Positions 1 to 64,000 of a stretch of 64,000 nucleotides of DNA are shown one piece after another. Source of the stretch: Candidatus Cloacimonadales bacterium (GTDB lineage: Bacteria; Cloacimonadota; Cloacimonadia; Cloacimonadales; DAONDQ01). The DNA lies in contig OY759316.1 in the NCBI GenBank assembly GCA_963662275.1, forward strand, positions 2,176,001 through 2,240,000, read 5' to 3'. A program made the translations under genes and the position numbers. Under the pieces are notes generated by a model. It did no database searches. It was not told the DNA's origin and saw only the letters and a list, made by a program, of their open reading frames with translations. How positions within the stretch are numbered: position 1 is the stretch's first letter; the number at the start of each line of letters is the position of its first letter.

Positions 1-730
1 TTTGCATGAGAGTAGTAACAGCTTCGGAATATAAACCGATAATAGACTGTGTTTGTTGGTCTGGATCAATAGCGTGGTACTTCGACTGAAAATCTCGTAT
101 TGCCATCCCTAGAGAATCAATTTTAGTCCGAATATCCAGGGTATTTTTTTCGAGGAACTGACGTTTCATACGGCTTTTTGAAAGTTTATCGAATTTATTA
201 TAATTGTCCAATTTTTGTATGTAGTATTGTGCCATTCGTTGAGATAACTGTTTATCTAATGTCTCTATCGAAATAGTAATAATACTAAGTTGAGGATCAA
301 CACTAATTGAAACCATCTCTGTTTTTAACGAAATCAATGCTAATTCCATAGCGATTAGTGAATCCGGTTTGGTTATCTTCAAATAATGGATTAAATCAAA
401 TTTCCGTATCACATCTTCTCTAAAAGTCCGACTCTCCATGATTGTGACAAACTGCATACTCAGGTCTTCTTTTGCATTAGGTAGTATCCCTCCCCCACCT
501 AACATATCTAAAATACCTGAATTTATACTCATACTGCTCGAATTTTCAGTTATTGGTTGGATAGTCGCTGTGGAAATCCACTTTTTTGGTGTTACTAAAG
601 TATATATGATAGCTCCAATAGCAAAAATCATTGTAAAGATTATGACAAATCTCTTTTTTTGCACTATCGCATATATCAAATCTAAGATTCCAATTTCCCT
701 TTCGTTCTTGGGATTCACATTAGTATCCAT
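1..730 (-). CDS. Wzz/GumC-like polysaccharide chain-length determinant (N-terminal part; runs off the window)
   Basis: Not in the ORF track. Manual translation from the ATG at 730 gives MDTNVNPKNEREIGILDLIYAIVQKKRFVIIFTMIFAIGAIIYTLVTPKKWISTATIQP..., i.e. an N-terminal TM helix plus 'P..W.STATI' motif. Frame is open to position 1; AAGGA RBS upstream. Confidence 0.8.
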   Translation of the reverse strand, partial: MDTNVNPKNEREIGILDLIYAIVQKKRFVIIFTMIFAIGAIIYTLVTPKKWISTATIQPITENSSSMSINSGILDMLGGGGILPNAKEDLSMQFVTIMESRTFREDVIRKFDLIHYLKITKPDSLIAMELALISLKTEMVSISVDPQLSIITISIETLDKQLSQRMAQYYIQKLDNYNKFDKLSKSRMKRQFLEKNTLDIRTKIDSLGMAIRDFQSKYHAIDPDQQTQSIIGLYSEAVTTLMQ

Positions 731-827
731 CAAATCATTTCCTTGTGTTTTTCTTTATTAATGAGAATTTTTATCGTTTATACGCAAGTAATTTACTAAG
801 AAACTCACGTCAAGTCAAATATTAGGT

Positions 828-2543
828 TTAGTTACTTGTTGTATGATATTTTATCGCTTTTAACAATGTAATGACCTGTGCCTTTTCTACAAAACTCCCT
901 TTCCTGAATTGTTCCGCCGTATCTCTAGCTAAATCAGTCATACTTTCCAATAATGAGATATTTTCATTATAGGTGGATTTGAACATCTTGCTCAATGAAC
1001 TATTGGTCTGATACCAATATTTAAAAGGATTCATGGAACGCTGATGAATTTCCGGTTTCAGTTTTGAACTTATTTTTATGATTGCCCGGTTTGAGTAATA
1101 CAACCATCGAGGTATGTTGATTTTGCAGTGCGTATGTTCCCATACATAATTCGTAGATGCAGGCAGGTACTTGATCATCCAATCCTGATACAGTTTTCCC
1201 TTAAATCTGTATTCAGGTGGAATAGTCAGTGTATAATCCAGAAAATCATTATCCATAAATGGAGACGCAAATTCTCCAAACTGGCTAATTGCATATAGAC
1301 CATTTATGATTCCATTAAAAGCACGTTCATGTATTGTGAACATCTCATCATTAGGATATCGATGATGTATTCGAGAAATTTGATCAGATATCCTGGTTAT
1401 ATTCCTATTCGAGAAAGCTCCTATCCCAGCATGAGTATATTTGTGATGATTCCCGGATAGATAAGCACCCTTCAATATCTCCCCCACTTGCCCTGTATGA
1501 GTAATTGCAAATTCATCCCAATTAATTATTTGACAGGCACGAAGCTGATGTGCAGCCCCTGCATAATAAATCAAACCATCATTACTAACCAGGTTGGAAT
1601 GAATGTCTTTCAGATAAAGACCATTATCAAGACTGTAGAATAAAAATTCGATTCCCTGGTCACTAGCTATCTTCTGGGCAATGAGATGATCCAAGTAGCC
1701 GGATTGGGAAAATGTTATACCTGTCATATCCTGGTAACCCAGGGATAAAGCTGAGAAAACATTTACACGGCAATCCAAGCCTCCGCTTAATGTTACAAGG
1801 TGTCGTTTATGGAGCTCCCGATCCTTTTCATATTCCAACGTAATTGCTTCCTGAAAGCGTTCATTTACTTCACCTAATATTGCTTCGTAACTTTGAGTAG
1901 TCATTTTTGTATTATCAAGGGAATATAAAGATTCATACTGCACTATTCCGTTCTTTATGATCAGTAAACCCCGTAATTTCTTGATTTCATTGAATAGCGT
2001 TACGTCTTCCAGCATGTAACCATATGTCATCAGACAATAAGCACCTAATTCAGATACTGACAGTGATTTTTTCATTTCCTGAATCTGTTCGGCAACAACT
2101 TTCATATGTGATGATATCAGAAGCCTGTGTTCCACTTGAGAATAATAGATAGGTTTGGAAGAGTATCGATCTGTAAAGACAAACCAAGTCAGTTCTTTTT
2201 TATCATATAAAATCCCGGAGAAGTAACCTTTTAATTGTCTGATGAAACCAATACCTAATTTCTGATACATAGACCATAACAAATCACATAGATCACTAAC
2301 ACCATACTCATTAGATAAATGTTTCAAATTTAGCAGGTTCCCATGAAATCCCAAAGTATAGGAAGGATTGGATATTAATACTTGTTCATTCTTGAACTTG
2401 CTATGAAATGAAAGACAAAATCTGCAATTCTCGGTTTGAAGATCAATTCTTTCAAGTTCCAATAGAGAAGGTAGTTCTGGTATAGGATTTGTCACTTTAG
2501 ATTGATTGTCCAAAACAAGATAACCTGCGAAACCCGGCATCAA
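828..2543 (-). CDS. Asparagine synthetase B-like amidotransferase, probably polysaccharide-modifying
   Basis: Ntn-like N-terminal domain (TDRYSSKPIYY), PP-loop LSGGLDCR, C-terminal SPFMD; lies directly upstream of the Wzz-like gene. Confidence 0.75.
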   Translation of the reverse strand: MMPGFAGYLVLDNQSKVTNPIPELPSLLELERIDLQTENCRFCLSFHSKFKNEQVLISNPSYTLGFHGNLLNLKHLSNEYGVSDLCDLLWSMYQKLGIGFIRQLKGYFSGILYDKKELTWFVFTDRYSSKPIYYSQVEHRLLISSHMKVVAEQIQEMKKSLSVSELGAYCLMTYGYMLEDVTLFNEIKKLRGLLIIKNGIVQYESLYSLDNTKMTTQSYEAILGEVNERFQEAITLEYEKDRELHKRHLVTLSGGLDCRVNVFSALSLGYQDMTGITFSQSGYLDHLIAQKIASDQGIEFLFYSLDNGLYLKDIHSNLVSNDGLIYYAGAAHQLRACQIINWDEFAITHTGQVGEILKGAYLSGNHHKYTHAGIGAFSNRNITRISDQISRIHHRYPNDEMFTIHERAFNGIINGLYAISQFGEFASPFMDNDFLDYTLTIPPEYRFKGKLYQDWMIKYLPASTNYVWEHTHCKINIPRWLYYSNRAIIKISSKLKPEIHQRSMNPFKYWYQTNSSLSKMFKSTYNENISLLESMTDLARDTAEQFRKGSFVEKAQVITLLKAIKYHTTSN

Positions 2544-2746
2544 AACTCCTACTATTATTCGATAATTATTGTCAAATTCACAGTAAGTTCCTTGTCAAGG
2601 ATTATCCTCTTTCAACATAATTACACTCCAAATTTTGATAGACTTATTCTGAAAAAAAACGTATTTCAAAATTAGTTACTTGACATATGCTTGCACTTTC
2701 AATGTTTCTTATTTAACGAACGGATCAAGAACAATAGTGAGGTTAT

Positions 2747-4885
2747 ATGAAATTGAACATAAAGAATTCTGAACTTTTCGGGAATCATACATTCAACAGG
2801 GAAGTCATGAAGGAAAAACTGCCTGAAGAAGCTTACAATTCCTTGAAAAAAACAATTGAAAAAGGTGAGAGTTTAGATATCAGAATTGCCAACGTGGTTG
2901 CACATGCAATGAAAGAATGGGCATTGGAAAAAGGTGCTACCCACTACTGCCACTGGTTCCAGCCAATGACTGGGACAACTGCTGAAAAACATGATGCCTT
3001 CCTTTCCTTTATCAAAGATGGTATTACAATAGAGAGATTTTCGGGAGAGCAATTGATTCAAAGCGAACCGGATGCTTCCAGTTTTCCTTCAGGCGGTATG
3101 CGTACTACATTTGAAGCAAGAGGTTATACTGCCTGGGATCCAACAAGCCCGGCTTTCCTGATAGAAGGACCGCACAGCTATACATTATGTATTCCGACTA
3201 TTTTCTTAACTTATAATGGAGAAGCCCTTGATGAGAAAACACCTTTACTAAGATCATCTGAAGCACTTAATAAAGCTGCGGTAAAAATGCTCAATCTCTT
3301 AGGTAGGGAGAATATCTACAAAGTGATAACTCACGTTGGTGCTGAACAGGAATATTTTCTTGTTGATAAGAATTATTTGGATCAGCGTTTAGATTTACTG
3401 ATTACGGGTAGAAGTCTTGTGGGTGCTCAACCTCCCAAGGGACAACAATTGGAAGATCATTATTTTGGTTCAATTCCTTCCCGTGTCCTGGATTTTATGC
3501 AAGAAGTTGAGCATGAGTTATACTTACTAGGTATTCCAGCCAAAACCAGGCATAATGAAGTAGCCCCTCACCAGTATGAGATTGCTCCTATTCATGAAGA
3601 AGTGAATATTGCTGCAGATCATAATTTATTAATTATGGAGACTATGAGGAATGTTGCATTACGTAAGAACTTAGCATTATTGCTTCACGAGAAGCCTTTT
3701 GCCGGGATCAATGGCTCTGGAAAACATAATAATTGGTCTATGGTGGATTCAGAAGGCAAGAACTTGCTGGAACCGGGAGATAATCCTTCCAGCAATCTAC
3801 AGTTTTTAATTTTTTTAGTAGCAACTGTTAAAGCTGTATATCAATACGGTGATCTATTACGTGCGGCTATCAGCAACGCCGGTAATGATCATCGCCTGGG
3901 AGCCAATGAAGCACCTCCTGCCATTATCTCTGTCTTCCTGGGAGATCAATTAACTCGAGTCATGGACACAATTGAACAGGGAATTGCCTTTGACGAATTT
4001 GAAAAACAATTTCTGAATGTTGGTTTATCACGATTACCTGTTATTTCTAAGGACAATACTGATAGAAACAGGACTTCCCCATTTGCCTTCACAGGCAATA
4101 AGTTCGAGTTCAGAGCAGTACCATCTTCCATGCCAATATCTTTTCCCAATGCCGTACTGAATACTGCTGTTGCTGCTTCCCTGGATGAAATGGCTGACTT
4201 TCTTTCTCAAAGAGTAAAAGAAAGTATCAAACTCAACGATGCGATCATGATCATGCTCAAAAAAGAGATAACCGAAGCAAAGATGATCAGGTTTGAAGGC
4301 GATAATTACAGCCAGGATTGGGTAAATGAAGCTGAAAAGCGAGGACTGCCAAATTTATCACATACACCTATGGCTCTCAAATCTCTCATTAGCAAGAAGA
4401 ATATGAATTTAATGAATCAGTATAAGATTTTATCCAAAACTGAAGTAGAAGCAAGGTATTCCATCAGATTAGAGCAATACATCAAGCAGATCGAAATCGA
4501 AAGCAAAACTTTACTTCGCATGGTAAAGACTCAGATATTACCTTCAGCCATTAGTTACCAGGGAGAAATTGCTTATTCTCTGAACCAGGTTAGCGCACTG
4601 CAATCTTCTGATGATACTTTAGTTCAATCCTGTACGAAGCAGATGGATTATCTTAGCAGTCTATCCATCAATATCAAGCTGTTAATTTTAACTTCAGATG
4701 AGTTAGAATCAAAGATCAATCATATTCATACCCAGGAAAATGAGGAAAGAAGCGCTTTCTATTGTGCAGAAGAATTAATGCCTCACATGCTCAAAGTTAG
4801 AGATATCTGCGATTTATTAGAAAACACTCTCAGCTTGGATAAATGGCCCTTCCCTACTTACTTGGATCTGCTGTTCAGACTGTAA
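2747..4885 (+). CDS. glnA: Glutamine synthetase type III
   Basis: 712 aa with GATHYCHWFQP, EPDASSFPSGG, HNEVAP, HEKPFAGINGSGKHNNWS, HRLGANEAPP and DRNRTSPFAFTGNKFEFR motifs. Confidence 0.95.
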   Translation: MKLNIKNSELFGNHTFNREVMKEKLPEEAYNSLKKTIEKGESLDIRIANVVAHAMKEWALEKGATHYCHWFQPMTGTTAEKHDAFLSFIKDGITIERFSGEQLIQSEPDASSFPSGGMRTTFEARGYTAWDPTSPAFLIEGPHSYTLCIPTIFLTYNGEALDEKTPLLRSSEALNKAAVKMLNLLGRENIYKVITHVGAEQEYFLVDKNYLDQRLDLLITGRSLVGAQPPKGQQLEDHYFGSIPSRVLDFMQEVEHELYLLGIPAKTRHNEVAPHQYEIAPIHEEVNIAADHNLLIMETMRNVALRKNLALLLHEKPFAGINGSGKHNNWSMVDSEGKNLLEPGDNPSSNLQFLIFLVATVKAVYQYGDLLRAAISNAGNDHRLGANEAPPAIISVFLGDQLTRVMDTIEQGIAFDEFEKQFLNVGLSRLPVISKDNTDRNRTSPFAFTGNKFEFRAVPSSMPISFPNAVLNTAVAASLDEMADFLSQRVKESIKLNDAIMIMLKKEITEAKMIRFEGDNYSQDWVNEAEKRGLPNLSHTPMALKSLISKKNMNLMNQYKILSKTEVEARYSIRLEQYIKQIEIESKTLLRMVKTQILPSAISYQGEIAYSLNQVSALQSSDDTLVQSCTKQMDYLSSLSINIKLLILTSDELESKINHIHTQENEERSAFYCAEELMPHMLKVRDICDLLENTLSLDKWPFPTYLDLLFRL

Positions 4886-4910
4886 GTGATGAATTAAAAA
4901 AAGAGGTTTT

Positions 4911-5222
4911 ATGCTCACCTTTAAAAATTTTGAAGAAGAAATTCCTGAGAACATTTTAGAAAAAGGAATGGATTACTGTGATGCAAATCGTGTTCAGAAG
5001 TTAACCGAATCAAGTCCCGGTAACTGGAATACTGTTGTTAATGGTTCAAGCAAATTTCAAGTTAGTATTATTTTAGCAGGAGAGAATATCTCCTCCTGGA
5101 ACTGCTCTTGTCACAAGCTTCACGGAGATATTTGCGAACATGTCGCTGCTGTTATCTACGATCTTTATGATTATCTGGACTTTGATGATGATTTTGATGA
5201 AGATGATGACGATGATGAATAA
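4911..5222 (+). CDS. Stand-alone SWIM zinc-finger protein with acidic tail
   Basis: CSC-x7-CEH (CxCxnCxH) motif followed by a D/E-rich C-terminus; AGAGG RBS. Confidence 0.8.
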   Translation: MLTFKNFEEEIPENILEKGMDYCDANRVQKLTESSPGNWNTVVNGSSKFQVSIILAGENISSWNCSCHKLHGDICEHVAAVIYDLYDYLDFDDDFDEDDDDDE

Positions 5223-5376
5223 GTTTATCACTCCTTAAAAAAATAAATTCAATAAGAAGGAAAAACCGGTTTATAGAAGCCCGAAGTTCAGACTTCCCTA
5301 TAACCAGTTTTCGTTACCAGGGAATGAAATGTCTAGAATTTTAAAAAATACAGCGTAATTTTGGTTATTTCTCACT

Positions 5377-7710
5377 TTATTTTATAAATATAACCTTCTT
5401 TGTCATTTCCATCCCGGAAGAGTGAATACGACACAAATAAACACCAGCAGCTATTTTACATTCTGTTTCATCAGTTCCGTTCCACTGATATGAATTCAAA
5501 CCAGATTTTACTTTTCCTGAGAAGAGAGTTTTTACATGTTGCCCACGAATGTTATAGATGCATATTTCAACGTTCTCTGCTTTCGAAATTGCATAATCAA
5601 TCTGTACTACAGCATTAAACGGATTAGGATAAATAGCAACTGCAGGTCTTTCAATTGGTGGAACGATCGGATCATTTCTTGCAGTTCCATCCCATTCATA
5701 GCAGCCCATATCAATGCGACCACCAAATATTCTTGGTGCACCATTTAAATCATAGGACGGAAGAAAAAGTCCGGTTGTATCCGGTGTTCCTGCATTGATA
5801 CATGGTGAATTGAAATTTAACCGATAATTCAGAGGGTTGCTCATATCACCCCCAATAATATAAGGATTGACATCGATATTACTTTCATGCCAGGTAACAT
5901 GTCCGGTACCGTAGTATTCATGAGTTGCCGATAGCCCACCGACTATGTCATTGTGATCAAGACCATATAGATAATTCTCGCCATTCCCATGATTATCAAC
6001 AAATGAGATTTCATGATAAGTTGTATTATCAAAGATAGAGTTTTTAATCGTTGTATTATTTTCTAAAACAATGGTCGGCATTAAATTATTAGCTACATTG
6101 TTCACAAATGTACAATTATCAATTTGCATATCCATATCCGCATAAGTCATGGAAGAAATAGTCGGATTATAATCGGAAAGGTTATTTGCAAATAGGCAAT
6201 TCTTGATTTTTACTTGTGGATGAAAATTAGATAAATTGTCATTAAAGCCAACCACATTAAAAATACTAGAACCTTGATTATGAGATTCACAATTAGTGAA
6301 CATTGTATTTTCGATAATTACAGAATCAATAACAGAAAAAACAAATACACCTTGAGCACCTGAATCGTCATAATTACTTATGATGTGATCAAAGGAGCTA
6401 TTCCTAATCGTTAAATTTGCTTCTCCGATATACATACAATTGATTCCAAATCCATATGCACTTTTAACTTGCACATTTTCAAATTTCAAATCATTTAAAG
6501 ACTCACCATAAAAAAATGAGTGGCTATTTGTGCTACATGAATCAGCTACAAGATTATTAATTGTAATATTGTTTGATAATAACAAACTAATATATCCTGG
6601 TATGAGTTGCATGTTTGTTTTTAATGTAACATTAGAAATATTAGATTTTTTTACAAAAGAACCTGCAAATGTATGACTATAAATTCCATTTTTAATGATC
6701 GTATTCTCTTCACTCTCCCCAATAAGTGAAACATTACTTTTTATGGGAATTGGATAGATTTGCTGATTTAAATTATCAGAATAGATACCTGGCGCTAAAA
6801 CAACTTTTTTAGGATTTAAACTGTCCGAAGCTACTACCTGCATTGCCCAGGAGATAGTTCTAAATGGCTCAGCAGAGGTTAATCCTGAATTCTGATCGTT
6901 ACCATCAGGGGAAACATATATGTCATGATTGACTTCTTGCCTTATTCCATATGAGGCGGTAATAGTTGCAGTTGTATTTTCAAAAATCTGATTTTGACAA
7001 CCAATATAAAATCTGTTTGGTGGATTTACCGTAACAGTATCCAATACAATATCCGTATGATTGTTCAAGTCAGACAGCCAAATATCCATTCCAGTTCCAG
7101 ATGAATTATTATAGACAGAGCATAGGTTGGTGGAATCAAAAACTATCCGTGACCTGTAACAAAAGATACCTCCACCGACTTCACTTCTGTTGTCTCTAAT
7201 TGAGACGTTTGACAAATTCAAGAATGCATTATCATCTTCTATTCCTCCACCTGCCGTTGCTGTATTATTAAAAATGGCACAATTTACTACGCTAACTCGA
7301 CTTTGATTTTGTATCAATACCCCACCTCCAAAACTGCATGTTGGAATTGAGAGCATTTGGGCGGCTCCATTTGTGATTGAAAATCCCTGGATTAAAATAT
7401 TCTGTTCACCATATTCTATCTTTATACAACTCTCAACCTCATGTCCGTCAATAATTGTCTGACCAATATATGCTGCATTTCCGGTCGTAAATTCCAGGCT
7501 AGCCAAAGTAATTTGCTGCTTATGGTTCAGATTCAGGTTTTCCAGATATCTGCCTGGATAGACAATAATCGTATCCCCGTTGCTGCAACAATCAATAGCG
7601 GACTGGATTGCTGAATAATCTCCTGTTCCATCCAGTTTTACGGTACGAGTAGTACTAGTCAGGATAGAAAACCAAAGAACCAGGATAATGATCGCTGCAA
7701 CAGATTTCAT
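5377..7710 (-). CDS. Secreted right-handed beta-helix (pectin-lyase fold, DUF1565-like) protein with FlgD/T9SS-A-like CTD
   Basis: Signal peptide, 'IQSAID...GDTIIVYPGRY', 'YVSPDGNDQNSG...PFRTI', 'SPCINAG...IDMGCYE', C-terminal YPNPFN...SYQWNGTD...GVYLCR. Confidence 0.8.
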   Translation of the reverse strand: MKSVAAIIILVLWFSILTSTTRTVKLDGTGDYSAIQSAIDCCSNGDTIIVYPGRYLENLNLNHKQQITLASLEFTTGNAAYIGQTIIDGHEVESCIKIEYGEQNILIQGFSITNGAAQMLSIPTCSFGGGVLIQNQSRVSVVNCAIFNNTATAGGGIEDDNAFLNLSNVSIRDNRSEVGGGIFCYRSRIVFDSTNLCSVYNNSSGTGMDIWLSDLNNHTDIVLDTVTVNPPNRFYIGCQNQIFENTTATITASYGIRQEVNHDIYVSPDGNDQNSGLTSAEPFRTISWAMQVVASDSLNPKKVVLAPGIYSDNLNQQIYPIPIKSNVSLIGESEENTIIKNGIYSHTFAGSFVKKSNISNVTLKTNMQLIPGYISLLLSNNITINNLVADSCSTNSHSFFYGESLNDLKFENVQVKSAYGFGINCMYIGEANLTIRNSSFDHIISNYDDSGAQGVFVFSVIDSVIIENTMFTNCESHNQGSSIFNVVGFNDNLSNFHPQVKIKNCLFANNLSDYNPTISSMTYADMDMQIDNCTFVNNVANNLMPTIVLENNTTIKNSIFDNTTYHEISFVDNHGNGENYLYGLDHNDIVGGLSATHEYYGTGHVTWHESNIDVNPYIIGGDMSNPLNYRLNFNSPCINAGTPDTTGLFLPSYDLNGAPRIFGGRIDMGCYEWDGTARNDPIVPPIERPAVAIYPNPFNAVVQIDYAISKAENVEICIYNIRGQHVKTLFSGKVKSGLNSYQWNGTDETECKIAAGVYLCRIHSSGMEMTKKVIFIK

Positions 7711-7734
7711 GACATCTCCATTTTATGCTAATGC

Positions 7735-7758
7735 AGGGCAGGTCTTTTGACCTGCCCT
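7735..7758. terminator. Intergenic GC-rich hairpin
   Basis: agggcaggtc-tttt-gacctgccct, a perfect 10-bp stem between two co-oriented genes; no U-tract on the coding (minus) strand. Confidence 0.4.
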
Positions 7759-7765
7759 TTACCAC

Positions 7766-8130
7766 TTATTTGAGCAATACCATCTTGTTAGTAACTGAAC
7801 CTTTTTTTGTATCGAGACGGGAGAAATAAATTCCTGAAGAACATTTATTTCCAGTATTGTCAGTACCATTCCAGGAATAGCTGTGAAGTCCCGCATCGAG
7901 AACATTATTTTCCAGACACTTTACACACTGCCCTTTGATGTTGTAGATGTCAAGCTTTGCATGCATCTTTGAGGGTAAGCTAAATTGAATTTGGGTAGAA
8001 GGATTAAAAGGATTCGGATAATTTTGTTTCAGAACTACTCGGGAAGCTACAGGTTGTGATGGGGCTTGGTTGCCAAAAGCTATTTTATACAAAAAAAGAG
8101 CAGCATGAAGAATAACGTGTGTTTGTTCAT
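7766..8130 (-). pseudogene. Frameshifted mini-gene: signal peptide + FlgD/T9SS-A-like CTD only
   Basis: GGAGG RBS and ATG at 8130 give MNKHTLFFMLLFFCIK*. One extra T in the T7 tract (8091-8097) would join this to the CTD ORF 7766..8092. Confidence 0.65.
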
Positions 8131-8676
8131 CTTTTCCTCCGAAAAGCAGTTTGTTGATGATTTATGTTGTTCATATACAAGAACAACGTCCCTATTATTA
8201 AAGTGCTTAATAAATGAAGCTTGGTGGACAGGATTATTATAAATGCTTGGCTTACTACTAGTTAATAATATCAGCATTGGCGATCTGACTTGGAAGGTTT
8301 TTGTTTAAAACTTATAATGTGTAATAGTTGATAACACGTTAAAATACATGATTACCATCGGTACTTACACAGAACTCCCAGAAATGGCAATCCTCGAGTT
8401 TTATCATGTATTGCAAGAATATCTGCATCAGACTAAAACCTAAAACCTATACACTTTTGCAATGGAAGATATTCAGAACCAATAAACCTAAGATTGCTAA
8501 ATAAACTAATAGAATACCTGTAGAAACTGCTTACAGGGAAACGAATAATCGTTCAAATGCAGAACCAAAATCTTGAGTTCCTAAATTATCCATTCAACAC
8601 TCTAAATATGTTCTTTATTCAGTTTTGCAAACAATAAATGTGTATATTTAAAGTCATGCAAGAGATATCTGGAATT

Positions 8677-8813
8677 GTATCACGGTTTGTTAAGCCGTTA
8701 TAAGGAAGTGTTGTTAACCCTGGCTCTTCTGCTCTTTTCTCTTACTTGGATCTTTCTTCCAGTTTCATTCGGGGATAACATCCCCTTGTTTAACGGCTTA
8801 ACAAGCCGTGATA
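8677..8813. repeat. Inverted repeat pair (MITE/REPIN-like)
   Basis: gtatcacggtttgttaagccgtta at ~8677 and taacggcttaacaagccgtgatac ending ~8813 are near-perfect reverse complements. Confidence 0.65.
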
Positions 8814-8908
8814 CTTTCTTGAGATGCAATATCCAGTAATATACTCCATCCACCCCGAGGATTTGGAATTACATGTACTCCATCTTTCATGATATCTCCA
8901 TGCCCAGT

Positions 8909-10300
8909 TTATAAGTACATTTGAATAACGTCTTCTTTCCTTTTCGCTATGCCATCAATAATTTCTTGTGCTTTATTGATTTTATTCTCAATTTCCAGAA
9001 ACTGAACGACATACTTCTCCTGTTCTTCAAAACTATCGGGAATAGGAATCGGAATGCTTTTCATGATCGTGGCATTGATATTTGCCTGATGGATTGCTTT
9101 GGAAGCCCTTGATTTTGCGTATGATTGGAATTGCTCTGAATTCATAAGGAGATTAACATACTCAGGTAAAGCCTTTGTTCTGTCATTTTTGATTCTAATC
9201 AGATAAGAGGCAAAACAATAATCACCATCTAAGTTGAATATCCCTGTTTTACCTACATGTTCAATGGAATTTGTTCTATTGAAAAGCACATCGCCTTTCT
9301 CTAATTTATACTTCGAAAACTCTTCATGCAGCATATCTACATGCTTCATATCCCCATTGTCATACATGTATCCTTGTTTGATTTCATTCATCCTGAAAAT
9401 CTTGAAGCCTGTGCTCTTTGTATTCATTCCTTCATTTATGCCATATTGAACATCAAGCTCCAATTGTTCTATTGTTTTCTGTGGTAAACTGAAAACAAGT
9501 CCCGAAACGTTGTGCTGTCTAAGGATAGTCGCAAACTGATGATACTTGCCCTGTATATCTTTGCTGCTAACTGAATTTAAATCTGTCAATGAATACTTGG
9601 TATTACCAATTTCATAAGCTGGAATATCATTTTCAAATATTCCTTTTGTTGCATAATCCAGGGCATAAGTCTCTTTCCAAGCTTTGTAAATATCTTCTTT
9701 GTCGAGTTGTTTCGCTTTTTCATAGGACAGTGGTTCTTTATCAGAAAGCTCTTCCAAGAGCTTTTCATTGTCTTTGAGAGAGATTATATAATAGTCTGTT
9801 TTTACTTCATCATCCACAAAGTCAGAAGTATAAAGCGCAATGAATTGTGTACTTTCCGCCTGTTTAGCATAAGAGAGGATTTGACCACCATTGATCAATG
9901 TCTGTTTCCACTCGTAATCGAATTCTCTTCCGGCTGTCTTACATTCGATTAGCAAAAGAGATTTATCGTAATAGTCTTTGACCATAATATCGGCACGACC
10001 GCCACTTGCGCCATGACCGACTGTCCATTTAGGTTCTAATTCTATATGCTGAGGTTTGTATCCCTTTTCAAGGAGACGGTGCACACATTCAAAAACAACG
10101 AAATTTTCATTTTGGGTAAAACCAGAAGTAAATTCACCACTAATTGTAAATCCTTGGTTAGTCGGATAAATGAGCCTTTCTTTCGTGAAGTCAACACACA
10201 ACAATGCATCAATTTCCGGGTAATATCTGGATACAACATCACCGTTTTCTTCAAAACCAAGCTTAGTTAGTAATCTCTTGAAATTGTGTTTATCTATCAT
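8909..10300 (-). CDS. Restriction-modification fusion remnant: HsdR-N-type PD-(D/E)xK endonuclease joined to an HsdS-type target recognition domain, no methyltransferase
   Basis: GGRADIMV...LLIECK nuclease motif; C-terminal 'GDVLFNRTNS..HVGK...FASYLIRI...QANIN...IPIP..EEQ' TRD; no NPP(Y/F) or FxGxG motif anywhere. Confidence 0.75.
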   Translation of the reverse strand: MIDKHNFKRLLTKLGFEENGDVVSRYYPEIDALLCVDFTKERLIYPTNQGFTISGEFTSGFTQNENFVVFECVHRLLEKGYKPQHIELEPKWTVGHGASGGRADIMVKDYYDKSLLLIECKTAGREFDYEWKQTLINGGQILSYAKQAESTQFIALYTSDFVDDEVKTDYYIISLKDNEKLLEELSDKEPLSYEKAKQLDKEDIYKAWKETYALDYATKGIFENDIPAYEIGNTKYSLTDLNSVSSKDIQGKYHQFATILRQHNVSGLVFSLPQKTIEQLELDVQYGINEGMNTKSTGFKIFRMNEIKQGYMYDNGDMKHVDMLHEEFSKYKLEKGDVLFNRTNSIEHVGKTGIFNLDGDYCFASYLIRIKNDRTKALPEYVNLLMNSEQFQSYAKSRASKAIHQANINATIMKSIPIPIPDSFEEQEKYVVQFLEIENKINKAQEIIDGIAKRKEDVIQMYL

Positions 10301-10451
10301 ATGTTAATTACCCTCTTTAATCATAACGAATTATTATAAATTATTGAATGCATAATTCTATTCGGTATTCAGGCGAATTATCTGTCAACTTCAAATTCTG
10401 AGTATATACCTAATCAATTCTTAATCTATAACCGTACTGGTCAATTAATCT

Positions 10452-10540
10452 GTCGTCCCGATGGGACTTTCATCTCTTGTGGTCGCTCGTCACCGGATTG
10501 AAATCCGGTGTTAATATGTTTCTTCCCGATGGGAATGAAA
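10452..10540 (-). repeat. REP-like family A (cccatcggga hairpin + cacc/tggatttcaatccggtg palindrome)
   Basis: Near-identical to the units at 62552-62730 and to the intron target site at 34977/37105. Confidence 0.8.
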
Positions 10541-10555
10541 AGTTTCAACATGGTT

Positions 10556-10620
10556 TGTAACGCGTTATTCATAACGTGCACCGCTGAATTCATTCAGTTC
10601 TTTCAGATCAGATGCTATAT
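10556..10620 (+). repeat. REP-like family B (tgtaacgccttattcataaggtg)
   Basis: Matches 49683-49745, including the downstream ccgctgaatt.attcagtt...cagatcagat. Confidence 0.7.
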
Positions 10621-10643
10621 AAAAAAAGGCAAATCCCTAAAAG

Positions 10644-10712
10644 GCATTACGGTACCAATACGGTAGCAATACGGTAGCATTACGGTAAAAAACCGTATTT
10701 GTACCGTAATGA
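10644..10712. repeat. 11-bp tandem repeats (gcattacggta) followed by inverted copies
   Basis: Four direct units, then aaaaa and accgta... inverted units; the same element is at 34771-34836. Confidence 0.75.
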
Positions 10713-10740
10713 TATAGCAGTGGAACGGTAGTTCAATTGG

Positions 10741-10917
10741 AGAAGGTGTTAGGTGTTAGGTGCTAGGTGCTAGGTGCTAGCTCTCCCGGCTATACTTCGA
10801 CTCCGCCTAACCTAACCTTTGCAAAAGGGAGGGAGATCAGATCAGTCTTCATCTGCCTGTCACCTGTTACCTGTTACCTGTTACCTAGCACCTAGCACCT
10901 AACACCTAACACCTTCT
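10741..10917. repeat. Inverted arrays of 7-bp tandem repeats (aggtgtt/aggtgct)
   Basis: 10741-10773 is the exact reverse complement of 10885-10917; acctgtt heptamers adjoin. Confidence 0.85.
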
Positions 10918-10921
10918 GCCC

Positions 10922-12151
10922 CTAGTATATCTTCGATACTCCCATATTCATCACATGATAATGTTCCAGCCCCAGAGGATAGCATTTATCCTTGCTGACA
11001 CCAATGAAATCTTTACCGAACATATCAAAAAGATTGGATTTTATGTTCAGTTCAGGTAATTTACCCAGCAAATTTACTCCATCACTAAGAAAAGCAAGTT
11101 GAACAGGTGTTCCAAAGTCGCCTTTGAAAGTAAAATCCCCACCACTAGCAATGTAAACCACAATGCCGAGTTTACCATTCAGCAATTCGACGAGTGTTTT
11201 GTTCGACGGTTGAATCATCAGTTCAGCACTGCCTACTTTTGGAATAGAGTCATATGATCCAGATGCAGCACCAGTAAGAGGCATGTTGTATTTCCTTGCG
11301 GTTTCCTTATCCGTATAACCATGCAGGAGTTTACCGTTTTCGATCAGTTTTAAACGATAACCATCGTTTACAATTCCTTCCATATCAAAGAATGCGGTTA
11401 TTGTATCATCCGAGTGGTTTGTTTGCCAAAGTGTAAAATCCTTACTGAATACATCCTGTCCGATTTTAGGTGCTAATAGAGAACTTCCAGTGCCGATGAT
11501 CATACCATTCAGATCGCTGTTGAGCTTGGAAGTACAACTATCCTGCCCCAGGAATATTATTGGATAGTCCTCTTGTTCCGGCAAATCAACCTCAGTGAGG
11601 AAGGCTTTTAGTACGTTCTTATAATTACTGATAAATAACTCACGGTCATATTCACGTCCGTAATAAGCAAAATAGCCATCCATAATATTTGCTGATGATT
11701 TATGCTTGAACATAAAGGCGAATAAAATATACTCATCGTGATATGACAAATCCAGTCCAAGTTCATTTTGAAGTGAGATTGAAGTCGAATTCACCGATGC
11801 TTTGTTAGATAAGGAAAATTCCGGGTATGCTGAGGTTAATTCAGCTAATATTGCTGCTACTTCTTTTTGAAGATCAAATCCTCCTGGTAAAGTAAGTTTA
11901 CTGCTGACACTCTCTTTCCGGTTTGAAGAAAGCGCATACGGATAGGGGATCTTCATAGAAAGCATATCTTTTGCTTTGCGAATCAGTTCTTGCTCATCAT
12001 AAGAACCCTGTGCCCCAGCAATACCGATACATTCATTCTCAAATATACGAATCCCTGTAGAAGTTTTTGTTTTTTTCCTAAGCGCATGTACTTCACTATT
12101 GACAACTACTATTGAAGATTCTTTATCTAACTGTGTGTAGATTTCTTTCAT
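10922..12151 (-). CDS. pmbA: PmbA/TldE-family protein (non-catalytic partner)
   Basis: FFDMEG and LIENGKL motifs, GGDF..GDF; lacks HExxxH; directly downstream of TldD. Confidence 0.75.
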   Translation of the reverse strand: MKEIYTQLDKESSIVVVNSEVHALRKKTKTSTGIRIFENECIGIAGAQGSYDEQELIRKAKDMLSMKIPYPYALSSNRKESVSSKLTLPGGFDLQKEVAAILAELTSAYPEFSLSNKASVNSTSISLQNELGLDLSYHDEYILFAFMFKHKSSANIMDGYFAYYGREYDRELFISNYKNVLKAFLTEVDLPEQEDYPIIFLGQDSCTSKLNSDLNGMIIGTGSSLLAPKIGQDVFSKDFTLWQTNHSDDTITAFFDMEGIVNDGYRLKLIENGKLLHGYTDKETARKYNMPLTGAASGSYDSIPKVGSAELMIQPSNKTLVELLNGKLGIVVYIASGGDFTFKGDFGTPVQLAFLSDGVNLLGKLPELNIKSNLFDMFGKDFIGVSKDKCYPLGLEHYHVMNMGVSKIY

Positions 12152-12160
12152 CTTCTCCTC

Positions 12161-13498
12161 CTATTGGACGTTTAGTTCCGAAATAAGTACATAAGGTCCG
12201 CCAAAACTAACAGGTAGCGGATGCTGTTCCTCTTTTCCACAGCCACCCAAGACATTCGAAAAGATCACTTGCTTATCTGAAAGGGCTTCTATTCTTCCCA
12301 AAGTCTCAAAGACACTGCCTGTTACTACTGAGATATCAATAGGATAGGCGATTTTACCGTCTTTGATGAAATAGGCTACAGATGGTGCAAGAGTGAAAGT
12401 GGACATACCAGAGCCATGCTTGATTTTTTCGATGAAGATGCCTTCCCTGACTTGAGCAAATAGTTCGTCTTTAGTCAGTTTACCTGGTTCAATGAAGGTA
12501 GAAGTCATCCTGACAATAGGTTCAAATTCAAAATTAAGAGCCCTTGCATTTCCTGTAGGTTCTTCATCAAGGGACACTGCTGTTTCTATACTGTGTAATC
12601 TACCAGCCAGGATACCATTTTTTACCAGGTATGTCCTTTGAGGAGGAAATCCTTCATCATCAAAACCAATATAGCCACTACCTGGGATATTACCATCATC
12701 AACAATAGTGAGAATATCAGTCCCAACCTTCTTTCCAATCTCCCATTCCTTCTTCATGTTCTCATCACCCAGCATAAAATCAGCTTCACTCTTATGACCA
12801 AAACTTTCGTGTGCAAAAACACCAGCTACCATTGGTGAGAGAATGGTCATATACTTTCCGGGTTTGATTGGTTTGGAATTCGATAGGAATTCATCACTTT
12901 GTTTGAGCATATCTATAAGTTCGCTATCTCTCATTTGAAGATCAGAGAACCTGTCGACGGCAGTTTCATGACTATTATGAAAGATTTTATCTCCATCCAG
13001 CATAGTGATAGAGTATTGCATACCACAAAGTTGCCAATCGGTTGTAATATCAGCACCATTTGAATTGAAGATATTTTTCACAAGATACTTTTCCGAATAG
13101 ATTGCCTGCCACATACTTAACTTGGTATTAGCAGCAAAGATTGGAAAGAATGACCTGATTAATGCTAGTTTATCTTCCATAGGGACATCAGTTGCTTTAC
13201 AGTCTTTAAATCGAAGGCACGTTGAATGATCATTAGGCATTCTTTTAACGATAGGATGTTCATTGATCATCGGGTTAGGGGTACCGTTTGAATAAAGAAT
13301 CTCTAATTCATCCTGGATCTTATCGATTTCCGTGGTTGAGCTATAGTACCATTTGTTCCCATCAAACACACGCAGGAAGGCTCCTTTTTTCTTTCTATTG
13401 ATCACATTTTCGATTTCACCCTGCAGGAACGAATAAAAAGTTATTGTTGTTTCTTCAATGCGAATGTCGGTAAAGAAGTTCGGATTGAATTTGTACAT
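12161..13498 (-). CDS. tldD: TldD metalloprotease
   Basis: HESFGH zinc motif, FDDEG, PTGNAR, PIVRMTST, C-terminal GGCGK. Confidence 0.9.
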   Translation of the reverse strand: MYKFNPNFFTDIRIEETTITFYSFLQGEIENVINRKKKGAFLRVFDGNKWYYSSTTEIDKIQDELEILYSNGTPNPMINEHPIVKRMPNDHSTCLRFKDCKATDVPMEDKLALIRSFFPIFAANTKLSMWQAIYSEKYLVKNIFNSNGADITTDWQLCGMQYSITMLDGDKIFHNSHETAVDRFSDLQMRDSELIDMLKQSDEFLSNSKPIKPGKYMTILSPMVAGVFAHESFGHKSEADFMLGDENMKKEWEIGKKVGTDILTIVDDGNIPGSGYIGFDDEGFPPQRTYLVKNGILAGRLHSIETAVSLDEEPTGNARALNFEFEPIVRMTSTFIEPGKLTKDELFAQVREGIFIEKIKHGSGMSTFTLAPSVAYFIKDGKIAYPIDISVVTGSVFETLGRIEALSDKQVIFSNVLGGCGKEEQHPLPVSFGGPYVLISELNVQ

Positions 13499-13830
13499 AA
13501 AAACCTCCTATATTATTGAATTCAATGACTCCAAATAATCGATACTCATATCAACTGTCAAGTTATATGTTTATTTATTATAGTTAGTTAGATATAAGCA
13601 AATGCATAGGTGTGCAGAATGCTTACCTTTGTTTATATCGAAATACATTATATCACTCTTTCAACTCAGTTCTTTCACAATGAATAGAAAACAGAAAACC
13701 TATATCCAATCTTCCCTTTCTGTAATCTGTAAGCTGTTAGATGTGAATTGTATGCATCTCCCCCATCTTAATTCTTGACATTACCTTTTCACTTATTAAG
13801 AAGGTTAATCACATAAGTGGAGGAATTCCA

Positions 13831-16800
13831 ATGATAATAGATTCTCGATACCAGGTACTTGAGAGTTTAGGTACCGGATTATGGGCAACTGTTTATAAAG
13901 TTCAGGATATCCGCACGGGTAATATATATGCTTTAAAATTCTTTCAGCAATTGGACGCCAATGAACTGTATGAGAAATTTACTCCCGAGGATATGCATCA
14001 TATTACCCAAATAGAACACCCTAATCTAATTCGTGTAAATGATTTTGGTAATGTGGGAAAGAATATTTATTATATCAGTGATTTCTATAAAGGTCAATCT
14101 CTTAGTGCCTATAAATTCAAGACATCAAATATTGAACTACTATATGATATCATAGTCCAAATCTGCTATGCGCTGCATGCATTGCACACCCAGGATATCA
14201 TCCATAAAGATCTGAAACCTGATAATGTTTTGTACCAGATTGTTGATTCACAACCTGAAGTGAAAGTTCTGGATTATGGCTTTTATAAGATTGATATGCA
14301 GAAGGATCATCAGAAGGTAACAGGATCTCTCCCCTATATCGCACCGGAAGTTTTCCTCGGACATGGAGCTGTACCGGCAAGTGATTTCTATTCTTTAGGA
14401 GTGACGTTATATCGATTAACAACCGGTTCATTTCCTTTTTCACTGGAGCAGATATCAGCCCTGATAGCAGGAAATCAGCAGCATTTTTTCCCTAAATTTC
14501 CTCGTGAGATCAATCCGAATGTACCACAAACGCTGGAAAAGTTTATTTTAAAACTGCTGGAAAAGAACGCTGAAGATCGATTCAATAATGTTGGAGAAAT
14601 CATCACTTACATCAACAGAACTCAATTGAAACAATATCCTTTTTCTATCCAGTGGTCTGTTGTCAATTATCTAAAATTCAATAGCTATATTGTCCGTGAA
14701 GATTATTCCCACCAACTTCTTGAGTATCTTCCCAATATCAATGAGCGTAATGGTTTGATGCTGTCATTAATCGGAGGAGACGGACAAGGAAAAGATAACA
14801 TTCTCTCCCTGATGCATTACCATTTGCTGAATGGCGATCATTTTGTCTTTGATTATACTTGTACACGACAGCATCATGATCCATTCTATGCCTTGATCAA
14901 GGAATTCCATCAATCGATGTTTGCCGATGATTCACGATTCAGTTATGATCTTTCGCGTATTTCCCAGAAATTCCAAAAGTATATCTTTGATTCAGAAGAT
15001 ACGGCAAAGATACTTGATGTATCATCCGCTGAAGCTTTACTTGATTTTGAATCAGTGAAGAATTATATGATCCATCTTTCAGATGAAAGACCACTTGTAT
15101 TTATTATTCGATCTGCAAATATTCTGACGAAACAGACAATGGATTTCCTGAATTATTGCGCGAATGATATCAGTAAAAAAAGAATATTCATCGTTCTCAG
15201 CTTCAATGATTTCTCAAAAGTGAACCTACTAAAACATACGGTAATACTAAAAATTCAGCCCATAACTTTTGAAGAGCTAAAACAATATACAACTCGACTC
15301 CTCAAACAGCAACCACCAGATTTATTCCTTCATAAACTGGAAGAAAGATCTGCCGGTAATCCCGATTTTATCAAGGATATATTAATCGATATGACTCAGA
15401 AAAAGCTGATTTGGAGTGATAACAGCTTTCATTTTGAGTATGACTTTGCTGATTATAAATTACCGCAACGCTTGTTACAATCTATCTATTCCCGTATGTC
15501 ACACTTAACGGAAGCAACATATAAATATTTGATGAAACTGGCTATTGTATGTCCACCCCTCACGAAGGATCTTATTCGCTTTGTTCTCGGTATTTCTGAC
15601 CAGGATCTCTTCTCTTTATTAGCAGATGGAATCAATAATGAAATTCTTATCAAGAAGGGAGATCATATTTTCTTCAGTTACCTGGATACTCGTGAAAGAT
15701 TGATATCTGAAGGATTAGAAGAAGATAAGATACATGTTTCCAGACAGGTTTTGAGATTTTTCCATGGAAAGCAAATCAATAATGTTATTGTTTGCAAAGG
15801 GGTAATTGAAAATGCATATTGGGCTGAAGATTATGATTCTATTCGCCATCTTTCGTTAAGATTAATCGAGTTATTAGATCGTGATTCTCTTCAGGACAAA
15901 GCATTTGATGAAATTTGCAAAATCATTGAACTTGATTTCTCTAAGAAAATTAAATTACCATTATCAGAAATCATCAGAGACTTGGTGATTCTCCAGGAAA
16001 AAGCTGAACTTACTGGCAATGTCACACAAGCAATTAAATTATTGCGTTCAATACATAAATTACCTGATATCTATGAGAAGTACTTTACCATGGGAACACT
16101 GTTATTGCAAACTGAAAATCATAAAAGTGCCCTGGACAATTTCCAGAAAGCTTTAAAGCTCAGTATAACAGGTATACAGAAAGTGAAAGTTCTATTATAT
16201 CTCACTCTCTTATATGGTCGAATTGGTGATGATGAAAATTATGGACTTACTCTAGATGCTCTGAAAGATAAAAAAATGACAGAGGATTTGAACATTTTCT
16301 ATATCGAACGACTTGCATTATTTCAATATAAAAAAGGTTTCAAGGAAAATGCAATCCAGTTACTTGAGAATTTCTTATCCACTACTTCTTCCATCCAGAA
16401 TGTCAGGTCATTATTTCGATTGGGTTCATTGCACAATAGTTTGGGATTTTATTATTCCAATTCTAAGGCAATATCAGAAGCGTGTGAGCATTATCAGGCT
16501 GCTTTGAAAATCTGGGAGAAAATCAACTGTCAGAGTCGAATGGGACTTATCCTGAATAATATTGGTGATTTAGCATTGATCCAGGGTGATACTCAATCTT
16601 GCCTGAAGAATTTCCATACTGCACAGGAAATTGCTGATCGCCTCGGTATGAAACGTATTGAAGCTCAGTCTTTGGTCAATTTGGGTGAAACCTATATCAA
16701 ACTTGGTGATTTTCATCTAGCAGAGAGCTATCTTCAACAGTCAATGCAGATCAGTAAGACATTGGAAGACAAGCCATTTTGGGATCCCATCCATAGCAAT

Positions 16801-19335
16801 CTGGCATTGGCAAAAAGCAAGATCAATGATTTTGATAATTACTGGAGTTTTATCATGAAGCAGGAACCTGATCTTGCTCAAGGTAAAATCAGGATATTGA
16901 ATCCACTTGTTAAAACGTATTTCTATTATCTTTTTGAAGTGGGTCAGGTTAGGAAGATTCAAGTATTGATCAATAAAAATGCCCATATTAAGTTCGGCAG
17001 TAATCATGAGGAAGAATTCTTTTATAATATCCAGAGTTTAGTCTCTGTGCTTCAAAATGATCATGATGGAGCAATTCAGAATATCAATCTTGCCATGGAA
17101 TATGCGTTGAAAGTAAAAAATGATTATGCCCGTTGTATCTTGCTTAACCGTTTGATAGAATCATTGATTGCCACCAACGATACTGAGAAAGCTCGAGATA
17201 CTTGGCTGAAAGCCCAAAAGATAGCCAAACGCTATAAATATCAATATTGGCAATCCAACCTGGCTATCCTGGATGTAAAGATCAATCTTCTTTTGGAAGA
17301 TATTCCGTTACGTAAGATTTTACGTGATCTTCTCCATATTTGGACTATCATCAAAGAAAAGAGATATTTCCTCCTTGAAGTTGAAACACTTGGCTTGCTC
17401 ACGCAAATCTATCATGAAATGAAAGATGATACTATATCCTCCAATTATTTCAATCAGCTTCAAGCTCAAATGCAAACAGCTACAAATGGAATTCCTACGG
17501 AAGATCGTGATAGCTATCTTAATCTTCATTATGGAAATATCACAAAGGTTGATCAGTATAAGAAATACACGATTGTTTCAAGAACAAAGCAAGCTAAGGA
17601 AAAATGGGATGACCTGCTATATAGTCTCTTAAGATTGCAAAACACGGATAGAATCAAGTTCTTTATTGATAAAAGTATCCAAAAGATGATTTCTCCTTAT
17701 CAGTACAAGATATTACTGAAACAGGAGAAGTTTTCAGATTTCTCAGTTTTCCTGGAATTCAACTGTGAAAAAGACAATTTGCTTTCTGTAGAACACCGCA
17801 ATTATATTAGCCGTGCCCTTGATTCTGATGTTATGATACATCGGATAATTAATGATAAACACCTGATATTTGTTCCTTTGCGCATTAAAACAGCAAAAGT
17901 AGGATGCATGATACTGGCTGATAATGGTGAATTAGACTTCAATCGCTATGAACTGAATATGATTCGAACCATAAGAATGCACTTAAATACTATACTTATC
18001 CGTATCCAGGAATATGCAGATATGAGTCAGCGAATGAACCTGATGAATAAAATGATGGAAATATCGAGACACTTACTTGGTATTCTCGATATTCAGAAAT
18101 TGGAACATGAAATTGTATCTGACTGTATGGATTTTGTAGGCAGTACACGAGGTTTTCTAATCAAGCGGGACATTGTCGGGAACTATTTGTATGTGATTGG
18201 TTTAGATGAAGATAAGAAATTTGTGACAAATTATGCAATGGTTAGTAAAACAGTTCTTAGCGAAGTACAAAAAAGCCTCCACCCTGTTCTCTCGATGAAT
18301 GCCCAGGAAGATAGCCGTTTCCGTGAAGCAATCAGCGTCCAGGATTATATTCTTCATTCTCTATACTGTACTCCAATCCTGGTGAACGAAGAAATTTACG
18401 GTTTCCTGTATTTTGATAATTATCTTGATAATCGCAAGCAAATGGTCATCCGTGCCGATCTGATGAGTCTGATGATGGTGCAAGTTTCAATCGCAATCAC
18501 CAACGCCTTACAGTATGATAGCCTGATTAGAAAGAATAAGGAATTGCATACACTCGATGTTCTGAAAAATGATTTCATCGCTATTGTATCACATGAATTG
18601 AATACGCCATTATCTACTCTCCAAGGTTATGTTTCCCGCCTGAAACGCAATCTGTTTTCAGATGAAAATGATCGTCTTGACCTGCTCAGCAAGGTTGAAG
18701 GTAGTGTTCGCAAGCTGATAGTGACAACAAGTGATATTATCACAATGAATAAGTACAACATCATAACGCAACTGCCAAAGGTTCCCACACAGATCAGTGA
18801 AGTCATTGATATGTTGAGCCATGAAATAGACATACTTTCCAAAAATCGCAGGATGCAGTTAAAAATAGAAATTGAGGATAAGCTACCCCTCGTTGATATC
18901 AACTGGGAAGCTGTACATCTCATGATCTATAACATTGTACTGAATGCCATCCGATTTACACCTGATTTCGGTAATGTAGTCATTGGTGCCAGGCGTTCAG
19001 CTTTTCCACAGGAAAAACTGAATGAAAAGGAATCCCTTGTGATCTATGTCCAGGATAATGGTATTGGTATTCCGGAAAAGGAAATTAACAATGTATTCAA
19101 GAAATTCTACGAGTTAAATGAAGTATTGTCACATCGTTCAGGCGTTGTTGAATACAGAAGTAGCGGACTGGGACTGGGATTGTCAACATCAGCCAGGATT
19201 GTAGAATTACACCAGGGAAAGATCTGGATAAAAAGCAAAGAAAATGAAGGTACAACGGTATATATAGTCTTACCCTTTAAAAGTACTGAAATACCCATTA
19301 CAACAACTAAAAAACCTGAATGGGAATTAATTTAA
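13831..19335 (+). CDS. Hybrid Ser/Thr kinase - degenerate ATPase - TPR - GAF - histidine kinase
   Basis: Hanks motifs ALK, HKDLKPDN, DYG, APE; P-loop-like GGDGQGKD; SAGNP motif; TPRs; GAF (SLYCTPILVNEEIYGFLYFDN); HisKA SHELNTPL; HATPase DNGIGI and GLGLGL. Confidence 0.9.
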   Translation: MIIDSRYQVLESLGTGLWATVYKVQDIRTGNIYALKFFQQLDANELYEKFTPEDMHHITQIEHPNLIRVNDFGNVGKNIYYISDFYKGQSLSAYKFKTSNIELLYDIIVQICYALHALHTQDIIHKDLKPDNVLYQIVDSQPEVKVLDYGFYKIDMQKDHQKVTGSLPYIAPEVFLGHGAVPASDFYSLGVTLYRLTTGSFPFSLEQISALIAGNQQHFFPKFPREINPNVPQTLEKFILKLLEKNAEDRFNNVGEIITYINRTQLKQYPFSIQWSVVNYLKFNSYIVREDYSHQLLEYLPNINERNGLMLSLIGGDGQGKDNILSLMHYHLLNGDHFVFDYTCTRQHHDPFYALIKEFHQSMFADDSRFSYDLSRISQKFQKYIFDSEDTAKILDVSSAEALLDFESVKNYMIHLSDERPLVFIIRSANILTKQTMDFLNYCANDISKKRIFIVLSFNDFSKVNLLKHTVILKIQPITFEELKQYTTRLLKQQPPDLFLHKLEERSAGNPDFIKDILIDMTQKKLIWSDNSFHFEYDFADYKLPQRLLQSIYSRMSHLTEATYKYLMKLAIVCPPLTKDLIRFVLGISDQDLFSLLADGINNEILIKKGDHIFFSYLDTRERLISEGLEEDKIHVSRQVLRFFHGKQINNVIVCKGVIENAYWAEDYDSIRHLSLRLIELLDRDSLQDKAFDEICKIIELDFSKKIKLPLSEIIRDLVILQEKAELTGNVTQAIKLLRSIHKLPDIYEKYFTMGTLLLQTENHKSALDNFQKALKLSITGIQKVKVLLYLTLLYGRIGDDENYGLTLDALKDKKMTEDLNIFYIERLALFQYKKGFKENAIQLLENFLSTTSSIQNVRSLFRLGSLHNSLGFYYSNSKAISEACEHYQAALKIWEKINCQSRMGLILNNIGDLALIQGDTQSCLKNFHTAQEIADRLGMKRIEAQSLVNLGETYIKLGDFHLAESYLQQSMQISKTLEDKPFWDPIHSNLALAKSKINDFDNYWSFIMKQEPDLAQGKIRILNPLVKTYFYYLFEVGQVRKIQVLINKNAHIKFGSNHEEEFFYNIQSLVSVLQNDHDGAIQNINLAMEYALKVKNDYARCILLNRLIESLIATNDTEKARDTWLKAQKIAKRYKYQYWQSNLAILDVKINLLLEDIPLRKILRDLLHIWTIIKEKRYFLLEVETLGLLTQIYHEMKDDTISSNYFNQLQAQMQTATNGIPTEDRDSYLNLHYGNITKVDQYKKYTIVSRTKQAKEKWDDLLYSLLRLQNTDRIKFFIDKSIQKMISPYQYKILLKQEKFSDFSVFLEFNCEKDNLLSVEHRNYISRALDSDVMIHRIINDKHLIFVPLRIKTAKVGCMILADNGELDFNRYELNMIRTIRMHLNTILIRIQEYADMSQRMNLMNKMMEISRHLLGILDIQKLEHEIVSDCMDFVGSTRGFLIKRDIVGNYLYVIGLDEDKKFVTNYAMVSKTVLSEVQKSLHPVLSMNAQEDSRFREAISVQDYILHSLYCTPILVNEEIYGFLYFDNYLDNRKQMVIRADLMSLMMVQVSIAITNALQYDSLIRKNKELHTLDVLKNDFIAIVSHELNTPLSTLQGYVSRLKRNLFSDENDRLDLLSKVEGSVRKLIVTTSDIITMNKYNIITQLPKVPTQISEVIDMLSHEIDILSKNRRMQLKIEIEDKLPLVDINWEAVHLMIYNIVLNAIRFTPDFGNVVIGARRSAFPQEKLNEKESLVIYVQDNGIGIPEKEINNVFKKFYELNEVLSHRSGVVEYRSSGLGLGLSTSARIVELHQGKIWIKSKENEGTTVYIVLPFKSTEIPITTTKKPEWELI

Positions 19336-19350
19336 AGAAAAAAAGAGGAA

Positions 19351-22248
19351 TTGATGAAACAGGGAAATTGGAATACTTTGCTCCTGCTGCTTTTATTCAG
19401 CTTTGCAGCAATCTCATTAGTCGCAGATACAAACGACGACATCAGTGTAATTAAAGGTCTTTACCAGGATAATAACTATAACCTGGCATTGCAGGAAATA
19501 CAACGATTCAGGCAAACATATCCGAATGATGAGCTTCTTCCCGCATTACAGATAATTGAAGGTAATATTGCCCTCCATAAACAGGAATACAATTTTGCTG
19601 ACAGCCTCTTTGAATCCATTGATACAACGAAAATAGATGAAGACATGCAAGCTGATCTCTTATTAGGTAAAATCCAGGTGAAATACTACCTGGGTGATTA
19701 TTCATTGAGCAGTAATCTGGTATTGCAATATAAACAACGTTATCTAAAATCAGATGAATCCTGGCAGGCAATTTACTGGTCAGCCAGGCTGAGTATCAAA
19801 TCCCAGAAGTATGATGATGCTATTCAATCACTTCGTTCCATTGAAAACAGACCTGAGCATAATATAATCTACACAGGGCTTGTCCAAGCCTATGCCTTAA
19901 AACTTCAGATAAACGATTCTGAGAAGTATTTAAGGCTTCTGAAGGATGAATACCCGCAGGATGAGTTTACAAACCAGGCATATATCAATCAACTCCAGGC
20001 ACTTTATTCTCTTGGACAATATGATTCCATTCGAACTTATCTTCAATATTCAATACCGGAAAAATCAATCTACTTCATGGAATATCAGCTTGTGTTAGGT
20101 AAATCTTTCTATATGCTTCATAATTACCCGAAATCCCTGGAATACTTAAACCTTATCCAGCCTGAAAGCGAAGAAGCAAGATTCTATAAAGCGATGAACT
20201 ACTACCAGCAGAAAGATGATAACAAAGCAAAAAAGATATTTGTTGATCTTTCCGATCATGCCAGGAATACTCTCATTCGTTCCAGTAGTTTCCTTCAAAA
20301 CCAGATCATTGTTTTTGAGACAGATCCTGAAGATTCGGATTTTAACCTGAAATTGTATATAAAGGATCATCCTAATGATCCTCTGATTGGAGCATACAAC
20401 TTTCAATTAGGCTATAACTTCTATCGGCAAAAAAAATACACTCTTGCTTCCACACACTTAACACAAGCAATTTCAAATCATATAGATTCGACTACGGAAG
20501 ATAAAGCTTATTATCTCATTGGGGATATCTATTACCTGACTGATGACAAAATTGCTGCTGAGTTATCTTTCCTGGATTACCTGAAACTAATACCCGAAGG
20601 TCAATTCACCGATGAAGTCTTATGTAAGCTGGGCTTTATCTACTATGACAAAAAAGATAACGAAACGGCAAAGGCATATTTCCAGAGAATTCTTGATAAA
20701 TACCGTAATTCAGACAAGTGGGCAATCAGTAACTTCTACATGGGTGAGATTAACTATTATAAATCTAATTATATCATTGCCAAACAATTCTATACTCAAT
20801 CACTAAAAGGGAAACTGGATAATTCCTATCTTTGGCTGAGGATCAGTCAATGTGATTATTTTGTTGAAGACTATACAAATACCCTTACTGATTTACAAAA
20901 ACTACCAGAAAAGAAGGAGTTTTTGTTTGATAAATACCTAATCCAAGGGAATGTATATTTTAATACGAAAGAATATAAAAGTGCCCTGGATTCCTATAAG
21001 ATAGCAGAAAAGAATTATCGAAACAAGGCGGAATGGGAACAAGTCATTAGCCAGGAAGCTTTAGTCTATTATTTGCTGAAGCAATATCCTGAAGCAACTG
21101 CCATCTATAAGCAATTGAGCCAGGAAGCATCTACTCCGGATAAGTTTCTGCTATTAGCTGCAAGTTCTGCCTACAGCGCACAGGATTATATGCAGGCAAT
21201 CCACTTATACAATCTCTATATCACTGATTATCCGAATTCAGTGAACCGTGATAAAGCTCAACTCGGGATTGCTGATTCACATTACAACCTGGGAAATTTC
21301 ACACAGGCAACGGTAGATTATCTGGATATTATCCAACGTTTTGAGAAGGGTCGTTTTTATGAGAATGTCCTGAAGTCCCTGGCTTGGAGTTTACAATTAG
21401 CCAAAGACCAGGATTATACAGATGCACTGAAGAATTTAGAAATAAATCTTAAAGATGCTGATCTGAAACTTAAAATTCAAAGAATCCACTTAGATTATGT
21501 CAAACACATGCAGGAATGGAATAAAACTGTTAAAATGGCAGATGAACTGATTCAATCCGGTACAACGGATATACAAATCAAAATGGTCAAAGCTGAAGCC
21601 CTGGCTAAACTGAAGAGATTCAGTGCTGCGGATAGCGTATACCAGGATATGGATCGGGAAACATTGGGAGCGGAAGCATATCTTGCTTGGGCAAATGTTG
21701 ATCTGATGCGTGGTGATAGTTTAGCTGCTCTAACTAAAATGAAGATTTCATCTGAAAAAACCAGGGATTCTATGATATGGATTCCTCTATTAACTCTCCA
21801 AGTCCAAATGAACGATCCGGATTTCCGTAAAACTTATACTTCCTTCATGAAAACAAATCCGGTTACTGGGTCTGAAGAAGCGGATCTGCTCTGGTGCGAT
21901 TGGGCTATCAAGCATAAACAATATGACGAAGTAAATACAAAGCTGAAGCAACTGGTAAAGACTAAGGACAGGCAAATTCGCGGAAAAGCTGATTTCCTGG
22001 AAGCGAAGTTTACTTTCTTAAATGATAGATTCCAAGATGCCATTCCAGAACTTGCAAGAATAAAATATCTATATCCTGAAATGAGTGACCTTGTCTTAGA
22101 ATCTCAATATATGCTATGCATCTCCTACATCCGAACCAAAGATCTTGATTCTGCCAAATTGATCTATTATTCAATCAAAGCCGATCTTAATGCTTCCCAA
22201 GTGTCTCTTATTGAAGAAACTCTTTCTCCTGAGGGAGGTGAAAGATGA
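19351..22248 (+). CDS. Exported tetratricopeptide-repeat protein
   Basis: Signal peptide and many TPR units (e.g. AYYLIGDIYY, SNFYMGEINYY). Confidence 0.85.
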   Translation: MMKQGNWNTLLLLLLFSFAAISLVADTNDDISVIKGLYQDNNYNLALQEIQRFRQTYPNDELLPALQIIEGNIALHKQEYNFADSLFESIDTTKIDEDMQADLLLGKIQVKYYLGDYSLSSNLVLQYKQRYLKSDESWQAIYWSARLSIKSQKYDDAIQSLRSIENRPEHNIIYTGLVQAYALKLQINDSEKYLRLLKDEYPQDEFTNQAYINQLQALYSLGQYDSIRTYLQYSIPEKSIYFMEYQLVLGKSFYMLHNYPKSLEYLNLIQPESEEARFYKAMNYYQQKDDNKAKKIFVDLSDHARNTLIRSSSFLQNQIIVFETDPEDSDFNLKLYIKDHPNDPLIGAYNFQLGYNFYRQKKYTLASTHLTQAISNHIDSTTEDKAYYLIGDIYYLTDDKIAAELSFLDYLKLIPEGQFTDEVLCKLGFIYYDKKDNETAKAYFQRILDKYRNSDKWAISNFYMGEINYYKSNYIIAKQFYTQSLKGKLDNSYLWLRISQCDYFVEDYTNTLTDLQKLPEKKEFLFDKYLIQGNVYFNTKEYKSALDSYKIAEKNYRNKAEWEQVISQEALVYYLLKQYPEATAIYKQLSQEASTPDKFLLLAASSAYSAQDYMQAIHLYNLYITDYPNSVNRDKAQLGIADSHYNLGNFTQATVDYLDIIQRFEKGRFYENVLKSLAWSLQLAKDQDYTDALKNLEINLKDADLKLKIQRIHLDYVKHMQEWNKTVKMADELIQSGTTDIQIKMVKAEALAKLKRFSAADSVYQDMDRETLGAEAYLAWANVDLMRGDSLAALTKMKISSEKTRDSMIWIPLLTLQVQMNDPDFRKTYTSFMKTNPVTGSEEADLLWCDWAIKHKQYDEVNTKLKQLVKTKDRQIRGKADFLEAKFTFLNDRFQDAIPELARIKYLYPEMSDLVLESQYMLCISYIRTKDLDSAKLIYYSIKADLNASQVSLIEETLSPEGGER

Positions 22249-23720
22249 GATCGCTCTTGATTATAAGTGCTTTGGGAATGATGATCTCCAGCCTTATTTG
22301 TGTTGAACCTCAAATCAATTTGCCGGATGTTATCATCACTGGCGAACATACGTTGAAAGCTGATTTACCTGTATATGATGTTAATCTCTCCCATTACACA
22401 CAAACTGATACAACCAAATCTTTTCAATATGCACCGGAATTATTGCCTTTTGAATTACGCGATCCAAAACAGCATAAACATGAACAATGCGGTTACTTGA
22501 ACGGTATGGGGGGAAACAAAAAACAGATATATTTTGATGGAATGTATCATTCATTATCCAATCCGCTGCTTAATTTTGCTGCTGATGGATTTCAATATCA
22601 TTTGACTGCTTTTTGGAATCAGACTTATGCCCGGTTTCAATGGTTACCGGAATTTAATTCTGTAAATTCACAAGTCGCTGTACAATCCATTTTTATAGAC
22701 ACACCTCTTTCAGACAGTCAAACAGAAATAACAGGAGCTTCTCTTGGTTTTAAACAAAGACTGGATGCTATGTTTCCCAAATTTATGAAAGAAACAGATG
22801 TGTCCATTACCTACGTCAATGGACAGGAAGATGCTCACAAATTAACTCGCATCCAAGATTATAACCTGTTTATGAAGACGCTTATTCCTGTTACTACGAA
22901 TGACTTGCTTAATATTCGTTATGAGAATTTGAATCAGCATCCCCAAGGCGTTTTAGGTGCTTATTCTGATAGAATAGTGCAATTTCAACGTCTTGGTCTT
23001 TGGTTGGGAGTTGATAAATTGCATCTATACCCAAGCTTGGATCTGCTTTATATGTACCCAATTAAGAGCCTATTTGATGTATACATCAGCAACGATCCAT
23101 ATCTCAGGAATGAGGATATCATTAGTGCTTTTCGGATCAATCCCTGGCAGCATATTAATTCACTGAGAAGAAGTTATATCCAGGAAAAAGCTATGCTCAA
23201 TACAACCGTTGGCTTTGAAATGCATTCAATATTCCATGTAGCTCTTTCCCAAAAGGTTCAATACCGCCAGGATCTGCCAATTTATGTAAATATTCCATAT
23301 ACTCTTTACGATCGGAAATTAGATGATTGCTTTCAACAAAGTACAAATTTCATTATCGGATATGGAATTGATAAATTTATCTTACAAAATTCATTGACAT
23401 ACAATCAGTATAAATGTAATAGTCTCGATATTAACTGGCTCCCCTATGCAGGTATTTGGAAAAATAAAGCCATCTTCACATATCAGTCTTTATGGGGTAC
23501 TACAGAATGTGATGTCAATTATGAAACGATAAGAAAAGATCATTTTGGTAAAATGCTGCCTGATTCTTTTCTTATCAATCTAAAACAAGATTTTCAAATT
23601 CGTAGGAATGTGAGTATCAATGTGAAAATATTTAATCTACTGGATAAGCATTATATCCAATTCGCCGAGATACCTTATCAACAGTTCAATTTTTGTATCG
23701 GGGGAACAGGTACTTTCTAA
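22245..23720 (+). CDS. Outer-membrane beta-barrel protein (TonB-dependent-receptor-like C-terminus)
   Basis: Signal peptide, 'LPDVIITG', 'NLLDKHY' and C-terminal Phe; overlaps the TPR gene (ATGA). Confidence 0.6.
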   Translation: MRSLLIISALGMMISSLICVEPQINLPDVIITGEHTLKADLPVYDVNLSHYTQTDTTKSFQYAPELLPFELRDPKQHKHEQCGYLNGMGGNKKQIYFDGMYHSLSNPLLNFAADGFQYHLTAFWNQTYARFQWLPEFNSVNSQVAVQSIFIDTPLSDSQTEITGASLGFKQRLDAMFPKFMKETDVSITYVNGQEDAHKLTRIQDYNLFMKTLIPVTTNDLLNIRYENLNQHPQGVLGAYSDRIVQFQRLGLWLGVDKLHLYPSLDLLYMYPIKSLFDVYISNDPYLRNEDIISAFRINPWQHINSLRRSYIQEKAMLNTTVGFEMHSIFHVALSQKVQYRQDLPIYVNIPYTLYDRKLDDCFQQSTNFIIGYGIDKFILQNSLTYNQYKCNSLDINWLPYAGIWKNKAIFTYQSLWGTTECDVNYETIRKDHFGKMLPDSFLINLKQDFQIRRNVSINVKIFNLLDKHYIQFAEIPYQQFNFCIGGTGTF

Positions 23721-24913
23721 TGAAAAAAATGATCCCATCTTTTGATTACTGGTTACTAGACCCGAATCTACAGGACATACTTCTAACTGCTGAACAAACC
23801 GCAGAATGGAATAAAGTAAACTTTAAACATGATCCTGTTTTCTGTGATTTGGTTTCTTTAAGTCCGGCAAAGGACAGGAGTGATATCAGGACTGCAATAG
23901 AAGAATGCGATACAAGTAAAATACTGAATTATTATGATACTGGGGGAAAGCTCTTTACGGAGCAGTTTGTCAGTAATATGCAAAAGCTCATCAATATCCC
24001 TCAGCCTGGTACTTCAGGTGCTAGGAAGTATGGGCTTGCCATTGAAAGATGTAATCTTCGCTCTTTCCCTACAAACGTCATCGCAATGAATGATGATTTA
24101 GACCCTGAAGTGGATCGTTTCCAGGAAAGTGCGATTTATCCCCTTGAACCAGTTGTAATTTTACATACAAGTTCAGATTCCAAATGGTATTTCATACAAA
24201 CCTATAACTATCGTGGATGGGTGCAGGTTTCTTCTGTGGATTCACTGGGGTATAATGATTTTGTTCAGTGCATTAAGGACTTTGGATTTTGGTATGTGAC
24301 GCAGGATTTTGTTACCTTACAGCTTAAAACTGCTGTCTCAACCTACCGCGAGATTCAAATGCCTATGGGGTCAAGAATTCCACGTTTTTTACTCGAGAAC
24401 AAATTAAGCTGGATGGTTATCAGATGTGATTTGAACCAGAAATGGCTGCGAACGAAACCATTGGAATGCTCCCTGGCAAATATCACTTATCTGGCAATGA
24501 TGTGTGTGGGACAACAGTATGATTGGGGTGGAAAAAAGGGATATCGTGACTGTTCTTCATTTATCACGGATATCTTTCGATGCCATGGTATTCAATTAGC
24601 CCGCAATGCCAATCAACAAGCAAACAGCCTCAGTAGCGTCGAATTCCACGTAAAAACAAATGAAGATCTTAATAATCTGAAGCCTGGATGTCTTATCTTT
24701 ATTACCGGACATGTGATGTTATACCTCGGGAAACATGATGATGAACATTACGTGGTTCATGCTGTCAAAGAGTTTTATACAATGGAAAATGGTGTTCTAG
24801 AGAAATCTCGCTTGACCGGAGTGCAGATTACGCCTTTGGATATTTTCATGAAGAATGGAGATAGCTATATTTCGAACATTTATGCCGTTTGCGAAATAAA
24901 ACCAATTGCTTAA
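23720..24913 (+). CDS. SH3 + NlpC/P60 cell-wall peptidase (YkfC-like)
   Basis: YDWGG..GYRDCSSFI catalytic Cys, GHVMLY His; SH3-like 'DRFQESA...WYFIQTYNYRGWV'. Start probably the ATG at 23720 (TAATG coupling) rather than 23693. Confidence 0.85.
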   Translation: MKKMIPSFDYWLLDPNLQDILLTAEQTAEWNKVNFKHDPVFCDLVSLSPAKDRSDIRTAIEECDTSKILNYYDTGGKLFTEQFVSNMQKLINIPQPGTSGARKYGLAIERCNLRSFPTNVIAMNDDLDPEVDRFQESAIYPLEPVVILHTSSDSKWYFIQTYNYRGWVQVSSVDSLGYNDFVQCIKDFGFWYVTQDFVTLQLKTAVSTYREIQMPMGSRIPRFLLENKLSWMVIRCDLNQKWLRTKPLECSLANITYLAMMCVGQQYDWGGKKGYRDCSSFITDIFRCHGIQLARNANQQANSLSSVEFHVKTNEDLNNLKPGCLIFITGHVMLYLGKHDDEHYVVHAVKEFYTMENGVLEKSRLTGVQITPLDIFMKNGDSYISNIYAVCEIKPIA

Positions 24914-24915
24914 CC

Positions 24916-25149
24916 GTAGAGACGACCAACCTGGGCGTCTTATTATGTTCAACCAATCATAAATAAGTAGAGACGACCGACCTGGGCGTCTAATTCTGTT
25001 CAACCAATCACAAATAAGTAGAGACGACCAACCTGGGCGTCTAATTCTGTTCAACCAATCACAAATAAGTAGAGACGCCCAACCTGGGCGTCTAATTCTG
25101 TTCAACCAATCATATATATCATGAGACGCCCAGGTTGGGCGTCTCTACT
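24916..25149. repeat. GTAG-REP array: four 51-bp tandem units plus one inverted REP
   Basis: Units start at 24916, 24967, 25018 and 25069 with gtagagacg(a/c)ccaacctgggcgtct; inverted copy at 25124-25148. Confidence 0.9.
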
Positions 25150-27010
25150 GAGACTGTTCATGAAGTTATTCATAATATTCAATAAGTTAGAAAGTAGCAA
25201 GTTGAAAAAAGTGGTCGAAACGGTCATAATTTAACATACCTTCCAGAATTGACAGATAAGCTCTGCTAAGGACACCAAATCACAAGTTAAGCTTTTTGAC
25301 TAAAATTGAAAAACACGCGATTATAAGTAATGTTTCGAAGCCGTTTCTGACTAAATGTGTAGTTAAAATCATATAAAATAGTTCTTTACAAGTTTTTTGC
25401 TATAGCTTCAATGGCATTTGTTACCTGGTAACAAAAGGGAGGATATTATGACAAAAAAACACTCCAATTCAAGAAGCGGTAAGTGTTAGTCATGAAAGTA
25501 ACCAATACCATGTAAGTATTAACGTACCATTTTCATTCACTTTGCCTGAGACAACATCAAACCACAAGTTCTTAATAGCGTTTCTACGCTTATTAGTAGG
25601 AATAGGCGGAGACAACCTCCTTACACTTCAGCAAATAGCTGATCTGTTTAACTACGCAGACCGCAGGAATGTACATAATTTCTGGCAAGAGTTTGAGCAG
25701 CATGGTCATGATATCCTGGCATATTTAAGCCGGAAAGTTGACCTGCTGGAGTGTATTCCTCAGATCGAGAATTTTGTTATCAATAACCTGCTTTTACCTT
25801 TAAATGTCATGTATCAGGAGTTCATCAGCCATCATGATTTTAAAATGTCCTATACCACTTTCTGCAAATATGCTTCTCAGGTCAATTCTCTGTCTGTAGT
25901 TAAGCAAGCTCAGAAGCTTCTTCTGAAAAAGACAGTAGGCGGTGATGCTGTACATCTGCTGAAACTGCTTGCCGGTCAGCAGAATACACCTGTTATCTGT
26001 GACAGACTCCTGGAACAAATGAAGACTGCTAAAGGCAATACATCCCATAGAACCGCCGATGCAAAGCCGTTCCATAGTCTGGAACGCAAGAACCTGTGTC
26101 TGCTGGTACATTACCTGGTTGGAAGCGGTATGAACTTCGAGACGATAGCTTTGCTGCTCAACACCTGTAAAGCTACAGTCTCAAATCTCTGGCATGAAAT
26201 CGCTGACCTGCAGAGCCTGATTCTGAACTCAATCGGTAAGTGGAGCGGAAAGATCAGCATTGATGAGAAATATGTGAAGATCAAAGGTATTCCGTACTAT
26301 GTCATCAGTATTGTTGATTTTGTGACTCACATCCCTCTGTTTTGTGAGTTGTATCCTGACACAAAGAAAGAATCATTCGAAGCATGTTTCAGAACCTTCA
26401 GACAGCTCTACAGGAAAGATCCAACCCTGATTGTCAGTGATGGCAGTAAATCGTTAGCAGTTGCAAGAAAAACAGTGTTTCCAAAAGTCCATTACCAACT
26501 CTGTAAGTTCCATAAGATACGAAATCTCTTCAAAAGAATCAGTCAATGTCATCTCCCTGAAGACAGGGACAAGTTCTTTAAGAAGAGGATTATGAAAGCT
26601 TTCCGAAGAGAAACGGCGGGCGGAAGGAAAAAGGGTATCGCAAGCCTGACAGCTATTACTCCCCCAACCGCCGCCGAATACATCAAAAGCAATATCATTA
26701 GTGATTGGAGACACCTCAGCAAAGGTTTGACTTCCAATGTCTCTGAACGCTGGAACCGCAAAATCAAGAAGGTGACATCCGGTAGATTTGGACTAAAATC
26801 TGAAGAAACCACCCGCAACCTTGTGTTTTCGCTTTGGTTCAAAGAACTGGTCGATAAAGGTCAACCAATCATGCGTCAGGAATCACTTTTAGCAAGTTTA
26901 AATATCTCCCGCATATGTCAAGAAAATGTGGATTGGTCGCACTTAGACCACTTTTTCTCTGTCACTACCAATAAGGCTGCGTAAAATGGAGGTTAATTTT
27001 GAACAGTCTC
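25150..27010 (+). mobile_element. Insertion sequence, Mutator-like/IS256 superfamily, copy 1 (1861 bp)
   Basis: Terminal inverted repeats gagactgttca / tgaacagtctc; 8-bp duplication tctctact at 25142-25149 and 27011-27018. Confidence 0.92.
25542..26984 (+). CDS. DDE transposase (Mutator-like)
   Basis: IDEKY (D1), VSDG (D2), CKFH (CxxH), TSNVSERWN (E). True start may be the out-of-frame ATG at 25448. Confidence 0.9.
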   Translation: MPETTSNHKFLIAFLRLLVGIGGDNLLTLQQIADLFNYADRRNVHNFWQEFEQHGHDILAYLSRKVDLLECIPQIENFVINNLLLPLNVMYQEFISHHDFKMSYTTFCKYASQVNSLSVVKQAQKLLLKKTVGGDAVHLLKLLAGQQNTPVICDRLLEQMKTAKGNTSHRTADAKPFHSLERKNLCLLVHYLVGSGMNFETIALLLNTCKATVSNLWHEIADLQSLILNSIGKWSGKISIDEKYVKIKGIPYYVISIVDFVTHIPLFCELYPDTKKESFEACFRTFRQLYRKDPTLIVSDGSKSLAVARKTVFPKVHYQLCKFHKIRNLFKRISQCHLPEDRDKFFKKRIMKAFRRETAGGRKKGIASLTAITPPTAAEYIKSNIISDWRHLSKGLTSNVSERWNRKIKKVTSGRFGLKSEETTRNLVFSLWFKELVDKGQPIMRQESLLASLNISRICQENVDWSHLDHFFSVTTNKAA

Positions 27011-28883
27011 TCTCTACTTATTCATAATTTCTGCAACTCTTTCCTTGACTTAAGAAACTTTAATCTTATTAGTGAAAATGTTAATATTGAAATGGACTCA
27101 GTAAGGGGAGCAGATGAAACCATATGTATTGATTATCATTTTATTACTTACAATCAGCCAACTGATGGGATTAGGTGCCTTCAACAGTTTTAACCAAAGA
27201 AACCACCCTGAGTTAAACTGGAAGAGCATTAAAACTCTGAATTGCCAGATTATCTATCATGATCCGCTAGAACCACAGGCGCACCAGGCTGCTGAGATTG
27301 CTCAGAATACCTTTAATACTTTAGTGAAGACCTATCAAATGACCCCTTCCAGAACCTGTATCATCTACATATCTGACCAGGATAATATCGCCAACGGAGC
27401 CGCAGCTTTATCTCAATACATCTTTATCTGGGTCAATCAGAATGACTACACTACGATGTTTACCGGTAATGATAAATGGCTGAGAAAGGTCATTTCCCAT
27501 GAGTTATCACACTGGTTTGTAGCGAATTCCATCGAAAAGTGGCTCACAAAGCTGGTGCTCATATATCCTAGCTTCCCTCATCCCATGAATGAAGGCTATG
27601 CCCAGTATTTCAGTGGTGAACCATGGGGATACAACCGCGGGGATAAAACATTGAAAGCATCTATCCTTTCTGCGAAAAACGGTATTCCTTCTCCTCAATT
27701 TGAGGGTAATTTGTTTTACGCCGAAGGCTTTTCCAAAGTCCGCTACCTGGCAGCGATGTATGGAGAAGATTCTCTCATTAAACTGCTGCAATATCGTAAT
27801 AAATCCCCGTTCTATAGTTTTAAATCAGCCTTCTCGAAAGTTTATAAGAAGGATTTTAGTACGTTTGAAGAAGAATGGCGACGTTACATCTACACTTATT
27901 ATTATGGACAAGTCTATGAACAAAAGTCCATCATTGCCGATACATCTTCAGCGGGTAATATCAACGATTTTACTCCTCTAAAAACAGACTATTACCAATT
28001 TACCGGAATGGATTGGAAACGCAATGCATTGCTTTATACTGCTAAAAAAACCGTTAATCAGAACTACCTGGATTTGATGCTTGCAGATGTTGTATCCGAT
28101 AGTCTTAAGCATGGTAAACTCAAACTGAAGAATACACGAAATATCTTGAAAAATGGCAACTTCACGAAGATATCTCTCAGTGATAATGGCAGATGGGCAG
28201 CTTGGGCATCCTACACGAGGCATAAGAATGGACGGCTGGCTCCCCGGCTATATCGCTATGATGTTCAAAAGCATAAATTAAAACACTTTGGAGAAGGGAA
28301 CTACCCGGAAATAGACAGTACAGGTGGAATCTATTATCAGAAATTGGGAAAAGACGGCAACAATATCTGGTACATCACACCAGGTAACACTTCGACGAAA
28401 GTACATTCCATCAGCTTTGATGAGCAAATTGGGAACATGTCCCTCTCCCCCGATGGCAGCAAACTGGCATACACAGTTTTTGATGGTTCAAAACAGTTTA
28501 ATATCACGATCCTGGATGTGAGAACTCTGACTGTACAGGAAACGTTATCCTTAACAGGTATGGCTCAGTCCATGAAATGGAATAATAATGATGAATTGCT
28601 TTACACTGTTGAAAACCCTGTGAACTTCTGCCTGGAAATTGTAAAATACAACATTCCCGAGCATTCCACTGTGACTTATATTGATCAGGCTTACAATTCT
28701 ATTCCCATCAAAATGATCGGTGATACCCTGTATGTCATGGCAGAATACAATAAAGGGGCAAAGATACCCGGCTCATTCGTACCACAGAGTAGTAAGCTTC
28801 CTGCCAGGTCTTTCACAGAAAACTACTATAATAAATGGGTAAAAGTCAAGCCATTGTTTAGTATTCCTGATTCCACCGGTAAT

Positions 28884-30744
28884 GAGACTGTTCAAAATTA
28901 ACCTCCATTTTACGCAGCCTTATTGGTAGTGACAGAGAAAAAGTGGTCTAAGTGCGACCAATCCACATTTTCTTGACATATGCGGGAGATATTTAAACTT
29001 GCTAAAAGTGATTCCTGACGCATGATTGGTTGACCTTTATCGACCAGTTCTTTGAACCAAAGCGAAAACACAAGGTTGCGGGTGGTTTCTTCAGATTTTA
29101 GTCCAAATCTACCGGATGTCACCTTCTTGATTTTGCGGTTCCAGCGTTCAGAGACATTGGAAGTCAAACCTTTGCTGAGGTGTCTCCAATCACTAATGAT
29201 ATTGCTTTTGATGTATTCGGCGGCGGTTGGGGGAGTAATAGCTGTCAGGCTTGCGATACCCTTTTTCCTTCCGCCCGCCGTTTCTCTTCGGAAAGCTTTC
29301 ATAATCCTCTTCTTAAAGAACTTGTCCCTGTCTTCAGGGAGATGACATTGACTGATTCTTTTGAAGAGATTTCGTATCTTATGGAACTTACAGAGTTGGT
29401 AATGGACTTTTGGAAACACTGTTTTTCTTGCAACTGCTAACGATTTACTGCCATCACTGACAATCAGGGTTGGATCTTTCCTGTAGAGCTGTCTGAAGGT
29501 TCTGAAACATGCTTCGAATGATTCTTTCTTTGTGTCAGGATACAACTCACAAAACAGAGGGATGTGAGTCACAAAATCAACAATACTGATGACATAGTAC
29601 GGAATACCTTTGATCTTCACATATTTCTCATCAATGCTGATCTTTCCGCTCCACTTACCGATTGAGTTCAGAATCAGGCTCTGCAGGTCAGCGATTTCAT
29701 GCCAGAGATTTGAGACTGTAGCTTTACAGGTGTTGAGCAGCAAAGCTATCGTCTCGAAGTTCATACCGCTTCCAACCAGGTAATGTACCAGCAGACACAG
29801 GTTCTTGCGTTCCAGACTATGGAACGGCTTTGCATCGGCGGTTCTATGGGATGTATTGCCTTTAGCAGTCTTCATTTGTTCCAGGAGTCTGTCACAGATA
29901 ACAGGTGTATTCTGCTGACCGGCAAGCAGTTTCAGCAGATGTACAGCATCACCGCCTACTGTCTTTTTCAGAAGAAGCTTCTGAGCTTGCTTAACTACAG
30001 ACAGAGAATTGACCTGAGAAGCATATTTGCAGAAAGTGGTATAGGACATTTTAAAATCATGATGGCTGATGAACTCCTGATACATGACATTTAAAGGTAA
30101 AAGCAGGTTATTGATAACAAAATTCTCGATCTGAGGAATACACTCCAGCAGGTCAACTTTCCGGCTTAAATATGCCAGGATATCATGACCATGCTGCTCA
30201 AACTCTTGCCAGAAATTATGTACATTCCTGCGGTCTGCGTAGTTAAACAGATCAGCTATTTGCTGAAGTGTAAGGAGGTTGTCTCCGCCTATTCCTACTA
30301 ATAAGCGTAGAAACGCTATTAAGAACTTGTGGTTTGATGTTGTCTCAGGCAAAGTGAATGAAAATGGTACGTTAATACTTACATGGTATTGGTTACTTTC
30401 ATGACTAACACTTACCGCTTCTTGAATTGGAGTGTTTTTTTGTCATAATATCCTCCCTTTTGTTACCAGGTAACAAATGCCATTGAAGCTATAGCAAAAA
30501 ACTTGTAAAGAACTATTTTATATGATTTTAACTACACATTTAGTCAGAAACGGCTTCGAAACATTACTTATAATCGCGTGTTTTTCAATTTTAGTCAAAA
30601 AGCTTAACTTGTGATTTGGTGTCCTTAGCAGAGCTTATCTGTCAATTCTGGAAGGTATGTTAAATTATGACCGTTTCGACCACTTTTTTCAACTTGCTAC
30701 TTTCTAACTTATTGAATATTATGAATAACTTCATGAACAGTCTC
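28884..30744 (-). mobile_element. Insertion sequence copy 2 (1861 bp, inverted relative to copy 1)
   Basis: Same terminal inverted repeats; 8-bp duplication ccggtaat at 28876-28883 and 30745-30752. Confidence 0.92.
28910..30352 (-). CDS. DDE transposase, protein identical to 25542..26984
   Basis: Same 480-aa translation in the ORF track. Confidence 0.9.
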   Translation of the reverse strand: MPETTSNHKFLIAFLRLLVGIGGDNLLTLQQIADLFNYADRRNVHNFWQEFEQHGHDILAYLSRKVDLLECIPQIENFVINNLLLPLNVMYQEFISHHDFKMSYTTFCKYASQVNSLSVVKQAQKLLLKKTVGGDAVHLLKLLAGQQNTPVICDRLLEQMKTAKGNTSHRTADAKPFHSLERKNLCLLVHYLVGSGMNFETIALLLNTCKATVSNLWHEIADLQSLILNSIGKWSGKISIDEKYVKIKGIPYYVISIVDFVTHIPLFCELYPDTKKESFEACFRTFRQLYRKDPTLIVSDGSKSLAVARKTVFPKVHYQLCKFHKIRNLFKRISQCHLPEDRDKFFKKRIMKAFRRETAGGRKKGIASLTAITPPTAAEYIKSNIISDWRHLSKGLTSNVSERWNRKIKKVTSGRFGLKSEETTRNLVFSLWFKELVDKGQPIMRQESLLASLNISRICQENVDWSHLDHFFSVTTNKAA

Positions 30745-32114
30745 CCGGTAATATTTCGATTTCAAAGGCTGAGAGGTATGTCTCATGGCGAAACATAAAA
30801 TGGAGAATGGGCTTTGCTTTGCCAACATACAGTTTTGCTACGGGTGGCTTCATATTATCTGAGGCATTGGGCAAACACATTTTAGGTGGATTTGCGGTAG
30901 TACCATACGATAGGAATGACCGTGCCTGGGGATTTGTCATGTATGAAAACAAGACACTTTCACCGACTTTGGATTTGACATATATGCGAGACCAGTGGTT
31001 CTCTGGCTTAGGCAAAGATAAGGTTTATTACCAGAATGTAGACCAGGTAACCGGTAAGATCAGCTTCCCCTTCAACTTCACACGTCCTTTCTATACTTTC
31101 AAGCTTAACATGGATATAAGTTATTCCGATGTAAAGAACGCTAATGATAATCCTATTTTCGACAACAAAGGCTATGCTTCGTTTGGAGCTATGACAGGAT
31201 ATGGCTATAACCTGCCCTGGAAAAACGCAGCTTTGCATCCGGTGCGAGCTTGGAATGCCGACTATGTCCTGCAAATGGCATCCAAAGCAATAGGTATGAA
31301 TACTGACTTTAATCAGCATGCTTTCTCAGCCGGATTTGCCTATGCGCCTTGGCTATTCTCTATGAATAGTGAAATCATCCGCAGCATGACTCTTAAGAAT
31401 CAGACAAATTACGAGCTAGTCAATGGAGACCAGTTACAACAATTCCTCCCGGGTGTAAACAAGTATGATATTGTGCAAAGCAACAATAAACCTGCGTTCA
31501 AGAGATACTTCATGCGAGGGTATGAAGAGAATTATTTGTGCAAGAAAATACTAAATGTTCAAAATGAAGTTAATCTCAAACTCATGGATGATATGAAGCT
31601 AAATGCTGTTAATGATATGCTGTCAGTTCACTTTGTTGAATTTTCGTTATGGTTTGACCATACAGAACTGCATAATGTGCTCTATTCAAATACAACAAAA
31701 AGAACCTATAATGCGAATGGTTTTGAGTTCCGTACGGAAACGAATTTTCTGTTCGTACCTGCGATATTGAAATACGGCATCGCCTATGATATGAGCTTCG
31801 ATAAGCTGTCCGACTATTTCTTGATCGAGATACCCTTCCTGCAGATGATGCAGACTGTGCAGTAACATAGAATGGTATTCTGTTGTATGAGGGGATTGGT
31901 AATCCCCGATCCAGGTAGTCTTCTTTCTATTCCGTAGGAATATTCTGACCATAACACTTGGGCGTAAGCCCGGTCTGAGAGCTAAGATAAACACACCCTC
32001 TTCTTCAAATATACACTCTGCAGAATATACGCACTGGGTGCATTTTGCCACCTCACGGGATGAGGCGTTCCTCTGCCAATTCTTTAAGAAATAAAGACAC
32101 CGCTTTTCGACATA

Positions 32115-32855
32115 TTATTTTATCTGCACCACATTTTTTAGCAAATCATGTTGATATGCATAGATAAGTGCCCCGATAATCAGTAGAATTACTGCAAAGA
32201 TCAGGTTCAGTGTCATGCACCAAATCCCTTTCAGAATATCGACAAACCGGATTTTCTTATCATAGAATGACCGGATATAATAGGAAATGATAATTAAAAA
32301 CATAACCGGTAATTTCAAATCCGGGAATTTGTAAAATGTAACCAAATTGAATACCGCTGAAATGAAAAATGACATCCCAATGATATAGAAATTGAGGAAG
32401 AAATGCTCAGCAAGATTGAATTTTCTGCTTCTAAATACTAGGTAATTTCCAAGGGCGGAAACAGTGGTAAAGATAAAGATTATGGGACGTGTGTACTGCT
32501 CGATGTTAATAGGGGAACTAGCTCCATTGATCATTATTGTCCCGGGTTCATCTGTTCCGACATCTCCAACGAGAAGGGAAATGATGCCCTTAAAAATAAG
32601 GATGAATAGAAAAAACTGCACCGCTCCGGTATAGCCGACTCTTTTCCCTGCCAGGTAGTTTTCCACCATTTTCTTGGGATTCAAAAGCAGGGATTTTATA
32701 GTGAAAAGCATCCCTTTATGGAAAGTAAAGTTATTGAAGATAAATTCCTGCGTACAAAAAGCCCAATCAATCCTCTTTATGGAAGTGCACTGTCCGCAAT
32801 GAGCACAATATTGATCAGTCGTTTCGGAGTTACAATTCTTGCATAAATTACTCAT
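32115..32855 (-). CDS. Zinc-ribbon membrane protein (DUF3667-like)
   Basis: N-terminal CKNC...YCAHCGQ, 'P..MV.NYL.GKRV.Y' motif, several TM helices. Confidence 0.8.
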   Translation of the reverse strand: MSNLCKNCNSETTDQYCAHCGQCTSIKRIDWAFCTQEFIFNNFTFHKGMLFTIKSLLLNPKKMVENYLAGKRVGYTGAVQFFLFILIFKGIISLLVGDVGTDEPGTIMINGASSPINIEQYTRPIIFIFTTVSALGNYLVFRSRKFNLAEHFFLNFYIIGMSFFISAVFNLVTFYKFPDLKLPVMFLIIISYYIRSFYDKKIRFVDILKGIWCMTLNLIFAVILLIIGALIYAYQHDLLKNVVQIK

Positions 32856-33283
32856 GAATACCTCATTGAAAGAAGGTTTTAGGTGCCAGGTACTAGGTGT
32901 TCGGTTTCAGAGAATATAAATAACAATATTAGAAAGAGGTCAATAAATTTCTGTTATGCACAAGTCTCTAACCTCTAGTATCTATCTACTTCTACACATT
33001 GCATCCTCGACCTGATCGGGGATCCATCTTTTCTGCACTGCTCTAACCTATATCCATATCCTATGCAGGGAGTCTTTTCAGTTTTATATGGATAAAGCAG
33101 GGAAGTTCAGATGCGACCTTTCAACATCAGTAGTGAAAACCCCTTTTCTGGAAAGTTCGAAAGACGGGTTTACTACCGCAAACCCGTATTGCAGCAATTC
33201 CATCAGGGGCAATCTCACTTTTACCCTTTGAGGCGATGATCACTCTCTTCTCAATTCTTCAATGCGTATCACCTGTTCTGATT

Positions 33284-34264
33284 TTATAATTCAATTTTGA
33301 TTGCTTTGTTGGGTATCAGATATAGTTTGTTATGGAAATAATCAAAAACTGTATTGAATTTCATAAACAGAGGCAAACCAATTACTCCCAGATTATCCTG
33401 ATGAACACGGGCTGTTTTACCATTGCTGAAAACAACCTCGGGATTATTGAAAACATATTTCCCAATAGACATTTCTTTAATTTTGCATTTATAGTCAGAA
33501 CATTCACCTTGGACTCCATAACTTTTTAAAGGTTGTGCTCCGATAGGGGTTTGTATATTTTGATTATTGTTAGTGGCTATATTAAGTGAATATATGCCTC
33601 CTAAATCAATATCAACATTACCGTTATAGTGAGATCCATCCTCCAGTGCAAAAGACATCGGAACAGAATAAGCACCATTTTCTTCCAGTTTCATATCTAA
33701 AACGCTACCTTTTCCATTATACTTGAACTTGTCAGGGCTATGCAAAATTATTTCTGATTTATGAAAATCAAATTCAACGATGAAATGCCCAAAAAATGTA
33801 TTACATAACTGTCCGTCTGTCCCTGGAAACATTGTGCAAAAACCTGCCGACTTTAGAGATATAAGCGCACTTTGATCATAAAATACTATATCGTCAAACT
33901 GAAGAGTCAATCCATCAGCATTATATGCCTGAGTCGGATCGTCTTTGCCTGTCCCGCCAATTTCAGCTTGTTCCTTAAGTGCTAAATCAAGAGAATCAAC
34001 CAAAGGCGAACCCATCAGCCAAATTTCATTCCACAGTGTTCCATTGTCAATCATCAGCAGGGCATCTTTTCCGTTAATCTTAAGCTTCATTAACGGCTTT
34101 CCATAATGCATTATGAAAGGAATATGAATTTCACTTTTAACTCCACTTAAAACTTGATAATGCCCGGGTCCTTTCACTACTTTCGCACTTGTGGTATCTA
34201 TTGCTGCTAATGCCAATGCGCTGAATGACATAATTGATAAAGTGATTAGATTTGATAAACTCAT
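33284..34264 (-). CDS. Secreted retropepsin-like aspartyl protease family protein (two lobes)
   Basis: IDNG and IDLG variants of DTG, C-terminal GVIGLPLFMKFNTVFDY. Start reassigned to MSLSNL... behind a GGAGG RBS. Confidence 0.7.
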   Translation of the reverse strand: MSLSNLITLSIMSFSALALAAIDTTSAKVVKGPGHYQVLSGVKSEIHIPFIMHYGKPLMKLKINGKDALLMIDNGTLWNEIWLMGSPLVDSLDLALKEQAEIGGTGKDDPTQAYNADGLTLQFDDIVFYDQSALISLKSAGFCTMFPGTDGQLCNTFFGHFIVEFDFHKSEIILHSPDKFKYNGKGSVLDMKLEENGAYSVPMSFALEDGSHYNGNVDIDLGGIYSLNIATNNNQNIQTPIGAQPLKSYGVQGECSDYKCKIKEMSIGKYVFNNPEVVFSNGKTARVHQDNLGVIGLPLFMKFNTVFDYFHNKLYLIPNKAIKIEL

Positions 34265-34770
34265 GCGACCTCCATTACTTCCTATTGGATAATATATCTC
34301 TATGATATGAAAACTATATCTATTCGATATAATCAATAAAGACAATAACTAAAATCCTTTCTCAAAATCGAGGCTACGTCTACAATCTGCATAACTCGAT
34401 TCAGTTGAAATACCTGGACCAGAAAGTAAATTGCAAATATTATACCAAATATGCTTGATGACTGATCATCCCTAAATGTCACATGGCTTCTGCAAAGCAA
34501 GCGGTTTCCGAGTGATCATTATGCTTATGTGCTAAAGAGCTGCCAGATCCAGGAAGAGTTCACTAAAATAGGTCATATTTTCAGACATTGCCTCAAGTAT
34601 TTAAAGATAAATATACCAATGTAACAATGTGAGAAGTCTTTCTGTGTATATTAGGAGGTAATACTTTTCGTTACAAACTTACTTCTTTCCGCAGAGTCTA
34701 ATTCTTCATTCTTAATTCTTTGAACTCCCCCAATCTTAAATCTAAAATGAACTACTTTCCCATTGCCATA

Positions 34771-34836
34771 CCATTACGGTAGCATTACGGTAAAAAACCG
34801 TAATGCTACCGTAATGCTACCGTATAGGTACCGTAG
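34771..34836. repeat. 11-bp tandem/inverted repeat element
   Basis: cattacggtagcattacggtaaaaaaccgtaatgctaccgtaatg; matches 10644-10712. Confidence 0.75.
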
Positions 34837-34909
34837 TGCGCATTAGTTGTACCTGTCGTCCGTACTGAACTTCTTTTCCAATCTTGCTTTTTGCAATTTT
34901 CTCCAAATC

Positions 34910-34992
34910 CTGTAAGGATGAAAGATATTAACACCTGATTTCAATCAGGTTATATGCCTTGTCCCCTTTCTAAATCCCATCGGGATGAAAGA
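34910..34992 (+). repeat. REP-like family A units left of the intron
   Basis: gatgaaagatattaacacctgatttcaatcagg and cccatcgggatgaaaga. Confidence 0.75.
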
Positions 34993-37104
34993 ATCGAGTA
35001 GGGTGATGCTGGATAATTAATCCCAGCATCATCCCTCTCACAGAACCGTGCGTACGGGTCTCGTACACGGCTCCTGATAATCTTTGTAATTACTCGCAGT
35101 AATTAAATAAAACACTTGTCTGAAGCGATGTCAGATCAAACAACTTCAGTCCTTCAAACCACTTGTTCGGCAAGGCAAAGTTTAGGTGGAAGCTCAGGGA
35201 GTTACGCCATCTGGTCATGGATAGTTTTGGACATTCTCCTTTGAAGCCTTATCTCCGTAATGCTTTATGGAACGCTTTCCAGCTTTTCCATTCACGCATC
35301 TTCTTCATCCGAAGCCTCCTTCGTATCCATTCCATCAGGCTCTCAAAGATGCTCTTACAGCTTGCAGCCCTGAAATAGTTACCCCATCCTCTTAGTATAG
35401 GATTCAGGTTTTCTATTATCATGGCTATGGGTATGCCACTGTTGCGGGGAGTAAGTTTTCGTATCTTATCCTTGAAGCGTTTCAAACGTTCCCTGTCGAT
35501 ACAGACACGCTTACCTTTGATGTTAAATCCAAGATAACTGACCCCGCTGCTGATACTGCTGATATGAGTCTTTTCCAGATTGACTTGCAGGCGAAGTTCT
35601 TCAAGTATCGCTGTCGCTATCTTTTGATATTGCTCTGCCTTTTTCCTGGTCGGAGCAAATATCAGGATGTCATCAGCATAACGTACTATCCTGATATTCC
35701 GCTGTTTCATCTTCTGGTCGAACTCATCCAGATAGATATTCATCAATAAGGGTGAGATTACTCCACCTTGCGGACTGCCTATCTCAGTAGCTTTGAAATC
35801 CCCATCGACCATTACTCCTGATTTGAGAAAACGGCTGATTAATCTCAGCAATGTACCATCACTGATTTTCCTGTTCAGACGGCTCAATATCCGTTCGTGG
35901 TCTAAGGTGTCAAAACATTTGGATAAGTCCATATCCACGGCATAACCCAAATTGTAAGCTGTAAGAAAACGCTGGGCTTTTGCTACGGCATGCTGGCAAG
36001 ACCGATGCGGTCTGTAACCATAACTGGACGGATGGAAGTCAGGCTCAAATATCGGTTGTATGATATTCAGGATTGCCTGCTGCACTACTCTGTCTCTTAC
36101 CGTTGGAATGCCAAGCGGTCTCATTTTGCCATTGGGTTTGGGTATCTCTACCCGCCTTACAGGTGATGGCTCGTAAGTACCTGCCATTAGTTCGTCGTGA
36201 AGTTGGTTGATGTTCACTGCCAGTTGTTCGTCAAAGTTTGCTATACTCTGCCCATCAATGCCTGATGCACCTTTATTTCGTTTTACCGAAGTGAAGGAAG
36301 CATACAGGTTGGGCAGGGAGTACACCTTGTCGATTAAGCTGTAGTATTTTCTCATGACATTTCCTGTCTCATTGTGATTCGTCTTGAGGTGTTCATCGAT
36401 GATGATTGTCTCTTCATCAGGTCGTCCTGCCTTCTTTAGCATATAGCAATATGGCAGAACTGCTAATTTTGTGCTTTGCCTGATTAATCAGTCTCGTGCG
36501 GTCGGGGTTGAAAGGAAGTTCGTCACCACTGTCAAACCGAGCCTCGAAGCATTTCAGCTCCTTCCTTCGTTTCTCACTTTTCATCGATTACTTTCCACAT
36601 TTCAAATCATGCCTTCGGATTATCTTCATCCCTTCGCATGAACTGCATCCTTTTGAGATACAGAACTCAGCATTACCGTGAATGCTGTCCCTTTTGTTTT
36701 ATCCTCCAGACTGTCACCAGCTTTCATAGGCAAAAGGTTAATCACTACTACGGAATCATCTGCCACCTGCTACCGCTTGGCTTCTCACTTGTCTTTCAAC
36801 TTGATCGAAGCTACTACCTTAAGTAGACAATAACAGGCTTCCCCAGTTAAGTTTTCCTGCCTGAATATGAAGCCATCTGTCATAATCTGTAGAGTTATCC
36901 AGCTTTCGGGCTTTCCCACTTTTAGAAAGGTTACCCACTCTACAAACCAACATCAGTTCACTTGCGCTGTGTTCCATATTCCCTCTGCGTCTTACTTCAG
37001 ACCCTGCCGTTGCCGGCAACGCCCTTGACCTCGAGTTGACTTCCCGCTGATTAGGTGTCAGGACTTCTTCCAGTCCATCGGCGCAGAAAACATTCTGGGC
37101 AAAC
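34993..37104 (-). mobile_element. Group II intron, class C
   Basis: 5' end GTTTGCCCAG at 37104; domain V GAGCCGTGTACGAGACCCGTACGCACGGTTC (~35043-35073); domain VI hairpin; 3' end CCTACTCGAT at 34993; internal RT ORF without an endonuclease domain. Confidence 0.9.
35090..36355 (-). pseudogene. ltrA: Intron-encoded reverse transcriptase/maturase with a premature stop in domain X
   Basis: LGIPTVRDR, GSPQGGVISP and YADD motifs. The TAA at 35249-35251 is followed in frame by GFKGECPKLSMTRWRNS...ALPNKWF...LFDL to a stop at 35090. Likely start MRKYYSL at 36355. Confidence 0.85.
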
Positions 37105-37300
37105 TAATAACACCTGATTTCAATCAGGTGTATAGCACGAAGATCAGCCAAAGTCCCAGCGGGACGATAGATTACTAGCCTACAAACACTACTGTCCAGT
37201 AATCTTTCGTCCCTAGAGGACTGATTTAGTTGTCGCCTTTAGTCACATATCGCCGGATTGAAATCCGAGCGTTAATATCTAACGTCAGTACCTGACTTGA
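37105..37300. repeat. REP-like family A cluster right of the intron
   Basis: cacctgatttcaatcaggtg, gtcccagcgggac and an inverted ccggattgaaatccg...ttaatatc. Confidence 0.75.
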
Positions 37301-37489
37301 TTGTTACCGTCATTTTTGACTCGATTATAACTGTTACCATCATTCTTTCTCAGATGAGAATCCAGGACTCCATCTTCTCTACTCTGCCAATCTTCAATCT
37401 TCCAGCTTAACCTCGCACCAGTTGCAATTTCTGTTGACAGGAAAAAGTGTGATTGCAATGAATAAATTCGAAAGATAGATATCAGTATC

Positions 37490-38539
37490 ATGAGAGGAGA
37501 GCCAATGTTTTCTAAAATTGTTTTTAATGAATTTACGGTTTTTACAAAACTTGAAATCCCATTTTCTCCAGGCATTAATGTCTTTATTGGAGAGAATGGA
37601 ACAGGGAAAACTCACATCCTGAAAGCCCTGTATGCCTCTGCTGATATCACTACTTCAGCGATAACCCAGAGTTTCGCAGATAAGATAAACAGAGTATTTT
37701 TACCATCTGAAAGCCATATTGGGAGATTGGTTCATCGAAAGATTGGCAGAAAAAAAGGGTCAATAGAAGTATATCGTGAAGGCAATGGAAATCAGTTAAA
37801 AATCAAATTAGAAATAACAAATATGATGAAGAACTCTGATTCAGCAAAGAAAAATGGTACTGATAAGTTATGGCTAAGCAATCCGGTTGAATCAGTTTAT
37901 ATACCTGTTAAAGAAATGTTATCCAATGCTCCAGGTTTCAAATCTGAATATGAGAATAAAAAGCTCGCTTTTGAAGAGATTTATCCGGATATAATCAGTA
38001 GAGCATTGCGTCCTGTAACAAGAGGTACTGCAGATCAAACAAAAAAGCAGCTAACTAAAATTCTTCAAAAGGCTATTGACGGCAATGTACTAACGAAAGG
38101 TGAAGAGTTCTTTTTGAAAAACAAGCAGGGAAATCTTGAATTCACTCTATTGGCTGAAGGGTTCAGAAAACTTGGATTGTTATCTATTCTTATCCAGAAT
38201 GGTACTCTAGCAAGCGGTTCTGTATTATTTTGGGATGAGCCTGAAACCAATCTTAATCCAAAGCTAATTAAAACTGTCATTGAGATTCTGATAAAACTAC
38301 AGCAAATGGGCATGCAAATCTTCATTTCGACGCATAATTACGTTGTCCTGAAATGGTTTAACCTGCTTTCTCAAAAAGAGGATAAGATATTATACCATTC
38401 GTTATTTCGGGAAGACAATGAGATTAAGATTCACACTACAGATAATTATGATTTAATCTCTCCGAATGCCATCGATGAAGTCTTTGGCGATATCATTGAT
38501 GAGGAAATCACAAAAGATATGGGGAATGCAGGAAAATGA
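37490..38539 (+). CDS. ABC/AAA_21-type ATPase (defence-associated)
   Basis: Walker A GENGTGKT, signature LAEGFRK, Walker B LFWDEPE, H-loop STHN. Confidence 0.85.
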   Translation: MRGEPMFSKIVFNEFTVFTKLEIPFSPGINVFIGENGTGKTHILKALYASADITTSAITQSFADKINRVFLPSESHIGRLVHRKIGRKKGSIEVYREGNGNQLKIKLEITNMMKNSDSAKKNGTDKLWLSNPVESVYIPVKEMLSNAPGFKSEYENKKLAFEEIYPDIISRALRPVTRGTADQTKKQLTKILQKAIDGNVLTKGEEFFLKNKQGNLEFTLLAEGFRKLGLLSILIQNGTLASGSVLFWDEPETNLNPKLIKTVIEILIKLQQMGMQIFISTHNYVVLKWFNLLSQKEDKILYHSLFREDNEIKIHTTDNYDLISPNAIDEVFGDIIDEEITKDMGNAGK

Positions 38540-39057
38540 ACACAGTTGAATGTGATGGTTTGAATTTCAACTTTCCCGATGCTATAGATGTCTTCAAGTT
38601 TGATGAAATGGATAAAACAAAACAAACCTTTCACTGTGGTTTCATGAAAGCTGTTGACATTGTAGCTGTTTTTAAAGACTATTCTGTTTTTATCGAACTT
38701 AAACAACATAAACAAGATTTGTATGATTTTTACAATACCTCAGATATAGCAGAAAGGACTACTCGATTCAATAAACTCCAAGACTTAAAAAGAGAATTGG
38801 TTTTAAAATACAGAGATTCTTTTCTATATCGTTATGCAGAAAAAGAAACCGATAAGCCAATCCATTACATCTGTCTTTTAACTCTCGACAACGCATTAAA
38901 TGGTCACATTGCCGGACTATTAAACAAAGAAATCCCAGTTGGTAAACCCAATCCAAGATGGAAGAAGGATATTGTAAAAAGTTGCAAGGTTCTTAATTTT
39001 AAAATGTGGAATAGAGCTTTCCCAAAATGGGTTGTTACAGGTATTGAGAACTCATAA
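38536..39057 (+). CDS. Hypothetical protein with PD-(D/E)xK-like nuclease motif
   Basis: KAVDIVA...FIELK; translationally coupled to the ATPase (ATGA). Confidence 0.55.
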   Translation: MNTVECDGLNFNFPDAIDVFKFDEMDKTKQTFHCGFMKAVDIVAVFKDYSVFIELKQHKQDLYDFYNTSDIAERTTRFNKLQDLKRELVLKYRDSFLYRYAEKETDKPIHYICLLTLDNALNGHIAGLLNKEIPVGKPNPRWKKDIVKSCKVLNFKMWNRAFPKWVVTGIENS

Positions 39058-39539
39058 TGGAAAACAAATTGGATGTGAAAGATTCGGAATCACATAGCCA
39101 GCAGCACGAAGCTTTGTGTAAAGCTGTAATCAGTCATTTCGTTCCAAAGTTTATGCCGGATGCGGTTTTGGTTTATTCCACTCTATCAATTGATTCTCCT
39201 GACCTCGATAAAGATCTTCAAACTAAGTTATGTATTCCAACTGATAATCCACAAGCATTACCTGATATTATTTTATATAAATCTGATTCCAACTGGTTAG
39301 TATTAATTGATTTAGTAACCGGACACAGAGTCATGGGCAATAATCGTTGTAAAGAATTGATAAGAATGTTCAAAGACTCTCCTATTGAACAGGTTTTCGT
39401 AAATGCATTTCATAATAAAAAGGAAATGACAGATTCTCAAACTGATATAGCATGGGGAACAAATGTCTGGTTTTCTGAAGAACCAGAGCATATGATACAT
39501 TTTGATGGGAATCACGTTGTGGAACCGTACAAGAAATGA
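39057..39539 (+). CDS. BsuBI/PstI-type restriction endonuclease C-terminal domain (stand-alone)
   Basis: H.AL.KAVI.HFVPKF, LPDIILY...NWLVLID, IAWGTNVW..EEPEHMIHFDG. Confidence 0.75.
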   Translation: MENKLDVKDSESHSQQHEALCKAVISHFVPKFMPDAVLVYSTLSIDSPDLDKDLQTKLCIPTDNPQALPDIILYKSDSNWLVLIDLVTGHRVMGNNRCKELIRMFKDSPIEQVFVNAFHNKKEMTDSQTDIAWGTNVWFSEEPEHMIHFDGNHVVEPYKK

Positions 39540-39831
39540 CTATTCAGTAATTTCTTATTTTTCACTATTTCAAGGTTGTGATAATATTCTTTGATATATC
39601 TTCTGCAATATTAATTTTGAACTGCTATTAAATGAGCATTCCTTAATTAGCAGACCTAAATCTCATTTGCTATTAATTAATATTGACAAGTTTTGAGATA
39701 TCTGTTTATGAGTAATCAATATTTTGTGAACGTCCTTGTATTAATGAAGTTACACTGAGCATAGGGAAAATTAACAAAGATACTCAGAATATTGAAACTT
39801 ACAAAATATCAAGGGATCAAAGGAGGATACG

Positions 39832-41793
39832 ATGAAATTAAAATCATTTCGAGTAACTGAATTCAAGTCTATTATCGATTCAAATGAAATACTAATCAAT
39901 GATATCGGATGTTTGGTCGGAAAAAATGAAGCTGGAAAGACTGCCTTATTACAAGCATTGTATAGGTTGAATCCGATTGATCAGGTCAATACGGACTTTA
40001 ATGTAACTAATGATTACCCTCGTGCAAATGTTTCTAACTATGAGATGGAAGTTTCAGAAGGTGAAAGATTTCCTTCTACAGTTATCAGTGCTGAGTTCAT
40101 TATCGAAGATTCTGACTTTATAGAAATGGGAATTGATCCAGCAATGCTTCCTGAAAAAAAAATAACTTTATTTAAAGGCTATGATAATATTGACTATTTT
40201 ACCTTATCCGTTTCACAAGATTTATATATAGAATGGCAATTTAGCAAGGTCAATTATTCTGAAGATGAACTAAATAAAGATCTAATTAAAACTATCATTA
40301 ATTGCAATACTATTAAGGATTTTGCTACAATAAACACCGAACCATTTAAAGGAGTGACGCAATGTGCGACTCTTGTAGAATTTATTACAAACATTCAAAA
40401 GCAACATCCTTCTCATGAAATTTATACAAAATATGTTGCACCGATAGTGCCTAAATTTCTATATTTTGATGAATTTTACCAAATGTCTGGAATGGTCAAT
40501 ATTCCGAAACTTAAATCAAGAGTTAGTAATAATCAAATCAAAGATAGTGATAAACCAATGTTAGGGTTAATAGAACTTGCTAGGTTGAGTCTTGATTCTT
40601 TTGATCAAATTAAAGAAACAAGGGAATTACTTAATAAGCTTGAAGGGGCATCAAATACCATTCAAAGATCTTTTATGAAATATTGGTCTCAAAGTAGCAA
40701 CATAAATCTGCAACTTGATTATCGTGAGGGTAAAACTCAAGATCAAGAAGAATTTCGATCAGGTGGCAATATTATAACTGCTATAAGAGACAATCTACAT
40801 CAAGTGACAACAATGATTGGAGAGAGATCGAGAGGTTTTATTTGGTTCTTTTCTTTTATCGCTTGGTTCTCACTTCAAAAATCAAAATATAAGAATAATA
40901 TAATTCTCCTATTAGATGAACCTGGTCTAACCTTACATGCCAAAGCACAATATGATCTTTTAAATTATATTGAAAAAGAATTAAGCCCTTACCACCAAGT
41001 AATTTATACTACACATTCCCCATTTATGATAGATATGAAACACATTGAGAGGATCAATATTGTTGAAGACAAGGGTCTTGATATTGATGAGATTATTGGA
41101 ACAAAGGTGACGCAGGACATTCTTGAAACGGGGAAAGATAGCTTGTTCCCTCTTCAAAGTGCATTGGGATATGAAATTACTCAATCTTTATTTATTGGTC
41201 CATATTGCTTGATTGTCGAAGAGCCTTCTGATTTACTATATTTAACTGCAATTTCTTCAATACTCGAGAAAAATGGAAGAGTATTTATAGATCCGCGATG
41301 GGTAATTACCCCAGTCGGTGGTATTGACAAAGTGCCTGCATTTATTTCATTATTTGGTTCTCAAAAAAATATGAAAATTGCCGTATTAATCGATTTTCAA
41401 TCAAAAGATAAGCAACTGATTGAAGGATTGTATAAAAAGAAACTGATTAAACAGACTAATGTGAAAACATTTTCTGATTATCTTAGTGGAAAAGATGCAG
41501 ATATTGAAGATATTTTTGATAATGAATTTTATATCAACTTAGTAAATTCAGAATACAAACAGGATTTGGCAAAACCGATAACAACAAAATTTCTTAATAC
41601 TAAAATTCCGCGTATCATTCTTCAACTGGAAGATTATTTTAAATCAAATCCACTGAAAAACAACATCACATATAATCACTACCGCCCTTCTAGGTATTTT
41701 AATGAAAACCTTGGTAAATTACAGGGAGCATTATCTGAGGAGAGTCTAAGTAGATTTGAATCAATTTTCAAAGATTTGAATACACTACTATAA
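39832..41793 (+). CDS. OLD-family ATP-dependent endonuclease (ABC ATPase + TOPRIM)
   Basis: GKNEAGKT, RSRGFIWF, LLLDEPG, TTHSP; TOPRIM LIVEEPSD...PVGG...DIEDIF. Confidence 0.8.
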   Translation: MKLKSFRVTEFKSIIDSNEILINDIGCLVGKNEAGKTALLQALYRLNPIDQVNTDFNVTNDYPRANVSNYEMEVSEGERFPSTVISAEFIIEDSDFIEMGIDPAMLPEKKITLFKGYDNIDYFTLSVSQDLYIEWQFSKVNYSEDELNKDLIKTIINCNTIKDFATINTEPFKGVTQCATLVEFITNIQKQHPSHEIYTKYVAPIVPKFLYFDEFYQMSGMVNIPKLKSRVSNNQIKDSDKPMLGLIELARLSLDSFDQIKETRELLNKLEGASNTIQRSFMKYWSQSSNINLQLDYREGKTQDQEEFRSGGNIITAIRDNLHQVTTMIGERSRGFIWFFSFIAWFSLQKSKYKNNIILLLDEPGLTLHAKAQYDLLNYIEKELSPYHQVIYTTHSPFMIDMKHIERINIVEDKGLDIDEIIGTKVTQDILETGKDSLFPLQSALGYEITQSLFIGPYCLIVEEPSDLLYLTAISSILEKNGRVFIDPRWVITPVGGIDKVPAFISLFGSQKNMKIAVLIDFQSKDKQLIEGLYKKKLIKQTNVKTFSDYLSGKDADIEDIFDNEFYINLVNSEYKQDLAKPITTKFLNTKIPRIILQLEDYFKSNPLKNNITYNHYRPSRYFNENLGKLQGALSEESLSRFESIFKDLNTLL

Positions 41794-41812
41794 AAAAAAT
41801 TAAGGGGATAGA

Positions 41813-42682
41813 ATGAAAAATACTGGGCGAGAATACGAAGAACTTACTGAAGAAATCTTTAAAAGTATTTTAGATATGAAAAACTATGTTACTTTACGTT
41901 TAGATAGGAATGTAAAAGTAAAAGGGAAATCAGGACAAAAACATGAAATCGACGTATATTGGGAATATCAATTAGGTCATGACCCCTCTCCGAAACTCAT
42001 CTTATTTCAATCAAAAGATTGGAAATCAAACGTCTCAAAAGGAGATGTTATGGCTTTTCATTGTGTTCTGCAAGATATTCCTGGTCAACCAAACGGAATT
42101 TATGTTACTAAGACTGGATATCAATCTGGAGCTATTGAATATGCTAAGTTTCACGGTAATCCACTATGGGAACTTAGACCTCCGACAAAAGAAGATTGGG
42201 AAAATCGTATTAAAGATATTCACTTTGAAATCCATTGTTCTACTCCAGATGTTAAATTGGAATTCAGTTTTGATAATGAATGGGCTAGGAATAAGTTCGA
42301 TGAGTTAGGCATTGAACCTGTTGAATTATCTATGGCGGGTATGAAACGCGACATTTACATTTTTGATAAACAATTTCAACAAACCAATGAAACTTTAGAT
42401 TCTATTGAAAATAAATATATTAAAATTTGTGAAGATTCTAAATCGGATCATATGGAAATAGAACATGATTTTGTTCCAGAATCATATATACGTACAAATA
42501 ATGATGCATTTCCATTTATGAAGATTAACGGAATAAAATTTGATATCAACATTCTGAAACATAATGAGACGATGATAATCAAAGGAGAAGACGTCGTCAA
42601 ATATAAATTATCTGAATGTTTTTCCGGTGCTCTATTTACAATTAATAAGGACAATCGATTAATTCCTCATTCAAATACCTGA
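41813..42682 (+). CDS. Mrr-like restriction endonuclease with uncharacterised C-terminal domain
   Basis: GREYEE, GKSGQKHEIDV, QSKDW, GIYVTKTGYQSGA motifs. Confidence 0.75.
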   Translation: MKNTGREYEELTEEIFKSILDMKNYVTLRLDRNVKVKGKSGQKHEIDVYWEYQLGHDPSPKLILFQSKDWKSNVSKGDVMAFHCVLQDIPGQPNGIYVTKTGYQSGAIEYAKFHGNPLWELRPPTKEDWENRIKDIHFEIHCSTPDVKLEFSFDNEWARNKFDELGIEPVELSMAGMKRDIYIFDKQFQQTNETLDSIENKYIKICEDSKSDHMEIEHDFVPESYIRTNNDAFPFMKINGIKFDINILKHNETMIIKGEDVVKYKLSECFSGALFTINKDNRLIPHSNT

Positions 42683-42753
42683 GGCGAAGTTGTTAACAAA
42701 ACACCTTCAAATTACTTTGAAAACAGTTATTAAAATATCAATAGGAGGTCAGC

Positions 42754-43878
42754 ATGCCAAACACTGCACTATATTATCCCTGGATAGACATTTCCCAAGA
42801 AGGTGAATCATGGCTGAAAACATCCTATCTATTTTGGGATAGCATACGAACTATAAACCCTGAATTCCTAACAAAACCGTATCAATTAGTAACTGCTCAA
42901 ATCTTAATGAACGAGGGGTTTTTGGAACCATATCTGGTAAATAGTGATATGGAAATTGTAAATAGTGCATCATGGGAATTTATTCAAAATTTTTTTAGTA
43001 ATGAAGTAGCATCTATGATGCTAAATAGCATCGATACAAATCCAGTGATCCATTTGGATAAACTTAATATGGTTCAATTTGATGTAATGGGTAAACGATT
43101 ATTAACAGAGATGTCATATGATTTCCCGATTCATCACAATAAAATGAATTATGAATTAAGACAAAGATTAAGGAAAATGTTCAACAGTAATAATGATAAT
43201 TCTGAATGGTTACATCTTCCATCATTTATTTCAGATTCATACATGACATTTCTAGCAAATGCAATCTCAGAGAAGGAAGGCTATGGTTCTCTAACATCAA
43301 AAACAACTGCTCGTAATCTTTATCAAATCGCAAAGTTCGACGCACAAGTTTATTTTCAATATTCATTTAGTGAGGAAAATGTTAATATTGATTACCGAAC
43401 TTTAGCGACTGGTATTTTAGCAAATATGTCTATCTCAACTCCAAAAATACGCGAGGATGTTTCAATTAAAAATTTGATGAAATTTAAAGTGAGATATTCT
43501 GATGAGTTAATTGCTTTTAGAAATAGCATAAATGAGTTAACAAAATCTATCAATAGTGATGTAGAATACAATGCAATGATGCATTTGATAGACGAACTAT
43601 ACAATAACCATGTGAAATTGAATCTAAGGAATCTGGAAAGAGCTCTTGATGGAATGAATATCAAACATACTGCTACAAGTCTGTTCAACACTGCATTCTT
43701 TTCTGTCGGTTCATCTTTATTATTGATGAATAGTGGGTTTTCAACTCCGCAGGCAATACTAGCCGGTGCTGGAATTTCTCTGGTCTATTCGTCAATTCGT
43801 TACAACCATGAAAAAGAAGAGTTGCTACGTAATAATCCTTATTCCTACTTGATGCATATTCAAAGAGATTTTAGATAA
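42754..43878 (+). CDS. Hypothetical protein (DUF6236-like) with C-terminal hydrophobic hairpin
   Basis: ALYYPWIDI...WLK...LFWD N-terminus; two hydrophobic segments before NPYSYL. Family name is tentative. Confidence 0.5.
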   Translation: MPNTALYYPWIDISQEGESWLKTSYLFWDSIRTINPEFLTKPYQLVTAQILMNEGFLEPYLVNSDMEIVNSASWEFIQNFFSNEVASMMLNSIDTNPVIHLDKLNMVQFDVMGKRLLTEMSYDFPIHHNKMNYELRQRLRKMFNSNNDNSEWLHLPSFISDSYMTFLANAISEKEGYGSLTSKTTARNLYQIAKFDAQVYFQYSFSEENVNIDYRTLATGILANMSISTPKIREDVSIKNLMKFKVRYSDELIAFRNSINELTKSINSDVEYNAMMHLIDELYNNHVKLNLRNLERALDGMNIKHTATSLFNTAFFSVGSSLLLMNSGFSTPQAILAGAGISLVYSSIRYNHEKEELLRNNPYSYLMHIQRDFR

Positions 43879-43948
43879 TTAAATATTGCTTTGCAAAATA
43901 TAAATATCTATTAATAATATTGCGTACAAATTTCAACAAGGAGTTTAC

Positions 43949-45499
43949 ATGATTTCATCACCAAGAGTTTTCGTTGGATCCTCTACAGATGCTGAAGAAG
44001 TCGATTTTCAGGTACGAGCTATTCTGGAAAAAATAGGTGCTACAGTTGTTGGTTGGAGAGATGTTTTCAAACCTGGTGATGTTACACTATTAGAATTACT
44101 GAAACTTGGTACATCTGTAGATGCAGCATTACTTATCGCTTCTCCAGATGATATGACTCAACGCCACGAAGATAAACACCTTTCCCCTAGAGATAATGTT
44201 TTACTTGAGTTAGGTATATTCCTTTCTTGTTTTGGCATGCATCGAACAGGAATACTTCATGTGAAAATTGGTGATAATATGGCTACGTTACCGACTGATC
44301 TAAAAGGAATTACTACAATTACATATGATACAAACAATCCAAATGAAAACACTAAGAAATTAGCTCAATGGATTGAATGTGTCAAAAAAGAACTCGATGC
44401 AGAATATCCTGGAATAAATATGGTTCTAAATAAAATTCAAAGTTATTTCAATTCCATACATCCAAGCTGGCTAAAACAAGTTGAACGTTATATTCTTCAT
44501 AAATTTGTCTTAGATTTAAAACTAGCTGCACATGGACATATTATCTTGTCACCTGGAAGATATTTTGAAGAGCTTTTTGACGAATTAGAAAATGTCTCAG
44601 CGGATTATGAAATTTCGGCAATTGCAACTTTATCCTCATCATTTTGGTCTCATGACCAAGAACAGCAATTATACGTAGATAAAAACATCGAAGCATCAAA
44701 AAAAGGGGTTTCTATTCGAAGAATGTTCATCATTCCTGATCAGAAATGGCGAGCATTCTTTCCTGTAATTCATAAGCAGATAGAAGCAGGAATAGAAATT
44801 CGAAGAGCTAAACCATCTATTTTATTAGAAAATCCTTCTTTAGAAGATATGGTGCTTTTTTTAAATAGGAAAACTAATGACTTAAGAGCTTATACTGCGG
44901 AACAAGTAATTGGAAACCCTAATATAATACGCCGTGGCAAAATAATATTAGATTCAGAAGAACGTTATGATTTACTAAGAGCGTTCGAACGTGCATGGTC
45001 TGTAGCATCTGTGATAACCGAAAAAGATATTAAAGTTTCACCATTTGTCGAAATCGCTTTTAGCAAACAAGTTCAAAATTTGAAAACTTATTACCTAAAT
45101 TCAAATGTGATTACCTGCATTGAGGCTGCAACTGCTAAGGGAATACCTCTAAAGAATGAGTTAAAATCTATTCTTTTATCTTCTTCAAAAGGTTATATTG
45201 TCGTTCATTTACCCGGAGATGCTGAAGTATCATTGCATAAAGTTAAAAAGGACTTAGATCTTCGAGAAGCAAGTTTAGCATCACTCAGTCAATTAAATAA
45301 AATAGGACTTAAGCCGGGTACAATTTGTGCTATTAAAGACCCTGTAAGGAGTTTTCAAAATCTTATCAGTAAAAGAGTTTTTGAATTAGATTACGTTTCG
45401 ACCAATAATGGAACCTTGCGTGGATATTATAATTTTCCGCCATCATTATTACTTGAAACCGAGAGTGTAAAAATGGGAGATTATGAAATCGATAGATAG
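43949..45499 (+). CDS. TIR domain (Cap12/PycTIR-type) - DUF6879-like middle domain - YbaK/ProX aminoacyl-tRNA-editing-like domain fusion
   Basis: RVFVGSS...SPDD...PRDNVLLELG...LPTDLKGIT (TIR); 'FW...YV..N.EA..KGVSIRRMFII' (middle); TCIEAA...ELKSILL...VVHLPGDAEVSL.KV...LAS...GLKPGTI (YbaK). Confidence 0.75.
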   Translation: MISSPRVFVGSSTDAEEVDFQVRAILEKIGATVVGWRDVFKPGDVTLLELLKLGTSVDAALLIASPDDMTQRHEDKHLSPRDNVLLELGIFLSCFGMHRTGILHVKIGDNMATLPTDLKGITTITYDTNNPNENTKKLAQWIECVKKELDAEYPGINMVLNKIQSYFNSIHPSWLKQVERYILHKFVLDLKLAAHGHIILSPGRYFEELFDELENVSADYEISAIATLSSSFWSHDQEQQLYVDKNIEASKKGVSIRRMFIIPDQKWRAFFPVIHKQIEAGIEIRRAKPSILLENPSLEDMVLFLNRKTNDLRAYTAEQVIGNPNIIRRGKIILDSEERYDLLRAFERAWSVASVITEKDIKVSPFVEIAFSKQVQNLKTYYLNSNVITCIEAATAKGIPLKNELKSILLSSSKGYIVVHLPGDAEVSLHKVKKDLDLREASLASLSQLNKIGLKPGTICAIKDPVRSFQNLISKRVFELDYVSTNNGTLRGYYNFPPSLLLETESVKMGDYEIDR

Positions 45500-45587
45500 C
45501 ACTTACTTTATTCGAGGTCGAGGTGACTTTCTCTCTAAACAGACGGGGTTACTGCCATGAACCCCAACATTGCACCACAGGTTACTG

Positions 45588-45659
45588 CGGACAGCTAACA
45601 GCGCAGAGCAGAACAAACTGTAACGCCTTATTCATAAGGTGTTACAAAATAGCAAGATC
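45588..45659 (+). repeat. REP-like family B, collapsed single copy
   Basis: Shares its left flank with 49657-49707 and its right flank with 49778-49798. Confidence 0.75.
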
Positions 45660-45805
45660 GGCGTCTTACTCTACAAGTAGAACAAATTATATTGACCATA
45701 GATACATTATGTAATATATTGTTATCATATATTATTAACACATATACTACACGATAACACAGTATATGTTATCATGCAAATATGATGTTACTAAAGTGAG
45801 GTTGT

Positions 45806-46783
45806 ATGCAGAATCTGAATATTTTGGAAGACTATGTTTACGATATATTGGGAATAAAAGTAAGAGTGAATAAAGTCGATATCGCTAGCAGACTCCCTTT
45901 TTATCTTCAGAACAATTATCACTTTTATAGCATTCAAATCTATAATCATGATTACAATTTGATGTTAGCTAATGATGAGAATGAGATAACTCCTGCCCAG
46001 ATCAATAAGCATATTGGAGTTGTTAAGGAAAAAACAGGTCGGGAGACTATCTTTTGCTGTTCCAGGATAAGCTCATTCAATCGGAAGCGTCTGATAGAGT
46101 ATAAAATTCCATTTATTATCCCAGGTAATCAGATGTTCTTACCTGATATTGGTATTGATTTAAGAGAATATTACAAATATAGAAAACAGGCAACAGGAAA
46201 GCTAAGCCCTTCAACCCAGGTTATCGTATTAGATGCCTTGCTAAATCATGATTATACACCCAAAACGACATCACAACTCTCAAATAAACTGCCTTATACC
46301 AAAATGACCATAGGCAGGGCTTTTGATGAGTTGGAAGCAAATGAGATAGCCAAAATTGAGATGCTTGGGAAGGAACGTATTTTACATTTTAATCATACAG
46401 GCAAAGAGCTTTGGGATACAGTGTACAGCCTTTTACGTAATCCTATTGCAAAGAGGATTTACATAAATGAGCTTAATCCAAAAGAATCCATGCCTATTTC
46501 CGGTTTCACTGCGTTATCTCTGGAAACGATGATCAGTGAATCTCAATATCGAACTTATGCGATGAGCAGAGAAGAATATAAATTACTCCAGATAAGAAAT
46601 AACGTAGTTGAACTCGAATATCCTGCTCAGGATGCAATTGAAATTGAGATTTGGAGTTATTCTCCACGGTTGCTGTCACAAGGGGAACGTGTTGATAATC
46701 TCTCCCTGTATTTAAGTTTGAAAGATAATGAAGATGAAAGAGTTGAAATGGCTTTGGAATCACTTTTGGAGCAGATACTATAG
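45806..46783 (+). CDS. Winged-HTH protein, possibly an AbiEi-like antitoxin/regulator
   Basis: IPFIIPGNQMFLP, central HTH (SQLSNKLPYTKMTIGRAFDEL), SGFTALS, C-terminal DNLSLYLSL...DERVE. Confidence 0.55.
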   Translation: MQNLNILEDYVYDILGIKVRVNKVDIASRLPFYLQNNYHFYSIQIYNHDYNLMLANDENEITPAQINKHIGVVKEKTGRETIFCCSRISSFNRKRLIEYKIPFIIPGNQMFLPDIGIDLREYYKYRKQATGKLSPSTQVIVLDALLNHDYTPKTTSQLSNKLPYTKMTIGRAFDELEANEIAKIEMLGKERILHFNHTGKELWDTVYSLLRNPIAKRIYINELNPKESMPISGFTALSLETMISESQYRTYAMSREEYKLLQIRNNVVELEYPAQDAIEIEIWSYSPRLLSQGERVDNLSLYLSLKDNEDERVEMALESLLEQIL

Positions 46784-46988
46784 ATTTAAAAAGCTTAGGA
46801 ATGAAAGGGATTTCAGTTGAGGAAGTTATCCAATGGATATTTCGGAGTGAGAGAGCATAGTGTACGCTCCAACAGAGCCACGTCTTCGGAAAAATAGAGC
46901 CACCTAATTCGGAGATGAGAGCCACTCTTCTATTTTCAATAATTAATACAGGTAATATACAAAAAAATAAGCTATAACTAATCTTTTT

Positions 46989-47041
46989 GCGACGGCTGCC
47001 GTGAAGTGAGGCCGTAGGCCGAGCGAAGCGGCAGCCGTCGC
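46989..47041. repeat. GC-rich branched hairpin inside IS21 downstream of istB
   Basis: gcgacggctgccg ... cggcagccgtcgc, a 13-bp perfect stem with an internal ggccgtaggcc hairpin. Confidence 0.6.
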
Positions 47042-47079
47042 CGGGAAAGTTGTAGTACCATCCCAAGTATTAACTATCG

Positions 47080-47826
47080 TTATTCTTTCTTAATGCCATT
47101 GCGTTCTCTCATTGACACTTTACCATCGATAAAAATAGGATAGGAATCGTGTATAATCCGGTCAAGGATGGCATCGGCAAGGGTTTCCTGACCAATCTTC
47201 TCATGCCATCCTCCGGTTCTGAACTGAGAACAGAAGATCGTTGATGAGTGCTGATGCCTCGCTTCGATAATCTCCAAAAGATCTCTTGCCTCTTGTTCTC
47301 TGAGTGGTGTCAGCAGCCATTCATCAAGTATCAGCAGTTTGATCTGCTTGTATTGTTTTATGACTTTCTTAAAAATACCTTCACCTCTGGCAACTGCCAG
47401 GTCATCCAGCAATTCGGGAAGTCGTATATATCTGACAGGATAATAGTTCCGGCAGGCTGCTATCCCGAAAGCACAACCCAGCCAGGATTTCCCGTTTCCT
47501 GATGCTCCCATAATGATTATATTCCGATTTTCGCTGATGTAACTGCAGGTTGATAAACGGATAATCTCAGATCGATCCAGCTTTCTGTCATCATGATATT
47601 CTACGTCTTCAATACTTGCCTGGCTGAACTTCAAGTTTGCCTTCTTAATTAGCCTCTGCAGTCTGTTATTTTTGCGTCTGGCCCATTCAGCATCTACGAG
47701 CAGACTGAAGCGTTCTTCGAAAAGCAAATCCTTAAATGCACCATCATGTAATTGCTGGCAGAAAGTATCAGCCATAGCACTCAAATGCATCTCGTGAAGC
47801 TTATTGACTGTTGATTGGCTGATCAT
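47080..47826 (-). CDS. istB: IS21 helper ATPase IstB
   Basis: GASGNGKS, LLILDEW, LADAILDRIIH. Confidence 0.95.
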   Translation of the reverse strand: MISQSTVNKLHEMHLSAMADTFCQQLHDGAFKDLLFEERFSLLVDAEWARRKNNRLQRLIKKANLKFSQASIEDVEYHDDRKLDRSEIIRLSTCSYISENRNIIIMGASGNGKSWLGCAFGIAACRNYYPVRYIRLPELLDDLAVARGEGIFKKVIKQYKQIKLLILDEWLLTPLREQEARDLLEIIEARHQHSSTIFCSQFRTGGWHEKIGQETLADAILDRIIHDSYPIFIDGKVSMRERNGIKKE

Positions 47827-49367
47827 TTATTTTTCCTCCCGTAGTAGTCTGCACCTCTGGTAATACCAAAATCAGAAGCAGGATCATTCTTTGCAGTCTC
47901 TGCCGCATTATTGATCTTATCAAAACCCGTCTTGAGTATGGTTTGGATATTTTTATAACCGGGATTGGGTGTATAAGATAATGCCCTTTGACATGCACTT
48001 TCGAGCCTCTGCACAGAATACCTGTCAGCTGATTTCAGAAGTGCCATACAGGAACGGTATCCCTGCTGTTCAACACGATAGGATGCCAGAATAGACTTAA
48101 TTACGATCATCGTATGTTCCCCTATTTCCTTTGCCCAGGAGATAAACCTCTCTGCATTCCATTCCTGATATTTCTGATGCTGTTCAGGCATATGTTCAGG
48201 GAGTGTCTGATACTGACCGGGATGACCAAATTTCCTGACATGGGAAGCGATTCTGTTGGAGTTATAGAAAACCTCGACAACTCTGCTTGTGATGCGTACA
48301 TCCACATAGTATTTTATGTATTCATAAGGAACCGAATAGTACATCTTATCCACGCTTATATGATAATTGAACTGTACTGTTGCCTTTGACCAGGCAGCAA
48401 GCTCATATGGCGACAATGACAATGGAATAAGCATGGGCTGTTCTTCTGCCTGAAAGACACTTTCTCTGCTTCCTTCTTTCTTTTGAAAGGGCTTGGTATT
48501 GAACTCTCCCAGTTTTTCCCTGATTGACATATTGAGTTCATGAAGCGAAAAGAATGTCTGGTTTCGCAAGGCAGCAATGATCCAGGTTGAGATGACTCCA
48601 ACTGTGCCTTCTGCACTGGGCTTATCCTTTGGTCTTCTAACTCTGGCAGGTATTACCGCAGTATCGTAATAAGCAGACATTTCTCCATAGGTTCTGTTGA
48701 TAACGGGAGTATACCACGACACATGGTCAACTCCCGTCTTAAGATTATCAGGAACAAGTATTTTAGTAACTCCATTAAAGTACTTGAAGCTATTTATATG
48801 AGCCTGAATCCAGCTTTCCATATTCATGGAAAGAAAGGCTTCCACATAGGAATAACCACTGTACGGGAGGGTTGCTACAAAAACATAGGCTTTGATCGGT
48901 TCACCGGTAATGTTGTTTTTGATGGCGGCAGTCTGTCCAGCCCAGTCCACTTCCAGCTTTTCTCCTGGTTTGTGTTTTATTCGCATGGTTGCTTTTGTCT
49001 TTTGTGAGTAATCATGGTAATGTTTGCAAAATTGCGTATACTTGTAGGGAATAGCCTGATTATTCCTGCATCCCTCAGAGTATTCATGCCAGAGTAGCGA
49101 CAGTGTTACACCACTCTTGGCAAGTTCCTTGTGTATGTGTTCATAATCAGGCATCTTCTGCGGGTTTGACGATAAGTAAGCCGGAAAGAGCTGCTCTTCG
49201 ATCATCTCATTTGTTAATGTATCAGGAAGCGGCCATTCAAGGCTCTGGTCTGTTGCCCTTTGAATGATCATCGACACGTTATTGCGGGAACAGGATAAAC
49301 TCGCCGCTATGCCTCGTCTGCTTATTCCCTGGCTGTGTAAGCGAAGGATCTCTCGGTAATTGGTCAT
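47823..49367 (-). CDS. istA: IS21 transposase IstA
   Basis: PGEKLEVDWAG, LVPDNLK, PKDKPSAEGTV. Start likely MTNYREIL behind a GGAGG RBS. Confidence 0.95.
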   Translation of the reverse strand: MTNYREILRLHSQGISRRGIAASLSCSRNNVSMIIQRATDQSLEWPLPDTLTNEMIEEQLFPAYLSSNPQKMPDYEHIHKELAKSGVTLSLLWHEYSEGCRNNQAIPYKYTQFCKHYHDYSQKTKATMRIKHKPGEKLEVDWAGQTAAIKNNITGEPIKAYVFVATLPYSGYSYVEAFLSMNMESWIQAHINSFKYFNGVTKILVPDNLKTGVDHVSWYTPVINRTYGEMSAYYDTAVIPARVRRPKDKPSAEGTVGVISTWIIAALRNQTFFSLHELNMSIREKLGEFNTKPFQKKEGSRESVFQAEEQPMLIPLSLSPYELAAWSKATVQFNYHISVDKMYYSVPYEYIKYYVDVRITSRVVEVFYNSNRIASHVRKFGHPGQYQTLPEHMPEQHQKYQEWNAERFISWAKEIGEHTMIVIKSILASYRVEQQGYRSCMALLKSADRYSVQRLESACQRALSYTPNPGYKNIQTILKTGFDKINNAAETAKNDPASDFGITRGADYYGRKNK

Positions 49368-49656
49368 TGCATTGACCTCCATGAATTGATTTACACTGAT
49401 ACAGTGCATTAATTCATGTTGGTTTTTTCTTTCAAAATAGCAAGGTGGCTCTATTTTAGCGAAGACGTGGCTCTAAAACTCCGTACAAGTGGCTCTCATT
49501 TAGAATATTATTCAATCCAAAGATTGTTGGTGATTTACGAAATGAAGAGCATACTTTAGGATGCTTCTTCGTAGCGCTGACTTTAGGCGGTATCTATTTC
49601 TGTTTGGGAATTACCTCCTGAAGTAGGTGCTACATGCAGAAGGTTACAGCTAACAG

Positions 49657-49798
49657 CGGACAGGTAACAGCGCAGAGCAAACTGTAACGCCTTATTCATA
49701 AGGTGTTCCGCTGAATTTATTCAGTTTTTCTCCAGATCAGATACAATATAAATATTGTGGTACACCTTATGAATAAGGCGTTACAAAACAGCAAGATC
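49657..49798. repeat. REPIN-like doublet of family B
   Basis: tgtaacgccttattcataaggtgt (49683) and its inverse acaccttatgaataaggcgttaca (to 49784); overlaps the stop codon of ORF 49781. Confidence 0.8.
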
Positions 49799-51121
49799 CG
49801 AAAAAGCATCTTTGAGAGTTCTCTTCAGCGCATGGCGGTTTTTATACGTAATTAACAGGTGATGAATCAAAGCTTTCGTAGGTTCCAGACCGCCCTGTAT
49901 CTTGAGCATTCTTCTCAGGTATTTGGCTATCTTTTCATAGTTCGTTGTGAATTCTGCAAGTCTATGGATATTGCTTTCATAGTAAGAGAGCATTTCGGTA
50001 GGATATTGTTTCCAGACAAAACGGGCGTATGGATCTATATCATTAAGTGGTAAAGTGCCATTCAGTATTATCTTGAGTAAACGATCTATGAATCCTTCAG
50101 CCGCATAAATATCAGCAAGATAACGTACATGAAGGAAATTACGTTTTAGTGTTTCAAGGTGGTAATTGATTAATTCTTCAACTTTATCCTTCCACGGTTC
50201 AGGCGGGAAGAGGGCTTTCAGTTTTACATAGCTTTCTTTTCTGCAATTATGGGACTTATATTCTTCTTCAGCGTATTTCTGCTGATCTTCCAGGTTGTTT
50301 TCGATTTTAGCAATATTCTGGAGATGTCCCAGGTAAGTGGTGCCGATATGGCTATACCCCATATTACTGCTATGCATCATTGCTTCACAGCAAATGGCTT
50401 TAGCTTCTGAGAGGATGCCCTCTGCAATAAGCTTTTCCACCAGTAGATGCCTGAACGTATTCAGATTAGGATTTGACTTAATAATGTCATCAGCTTCATC
50501 AAACTGCTCCCTATTCTTGAAATAGTAATACTTCCTTTTCAGCAGTTTCTCAACGATTAAGAGTTTTTTTGCATGCATATTTTTTTGAATCAGATCATCA
50601 ATAAGAGCAAGAAATTGGGTATCCTTCGTTTGATCAGTGACGGTTTTATCCATAATATCCAGGATGTAATTGCCATTCGATTCATTAAATAGGTGTTCTT
50701 CATGATACAACCGGTTAAAGGTATCGAATATCTCATCTTGCAAACTGGTATCCGCAATAAAATGTATATGCTGCACAGTATTCACTAAAGCTTCCATCAA
50801 ATCATCAAAACCGTAGTATTCGCTACTTGTGCTGCATTCATCTTGAAGTATCTGCTCGGTTATGCAGCGTGTGATTGCCCAAGCCTGAATCGTATCATCA
50901 TTATCTGCTAATGTTTCCGCTTTACTGATAAGATCATGCAGATCATCAAAACATTTCTTTATATTGTCGAAAACAGCCTCAATTTCTTCAAGCCTTCGGA
51001 ACCCGAAGTCTTCGAAATCAGGGTATTCCTCAAAGCTCATGATGATTTCAGCTACGATCTGCTGGTATTTCTGATATAGATCACCGGGTATCTCTTTTTC
51101 AAAGTGATGAATAGTAACCAT
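49781..51121 (-). CDS. All-helical protein resembling the C-terminal body of bacterial SWIM-finger proteins, lacking the SWIM finger
   Basis: N-terminus MVTIHHFEKEIP resembles that of ORF 4911; C-terminal 'LADIY..E...DRL...YP.E...Y...Y....YLRRM...GG...Y.NR.AL'; no CxC..CxH. Confidence 0.55.
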   Translation of the reverse strand: MVTIHHFEKEIPGDLYQKYQQIVAEIIMSFEEYPDFEDFGFRRLEEIEAVFDNIKKCFDDLHDLISKAETLADNDDTIQAWAITRCITEQILQDECSTSSEYYGFDDLMEALVNTVQHIHFIADTSLQDEIFDTFNRLYHEEHLFNESNGNYILDIMDKTVTDQTKDTQFLALIDDLIQKNMHAKKLLIVEKLLKRKYYYFKNREQFDEADDIIKSNPNLNTFRHLLVEKLIAEGILSEAKAICCEAMMHSSNMGYSHIGTTYLGHLQNIAKIENNLEDQQKYAEEEYKSHNCRKESYVKLKALFPPEPWKDKVEELINYHLETLKRNFLHVRYLADIYAAEGFIDRLLKIILNGTLPLNDIDPYARFVWKQYPTEMLSYYESNIHRLAEFTTNYEKIAKYLRRMLKIQGGLEPTKALIHHLLITYKNRHALKRTLKDAFSDLAVL

Positions 51122-51195
51122 AATAACTCCCTTCAAGACAAAGAATAAAAAAATTGGCAGAGCTGATGGATCCTCGCATTCCCAATGTCTTTCAG

Positions 51196-53775
51196 CTATT
51201 TTACCAGCATCATCTTCCTAGTTTGAACTCTTCCGTCGCTTACTAGCCTGCTGAAGTACAGACCGCTGCCGACCTTATTCTTATGAATATCTGTTCCATC
51301 CCAAGTACAGCTATGCGAACCTCTGGATAGTTCATCATTTATCAGTGTCTTCACCAATTGCCCCTTGATGTTATAAATGCAGAGATTTGCTCTATTGGTT
51401 GTTTTTAATGTAAAACTGATAGTTGTCGTTGGATTGAATGGATTGGGATAGTTCTGAAGACTAATATTCGATGCTGTAATTGGGTCTTGACTGGATACTG
51501 CATTTAAATTCAAATAAGGATAACCGTTACAAATTCCAGTAAGGTCAGCATGCCAGGTTGTATCAAAATCCCAACCAACATACGTATTCTCTGAATAGGG
51601 AAAGGTCATTTCATCTGTTGTTCTGCCTTCGCCACCTGCTGATACATTGATACCCGAGGTTTCAATATTCCAGTAACAGTTAGTAAATGTATTTATATAA
51701 TCATAATCATAGCCAACTAATCCTCCTGTAGCTGAGCTAGAAGGAAAGCCAGGAGTAGTACCAAGTGATCCGATAGAATAACAATCATGAAGACTACAGT
51801 TATCCCTTATTTCACCACCCAACCCCCCAGATTCATTATGACCTGTAATATTCGCTAAAGAATTACAATTAGTGATTGTTGTCTGGTTATTAATCAATCC
51901 AATTAATCCGCCAACACAGGTAAAACCATTTACGCTGCCAGTTGAACTGCAATTATTTACTCTCGAATACCAAATTTCACCTGCCAACCCACCTACCCAA
52001 TTGACACCATTTACATTCACATTCGTTAATATAACATTGTTGAGTTCTGCCATAGCAACCAAGTTGAATAACCCTAAACTACAGTTTATATTAGTGTTAT
52101 TCAAGTCAGGATTAATATATAAATTAGAAATAAAATATCCATTCCCATCATATGAACCGGTGAAATTATCTATAGGCAACCAACCATAGCCGGTATTATA
52201 TGGAATTACGTCCAGATTAATACTAGCTGTTTGCCGATAGTGTTTATCATTTACTTCCCGTATATGATTTAGCTGATCTGCTGTTGCAATCAGATATGGA
52301 CTCTCTAGTGTACCAACACCTCCATCAAAATAATTCAATCCATAGGAAACAGATACAGTCATACTAGGCAGCCAATCATCTTGAAAAGCTCTGGCTTTAA
52401 TAGTAACTGAATTCTCAATCTGAATTGGATCCATATAAATTGGTGAATCCATATCTGGATTTGTACCATCATTTGTATAATGGATTTCTGCATTTGGAGT
52501 TTCACAGTTAATAGTTAGTTGAAAAGATGAATCGTAATATCCAGCGGTATAAGAAAAAGTAGGGTTAGAAACTATATTTGGAGCGATTAAATCGATAAAA
52601 TATGGATAACCTTCATTTATATTACATTCAATATCTGAAGACCATATCGAAGTAAAATCCCAACCAACATAGGTATTTTCAGCATATGGGAAAGACATTT
52701 CGTCTGTAGTTCTCCCCTCTCCCCCAGAAGAAATTTCACTTCCTGAAGTTATCATATTCCAGTAACTTGCATCGACGCTAGTCTGTCCACTATTATAGAT
52801 CAAGCCACCTGCCCAATCATAAAAAGATATCAGTTGTCCAACAGAATAGCAATTGATAATGTTCCCTGAATTTACCTCTCCTATCAAACCACCACCCCAA
52901 TCACTTTCAACACTTCCTTTCGAATAACAATTACTGATCAAAGAAGTACCATAACTTCTACCAATTAGTCCCCCCATCTCTAAAGCTCCTCCTTCAATAT
53001 TGCCCGTTGCATAACACTGACTAATATCGGAATCATTATTAGATCCAACTAATCCACCCCCACCATCCATATAACAATGTACGATTGCAAGTGAATAACA
53101 ATCAGTTATATTTGTATTTTCGTTAGATCCAACCAATCCTCCAATTCCTGATGCTCCACTAACAGTTCCTATTGAATAACAATTATGGAGTTGGCTTCCA
53201 GACGTAGTTCGACCAACCAATCCCCCAGCACGGCAGCCTGCAATATGAATTAGCTGATCACTTGCGTATAGAGTTCCAGTTACGGAACATCCTATGATTG
53301 AAGTAGTTATGCAAATACCAACAAGACCACCTACATCACTTGCTCCAACCATATTAACGTTTTGTAAATGAATATTATTCAAGCTTGCACCATCAGTCAC
53401 TCCAAAAAGACCAGTCGGATAATCATCATAGTTTTCCAAATTGATAAATAAATTGGAAATACTATATTCACTACCATCATATGCTCCTGTAAAATAATGA
53501 ACAAATCCATTGTCATATGCTATCGGGTTGAATCCGGTACCCTGGTTGTAGGGTGCTAAATCCATATCTATATTTGCAATTTGTCTATAACATGAATTTG
53601 GATGCATTCTTATATTATCCAGATGAGTTGGAGTTGCTATCAGATAGGGATCATTTGCAGTTCCATTCCCTCCACCAAATTGGGCAAAGAGACTGGACAT
53701 GCTTAACAGAATTATACAAGTTAGTAATATGTCTCGGAAATCAGTCAACAGTGTCAGTTTCATCAGTTCCTCCAA
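51196..53775 (-). CDS. Secreted GLUG-repeat surface protein with Fn3-associated/CHB_HEX_C-like domain and FlgD/T9SS-A-like CTD
   Basis: Two FxGG.GT...PYLIAT modules with GGLVG repeats, IHYTNDGTNP, C-terminal NYPNPFNP. Confidence 0.8.
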   Translation of the reverse strand: MEELMKLTLLTDFRDILLTCIILLSMSSLFAQFGGGNGTANDPYLIATPTHLDNIRMHPNSCYRQIANIDMDLAPYNQGTGFNPIAYDNGFVHYFTGAYDGSEYSISNLFINLENYDDYPTGLFGVTDGASLNNIHLQNVNMVGASDVGGLVGICITTSIIGCSVTGTLYASDQLIHIAGCRAGGLVGRTTSGSQLHNCYSIGTVSGASGIGGLVGSNENTNITDCYSLAIVHCYMDGGGGLVGSNNDSDISQCYATGNIEGGALEMGGLIGRSYGTSLISNCYSKGSVESDWGGGLIGEVNSGNIINCYSVGQLISFYDWAGGLIYNSGQTSVDASYWNMITSGSEISSGGEGRTTDEMSFPYAENTYVGWDFTSIWSSDIECNINEGYPYFIDLIAPNIVSNPTFSYTAGYYDSSFQLTINCETPNAEIHYTNDGTNPDMDSPIYMDPIQIENSVTIKARAFQDDWLPSMTVSVSYGLNYFDGGVGTLESPYLIATADQLNHIREVNDKHYRQTASINLDVIPYNTGYGWLPIDNFTGSYDGNGYFISNLYINPDLNNTNINCSLGLFNLVAMAELNNVILTNVNVNGVNWVGGLAGEIWYSRVNNCSSTGSVNGFTCVGGLIGLINNQTTITNCNSLANITGHNESGGLGGEIRDNCSLHDCYSIGSLGTTPGFPSSSATGGLVGYDYDYINTFTNCYWNIETSGINVSAGGEGRTTDEMTFPYSENTYVGWDFDTTWHADLTGICNGYPYLNLNAVSSQDPITASNISLQNYPNPFNPTTTISFTLKTTNRANLCIYNIKGQLVKTLINDELSRGSHSCTWDGTDIHKNKVGSGLYFSRLVSDGRVQTRKMMLVK

Positions 53776-54197
53776 GAATCATCGTGCTATTCTAATACTA
53801 ATTACTATCATTTGATATTAATTTTTACGTATTCGATGTTTTCTTGTCAATAGTTTTTTTGCATGTGAGCTGAAAGTTAAAGAAGCCTTAAGAATTTCGA
53901 TAACAACCAGAAAGCGAGAAATATACGGTAGCTCACCCTTAAGTTTGGTGGTAATTACTTCAGGAGTTGTTTGCTGTGAAGATTCCTGAAGTAATCTCTA
54001 CGTTTCCTAAAGAAAACATTACTGTATTCTTAAATACTAGTCACGTAACCCAGGAAGGACTTACTGGGCTAGCAGAGTGACGTCCTGCGGACTGCATAGC
54101 AGGATAAATTGTATTCATATGTTTCGAGGTCGGTACGACCTCTCACAAAACAGACAAGACTATCTGAGACACGAGTCTAAAACCTCCTTCACTAACC

Positions 54198-56492
54198 TCA
54201 CTGGCTATCTGCAGCGATAATCCTATAAAAGAACCTGGATTCTGCTCTTCTTGTTAAAACAGCTTCCGGGGTCGTTGTCGCCATGATATAGTTTGAAGGT
54301 GAAGGTATGAAGTTCGGATTTATACTACCATAGACCCGATATGTGATTAAATTGACTTCAGGATATGAATTCCCTGCCCAGGTACCAGTAGCGATAGGAT
54401 TCCATTTCAATTTAAGCTGTGAAGGACTATAAGATTCAAGCGCAATACCCCTGGCTGCATCTGGAGGAATATTATCCACACTGTAGCCATATCTCGTTAT
54501 TGACTGGAATATACCTGTTGTATAATGAAAAATCACCATGACAGTAATTCCATGCGTACCCGTTGTGGAAGAATCCTGTGCAGTAGGAATGATTAAACCA
54601 TAATCAGTAAATGTCACGGCAGGAACTTGTCCTAAATAATACCATACACTTCGTCCATTTGTATAGTAGTAATCTGATATATTTTTTGATGGTTTGAATG
54701 TACTCATATTTGCAACTCGAGTTCCAGTGCTTGCTTTACTGGCTCCTTCTCTCCAGACAGAATAGAATATATTGGGAATGAAGGAAACATCGATATCAGA
54801 TCTTTTCCACCGTAAATCTAATTGATGCCCCTGGTCTGGAGTGACATCTGCTAAAAAAGAGATCATAGGACTGCACTGTCTAGCATAAATACCCATATCA
54901 CTTATGCTTCCATCCAAATCAAGAGTAACCGGACTGCCAGTATTTATGCAGGGAGAAGCGTTTTGCAATCTCCAATCTGCAATTAGTGCATTATAAGAAG
55001 TATTTAGTCCTGCTGTTGGAGAAACAAAAAGTGGATTTGCTGATAAATTTGAAAGGAAGTAAGATGAACTTATACCAGCTCCACCCACTCCGCTTGTACC
55101 GCCTTGTAAACAGGAATAACTGATAAAGATAGATGTGTTAGCGTGGTTATTAATGATTTGAGTCGCGCCATTAGCATAGATGATGGAACTATTGATATTG
55201 CAAGCAGAGACAATATCCATTACGACCGCAGTAGCCACATTGTTGACTATATCACAGTGATTGATGTACAGATTACTCCCGATGAGGTTAACTCCATTGT
55301 TGCTGTTGTTGGCGATTAAGCACCTATTCAATGTTGCACTCGGTACATTGGTCAGGCACAGAGCAGCTTCAAGCGTAGTGTTATTTGTTAAATTACAATC
55401 ATTCATTGTTATATTGCCAAGAGTAACATCAATTGTACTTGAAGTTGAGCTTTGATTGTATTTGAAATTGCATCTGTTAAATATGAAATTACTTGCATAA
55501 CTGTATATCGCTCCTCCATGAAAATCAGAAGTATTAATATCGAAAGTACAATTATTTACAACAATATCGCTATTTACGAGATGCATACAGCCTCCGTCAA
55601 CCCCAGAATCAATATTTGTATTAAAGGTGCTGTTACTGACCCTCAGTTTTGAGAAATGATCTGCATATATGCCACTTGATTTGCTCTTACCTATATTTGC
55701 ATAGTTTACGATAGATGAATCAGTTGCATCTGAATAGATAAAGTTTATGCCACCCCAGTAACTTGACATATTCACACTTAGGAAATTCACATGCTGGGTT
55801 TCTGTTCCATTGACAATCAATCTTCCAAGAACCAGGAGATTAGTTGTATCACCAAAGTAAAAACAACTCCCCGGGTCGATAGTCATCGTGTAACCATGTG
55901 GTACAACAATAGTCCCAACAGGATAATAGATATCTGGAGGCCATATTCCATAGCCAAGTGTATTTGCATAGGTTAAGAGGACATCATCTAAATACCAATA
56001 GTTCAAATCATTGTTATTACCGGTAAAAAAGAAAGCGATGTATGTATGTTCTGATATACCATTGGTATAAGGTATGCTAACGGTTTCTATGGAGGCAGGA
56101 ATACTGGAACTACCTGTAACCGACCACAGTGTTGTCCAGGATGTGAGGTTTGTAGAAATCTGAACACCGATAGTGTAGGTATTTGTTGTTGAATAGTCAT
56201 CTAGTAAATGCTTGAATGTTAGCGTCATGTCATGTACTTTTCTTGAATCGAAAACAGGAGATATCAATCGCGTTGTCCCTGTTGATGAAGGTGAAAAACC
56301 TAAATATGCTTCACCAAGAGTCCCCCCTGTATGCGTTGTACCTGCAATATGCCAGGCTGAGGTTTGAGTACCAGTGATAGTCCAACCTGCCGGGATGGCT
56401 GGATAAGATGAAAAGTTCTCTTGTATCAAATCAGCACTATAAAGAGATAAAGAAAAAGCAATAAATACAAATAGAATCAAATAGATCTTCAC
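54198..56492 (-). CDS. Secreted protein: jelly-roll/cleaved-adhesin-like N-terminal domain + right-handed beta-helix + Fn3-like C-terminal region
   Basis: Start likely the GTG at 56492 (GGAGG RBS); RLISP...WYLDDV; SPCINTG...SDMGIY; DNIPP; no FlgD CTD. Confidence 0.65.
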   Translation of the reverse strand: MKIYLILFVFIAFSLSLYSADLIQENFSSYPAIPAGWTITGTQTSAWHIAGTTHTGGTLGEAYLGFSPSSTGTTRLISPVFDSRKVHDMTLTFKHLLDDYSTTNTYTIGVQISTNLTSWTTLWSVTGSSSIPASIETVSIPYTNGISEHTYIAFFFTGNNNDLNYWYLDDVLLTYANTLGYGIWPPDIYYPVGTIVVPHGYTMTIDPGSCFYFGDTTNLLVLGRLIVNGTETQHVNFLSVNMSSYWGGINFIYSDATDSSIVNYANIGKSKSSGIYADHFSKLRVSNSTFNTNIDSGVDGGCMHLVNSDIVVNNCTFDINTSDFHGGAIYSYASNFIFNRCNFKYNQSSTSSTIDVTLGNITMNDCNLTNNTTLEAALCLTNVPSATLNRCLIANNSNNGVNLIGSNLYINHCDIVNNVATAVVMDIVSACNINSSIIYANGATQIINNHANTSIFISYSCLQGGTSGVGGAGISSSYFLSNLSANPLFVSPTAGLNTSYNALIADWRLQNASPCINTGSPVTLDLDGSISDMGIYARQCSPMISFLADVTPDQGHQLDLRWKRSDIDVSFIPNIFYSVWREGASKASTGTRVANMSTFKPSKNISDYYYTNGRSVWYYLGQVPAVTFTDYGLIIPTAQDSSTTGTHGITVMVIFHYTTGIFQSITRYGYSVDNIPPDAARGIALESYSPSQLKLKWNPIATGTWAGNSYPEVNLITYRVYGSINPNFIPSPSNYIMATTTPEAVLTRRAESRFFYRIIAADSQ

Positions 56493-56790
56493 TATGCCTC
56501 CAAAGATGTATTTTTTTACATGAATATTTGAGATAAGTAACTTCACTTTATAAGTATCTAATTTTTATATTGTTCATGTCAACAGATATTTCTAACCAAC
56601 TTATGTAAATTATCGAATTCTTATTCCACAACATAATTCAATAAGATCGGAATCTTATTCCACATTGCATTCCGTCCATCATAGCAATTTACGATTATTC
56701 ATATATGAAATAGCTTTTGACGGGAAATCAGGATTGGAATTATTGGGATTCAATTGATTTTGATAGTTACAGTCAGTAAAAATATAGGTT

Positions 56791-57432
56791 TTGGAGAAAA
56801 AAATGAAATTAAAAAGTACTATATTAACATTAATTATTACCTTGTCTATCTCATTGGCATTTAGTCAGGATATGACTAAAACAAATTCTACATCAGTTCA
56901 AAAAGAGGAGCAAGGTCTCAATCATCGTAATTCAATAGGAAGCACGCTATTCCTCATGGGTAATTTAGATTCGGGAAAGCCTGTGAATTTTCTTCAATTG
57001 AACTATGGATACAAGCTCACTGCCAAAGATAACATAGTAGTCGAAGCTATCACTTGGACATATTACGAACCCCTAGGGACATATAACGATTCCGATGAAT
57101 TTTATCCGGGTAAGATCAGAGCTTATGGTGTGGGTGTGGGTTATCAGAGATTCCATTGGAAGAACGCCTATACGACAGTTGAAGCGACCCCTTTCCTTCA
57201 GCAATTCTATAGTGAAGGAGACAAAAAAATACAGAAAGGTTTTCAATTATATCTTCAAGGTATCGCAGGTTACCGTTTTGAATTCTGTATAAAACGCCTG
57301 TTCGTAGAACCTGCTATTGCCATAAAATATTGGCCTGTGAACACCAATTTCCCTGACTCATTTGCAGCGATAGAAAGTGGAAAACCAAAATACAAATTTG
57401 AACCTGGGGCGAATTTTGGGTTTAAGTTCTAG
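56791..57432 (+). CDS. Small outer-membrane beta-barrel-like hypothetical protein
   Basis: Signal peptide, alternating aromatic strands, C-terminal GFKF. Confidence 0.55.
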   Translation: MEKKMKLKSTILTLIITLSISLAFSQDMTKTNSTSVQKEEQGLNHRNSIGSTLFLMGNLDSGKPVNFLQLNYGYKLTAKDNIVVEAITWTYYEPLGTYNDSDEFYPGKIRAYGVGVGYQRFHWKNAYTTVEATPFLQQFYSEGDKKIQKGFQLYLQGIAGYRFEFCIKRLFVEPAIAIKYWPVNTNFPDSFAAIESGKPKYKFEPGANFGFKF

Positions 57433-57492
57433 CTTGCTTCTTCCATCTTTTTCTTGACTTTGTTTTCAGTCCAATAATAGCTATCCAAATGA

Positions 57493-60400
57493 ATGGAGGC
57501 TAAGATGACAAAACATTGGATTTCCCTAATTATTATTCTTTTAACTGCATCGTTTCTGCTTTCTGCTCCAATATCGCCTGAAAAGTCTACTCTTGCGGCT
57601 AATCAGTGGATGAATTACAAAACGAAAGGCAACCATAACGGATATTATATCCATGATGTTTTGGAACAATCACTCGATGGACAGCTTTGCTTTTACGTTT
57701 TCAAAGTGAAATCCAGCATAGATAATAAAGACGGATTTATTCTTGTTTCCGCTGTAGATTCTTATAATCCTGTTATCGGTTATTCCTTCGATTCTCCATG
57801 GGATAATAATTATACTGATGAAGCAAGGAAACAATTCTTTGATAGTATGAAACACAGTGTGATTGAATCAGTAAATCGAAATACTCCAGACCCAGTCATT
57901 AATAATCAATGGCGTGATCTATTAGCTGGCCAGTTGAGTTCCTTCCGTGATGATCGGGATGTTGCTCCACTAGTAACGACCAGGTGGAATCAAAGCCCTC
58001 TTTACAATAACTTATGCCCAACCATCAATAACGCTCATTGTCCTGTCGGCTGTACCGCTGTTGCTATGGCACAAGTCATTCGATACCATGCCTATCCCCC
58101 ACAAGGGGCCGGAACTCATAGCTACACTTGGCATGATCAATTACTGACTGCGGATTATGGTTCAACTATTTATAATTGGTCGAATATGCCAACTAACCTG
58201 AATGGAGCCACCGCTGCCCAGATAAGTGCAACCAGTCAATTCCTGTATCAAGTGGGAGTATCCATCAATATGGATTATGGCACTGATGGTTCAGCATCAT
58301 GGTATTCAACAAATGCATTCACCAATTATTTTCTTTATCCCAATTCCATACAACTTGCTACCCGCGCAGGCATGGGTCTCCAAGCCTGGAAGAACCTTCT
58401 GCGTTTCGAGTTGGATAGAGGCAGACCTCTTCCCTATGGTAATGCCTATCATGCATTTGTCTGTGACGGATACCAGGGAACAGAGTTCTTTCATTTCAAT
58501 TTAGGTTGGGGTGGAGCAAATGATGGTTATTACCAGGTAACAGCCCTGACTGCCGGTGGTAATCAATTCTCATTTGGACAGGATGCCATCGTTGGTATTG
58601 AAAATCCTTCTTATTCATATCCAACTAACTTGCAGCAATCTATTTCCGGTGACAATATTCTTTTACAATGGACAGGTACACCAGATTTGCAATGCCTGGG
58701 ATATAAGGTCTATGTAGATGGCTTGTTTGTTGGACAGACTACAGGTGATACACAGTATTCATTACCTAATACAATACCTTCTGCCAGGAAAGCAATATTT
58801 GTCACTGCTTATTACCTAAATGGTGAATCTGTTGCTTCAAATATCGTCTTTGCAGATGCCATTGTATCTACCCGATTCCAAAGAATGAACAATCTTACGA
58901 TCAGTAATGATGGCGGTTGTTCAGAAGGCTCAGCCTGGATAGATATTGATAATGATAGTGATCTCGATCTGGTTGTCGCTAATTATTCTGAGCCAAACTT
59001 TCTCTACCGTAATGAAGGGAATGATGTTTTCACGAGGATTATGGACGGTTCTCTCGCCAATGATAACAGAACGACTGAAGGTCTGACCTGTGGTGATTTT
59101 GATAATGATGGCTTTGTTGATGTCCTAATGGCTACTTTAAGGGATAAGAACCTGTTATTCCATAATGGAGGTACCGGTAATTATTCTCTTGTACATAATA
59201 CACCAGTGGGTGCAGATGATACAAATTGCCGTGGTGCCTGTTTTGGAGATTATGATAATGATGGCTGGCTTGATCTCTTCTATGGTCCTAATTATCTCTT
59301 CCATAATGATAATGGCGTTTATACACGTGTCACTACAGGTCCTATCTATTTCAATACAGGCGATGCCAGTACAGCAACCTGGGGTGATGCAAATAATGAT
59401 GGATTACTAGACTTGCATGTTTTTGACAGTTCTTCAGGTATTCATCAACTATTTAGAAATACGGGCGGTGGACAATTCGTCGTCCATGCCGATGCAGCTT
59501 TCAATACTAACTATATCTATTCACGTGGTGCAAGCTGGGGAGATTATGATAATGACGGGTTTGATGATGCCGTCATAACACGATACGATGGACAGACAAA
59601 CGTTTTACTTCATAATAATGGCAATGGCTCATTCACTCGAATCACGACAGGTGCTATCGCCACTTCTACAGGAAATGGAAGAGGCAGTTCCTGGGCTGAT
59701 CTCGATAATGACGGTGATCTTGATTTAATCATCGTCAGTTTCGGTGAACCAAATCTCCTGTTTTATAATAATGGAAATGGTTCATTCACACGTGATACAA
59801 ATGACCTGGTCGTGCAGGATGGAGATATGTCCAGTACGGTTGCTGTAGCAGATTATAATCGTGATGGAAAGCTGGATGCCTTTATCACGAATGAATGCAC
59901 CAGTAATAACATGTTATACAAGAATACCGGTACTACAGGTAATTACCTGACAATCAAATGTACTGGTGTAATCTCTAATTCTCAAGCCATAGGAACAATC
60001 ATTCGGGTCAAAGCCAACATCAATGGTACACCTGTATGGCAGAAACGAACCGTATCCAGTCAAACAGGGCACGAGACAATGAATACCTTTGAACAACACT
60101 TTGGTTTAGCACAGGCTACTATTGCTGATTCGATCATTGTCACCTGGCCTAATGGCATCGACCAGATTATGGTAAACGTACCGGTAAATCAGTATCTAAC
60201 CATCACTGAATCCGGCAATCTATTGAATGCATCAATATCTGCAGATAATGTTAATATTAATGTCGGGACTGAGGTACAGTTTCATAGTATCGTCCAGTCT
60301 TATCCAAGCCCAGTTAATTCCTACCAGTGGTGTTTTGATTATCATGGCACGCCAACCCTTGATTCAACCGATCCTAATCCTACATGGACATATTCAACAC

Positions 60401-62148
60401 CCGGATATCACACTGTTCGACTAATCGTAGCAAATACTTCAATGACAACCACAGTACTCCAGGAAGAAATGATTTATACCAATTATTTCCAGGCTAGTAC
60501 CTCAACATCTATTTCTCAGGGTGCGAATTTCATGGGAGTTGCCTGTCCTGATTTGAATAATGACGGTTATCCTGACTTGTATTTCTCATGTGCAGCCAAT
60601 CAATTTAACCATACACTTTTGAACAATCGTGTCGGTGATTTCACCCAAGCATCTAATCTTGGAATCACATCGTACAATAACAATACAATCTCCTCTACCT
60701 GGGGTGATGCAAATAATGATGGTATAATCGATGGCTATGCTGCTGATCGAGGGACACAGGCAGATCAGTACTTCTTGGGAGTACCCGGATTCACATGGAT
60801 CACTGATCCAATCTCCGAGAATATCTTTCCATACCTGGAGAATTCAATGTCACCTTCCTTTGTGGACTTCAATAACGACGGTCTTCTAGACCTGTTTGTC
60901 GCTCTCGGGAATAGTTCAAGGCATAGATTATGGAAGAATGTGTCAACGCTTGAGGTTGCTTACGAAGAGATGACAGGCACTCCATTCGAATCCACTGGCA
61001 GTAATGCGAATTCAGCAATATGGGCAGATTTTAACAACGATGGCTACCAGGATTGTTTTATCGCAAATACTGGTTTGGATTTTCTTTATAAAAATCATGG
61101 AAACAGCTCATTTGAGCAAATCATCTCAGGTGAACTTGTTACACTCAATAGTAGTACTTATAGTGCATCAGCAGGTGATTTTGATCGTGATGGTGACCTG
61201 GATTTGTTTGTCACTAATTCGAACTGTCCAAATAGACTCTATCGTAATGATGGCAATTTCGTGTTTACTCCTTTAACCAATATAAGTTTCGGAGATCAGA
61301 CCTTACTTCCAAGAGGTTCAAGCTGGTTGGATTTCGATAATGATGGCTGGTTGGATTTGATTATTGCTAATAATAGTGGACCTATCCAAATTTATCGCAA
61401 TGAAGGAAATGGTCAATTCCGGTTCTATAATCGGGAAACCCTATCTCAAACCAATCATAATGCCAATGGAATAGCTGCTATTGATTTTGATAGAGATGGC
61501 AGCCTGGATTTTATCGGTATGCATAACAGCCCAATACTGTATCGCAATTCCAGTATATCAAACCATTGGTTCGAATTACATTTGGAAGGAATTACTTCTA
61601 ACCATTCTGCTATTGGCGCGAGAGTTGTCATTTCTTACCTGGAAAATGGTCAACGTATTCATCAGAGACAGGATGTTTTGGGTCAAACAGGTTATGCTTC
61701 ACAAAATCCACTTACATTGCATTTCGGGTTGGGTAGTGTTGGGATTATTGATACTCTTTTCATTTACTGGCCTTCAGGAACTATAACTCAAAAACTGAAT
61801 GTGGCTGCCAATCATTTCTTAGGACTCAGGGAGGATGGCACTGTTGCGAACTCCGACCAGGTAGTTGTTCCCACAAAGATGACATTAACGAACTTCCCGA
61901 ATCCTTTCAATCCTTCAACTACCATCGCATTTGAAATACCTGAAGCAAGTACATGTAATATAGAGATATTCAATGTACGCGGTCAGAAGATAGTATCTCA
62001 TGAATTAAATCTTTTACAGGCAGGTCATCATGAATGGCTGTGGAATGGCACTGACTCGCAAGGAAGATCAGTTACATCAGGTGTCTATTTCTGCAGACTG
62101 GTTGCTGGGAATAAGATGATAAATCGGAAGATAGTGATGGTGAAATAG
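57493..62148 (+). CDS. C10 (streptopain-family) peptidase fused to two FG-GAP/ASPIC-UnbV modules, a PKD domain and a FlgD/T9SS-A-like CTD
   Basis: Propeptide GFILVSA...PVIGYS; WNQ..YN, GCTAVAMAQ (Cys), HAFVCDGY (His), HFNLGWGG; many DxDNDGxxD repeats; two HFGL motifs; NFPNPFNP. Confidence 0.9.
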   Translation: MEAKMTKHWISLIIILLTASFLLSAPISPEKSTLAANQWMNYKTKGNHNGYYIHDVLEQSLDGQLCFYVFKVKSSIDNKDGFILVSAVDSYNPVIGYSFDSPWDNNYTDEARKQFFDSMKHSVIESVNRNTPDPVINNQWRDLLAGQLSSFRDDRDVAPLVTTRWNQSPLYNNLCPTINNAHCPVGCTAVAMAQVIRYHAYPPQGAGTHSYTWHDQLLTADYGSTIYNWSNMPTNLNGATAAQISATSQFLYQVGVSINMDYGTDGSASWYSTNAFTNYFLYPNSIQLATRAGMGLQAWKNLLRFELDRGRPLPYGNAYHAFVCDGYQGTEFFHFNLGWGGANDGYYQVTALTAGGNQFSFGQDAIVGIENPSYSYPTNLQQSISGDNILLQWTGTPDLQCLGYKVYVDGLFVGQTTGDTQYSLPNTIPSARKAIFVTAYYLNGESVASNIVFADAIVSTRFQRMNNLTISNDGGCSEGSAWIDIDNDSDLDLVVANYSEPNFLYRNEGNDVFTRIMDGSLANDNRTTEGLTCGDFDNDGFVDVLMATLRDKNLLFHNGGTGNYSLVHNTPVGADDTNCRGACFGDYDNDGWLDLFYGPNYLFHNDNGVYTRVTTGPIYFNTGDASTATWGDANNDGLLDLHVFDSSSGIHQLFRNTGGGQFVVHADAAFNTNYIYSRGASWGDYDNDGFDDAVITRYDGQTNVLLHNNGNGSFTRITTGAIATSTGNGRGSSWADLDNDGDLDLIIVSFGEPNLLFYNNGNGSFTRDTNDLVVQDGDMSSTVAVADYNRDGKLDAFITNECTSNNMLYKNTGTTGNYLTIKCTGVISNSQAIGTIIRVKANINGTPVWQKRTVSSQTGHETMNTFEQHFGLAQATIADSIIVTWPNGIDQIMVNVPVNQYLTITESGNLLNASISADNVNINVGTEVQFHSIVQSYPSPVNSYQWCFDYHGTPTLDSTDPNPTWTYSTPGYHTVRLIVANTSMTTTVLQEEMIYTNYFQASTSTSISQGANFMGVACPDLNNDGYPDLYFSCAANQFNHTLLNNRVGDFTQASNLGITSYNNNTISSTWGDANNDGIIDGYAADRGTQADQYFLGVPGFTWITDPISENIFPYLENSMSPSFVDFNNDGLLDLFVALGNSSRHRLWKNVSTLEVAYEEMTGTPFESTGSNANSAIWADFNNDGYQDCFIANTGLDFLYKNHGNSSFEQIISGELVTLNSSTYSASAGDFDRDGDLDLFVTNSNCPNRLYRNDGNFVFTPLTNISFGDQTLLPRGSSWLDFDNDGWLDLIIANNSGPIQIYRNEGNGQFRFYNRETLSQTNHNANGIAAIDFDRDGSLDFIGMHNSPILYRNSSISNHWFELHLEGITSNHSAIGARVVISYLENGQRIHQRQDVLGQTGYASQNPLTLHFGLGSVGIIDTLFIYWPSGTITQKLNVAANHFLGLREDGTVANSDQVVVPTKMTLTNFPNPFNPSTTIAFEIPEASTCNIEIFNVRGQKIVSHELNLLQAGHHEWLWNGTDSQGRSVTSGVYFCRLVAGNKMINRKIVMVK

Positions 62149-62184
62149 AGGTTGTAGGTTGTAGGTTGTAGGTTGTAGGTTGTA
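62148..62184 (+). repeat. 7-bp tandem repeat (aggttgt) x5
   Basis: Directly visible after the stop codon. Confidence 0.85.
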
Positions 62185-62327
62185 GCCCCCCTTGAGAAGG
62201 GGGGTGGTTACTGAGCGAAGTCGAAGTATAGGGGGGCAAAAGTGCATTGTTCACAAGTAACTGCAATTATAGTGCTGCTTTCTGCTCATGCTGAGTAAAA
62301 GAAAGGCACATGAACCCCTCCTCTATC

Positions 62328-62428
62328 ACCACCTAACTACCATCTAACAACCACCTAACCACCACCTAACCACCATCTAACCACCATCTAAAGTATTTTA
62401 GTTCCTGGTTAGTTCTTGGTTAGGTAGA
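62328..62428. repeat. 11-bp tandem repeats (accacctaacc) with degenerate inverted copies
   Basis: Six direct units, then ttagttcctggttagttcttggttaggt. Confidence 0.75.
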
Positions 62429-62551
62429 ATATAGTATAACTTTTCTTGGTCGTTTAGGAGCCATATATGTGCAGTATCAGTGTTTTCCTGTAACTTTTAA
62501 CCGTAAATTTTAATACTTCCATCTTCCATCTTCCATCTTACATTCTTCATT

Positions 62552-62730
62552 CCCATCGGGAAGAAAGATACTAACACTGGATTTCAATCTGGTGATTTAT
62601 CCTGAAATGCTGTACCATTCCCGTAGGGAAGAAACATATTAACACTGGATTTTAATCTGGTGATTTATCCTGAAATGCTGTACCATTCCCATAGGGAAGA
62701 AACATATTAACACTGGATTTTAATCCGGTG
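62552..62730 (+). repeat. REP-like family A, three 68-bp tandem units
   Basis: Units start at 62552, 62620 and 62688: ccc(a/g)t(c/a)gggaagaaa.ata.taacactggattt.aatc.ggtg. Confidence 0.9.
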
Positions 62731-62878
62731 ACAATAGCTCAAAGGAAGTCCAAATCCGTACCTGACTTTCCTATAAGCTACAAGCTATCAGCTATAAGCT
62801 AATATTTCCCTTGACTTCAATATATACCTTATCCATAAATTGTAATATTCACAATCACATTATCTTTGTGGAGGATTC

Positions 62879-63862
62879 ATGCGTTATACTCTACTCCTTA
62901 TTGTATTCCTTTGTCTATTCTCTTTTGCCTATAGCAGGATCATTACAGTGGATAACAAAATACCATCCATCGGTCAATATTCTACTTTACAGGCAGCACA
63001 TGATATTGCAAATAATGGCGACACCATACAATTAATGCCATCAGGAACTCCATATAATGCGATTTCTATTACAAAGTCGATAAAAATTGTTGGATGTGGA
63101 TGGCAACCATCTTCAAATTTCTTTATTAGAGGTACAGATTTGAATGGAACTCTAACTATTGCATCTAATAATGTAGATGTTGAAGGATTGGGCGGTAGAT
63201 TTAGTATATCGACATATAACACATTAAACAACATTATTGTTTCAAAGTGTTATATAAGTGATTTATCAATCAGTGAAAATTGCTATAATATTGTCATTAA
63301 GCAAAATAGAATTTCTAACAGTTCAAGAACATCAATAACCTGGGGTAACAATGTAAATATTATTTTTTGTAATAATATAATACAAAATTGTTTTCAAACT
63401 GGGTATGGAAGTTCCACAATATTTGATGTATTATCATCTAATATTTCAATCATAAATAATACTCTTATCGGTAATTCATGGGCACAAGCACTATCCACAA
63501 ATTATAGTAGTACTCCGCTGGTTATAAATACTGCTTATGGAAATCTAAATCAAGAGTACTATAATGGAGCATTTCAACAATTTATGCCAGACACCTATAA
63601 TGTATTTATAGGTATTTTTCCCAATTCATCTGATTTTCATTTAATACTAGGCTCCCCAGCCATCGATGCTGGCAATCCAGACCCAATGTTCAATGATCTG
63701 GATGGAAGCAGAAACGATTGCGGAGCTTATGGCGGTCCAACCCCTTTTGTGGATGGTGGGATAACAGGATTACCTGCAATCTACCAAATCTCCGGTCCGC
63801 AGGTTGTAGGACATGATGAAAACTGGGAACTGCAGATCAAAGCTAAGACTAATCGGGAATAG
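62879..63862 (+). CDS. Secreted beta-helix protein
   Basis: Signal peptide, TLQAAHD...GDTI, DFHL..GSPAIDAGNP...DLDGSRNDCGAYGGP. Confidence 0.75.
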   Translation: MRYTLLLIVFLCLFSFAYSRIITVDNKIPSIGQYSTLQAAHDIANNGDTIQLMPSGTPYNAISITKSIKIVGCGWQPSSNFFIRGTDLNGTLTIASNNVDVEGLGGRFSISTYNTLNNIIVSKCYISDLSISENCYNIVIKQNRISNSSRTSITWGNNVNIIFCNNIIQNCFQTGYGSSTIFDVLSSNISIINNTLIGNSWAQALSTNYSSTPLVINTAYGNLNQEYYNGAFQQFMPDTYNVFIGIFPNSSDFHLILGSPAIDAGNPDPMFNDLDGSRNDCGAYGGPTPFVDGGITGLPAIYQISGPQVVGHDENWELQIKAKTNRE

Positions 63863-63870
63863 GAGGAATA

Positions 63871-64000
63871 ATGAAAGCACTATTATTAATTCTTTTTTTT
63901 GTATCATCATATTCTCTTTGGTGTGCAACGCTGATTGTTGACAATAATATACCATCCACAAGCCAGTATACAACTTTGCAAGCTGCTCATGATGCAGCAA
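63871..64000 (+). CDS. Paralog of the preceding beta-helix protein (partial)
   Basis: Not in the ORF track. AGGAGG RBS then MKALLLILFFVSSYSLWCATLIVDNNIPSTSQYTTLQAAHDAA, matching VDNKIPSIGQYSTLQAAHDIA. Confidence 0.8.
   Translation, partial: MKALLLILFFVSSYSLWCATLIVDNNIPSTSQYTTLQAAHDAA

Follow-up and report, generated by a model that had tools for sequence, protein, structure and literature searches.

A class C group II intron family found behind terminator hairpins has one copy in a REP-like repeat unit of a Candidatus Cloacimonadales genome

The 64,000-nucleotide stretch of DNA analyzed here (the window) contains a full-length class C (IIC) group II intron that splits one copy of a dispersed REP-like repeat. 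The repeat is not the dedicated target of the intron, because 10 of the 11 copies of its family in the genome sit behind unrelated terminators. We favor, with a probability of about 0.85, the reading that this intron lineage homes behind intrinsic terminators and that the window copy is an ectopic landing in a REP-like terminator mimic, its reverse transcriptase (RT) having since been truncated.

The intron occupies positions 34993 to 37104 on the minus strand (2,112 nt, 5′ GUUUG...CGAU 3′). Read on that strand, it starts at 37104 (GTTTGCCC...) and ends at 34993 (...CTACTCGAT); the 5′ exon terminates in CACCTGATTGAAATCAGGTG TTATTA, and the 3′ exon starts with TCTTTCATCCCGATGGGAT. Restoration of the insertion site supports these boundaries, as do the intron ends, which are the same in each of the 11 copies. 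When the exons were joined by script, the junction matched 40 of the 47 positions of a consensus built from 36 genome units of the same type. The mean match from unit to unit for that REP-like type is 39.1/47, and shifting either intron boundary by 1 to 2 nt lowered the junction match to 26–32/47. Excision gives back the REP-like unit exactly, as an earlier reading made from the letters of the window (the sequence-only reading) had claimed. Its placement of the insertion 6 nt past the hairpin on the intron strand is correct for the 8 to 9 bp stem as first drawn, and the distance becomes 5 nt when an extra A-T pair is counted.

The ribozyme domain I core matches Rfam RF02001 (group-II-D1D4-3) at 36852 to 37019 on the minus strand (45.5 bits, gathering score 32, E 5.7e-06 across the whole window). 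Domains V and VI match RF00029 at 34993 to 35075 on the same strand (39.3 bits, below the gathering score of 40); both are models without a class label. Domain V (35040–35074) is invariant in 11 of 11 copies, and variable sites are absent between intron nt 2023 and 2082. The frame of the intron-encoded RT/maturase (35093–36442, minus strand) has 449 codons in the siblings and is interrupted in the window copy, where the ORF covers 35249 to 36442 (minus strand). RVT_1 and GIIM make up the entire domain content of both the window copy and the 449-residue sibling protein, with no HNH/En domain in either. The closest solved relatives of the RT are the GsI-IIC RT (PDB 6AR1, 1.3e-84) and the RT of the Eubacterium rectale IIC RNP (PDB 7UIM/7UIN, 8.3e-84); the corresponding values are 1.5e-48 for solved IIB and 2.3e-47 for solved IIA proteins. 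In a plasmid search, the best relatives of this RT were 51 to 54% identical and came from marine Gammaproteobacteria and Desulfotalea, and identity was 42.6% in Klebsiella plasmids. Judged against the solved RTs, the window intron is a class C intron. The missing endonuclease domain, the insertion past a hairpin, and the short IBS1 agree with this assignment, which the sequence-only reading had also made.

The genome holds 11 full-length copies of the window intron family (family 1). Ten follow ten different GC-rich hairpins (−8.9 to −15.9 kcal/mol when folded as DNA), each succeeded by a T-run, and the eleventh, the window copy, lies in a REP-like unit. Six of the ten terminator sites are 44 to 74 nt past a co-oriented ORF with 90 aa or more, and two are 39 to 41 nt past tRNA-His and tRNA-Ser genes; at the other two, no ORF of that size occurs within 400 nt upstream. 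The tail after the folded stem is 0 to 6 nt long and the +1 exon base is T in all 11 copies. Upstream of the hairpins, the flanks of the 11 copies have no sequence in common, which indicates that IBS2 is absent. Relatives with 68 to 78% nucleotide identity in the genomes G026 and G038 are placed behind a hairpin and T-run at 8 of 9 sites, with an ambiguous ninth.

Domain I, where the sequence-only reading had pointed for EBS1, contains it at intron nt 181–185 (5′-UAAA(A)-3′; 36920–36924, minus strand), in the loop that reads 'aaaa' in the RF02001 consensus. Nucleotides 181–184 are UAAA or AAAA among the 11 copies. Nucleotide 181 is U in the seven copies with A or G at exon position −1 and A in the four copies with T at −1, so that the two positions covary in 11 of 11. 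Among the relatives, G pairs with C or T in six of seven cases and A pairs with T in both of two. With the relatives included, nt 181 and exon −1 are consistent at 19 of 20 sites.

The REP-like family numbers 96 units in the genome and has four hairpin types; all but two of the units (94) are located outside ORFs of 150 aa or longer, although such ORFs cover 83% of the genome. We call the units REP-like, since REP elements proper are extragenic palindromes associated with a cognate RAYT (TnpA-REP) gene. A 28-bp tandem array compared with them has an unrelated sequence. With up to three mismatches, the hairpin core occurs at four places in the window (six strand matches), compared to none in 100 shuffles. 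A census with the type consensuses finds seven units in the window, with central hairpins at 10491, 34932, 37111, 37251, 62575, 62643, and 62711. The restored junction and the size of the family uphold the earlier claim that the intron interrupts one unit of a dispersed repeat. Searched against Rfam, loci that hold A1, A2, B, and C units returned nothing with an E value of 0.1 or lower; in another search, the only hit to the repeat was Acido-Lenti-1 (21.8 bits, gathering score 37, E 0.046), which was set aside as chance. An insertion sequence (IS) of ~1.9 kb in the same genome has several of its ends inside REP-like units.

The central hairpin of the target unit, CACCTGAT TGAA ATCAGGTG (37111–37130, minus strand), is a perfect stem that is terminator-like by consensus scan; its DNA fold of −8.0 kcal/mol is the weakest of the 11 insertion sites. 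It is followed by the tail TTATTA (37105–37110, minus strand), where IBS1 is ATTA (37108–37105) and makes three of four pairs with EBS1 UAAA. Upstream in the unit is a small hairpin, GTCCCGCTGGGAC (37153–37165, minus strand), a module that recurs in other units. The 3′ exon carries the remainder of the unit, T (putative IBS3), CTTTC, and the small hairpin ATCCCGATGGGAT (34974–34992, minus strand). A co-oriented upstream gene is absent at this site, and the flanking genes are divergent. The adjoining empty unit (34906–34951, minus strand) shares the rare CCTGAT/ATCAGG stem variant and is the 67-nt tandem partner of the target after intron removal. With the insertion point written as a slash, the tail TTATTA/T is found in only 3 of the 38 A1 units, and the two that are not the target have a C.A stem mismatch, as do about 30 of the 38 A1 stems on the intron strand. 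The stem is perfect in three to four of the 38, and the target alone combines it with the TTATTA/T tail. Consensus REP-like units offer two of four IBS1 pairs with EBS1 UAAA. The target unit thus mimics a terminator by virtue of its perfect stem and its tail with three of four IBS1 pairs.

The sequence-only reading had also seen several empty sites in the window. Six other units are indeed present, but they are poor targets: their tails are TTAATA or TTAGTA, or the +1 base is A or G, and they provide two of four IBS1 pairs for the window intron. Besides the tandem partner of the target, they are an A1 unit with a perfect stem and the tail TTAATA (10452–10540, plus strand), an A2 unit with its central hairpin at 37251–37271 followed by TTA and A at +1 (37209–37296, plus strand), and three tandem A1 units (62552–62730, minus strand; central hairpins 62575–62594, 62643–62662, and 62711–62730).

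The window copy differs from its siblings at 97 to 117 of 2,112 positions, and the siblings differ from one another at 0 to 61. Its dN/dS is 0.17 to 0.20, and 0.21 in the tail behind an in-frame TAA. By these values, the window copy is a member of a separate, diverged sublineage that evolved under purifying selection; this sublineage is represented by a single copy, and hence by a single target site, though its EBS1 is UAAA as in six siblings. The TAA is at codon 398 (35246–35248, minus strand), where the 10 siblings have CAA (Gln), and removes the last 52 RT residues. Because this nonsense codon truncates the RT, the window copy is probably no longer autonomous, and any current activity would rely on the 93 to 95% identical sibling RTs for splicing.

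Runs X1, X2, and X4 contain, at the depth of a single copy, a read contig with no differences across 35053–35339. The depth of this TAA-spanning, window-type contig was 19, 10.3, and 7.5, respectively, and that of the unique flanks 17–22, 9–11, and 3–12; the runs possibly include the source sample of the assembly, so this confirmation of the TAA is perhaps not independent. Among the contigs of runs X1, X2, X4, and X5, which are broken by repeats, none skips exactly 34993–37104 and no empty site is bridged. Contig joints that skip 2,369 to 2,430 nt (sides of 22–25 nt) were rejected as an empty allele; similarity between REP-like units explains them. Loose ends at 37274 that run into the 5′ end of a second intron family (family 2, below) are uninformative on the A2 site in the window, since A2 units elsewhere that have an identical 24-nt hairpin and tail can give them. 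An orthologous empty site was not found in one genome of the same genus (G001), in which the flanking genes are not conserved; the left flank matched only a dispersed repeat there (12 matches to window positions 34746–34838), and the right flank had no match.

The proposal of the sequence-only reading, that the multicopy REP family is a dedicated safe-harbor target of the intron family, agrees with the precise splitting of a REP-like unit by one copy and with the supply of 96 units, 94 of them outside the long ORFs. The same reading had named beforehand, as the outcome contrary to its proposal, other copies that follow unrelated terminators, and this is what the flanks of all copies show: 1 of 11 is in a REP-like unit, 10 of 11 are behind unrelated hairpin and T-run terminators, and none of the nine sites of the relatives is in a repeat. 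EBS1 UAAA also matches just two of the four tail bases of the consensus unit, and the stem mismatch affects most A1 units. We therefore abandon the proposal as very improbable. A narrower version would have the diverged window sublineage turn REP-specific, with the window copy as its last survivor. The copy is a clear outlier, and its dN/dS points to an independently active lineage. Against this stand an EBS1 loop that is the same as in six terminator-resident siblings, the absence of a second copy from the genome, and the choice of the unit that, among the 38 of type A1, is most like a terminator, and we consider the narrower version unlikely.

The sequence-only reading had further likened the RT to the IIC-attC lineage, an affiliation that would make the REP-like units attC-like recombination sites. 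In its favor are the motif resemblance named in that reading and the fact that both kinds of target are structured single-strand hairpins. According to the available part of PMC7923331, IIC-attC introns target the bottom strand of attC sites in integrons, with the consensus TTGT/T and antisense to the cassettes. The consensus here is TTTW/T past T-run terminators, the sites are downstream of co-oriented genes, and no cassette array was found beside the window copy. An attC target with TTGT/T occurs at 0 of 11 sites, which are ten T-run terminators and one REP-like unit between divergent genes. The targets give the affiliation no support, and we regard it as hardly credible. The preferred reading remains a terminator-homing lineage with one ectopic copy.

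The minimum of the cumulative GC skew is near 4.16 Mb, and the maximum falls near 1.86–2.2 Mb. Each of the 11 copies is oriented with replication, 10 of them clearly and the window copy ambiguously, as it lies at 2.21 Mb on the terminus plateau; this orientation bias is confounded because terminators behind co-oriented genes share that direction. By analogy with characterized IIC introns, the intron RNP would recognize a DNA stem-loop. The 4 to 5 nt EBS1 would pair with the U/T-rich tail past the stem and a putative EBS3 with the T at +1, and reverse splicing would enter the strand serving as the lagging-strand template. Since the RT has no endonuclease domain, we propose that nascent DNA at the replication fork may prime cDNA synthesis. 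Terminator mimicry would explain why the window copy landed in one particular unit of the mosaic REP-like repeat, since that unit has a perfect stem of 8 to 9 bp, the rare TTATTA/T, and the correct IBS3.

The second IIC family in the genome does seem to land regularly in REP-like repeats, unlike family 1. The family 2 intron is 1,870 nt long and starts with GUACG; its RT has 443 aa and shares 39% identity with the family 1 RT. It is present as six identical full copies and one 272-nt 5′ fragment, none of them in the window. The insertion is exactly 3 nt past the central hairpin of a REP-like unit in seven of seven cases, with the tail YTA/T, and the three hairpin types that hold it have 20, 31, and 7 copies in the genome. 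Its EBS1 is UAG, in the domain I loop that reads AAAA in family 1. Family 2 relatives (61–72% aa identity) are found in at least three genomes besides this one, Candidatus Cloacimonadales genomes among them, and follow other multicopy hairpins. One such hairpin has 64 copies in G016; in G038 and G020, one has 138 and 42 copies and another has 42 and 11, and the reversed-pattern controls were 0 in each case. The loops of the relatives suit the local tails, UAG(GG) with (CC)CUA and GAG(UG) with (CA)CUC or UUC; in one G038 variant, the loop shows no pairing with its ACC tail. We think there is a good chance that the two families are a natural pair of IIC lineages in which family 2 is a REP-homing sublineage that retargets through a 3-nt EBS1, similar to IIC-attC introns but aimed at REP. 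A description of a REP-specialized IIC lineage was not found in the openly searchable literature, which leaves subscription journals outside and is not proof that none is published; the sole data point is 2 of 9 copies in PMC1525189.

A IIC intron reads a hairpin and a short tail, and therefore a REP unit that drifts toward a terminator can capture it. A single capture of this kind is ordinary behavior and no evidence of a dedicated target. Within this genome, EBS1 resides in the same domain I loop in both IIC families; in family 1 it reads terminator tails, and in family 2 the YTA that follows the hairpins of REP-like units. If family 2 is truly specialized on REP, a few nucleotide changes would shift a IIC intron between safe-harbor classes. 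The two families would then offer naturally occurring pairs of target and EBS1 with which to test the target rules of IIC introns, still poorly defined for engineering, and REP arrays would join attC sites as structured-DNA niches for retroelements.

The class C intron B.h.I1 of Bacillus halodurans homes to terminators. The window intron resembles introns of this kind in its RT, the lack of an En domain, insertion a few nucleotides past a stem-loop, an IBS1 of 3 to 5 nt in the T-run, a putative IBS3 at +1, the absence of IBS2, and multiple copies in one genome that are co-oriented with replication. Nothing essential differs; the 5′ end is GUUUG instead of GUGYG, and one copy of the family is in a REP-like unit that does not terminate any upstream gene. 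For insertion past rho-independent terminators, the available part of PMC12584367 cites Robart 2007 and Mohr 2018. A group II intron of Pseudomonas putida KT2440 has 2 of its 9 copies inside REP elements (Tobes and Pareja 2006, PMC1525189). A minority of copies is in REP in both cases, 2/9 there and 1/11 here, but the organism and the REP family are different, and the available part of that paper gives the count, whereas a reason can be offered here, namely a terminator mimic with three of four IBS1 pairs. The same source describes the REP-targeting insertion sequences ISPpu9, ISPpu10, ISPa11, and ISPsy8, which likewise place mobile element copies inside REP units; these are DNA transposons, whereas the window element is a retroelement. 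The closest analog of family 2 is the IIC-attC group, a IIC sublineage specialized on a multicopy structured DNA hairpin (PMC7923331, available part). In contrast to that group, the targets here are not attC sites and come without TTGT/T or cassette arrays, and the window intron targets terminators.

The flagged intron (family 1) is a 2,112-nt element on the minus strand of the window that starts at 37104 (GTTTGCCC...) and ends at 34993 (...CCTACTCGAT). The group II domain I core is found at 36852-37019(-) (Rfam RF02001; 45.5 bits, gathering score 32), and domains V/VI at 34993-35075(-) match RF00029 with 39.3 bits, slightly below the gathering score of 40. The reverse transcriptase (RT) ORF at 35249-36442(-) contains RVT_1 and GIIM without an endonuclease domain. 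Comparison with solved structures placed this RT nearest to GsI-IIC (1.3e-84) and the E. rectale IIC RT (8.3e-84), and far more distant from the IIB RT (1.5e-48) and LtrA (2.3e-47).

On the intron strand, the hairpin CACCTGAT-TGAA-ATCAGGTG and then TTATTA form the end of the 5' exon, and the 3' exon starts with TCTTTC and a small hairpin, ATCCCGATGGGAT. The exons were joined by script, and 40 of 47 positions agree with the consensus of 36 other REP-like units of the A1 hairpin type, on par with the mean similarity among A1 units (39.1/47). Moving either intron boundary by 1-2 nt reduces the agreement to only 26-32/47. The match and this drop confirm the sequence-only reading that the intron interrupts a REP-like unit with exact boundaries, and the empty sites that it reported are also present; one of the seven units in the window is occupied. 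A loose genome-wide census identified 96 units with four types of central hairpin (A1, 38; A2, 20; B, 31; C, 7), each flanked by small CCC/GGG-type hairpins. The units have no orientation bias (43/96), 94/96 are located outside ORFs of 150 aa or more, which cover 83% of the genome, and no Rfam family matches them. In the A1 consensus central hairpin, CACCGGATTGAAATCCAGTG, a C.A mismatch on one strand corresponds to a G.T/G.U wobble on the other, a hint that selection for folding, as RNA or single-stranded DNA, acts on the opposite strand. Tandem arrays are common, and short ones occur at window 62552-62730, at genome positions 3137807-3137959 and 1486752-1486981, and elsewhere. These arrays have a period of 66-70 nt and 'spacers' that resemble each other; they are local duplications rather than CRISPR arrays. 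A further dispersed, partly palindromic repeat adjoins the REP cluster at window 34746-34838; a genome of the same genus contains 12 matches to it, found on both strands.

The single 4.38 Mb contig of the genome was searched for family 1 copies, and 11 full-length copies were found. The 10 copies other than the window copy each lie behind a different GC-rich hairpin followed by a T-run. Of these, six follow a co-oriented ORF at a distance of 44-74 nt and two follow tRNA genes at 39-41 nt; the remaining two have no ORF of at least 90 aa nearby. In two further genomes from this order, relatives at 68-78% identity follow a hairpin and T-run at 8/9 sites; the context of the ninth is not clear. The comparison of flanks had been set beforehand as the refuting test for the proposal that a REP family is the dedicated target of the flagged intron, and with 10/11 copies behind unrelated hairpins the proposal fails. 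By GC skew, the origin lies near 4.16 Mb and the terminus at about 1.86-2.2 Mb, and all 11 copies are oriented with replication, 10 clearly and the window copy ambiguously, on the terminus plateau. This co-orientation is consistent with an endonuclease-less intron that inserts into the lagging-strand template; gene orientation is a confounding factor.

Intron nt 181 is U in the seven copies with A or G at exon position -1 and A in the four copies with T at -1. At the equivalent position of the relatives, G accompanies C or T at -1 in 6/7 cases and A accompanies T at -1 in 2/2. The covariation fits 19/20 sites from family 1 and its relatives, and this agreement identifies nt 181-184(5), UAAA(A), within the loop that reads 'aaaa' in the RF02001 consensus, as EBS1. 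Exon +1 is T at 11/11 copies; the EBS3 nucleotide of family 1 was not located. The window site, ATTA, forms 3/4 pairs with EBS1, and the consensus REP tail, AATA, forms 2/4. About 30 of the 38 A1 stems carry the C.A mismatch on the intron-bearing strand, and the target unit is the only one of the 38 to combine a perfect stem with TTATTA/T. It was scored as terminator-like by a simple consensus scan, and its hairpin (-8.0 kcal/mol) is the weakest of the 11 family 1 sites. The genes on either side are divergent, so the unit terminates nothing upstream. The window insertion is best read as an ectopic event into a terminator mimic, and the REP location of this copy is a one-off that is accounted for by the usual IIC target rule. 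Divergent from the intron, the gene at window 37490-38539(+) encodes an AAA_21/AAA_15 ATPase whose Pfam description mentions AbiEii-type toxins; this ATPase family is frequent in defence islands.

Between the window copy and its siblings there are 97-117 differing positions, compared to 0-61 between siblings. The dN/dS of the window copy, 0.17-0.20 (0.21 behind the stop), indicates that its lineage was functional while it diverged. At codon 398 the window copy has TAA and 10/10 siblings have CAA, with the loss of 52 RT residues, and domain V is unchanged. In three runs, drawn from two studies and possibly including the source sample, a zero-difference contig over 35053-35339 is as deeply covered as the unique flanks.

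The REP-homing idea survives for family 2, a separate IIC-like intron outside the window, and not for the flagged intron. Family 2 is 1,870 nt long (5' GTACG, 3' CCCCTAT) and encodes a 443-aa RT with RVT_1 and GIIM only that is 39% identical to that of family 1; its best solved relatives are IIC (1.1e-62, 4.7e-61) versus 1.9e-42 for IIB. Six identical full copies are present at 924613-926482(+), 1449060-1450929(+), 1482825-1484694(+), 1484835-1486704(+), 754289-756158(-), and 3829784-3831653(-), along with a 272-nt 5' fragment at 3864934-3865205(-) (family 2 loci are labelled L016, L018, L028, L034, L040, and L044). All seven sites lie 3 nt past a REP-like central hairpin (A2, two; B, four; C, one); two of the B-type copies, separated by 140 nt within one array, may not have arisen independently. 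The insertion tail is YTA with T at +1. Where family 1 has its EBS1, the homologous loop of family 2 reads CUAGCC, and its UAG pairs with CUA, and with UUA via a G.U pair. YTA/T is present in about 41 empty units; in most A1 units +1 is A, and no A1 unit contains a family 2 copy. An empty A2-type unit at window 37251-37274(+) has the same 21-nt hairpin and TTA as occupied sites, with A rather than T at +1, which may explain its vacancy.

Relatives of family 2 were found after repeated hairpins in other genomes. In G016, 5/5 examined sites follow a hairpin with 64 genome copies (control count 0), and four sites in G020 and G038 follow hairpins with 42 and 138, and 11 and 42 copies (controls 0). 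In a record with the title Candidatus Cloacimonadales, the hairpin that precedes two more copies is repeated in tandem immediately downstream. Three named loci with flanks identical to G020/G038 loci were each counted once. No T-run is present at the sites of these relatives. In G016 and G020 their EBS1-loop sequences match the local tails, and loop-tail pairing was not found for one G038 variant. A ~1.9-kb IS outside the window (genome positions 2930169, 3520500, 3629269, 758228, 59439, and others) has terminal inverted repeats, a transposase-like ORF of 537 aa, and 38 ends, thus about 19 copies. Several ends adjoin REP-like units directly past the tail and linker; a DNA transposon is therefore also drawn to these units.

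Insertion of IIC introns downstream of terminators is established, as cited in PMC12584367. PMC1525189 places two of the nine group II intron copies of P. putida KT2440, a minority, inside REPs. IIC-attC introns are defined in PMC7923331 by an attC target with TTGT/T, whereas this target is absent at the sites described here. A search of largely non-subscription literature turned up no account of an IIC lineage specialised on REPs. The flagged element belongs to an already known kind of intron.

Follow-up and report, generated by a model that had tools for sequence, protein, structure and literature searches.

A TIR fusion with a PLD-like and YbaK-like module in a Cloacimonadales defence island, a candidate ligand-activated immune NADase

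The stretch of DNA analysed here, 64,000 nucleotides from Candidatus Cloacimonadales bacterium (the window), encodes a protein in which a Cap12/PycTIR-type TIR domain is followed by a helical linker, a PLD-like domain and a divergent YbaK-like domain. The protein is most likely a ligand-activated NADase. We give about even odds (a probability of roughly 0.5) to the reading that it is a one-polypeptide immune sensor-effector responding to a small amino-acid-derived ligand, which would be made by accessory enzymes in complete systems. An earlier note on this DNA had described the gene as a fusion of TIR, DUF6879-like and YbaK domains and had raised the case that such a fusion is a one-off. This case is ruled out, because the PLD-like and YbaK-like module was found in about 40 clusters (50% identity) from several phyla.

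Domain architecture of the window protein

The features of the gene and its surroundings are collected in Table 1. Since its homologs are 35-52% identical to it along the full length across phyla, the ORF represents a real gene and not a chance reading frame. The alignment showed that the frame is intact and that all family-invariant residues are present.

Table 1 Position and basis of the features of the TIR-PLD-YbaK gene and its surroundings (window coordinates)
Feature	Position	Strand	Basis
Whole gene, 516 aa and stop: TIR, helical linker, PLD-like, YbaK-like	43949..45499	+	ORF; full-length homologs, 35-52% identity
Shine-Dalgarno-like AAGGAG, 8 nt 5' of ATG	43940..43945	+	Sequence reading
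Cap12/PycTIR-type TIR, residues 6-127, predicted NADase effector	43964..44329	+	PF10137; PADLOC CBASS TIR effector and PycTIR models; Cap12/PycTIR structure matches; Foldseek TIR-STING
Codon of Glu87 in RDNVLLELG, predicted catalytic Glu	44207..44209	+	Alignment
Three long helices, residues 131-194, joining TIR to PLD-like domain	44339..44530	+	AF2 models
PLD-superfamily domain, residues 195-362, no HKD motif; predicted to be a non-catalytic scaffold or second ligand site	44531..45034	+	Model, Foldseek, VIA-align
Low-confidence linker, residues 363-375	45035..45073	+	pLDDT <50; length and sequence variable in alignment
Divergent YbaK/ProX-like domain, residues 376-516, predicted ligand sensor	45074..45496	+	PF04073; Foldseek; family profile vs PDB
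Codon of Lys406 (ELK), equivalent of the conserved YbaK-superfamily Lys	45164..45166	+	Invariant; profile alignment
GTICA loop, residues 457-461, in place of canonical GGV(P/S)P	45317..45331	+	Profile alignment to 1wdv, 2cx5; G457 invariant
T485-N486-N-G488 subfamily signature, replacing Gly-rich stretch	45401..45412	+	Opposite GGGG and AAGG in 1wdv, 2cx5
Low-GC (31-35%) defence island around gene	37490..46783	.	Domain and PADLOC scans
Group II intron, one island boundary	35249-37019		
IS21, other island boundary	47080-49409		
DUF6236 gene, flanking the TIR-PLD-YbaK gene	42754-43878		
MarR-like 325-aa ORF, flanking the TIR-PLD-YbaK gene	45806-46783		

The N-terminal region had been read as a Cap12/PycTIR-type TIR domain with a catalytic-Glu motif, and our searches agree. 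The Pfam family CAP12-PCTIR_TIR (PF10137) matched residues 6-127 with E=2.8e-23 (82.6 bits against a cutoff of 24.7), the window TIR covering profile positions 1-118 of 119, and comparison of the TIR part with the sequences of solved structures recovered Cap12 (9lmq, 8e-16), SfSTING (7un8, 1.6e-13) and PycTIR (8jsj, 5.9e-10). The window motif PRDNVLLELG aligns with (V/P)RDNVVFEFG of Cap12 and ARDNVHLEFG of PycTIR, and its Glu87 is invariant in 23/23 aligned family members. The Glu of the Cap12 TIR motif is catalytic. The protein stayed far below the 450-bit cutoff of the Cap12 equivalogs NF050171 and NF050172 of NCBIfam (79 and 67.5 bits), as only the TIR part matches them. Judged by its sequence, the window TIR is predicted to be an NAD+ hydrolase that is activated by oligomerisation. 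According to excerpts of the Pucsar preprint, ligand-bound dimers of Cap12/TIR-STING- and PycTIR-type proteins polymerise into NADase filaments (10.64898/2026.08.12.744502).

At the other end of the protein, the YbaK/ProX pattern noticed earlier is reflected in both profile and fold. Residues 386-463 matched tRNA_edit (PF04073) with E=7.3e-12 (45.9 bits against a cutoff of 25.5), and Foldseek aligned the modelled C-terminus with ProX 2z0k at a TM of 0.81 (rmsd 1.7 over 139 columns) and with H. influenzae YbaK 1dbu at a TM of 0.77. The family profile recovered APE2540 from the PDB sequences at 3.9e-8; this profile was needed, since phmmer with the YbaK part of the window alone gave no match to PDB sequences at E<=1. 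Lys406, the residue singled out by the earlier note in ELKSILL, aligned with the Lys in VKTLIV and VKSLVF of the ProX-type chains APE2540 (1wdv) and TTHA1699 ProX (2cx5). The note's altered GxxxP loop was likewise recovered, as GTVCA in the family profile sits opposite the GGVPP loop of 1wdv/2cx5. In the editing enzymes, the substrate-binding pocket is formed in part by the canonical GGV(P/S)P loop and a Gly-rich stretch. YbaK/ProX relatives whose function is known bind tRNA at its aminoacyl-A76 end, and to our knowledge YbaK-superfamily proteins of known function have aminoacyl-tRNA and not free small molecules as substrate. The window protein did not reach the YbaK_EbsC equivalog TIGR00011 (18.7 bits against 153.25) and scored far below the ProRS equivalog cutoff. 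T485 and N486 are also invariant in racemase-fused and stand-alone YbaK relatives and, together with Cys390, E-L-K406 and G457, form a set that is invariant across the YbaK domains of the TIR fusion, the racemase fusion and the stand-alone relatives. Residues common to these three contexts imply a common ligand moiety.

The PLD-like region was modelled confidently (pLDDT 91, pTM 0.80). Its Foldseek matches were TrmBL2 (3e-7), Zucchini, Nuc and TrmB, and VIA-align found 22 PLD-superfamily chains at Z>=8 (14.8 to 8.8), with Z-scores of 14.8 for TrmBL2, 14.7 for Nuc, 13.7 for FAM83B and 12.6 for the TrmB sugar-binding domain. The Foldseek alignments to TrmBL2 extended over 224-233 columns of the 232-residue model, and the VIA-align match to TrmBL2 comprised the core only (model residues 66-226). 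The HxK(x)4D catalytic motif was not found among 23 sequences, which have no invariant or near-invariant His or Lys within residues 131-362, and inspection of the alignment placed LEDMV at the expected position of the HxK strand. The name DUF6879-like, which the earlier note gave to the middle domain, needs a qualification: the window's middle region has no Pfam match at E<=10 and a PLD-superfamily fold, and DUF6879 (PF21806) appeared in relatives only below threshold (P0046, 3.6e-5, 23.7 bits against 23.9; P0068, 4e-4, 20.3 bits), reaching E<=1 in 2/11 alignment members. The models suggest that this domain is better described as inactive PLD/TrmB-like than as DUF6879. How the three domains are placed toward one another is poorly defined in the full model (pTM 0.51).

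Distribution and genomic context of the family

The gene lies in a defence island which also holds HEC-02A/B, an ORF with a BsuBI/PstI REase domain, an AAA_15/OLD-like ATPase with an Mrr_cat nuclease, the DUF6236 gene and the MarR-like 325-aa ORF. DUF6236, the MarR-like ORF and Mrr_cat were considered as conserved partners and rejected, as none of them has relatives in the other 136 loci. Promoter-like sites around the gene numbered 20 versus 17.9 in shuffles, Bacteroidota-type promoters being outside the scan, and terminator-like sites numbered 2 versus a shuffled expectation of 1.6. The window contains no tRNA gene. Neither Pfam nor PADLOC detected a CD-NTase or other cyclase in the 11 neighbouring ORFs, so the absence of a cyclase pointed out earlier applies to the window; it does not extend to all relatives, since the cluster of one of them (L098) contains a fusion of Guanylate_cyc and FGE that weakly matches PycC (7.9e-5).

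The module profile retrieved 942 representative proteins at E<=1e-3, 105 of them at E<=1e-30, and Pfam was run on 67 module proteins to identify their N-terminal domains. Most begin with a PF10137 TIR, five (P0047, P0048, P0059, P0061 and P0065) with TIR_2 and one (P0038) with DUF4062, which excerpts of a preprint report to be a TIR-like NADase (10.64898/2026.05.01.722283); some carry an unrecognised N-terminal domain, and the scan found none in P0036, P0046 and P0053. In two loci (L100 and L101), TIR-less PLD-YbaK genes come after a Pkinase-DUF1508 gene. A constant PLD-like and YbaK-like module under swapped NADase-type N-termini fits a division of labour with YbaK as sensor and TIR as effector, as the earlier note had proposed; the phage-altered tRNA that it offered is a candidate ligand.

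The distribution of the family, whose carriers are environmental and non-pathogenic bacteria, is patchy and shaped by lateral transfer. The window gene is present in 0/40 related genomes, and the closest homologs of its product belong to other phyla. One homolog is named 'nucleotide-binding protein' by NCBI. The loci of relatives adjoin Shedu-like, NACHT, RT, McrBC, AbiE and AbiH genes as well as transposases and integrases. The PLD-YbaK module had no relatives in viral contigs and no tblastn match among the plasmids of PLSDB, and the viral folds of BFVD held relatives of single domains (TIR/NDT-like, PLD-like) and none with the whole architecture. Two relatives (L001 and L010) are visibly frameshifted or broken, which shows that copies of the family do decay.

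Fourteen distinct loci have flanks of 5 kb or more on both sides; an asparaginase adjoins the gene in 8 of them and is missing from the remaining 6. Across phyla, the linked asparaginases share 56-78% identity. Of 70 control loci around other Cap12-type TIR proteins (935 kb searched), none contained the subfamily, and neither did any of 400 further genomes sampled from one phylum (E<=1e-80). Four genomes with a clustered copy each have a single such asparaginase, the adjacent one. The linked enzymes are type I-asparaginase/GatD-like, with the tRNA-dependent GatD as second-best family, and read HGTNT where L-asparaginase I reads HGTDT, an exchange of Asp for Asn which leaves their chemistry uncertain. 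A 369-aa ORF of asparaginase size (L001:181-1287) proved unrelated, with 19% identity and no Pfam match.

In addition, a fusion of YbaK to an Asp/Glu racemase was found in 5 loci and a LysA-like decarboxylase in 4. FGE-domain fusions occur with a cyclase N-terminus (L098) and a TIR N-terminus (L086), and a 514-aa FGE protein of L006 is 32% identical over its full length to the L098 homolog, its N-terminus being homologous to the L098 cyclase part while giving no cyclase-domain match of its own. The clusters also hold PycTM, S_4TM or DUF3147-like membrane proteins, a TIR_2-asparaginase fusion and PNP, and their size ranges from one gene in the window to six in L098 and L006. The same YbaK subtype also stands alone beside ATP-grasp ligases and radical-SAM enzymes. 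NAD-related genes neighbour the family at some loci, namely NadE (L093), an NrtR-like regulator (L007) and kynurenine-pathway genes (L001), and the neighbours in L004 and L007 are mostly metabolic.

The window copy is solo, with no asparaginase, racemase or decarboxylase partner, and so are copies with long flanks in at least 6 other lineages. None of the accessory genes occurs anywhere in the complete window genome, which has no other tRNA_edit-family match and whose two asparaginase genes lie far from the window and are 26-28% identical to the subfamily; a messenger-making pathway is therefore absent from this genome. Another genome with a solo copy (G005) has no subfamily asparaginase either. 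In the tree, solo and asparaginase-linked copies are interspersed, with 5 label changes (as few in 287 of 500 shuffles), indicating that the accessory genes are dispensable or often lost, which fits an autonomous sensor as well.

Proposed mechanism and alternative readings

In the mechanism that we propose, the N-terminal TIR NAD+ hydrolase would be silent until the protein oligomerises, and the inactive PLD-like domain and the divergent YbaK-like domain would together act as the receptor. In complete systems, the type I-asparaginase/GatD-like enzyme, often joined by a LysA/DokD-like decarboxylase and by the racemase that shares the YbaK subtype, may make or process a small amino-acid-derived molecule of the amide or aminoacyl type. 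Binding of this molecule in the YbaK pocket would let the TIR domains assemble into an active NADase, NAD+ would be depleted, and the infected cell would no longer support the phage (abortive infection). In the window copy, the accessory enzymes would have been lost or never present, and the protein may either respond to this class of molecule when phage or host metabolism yields it or directly bind an aminoacyl-tRNA-like 3' end. Tentatively, this scheme may be carried further, to a YbaK-like domain that is the receptor of a new amino-acid-derived immune messenger distinct from cyclic nucleotides, with a dedicated pathway, multiple effector read-outs and solo copies that listen in. Such a messenger would be made or edited in three steps by the GatD/asparaginase-like amidohydrolase, the YbaK-fused racemase and a decarboxylase specific for D-centres, and read out by effectors fused to or beside the YbaK module (TIR, TIR_2, DUF4062, PNP and kinase), the membrane proteins being separate. 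A tRNA-editing fold would thereby have been recruited as a second-messenger sensor, and solo copies would respond when infection yields the same molecule.

It is also conceivable, if doubtful, that, much as in the earlier note, the YbaK-like domain and a nucleic-acid-binding PLD-like fold bind the 3' end of an (aminoacyl-)tRNA altered, cleaved or brought in by a phage and so switch on the TIR NADase; the protein would then be autonomous and the asparaginase cluster a modulator or a separate layer. The YbaK/ProX fold match and the conserved Lys speak for a tRNA ligand, as do the closest PLD-fold matches, among which are the DNA-binding TrmBL2 and nucleases (Nuc, Zucchini, PLD3/4). GatD, which the asparaginase resembles, is active on a tRNA-bound substrate, and solo copies occur commonly and are scattered among clustered ones, the window genome itself being devoid of the accessory enzymes. 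However, GTVCA and TNNG stand in for the loop and the Gly-rich stretch of the editing enzymes, the fusion of the same YbaK subtype to a racemase and its position beside ATP-grasp and radical-SAM enzymes belong to the world of small molecules or peptides, this reading would leave the strong linkage to three enzymes of small-molecule type unexplained, and the window has no tRNA gene of its own. The asparaginase, the racemase with the same YbaK subtype and the LysA-like decarboxylase turn the context toward a small amino-acid-derived ligand, to which it points at least as much as to tRNA. Among the ligands listed in the earlier note, the option of 'aminoacyl adducts' is closest to the data.

A reversal of roles, with the YbaK-like domain as a promiscuous aminoacyl-tRNA deacylase effector that stops translation and the TIR-like domain as a nucleotide-binding, oligomerisation or regulatory part, seems very improbable to us. 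The invariance of the YbaK-family Lys and the NCBI name of the homolog would agree with it, but the TIR catalytic Glu and its surrounding motif are invariant too, the editing-site loops are altered, the score falls far short of the YbaK_EbsC cutoff (18.7 bits versus 153), and the usual effector/sensor pattern is the one seen here: PLD-YbaK is constant, and its N-terminal partner comes from one of three NADase-type families or gives way to a separate kinase gene. A non-immune metabolic or regulatory protein that ties Asn/Asp metabolism to NAD turnover, its accessory genes being an ordinary catabolic or biosynthetic operon, is improbable as well. The accessory enzymes do come from housekeeping families, and the NAD-related neighbours in L093, L007 and L001 and the mostly metabolic ones in L004 and L007 are in keeping with such a function. 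Against it stand the patchy, laterally transferred distribution with the gene in 0/40 relatives and its closest homologs in other phyla, the rarity of the subfamily asparaginase (0/400 genomes), clusters with PycTM, S_4TM, TIR-FGE, TIR_2-asparaginase and PNP, effector types typical of CBASS/Pycsar, and flanks with McrBC, AbiE, AbiH, Shedu-like, NACHT and HEC-02 genes, transposases and integrases. As for the window copy itself, it is unlikely to be a functionless orphan which lost its signal-making genes and is intact yet never activated in its host. The complete genome without accessory genes and the broken copies L001 and L010 accord with an orphan; the intact ORF with all family-invariant residues and a good ribosome-binding site does not, and the recurrence of solo copies in at least 6 other lineages suggests that the solo state is maintained. 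Of all these readings, we prefer that of a sensor-effector with a small amino-acid-derived ligand.

Relation to described systems and significance

The earlier note did not recognise this architecture from described defence systems, and we also failed to find it: the PADLOC 2.0 models do not cover TIR-PLD-YbaK, and no description of it was found in a collection of about 8.4 million open papers and preprints, supplement tables of preprints being outside the search. The combination of YbaK and anti-phage led to one paper, whose accessible part concerns Pseudomonas CRISPR arrays. The main text of a TIR-signalling discovery preprint (10.64898/2025.12.03.692087) contains no occurrence of YbaK, asparaginase, tRNA, PLD, racemase or decarboxylase, though its supplements could differ, and two eLife papers of the Aravind laboratory contain none of asparaginase, YbaK or racemase.

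Cap12 (TIR-STING, CBASS) and PycTIR/PucTIR (Pycsar-type) share the PF10137 TIR subfamily and the Glu motif with the window protein and also combine TIR and a ligand-binding domain in one polypeptide, the TIR of Cap12 being N-terminal as well. In these proteins ligand-driven oligomerisation builds the NADase site, according to excerpts of the Pucsar preprint, and the window protein is expected to behave alike (10.64898/2026.08.12.744502). In contrast, its sensor is PLD-like plus YbaK-like instead of STING or a cNMP-binding domain, and no CD-NTase or PycC is adjacent. Closest in concept are the predicted V4R-asparaginase conflict systems, for which excerpts of a preprint describe effector-V4R fusions together with an asparaginase gene and propose that the asparaginase makes a diffusible messenger (10.64898/2026.10.19.760177). 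Compared by this description, they too combine a variable effector (including TIR and 2TM), a small-molecule-binding domain and a gene of the asparaginase family (10.64898/2026.10.19.760177, in excerpts). They differ in the sensor, as neither the window protein nor its relatives have a V4R Pfam match and PLD-like plus YbaK-like domains take its place. They also differ in the neighbours, as the clusters studied here add the YbaK-racemase fusion, the LysA-like decarboxylase and FGE-domain fusions, and the window copy has no asparaginase partner while relatives have one in 8/14 loci. YbaK and racemase do not occur in the main text of that preprint (10.64898/2026.10.19.760177).

The single domains have counterparts elsewhere. 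YbaK/ProX deacylases (1dbu, 2cx5/2z0k and 1wdv) share the fold (TM 0.77-0.81), PF04073 and the Lys with the window domain, which in contrast has GTICA, TNNG and the invariant Cys390 and is fused to TIR and a PLD-like domain. SadB of Pseudomonas (9qzk, a Foldseek match) offers an example of a YbaK/ProRS-like domain with a regulatory or adaptor role instead of editing, as described in excerpts of PMC12075610; unlike here, its partner is HDOD and its role biofilm regulation, with no TIR or defence context in those excerpts (PMC12075610). The best structural matches of the middle domain, namely the effector-binding domain of TrmB/TrmBL2 and the DUF1669 of FAM83, likewise have no HKD motif, whereas the window domain has no wHTH, is 9-15% identical to them and sits between TIR and YbaK.

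TIR NADase effectors are central to immunity in bacteria, plants and animals, and the systems differ in the switch that controls them. Here, the switch would be a translation quality-control domain (YbaK/ProX) together with a dead PLD domain. The asparaginase neighbour link is a new finding that hints at an undescribed immune signalling chemistry, and the linkage to a rare asparaginase, a YbaK-racemase and a LysA-like decarboxylase, which is close and statistically clear, provides a concrete biochemical handle. If the accessory enzymes make the activating ligand, it would represent a new class of immune messenger, and this family would give the first experimental way into the 'asparaginase-based conflict systems', which have so far only been predicted.

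Domain architecture and family of the window protein

The window gene encodes a protein with a Cap12-like TIR domain at its N-terminus and an aminoacyl-tRNA editing domain at its C-terminus, and the ORF, Pfam, structure models and homologs all confirmed the TIR-YbaK fusion that the earlier note had read there. In sequence alignments, the TIR part matched the Cap12 chains 9lmq (8e-16) and 7un8 (1.6e-13) and PycTIR 8jsj (5.9e-10), with its PRDNVLLELG motif lying over (V/P)RDNVVFEFG and ARDNVHLEFG of the Cap12/PycTIR structures. In the family-profile alignment with ProX-type structures, the C-terminal ELK aligned with the conserved Lys, TNNG lay over the Gly-rich stretch and GTVCA took the place of the GGVPP loop. 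Because of these alignments and the Pfam matches, the note's descriptions of both ends, altered loop included, proved right to residue level. PADLOC recognised the TIR part alone (models for the CBASS TIR effector, PycTIR and PDC-S35), and NCBIfam gave only partial, sub-threshold matches to Cap12, ProRS and YbaK_EbsC.

A full-length AlphaFold2 model built on an alignment of 23 family members (mean pLDDT 82.9, pTM 0.51) was poorly defined only in the linker at residues 363-375. Foldseek searches of the PDB retrieved TIR-STING filament structures for the N-terminus, and the C-terminus modelled as YbaK, as expected, with T. thermophilus ProX 2z0k (TM 0.81, rmsd 1.7 over 139 columns) and H. influenzae YbaK 1dbu (TM 0.77) as matches. 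Another Foldseek match was SadB (9qzk), whose YbaK-like domain is part of a regulatory protein and shows that such a fold can work outside editing (PMC12075610). The middle region (residues 131-362), folded separately, gave pLDDT 91.0 and pTM 0.80; in this model three long helices precede a domain of the PLD superfamily. Foldseek ranked TrmBL2 (3e-7), Zucchini, Nuc, TrmB, PPK1 and FAM83 for this region, and an independent VIA-align search returned 22 chains with Z of at least 8, including TrmBL2 (14.8), Nuc (14.7), NucT (14.6), SauUSI (14.2), FAM83B (13.7) and the TrmB sugar-binding domain (12.6). No His or Lys of the middle region is invariant or near-invariant across the 23 aligned sequences, so the HKD catalytic motif is absent from this PLD-like domain, whose predicted structure resembles non-catalytic PLD folds most. 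The former label "DUF6879-like" was therefore replaced by the PLD superfamily: PF21806 (DUF6879) had no match in the window protein and matched a few relatives just below threshold, a remote relationship at best.

The fusion is no one-off. A word-indexed search returned 34 proteins, 24 of which (query included) carried both PF10137 and PF04073 and shared 35-52% identity across ~99% of their length, with E87, K406, C390, T485, N486 and many middle-domain residues invariant in the family alignment. Full-length relatives are encoded in ten species-representative genomes; among these genomes are members of Acidobacteriota (Holophagales, Thermoanaerobaculia, Angelobacter, Thermoanaerobaculum), Polyangiaceae (Myxococcota), Vulcanimicrobiota, Actinomycetota and Prolixibacteraceae (Bacteroidota). 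A metagenome scan using patterns from the PLD-like and YbaK part, here called the module, added 54 loci, with the module covered in 32. The module profile gave 942 matches among 1.84 billion representative proteins at E<=1e-3, and 105 at E<=1e-30. Among the 67 module relatives scanned with Pfam, out of 150 listed from these 942 matches, the N-terminus was mostly a PF10137 TIR; five had TIR_2, several an unassigned ~100-aa N-terminus, three no N-terminal domain and one DUF4062, recently described in phage defence as an NADase of TIR-like type (10.64898/2026.05.01.722283). At two relatives' loci (L100, L101) a Pkinase-DUF1508 gene is directly followed by a TIR-less PLD-YbaK gene, and at L103 and L105 such a kinase gene lies upstream of TIR_2-PLD-YbaK. 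The module is therefore constant and the N-terminus interchangeable, a pattern which, judged from sequence, is that expected of a putative sensor with swappable effectors. Family copies do decay, since the relatives at L001:8001-9584 and L010:1995-3521 are each split into two ORFs by a frameshift/stop between the TIR part and the remainder; P0022, a "TIR-less" protein of 380 aa, probably represents the downstream part of the L001 locus.

An asparaginase-centred gene set

Neighbourhood annotation showed that many loci have an asparaginase gene (PF00710 and PF17763, ~369 aa) next to the one for TIR-PLD-YbaK, at distances from 55 bp (same strand) up to 4 kb. Local tblastn detected this asparaginase subfamily in 13 of the 42 module-covering loci (12 once one duplicate record was removed). 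Among 14 distinct loci flanked by at least 5 kb on each side, it was present in eight (L003, L004, L006, L009, L094, L098, L101, L105) and absent from six (L001, L002, L007, L008, L090, L107). Its members share 56-78% identity across phyla, above the conservation of the TIR-PLD-YbaK proteins themselves; they are nearest to type I L-asparaginase and GatD, score below both NCBIfam cutoffs, and carry HGTNT where L-asparaginase I has HGTDT. As controls, no asparaginase match of any kind occurred in 70 loci with other Cap12-type TIR proteins (935,534 bp in all, 48 of the loci spanning at least 12 kb), and none of 400 other sampled genomes from the phylum of G001, a genome carrying a relative, matched the subfamily at E<=1e-80. 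Four genomes in which the copy is clustered have the adjacent gene as their sole subfamily asparaginase, the other asparaginases being 30-34% identical, and G005, a genome whose relative lacks this partner, has only a 33% identical paralog and no subfamily member. The link to an asparaginase-centred gene set is unexpected and well-controlled.

Further genes recur at these loci. A YbaK-Asp/Glu-racemase fusion, nearest to cysteate/aspartate racemases, is found in L006, L086, L094, L098 (with an extra GNAT domain) and L099, and a LysA/DokD-like PLP decarboxylase in L006, L094, L098 and L105. FGE-sulfatase-domain fusions begin with a cyclase in L098 and a PF10137 TIR in L086; a 514-aa FGE protein of L006 shows 32% full-length identity to the L098 cyclase-FGE protein, and its N-terminus had no Pfam match. 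L094 holds a TIR_2-asparaginase fusion. Membrane proteins are of the PycTM type (L006, L098), the S_4TM type (L094) or DUF3147-like (L004, L086, L099). L098 and L006 share one set of six gene families, arranged and oriented differently in each, which favours a single system over chance adjacency. PADLOC models do not cover the asparaginase, racemase fusion, decarboxylase or DUF3147-like protein. Invariant Cys390, Glu-Leu-Lys406, Gly457 and Thr485-Asn486 are common to the YbaK domains found in the TIR fusion, in the racemase fusion and in stand-alone relatives. The family's link to three enzymes of amino-acid type is non-random, and one of these enzymes has a YbaK domain of this subtype.

Stand-alone YbaK proteins of this subtype (C...ELK...TNNG) are also conserved elsewhere (L114:941-4193, L116:6331-9583, L119:1472-2792, L120:57-1503). 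In L114-L116 they lie between a ~531-aa unassigned protein and a radical-SAM/SPASM enzyme, and in L119 and L120 there is an overlap with the start of an ATP-grasp gene of D-Ala-D-Ala-ligase-like type; these are small-molecule or peptide contexts. A distant partnership variant, L135:6412-11205, encodes on one strand a PNP_UDP phosphorylase-domain protein (PADLOC PDC-M60C, 1.6e-43), a 162-aa YbaK of the same subtype, a 228-aa ORF and a 701-aa asparaginase-domain fusion. Some relatives have NAD-related neighbours: NAD synthase NadE (L093:4067-5863), an NrtR-type winged-helix regulator directly upstream (L007:7098-7865), and tryptophan 2,3-dioxygenase with a PF04199 "cyclase", which we take to be of the kynurenine formamidase family (L001, 1829-2650 and 16654-17433). 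These could be chance or could reflect NAD homeostasis around an NADase.

The solo copy and its surroundings

The host genome G000 is complete (single contig, 4,378,784 bp). Its two asparaginase genes are distant from the window gene and 26-28% identical to the subfamily, so the window copy is truly solo, that is, without the asparaginase to which other copies are linked. G000 has no tRNA_edit-family match besides the window gene and hence seems to have neither a free-standing YbaK/ProX nor a ProRS editing insertion. In a maximum-likelihood module tree (34 rows; six identical duplicates removed), linked copies are interspersed with solo ones, the labels needing 5 changes (as few in 287 of 500 shuffles), which indicates that the gene was repeatedly uncoupled from its partners; the window protein belongs to a clade with support of 96/82 that counts 4 linked, 3 solo and 2 unclassified rows. 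At E<=1e-10, a search of 40 related genomes, one from the same genus and 39 from the same order, found no relative.

The window gene lies in a stretch of 31-35% G+C together with the HEC-02A/B, BsuBI/PstI-domain, ATPase, Mrr_cat and DUF6236 genes, bounded by a group II intron and, at the opposite end, by IS21. In PADLOC type II REase models, the BsuBI/PstI ORF aligns to just the C-terminal half (172-316 of 317), and it is a truncated or stand-alone nuclease domain; no methyltransferase was seen among the scanned neighbours. The AAA_15/OLD-like ATPase and Mrr_cat nuclease are possibly a two-gene defence pair, no single PADLOC system assigning both. The immediate neighbours, the DUF6236 gene and a MarR-like 325-aa ORF, have no counterparts at other loci. 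By eye, the last 60 residues of the DUF6236 protein look like two hydrophobic helices, and the 306-bp intergenic region downstream of the window gene (45500-45805) looks G+C-richer than its surroundings; it holds a 15-pair hairpin (45747-45779, minus strand) and no Rfam match at gathering thresholds. Elsewhere in the window, two inverted copies of a MULE/Mutator-type transposase gene with identical Pfam scores, 25542-26984 (+) and 28910-30352 (-), flank a Peptidase_MA/beta-propeller gene (27114-28901) in a composite-transposon-like arrangement (25542-30352).

Features of the window gene and its island
Feature	Position	Details
TIR-PLD-YbaK (window) gene	43949..45499 (+)	one ORF, 516 codons; AAGGAG 8 nt 5' of ATG
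CAP12/PycTIR-type TIR domain, PF10137	residues 6-127	Pfam E=2.8e-23, 82.6 bits (cutoff 24.7)
Aminoacyl-tRNA editing domain, PF04073	residues 386-463	Pfam E=7.3e-12, 45.9 bits (cutoff 25.5)
Group II intron, left island edge	35249-36442 (-); 36852-37019 (-)	RT-maturase ORF; D1-D4 RNA, Rfam RF02001
HEC-02 two-gene candidate defence system	37490-39057	AAA_21 ATPase, 349 aa, PADLOC HEC-02A 5.6e-123; overlapping 173-aa partner, HEC-02B 4.2e-53
BsuBI/PstI restriction-endonuclease domain-only ORF	39057-39539	160 aa; PF06616, 9.8e-35
AAA_15/AAA_21 ATPase (OLD/Gabija/AriA type) and Mrr_cat nuclease-domain protein	39832-42682	653 aa and 289 aa, 20 bp apart
DUF6236 protein	42754-43878	374 aa; ends 70 bp upstream of TIR gene

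Proposed sensing and relation to known systems

The family is characterized by a Cap12-type TIR that retains the catalytic motif, by a constant module, by interchangeable NADase-type N-termini and by defence-island settings, and the predicted product of the window gene is a TIR NADase effector whose sensor is of an undescribed kind. By analogy, the protein would work like Cap12 and PycTIR, yet it is no member of CBASS or Pycsar: it has neither a STING nor a cNMP-binding domain, its equivalog scores are far under the cutoffs, and there is no cyclase at its locus. In this TIR subfamily, ligand-bound dimers are reported to polymerise into filaments with composite NAD+ sites (10.64898/2026.08.12.744502). 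Based on established knowledge of the subfamily, the TIR-PLD-YbaK protein would be an NADase that stays inactive until a ligand binds the sensor module and drives oligomerisation. All functional statements here are drawn from sequence, structure prediction and gene context.

We give this sensor-effector NADase reading a probability of roughly 0.7-0.75, counting together two versions that differ in the ligand. Gene neighbourhoods suggest that the ligand is a small molecule derived from an amino acid, which the asparaginase would make or edit; the racemase and decarboxylase could act next, in a chemically coherent order of amide hydrolysis, racemisation and decarboxylation at a D-centre. LysA- and DokD-type enzymes act on D-centres. 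This small-molecule version has, in our estimate, an even chance of being correct. In the other version, proposed in the earlier note, the YbaK pocket would directly bind an aminoacyl-tRNA-like 3' end. This version would account for the large number of solo copies, and we regard it as rather unlikely. From that proposal the sensor-effector logic stands, given the constant module and interchangeable NADase-type N-termini, whereas tRNA sensing is unproven.

In concept, the family comes closest to the V4R-asparaginase conflict system that a preprint of October 2026 predicts, where TIR, HEPN, 2TM or ParA effectors fused to V4R are coupled with an asparaginase gene (10.64898/2026.10.19.760177); the main text of that preprint never mentions YbaK or a racemase. 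Compared with the V4R-asparaginase systems, the TIR-PLD-YbaK family would be a parallel branch with another sensor and more accessory enzymes, and its asparaginase-centred link could mean new messenger chemistry.
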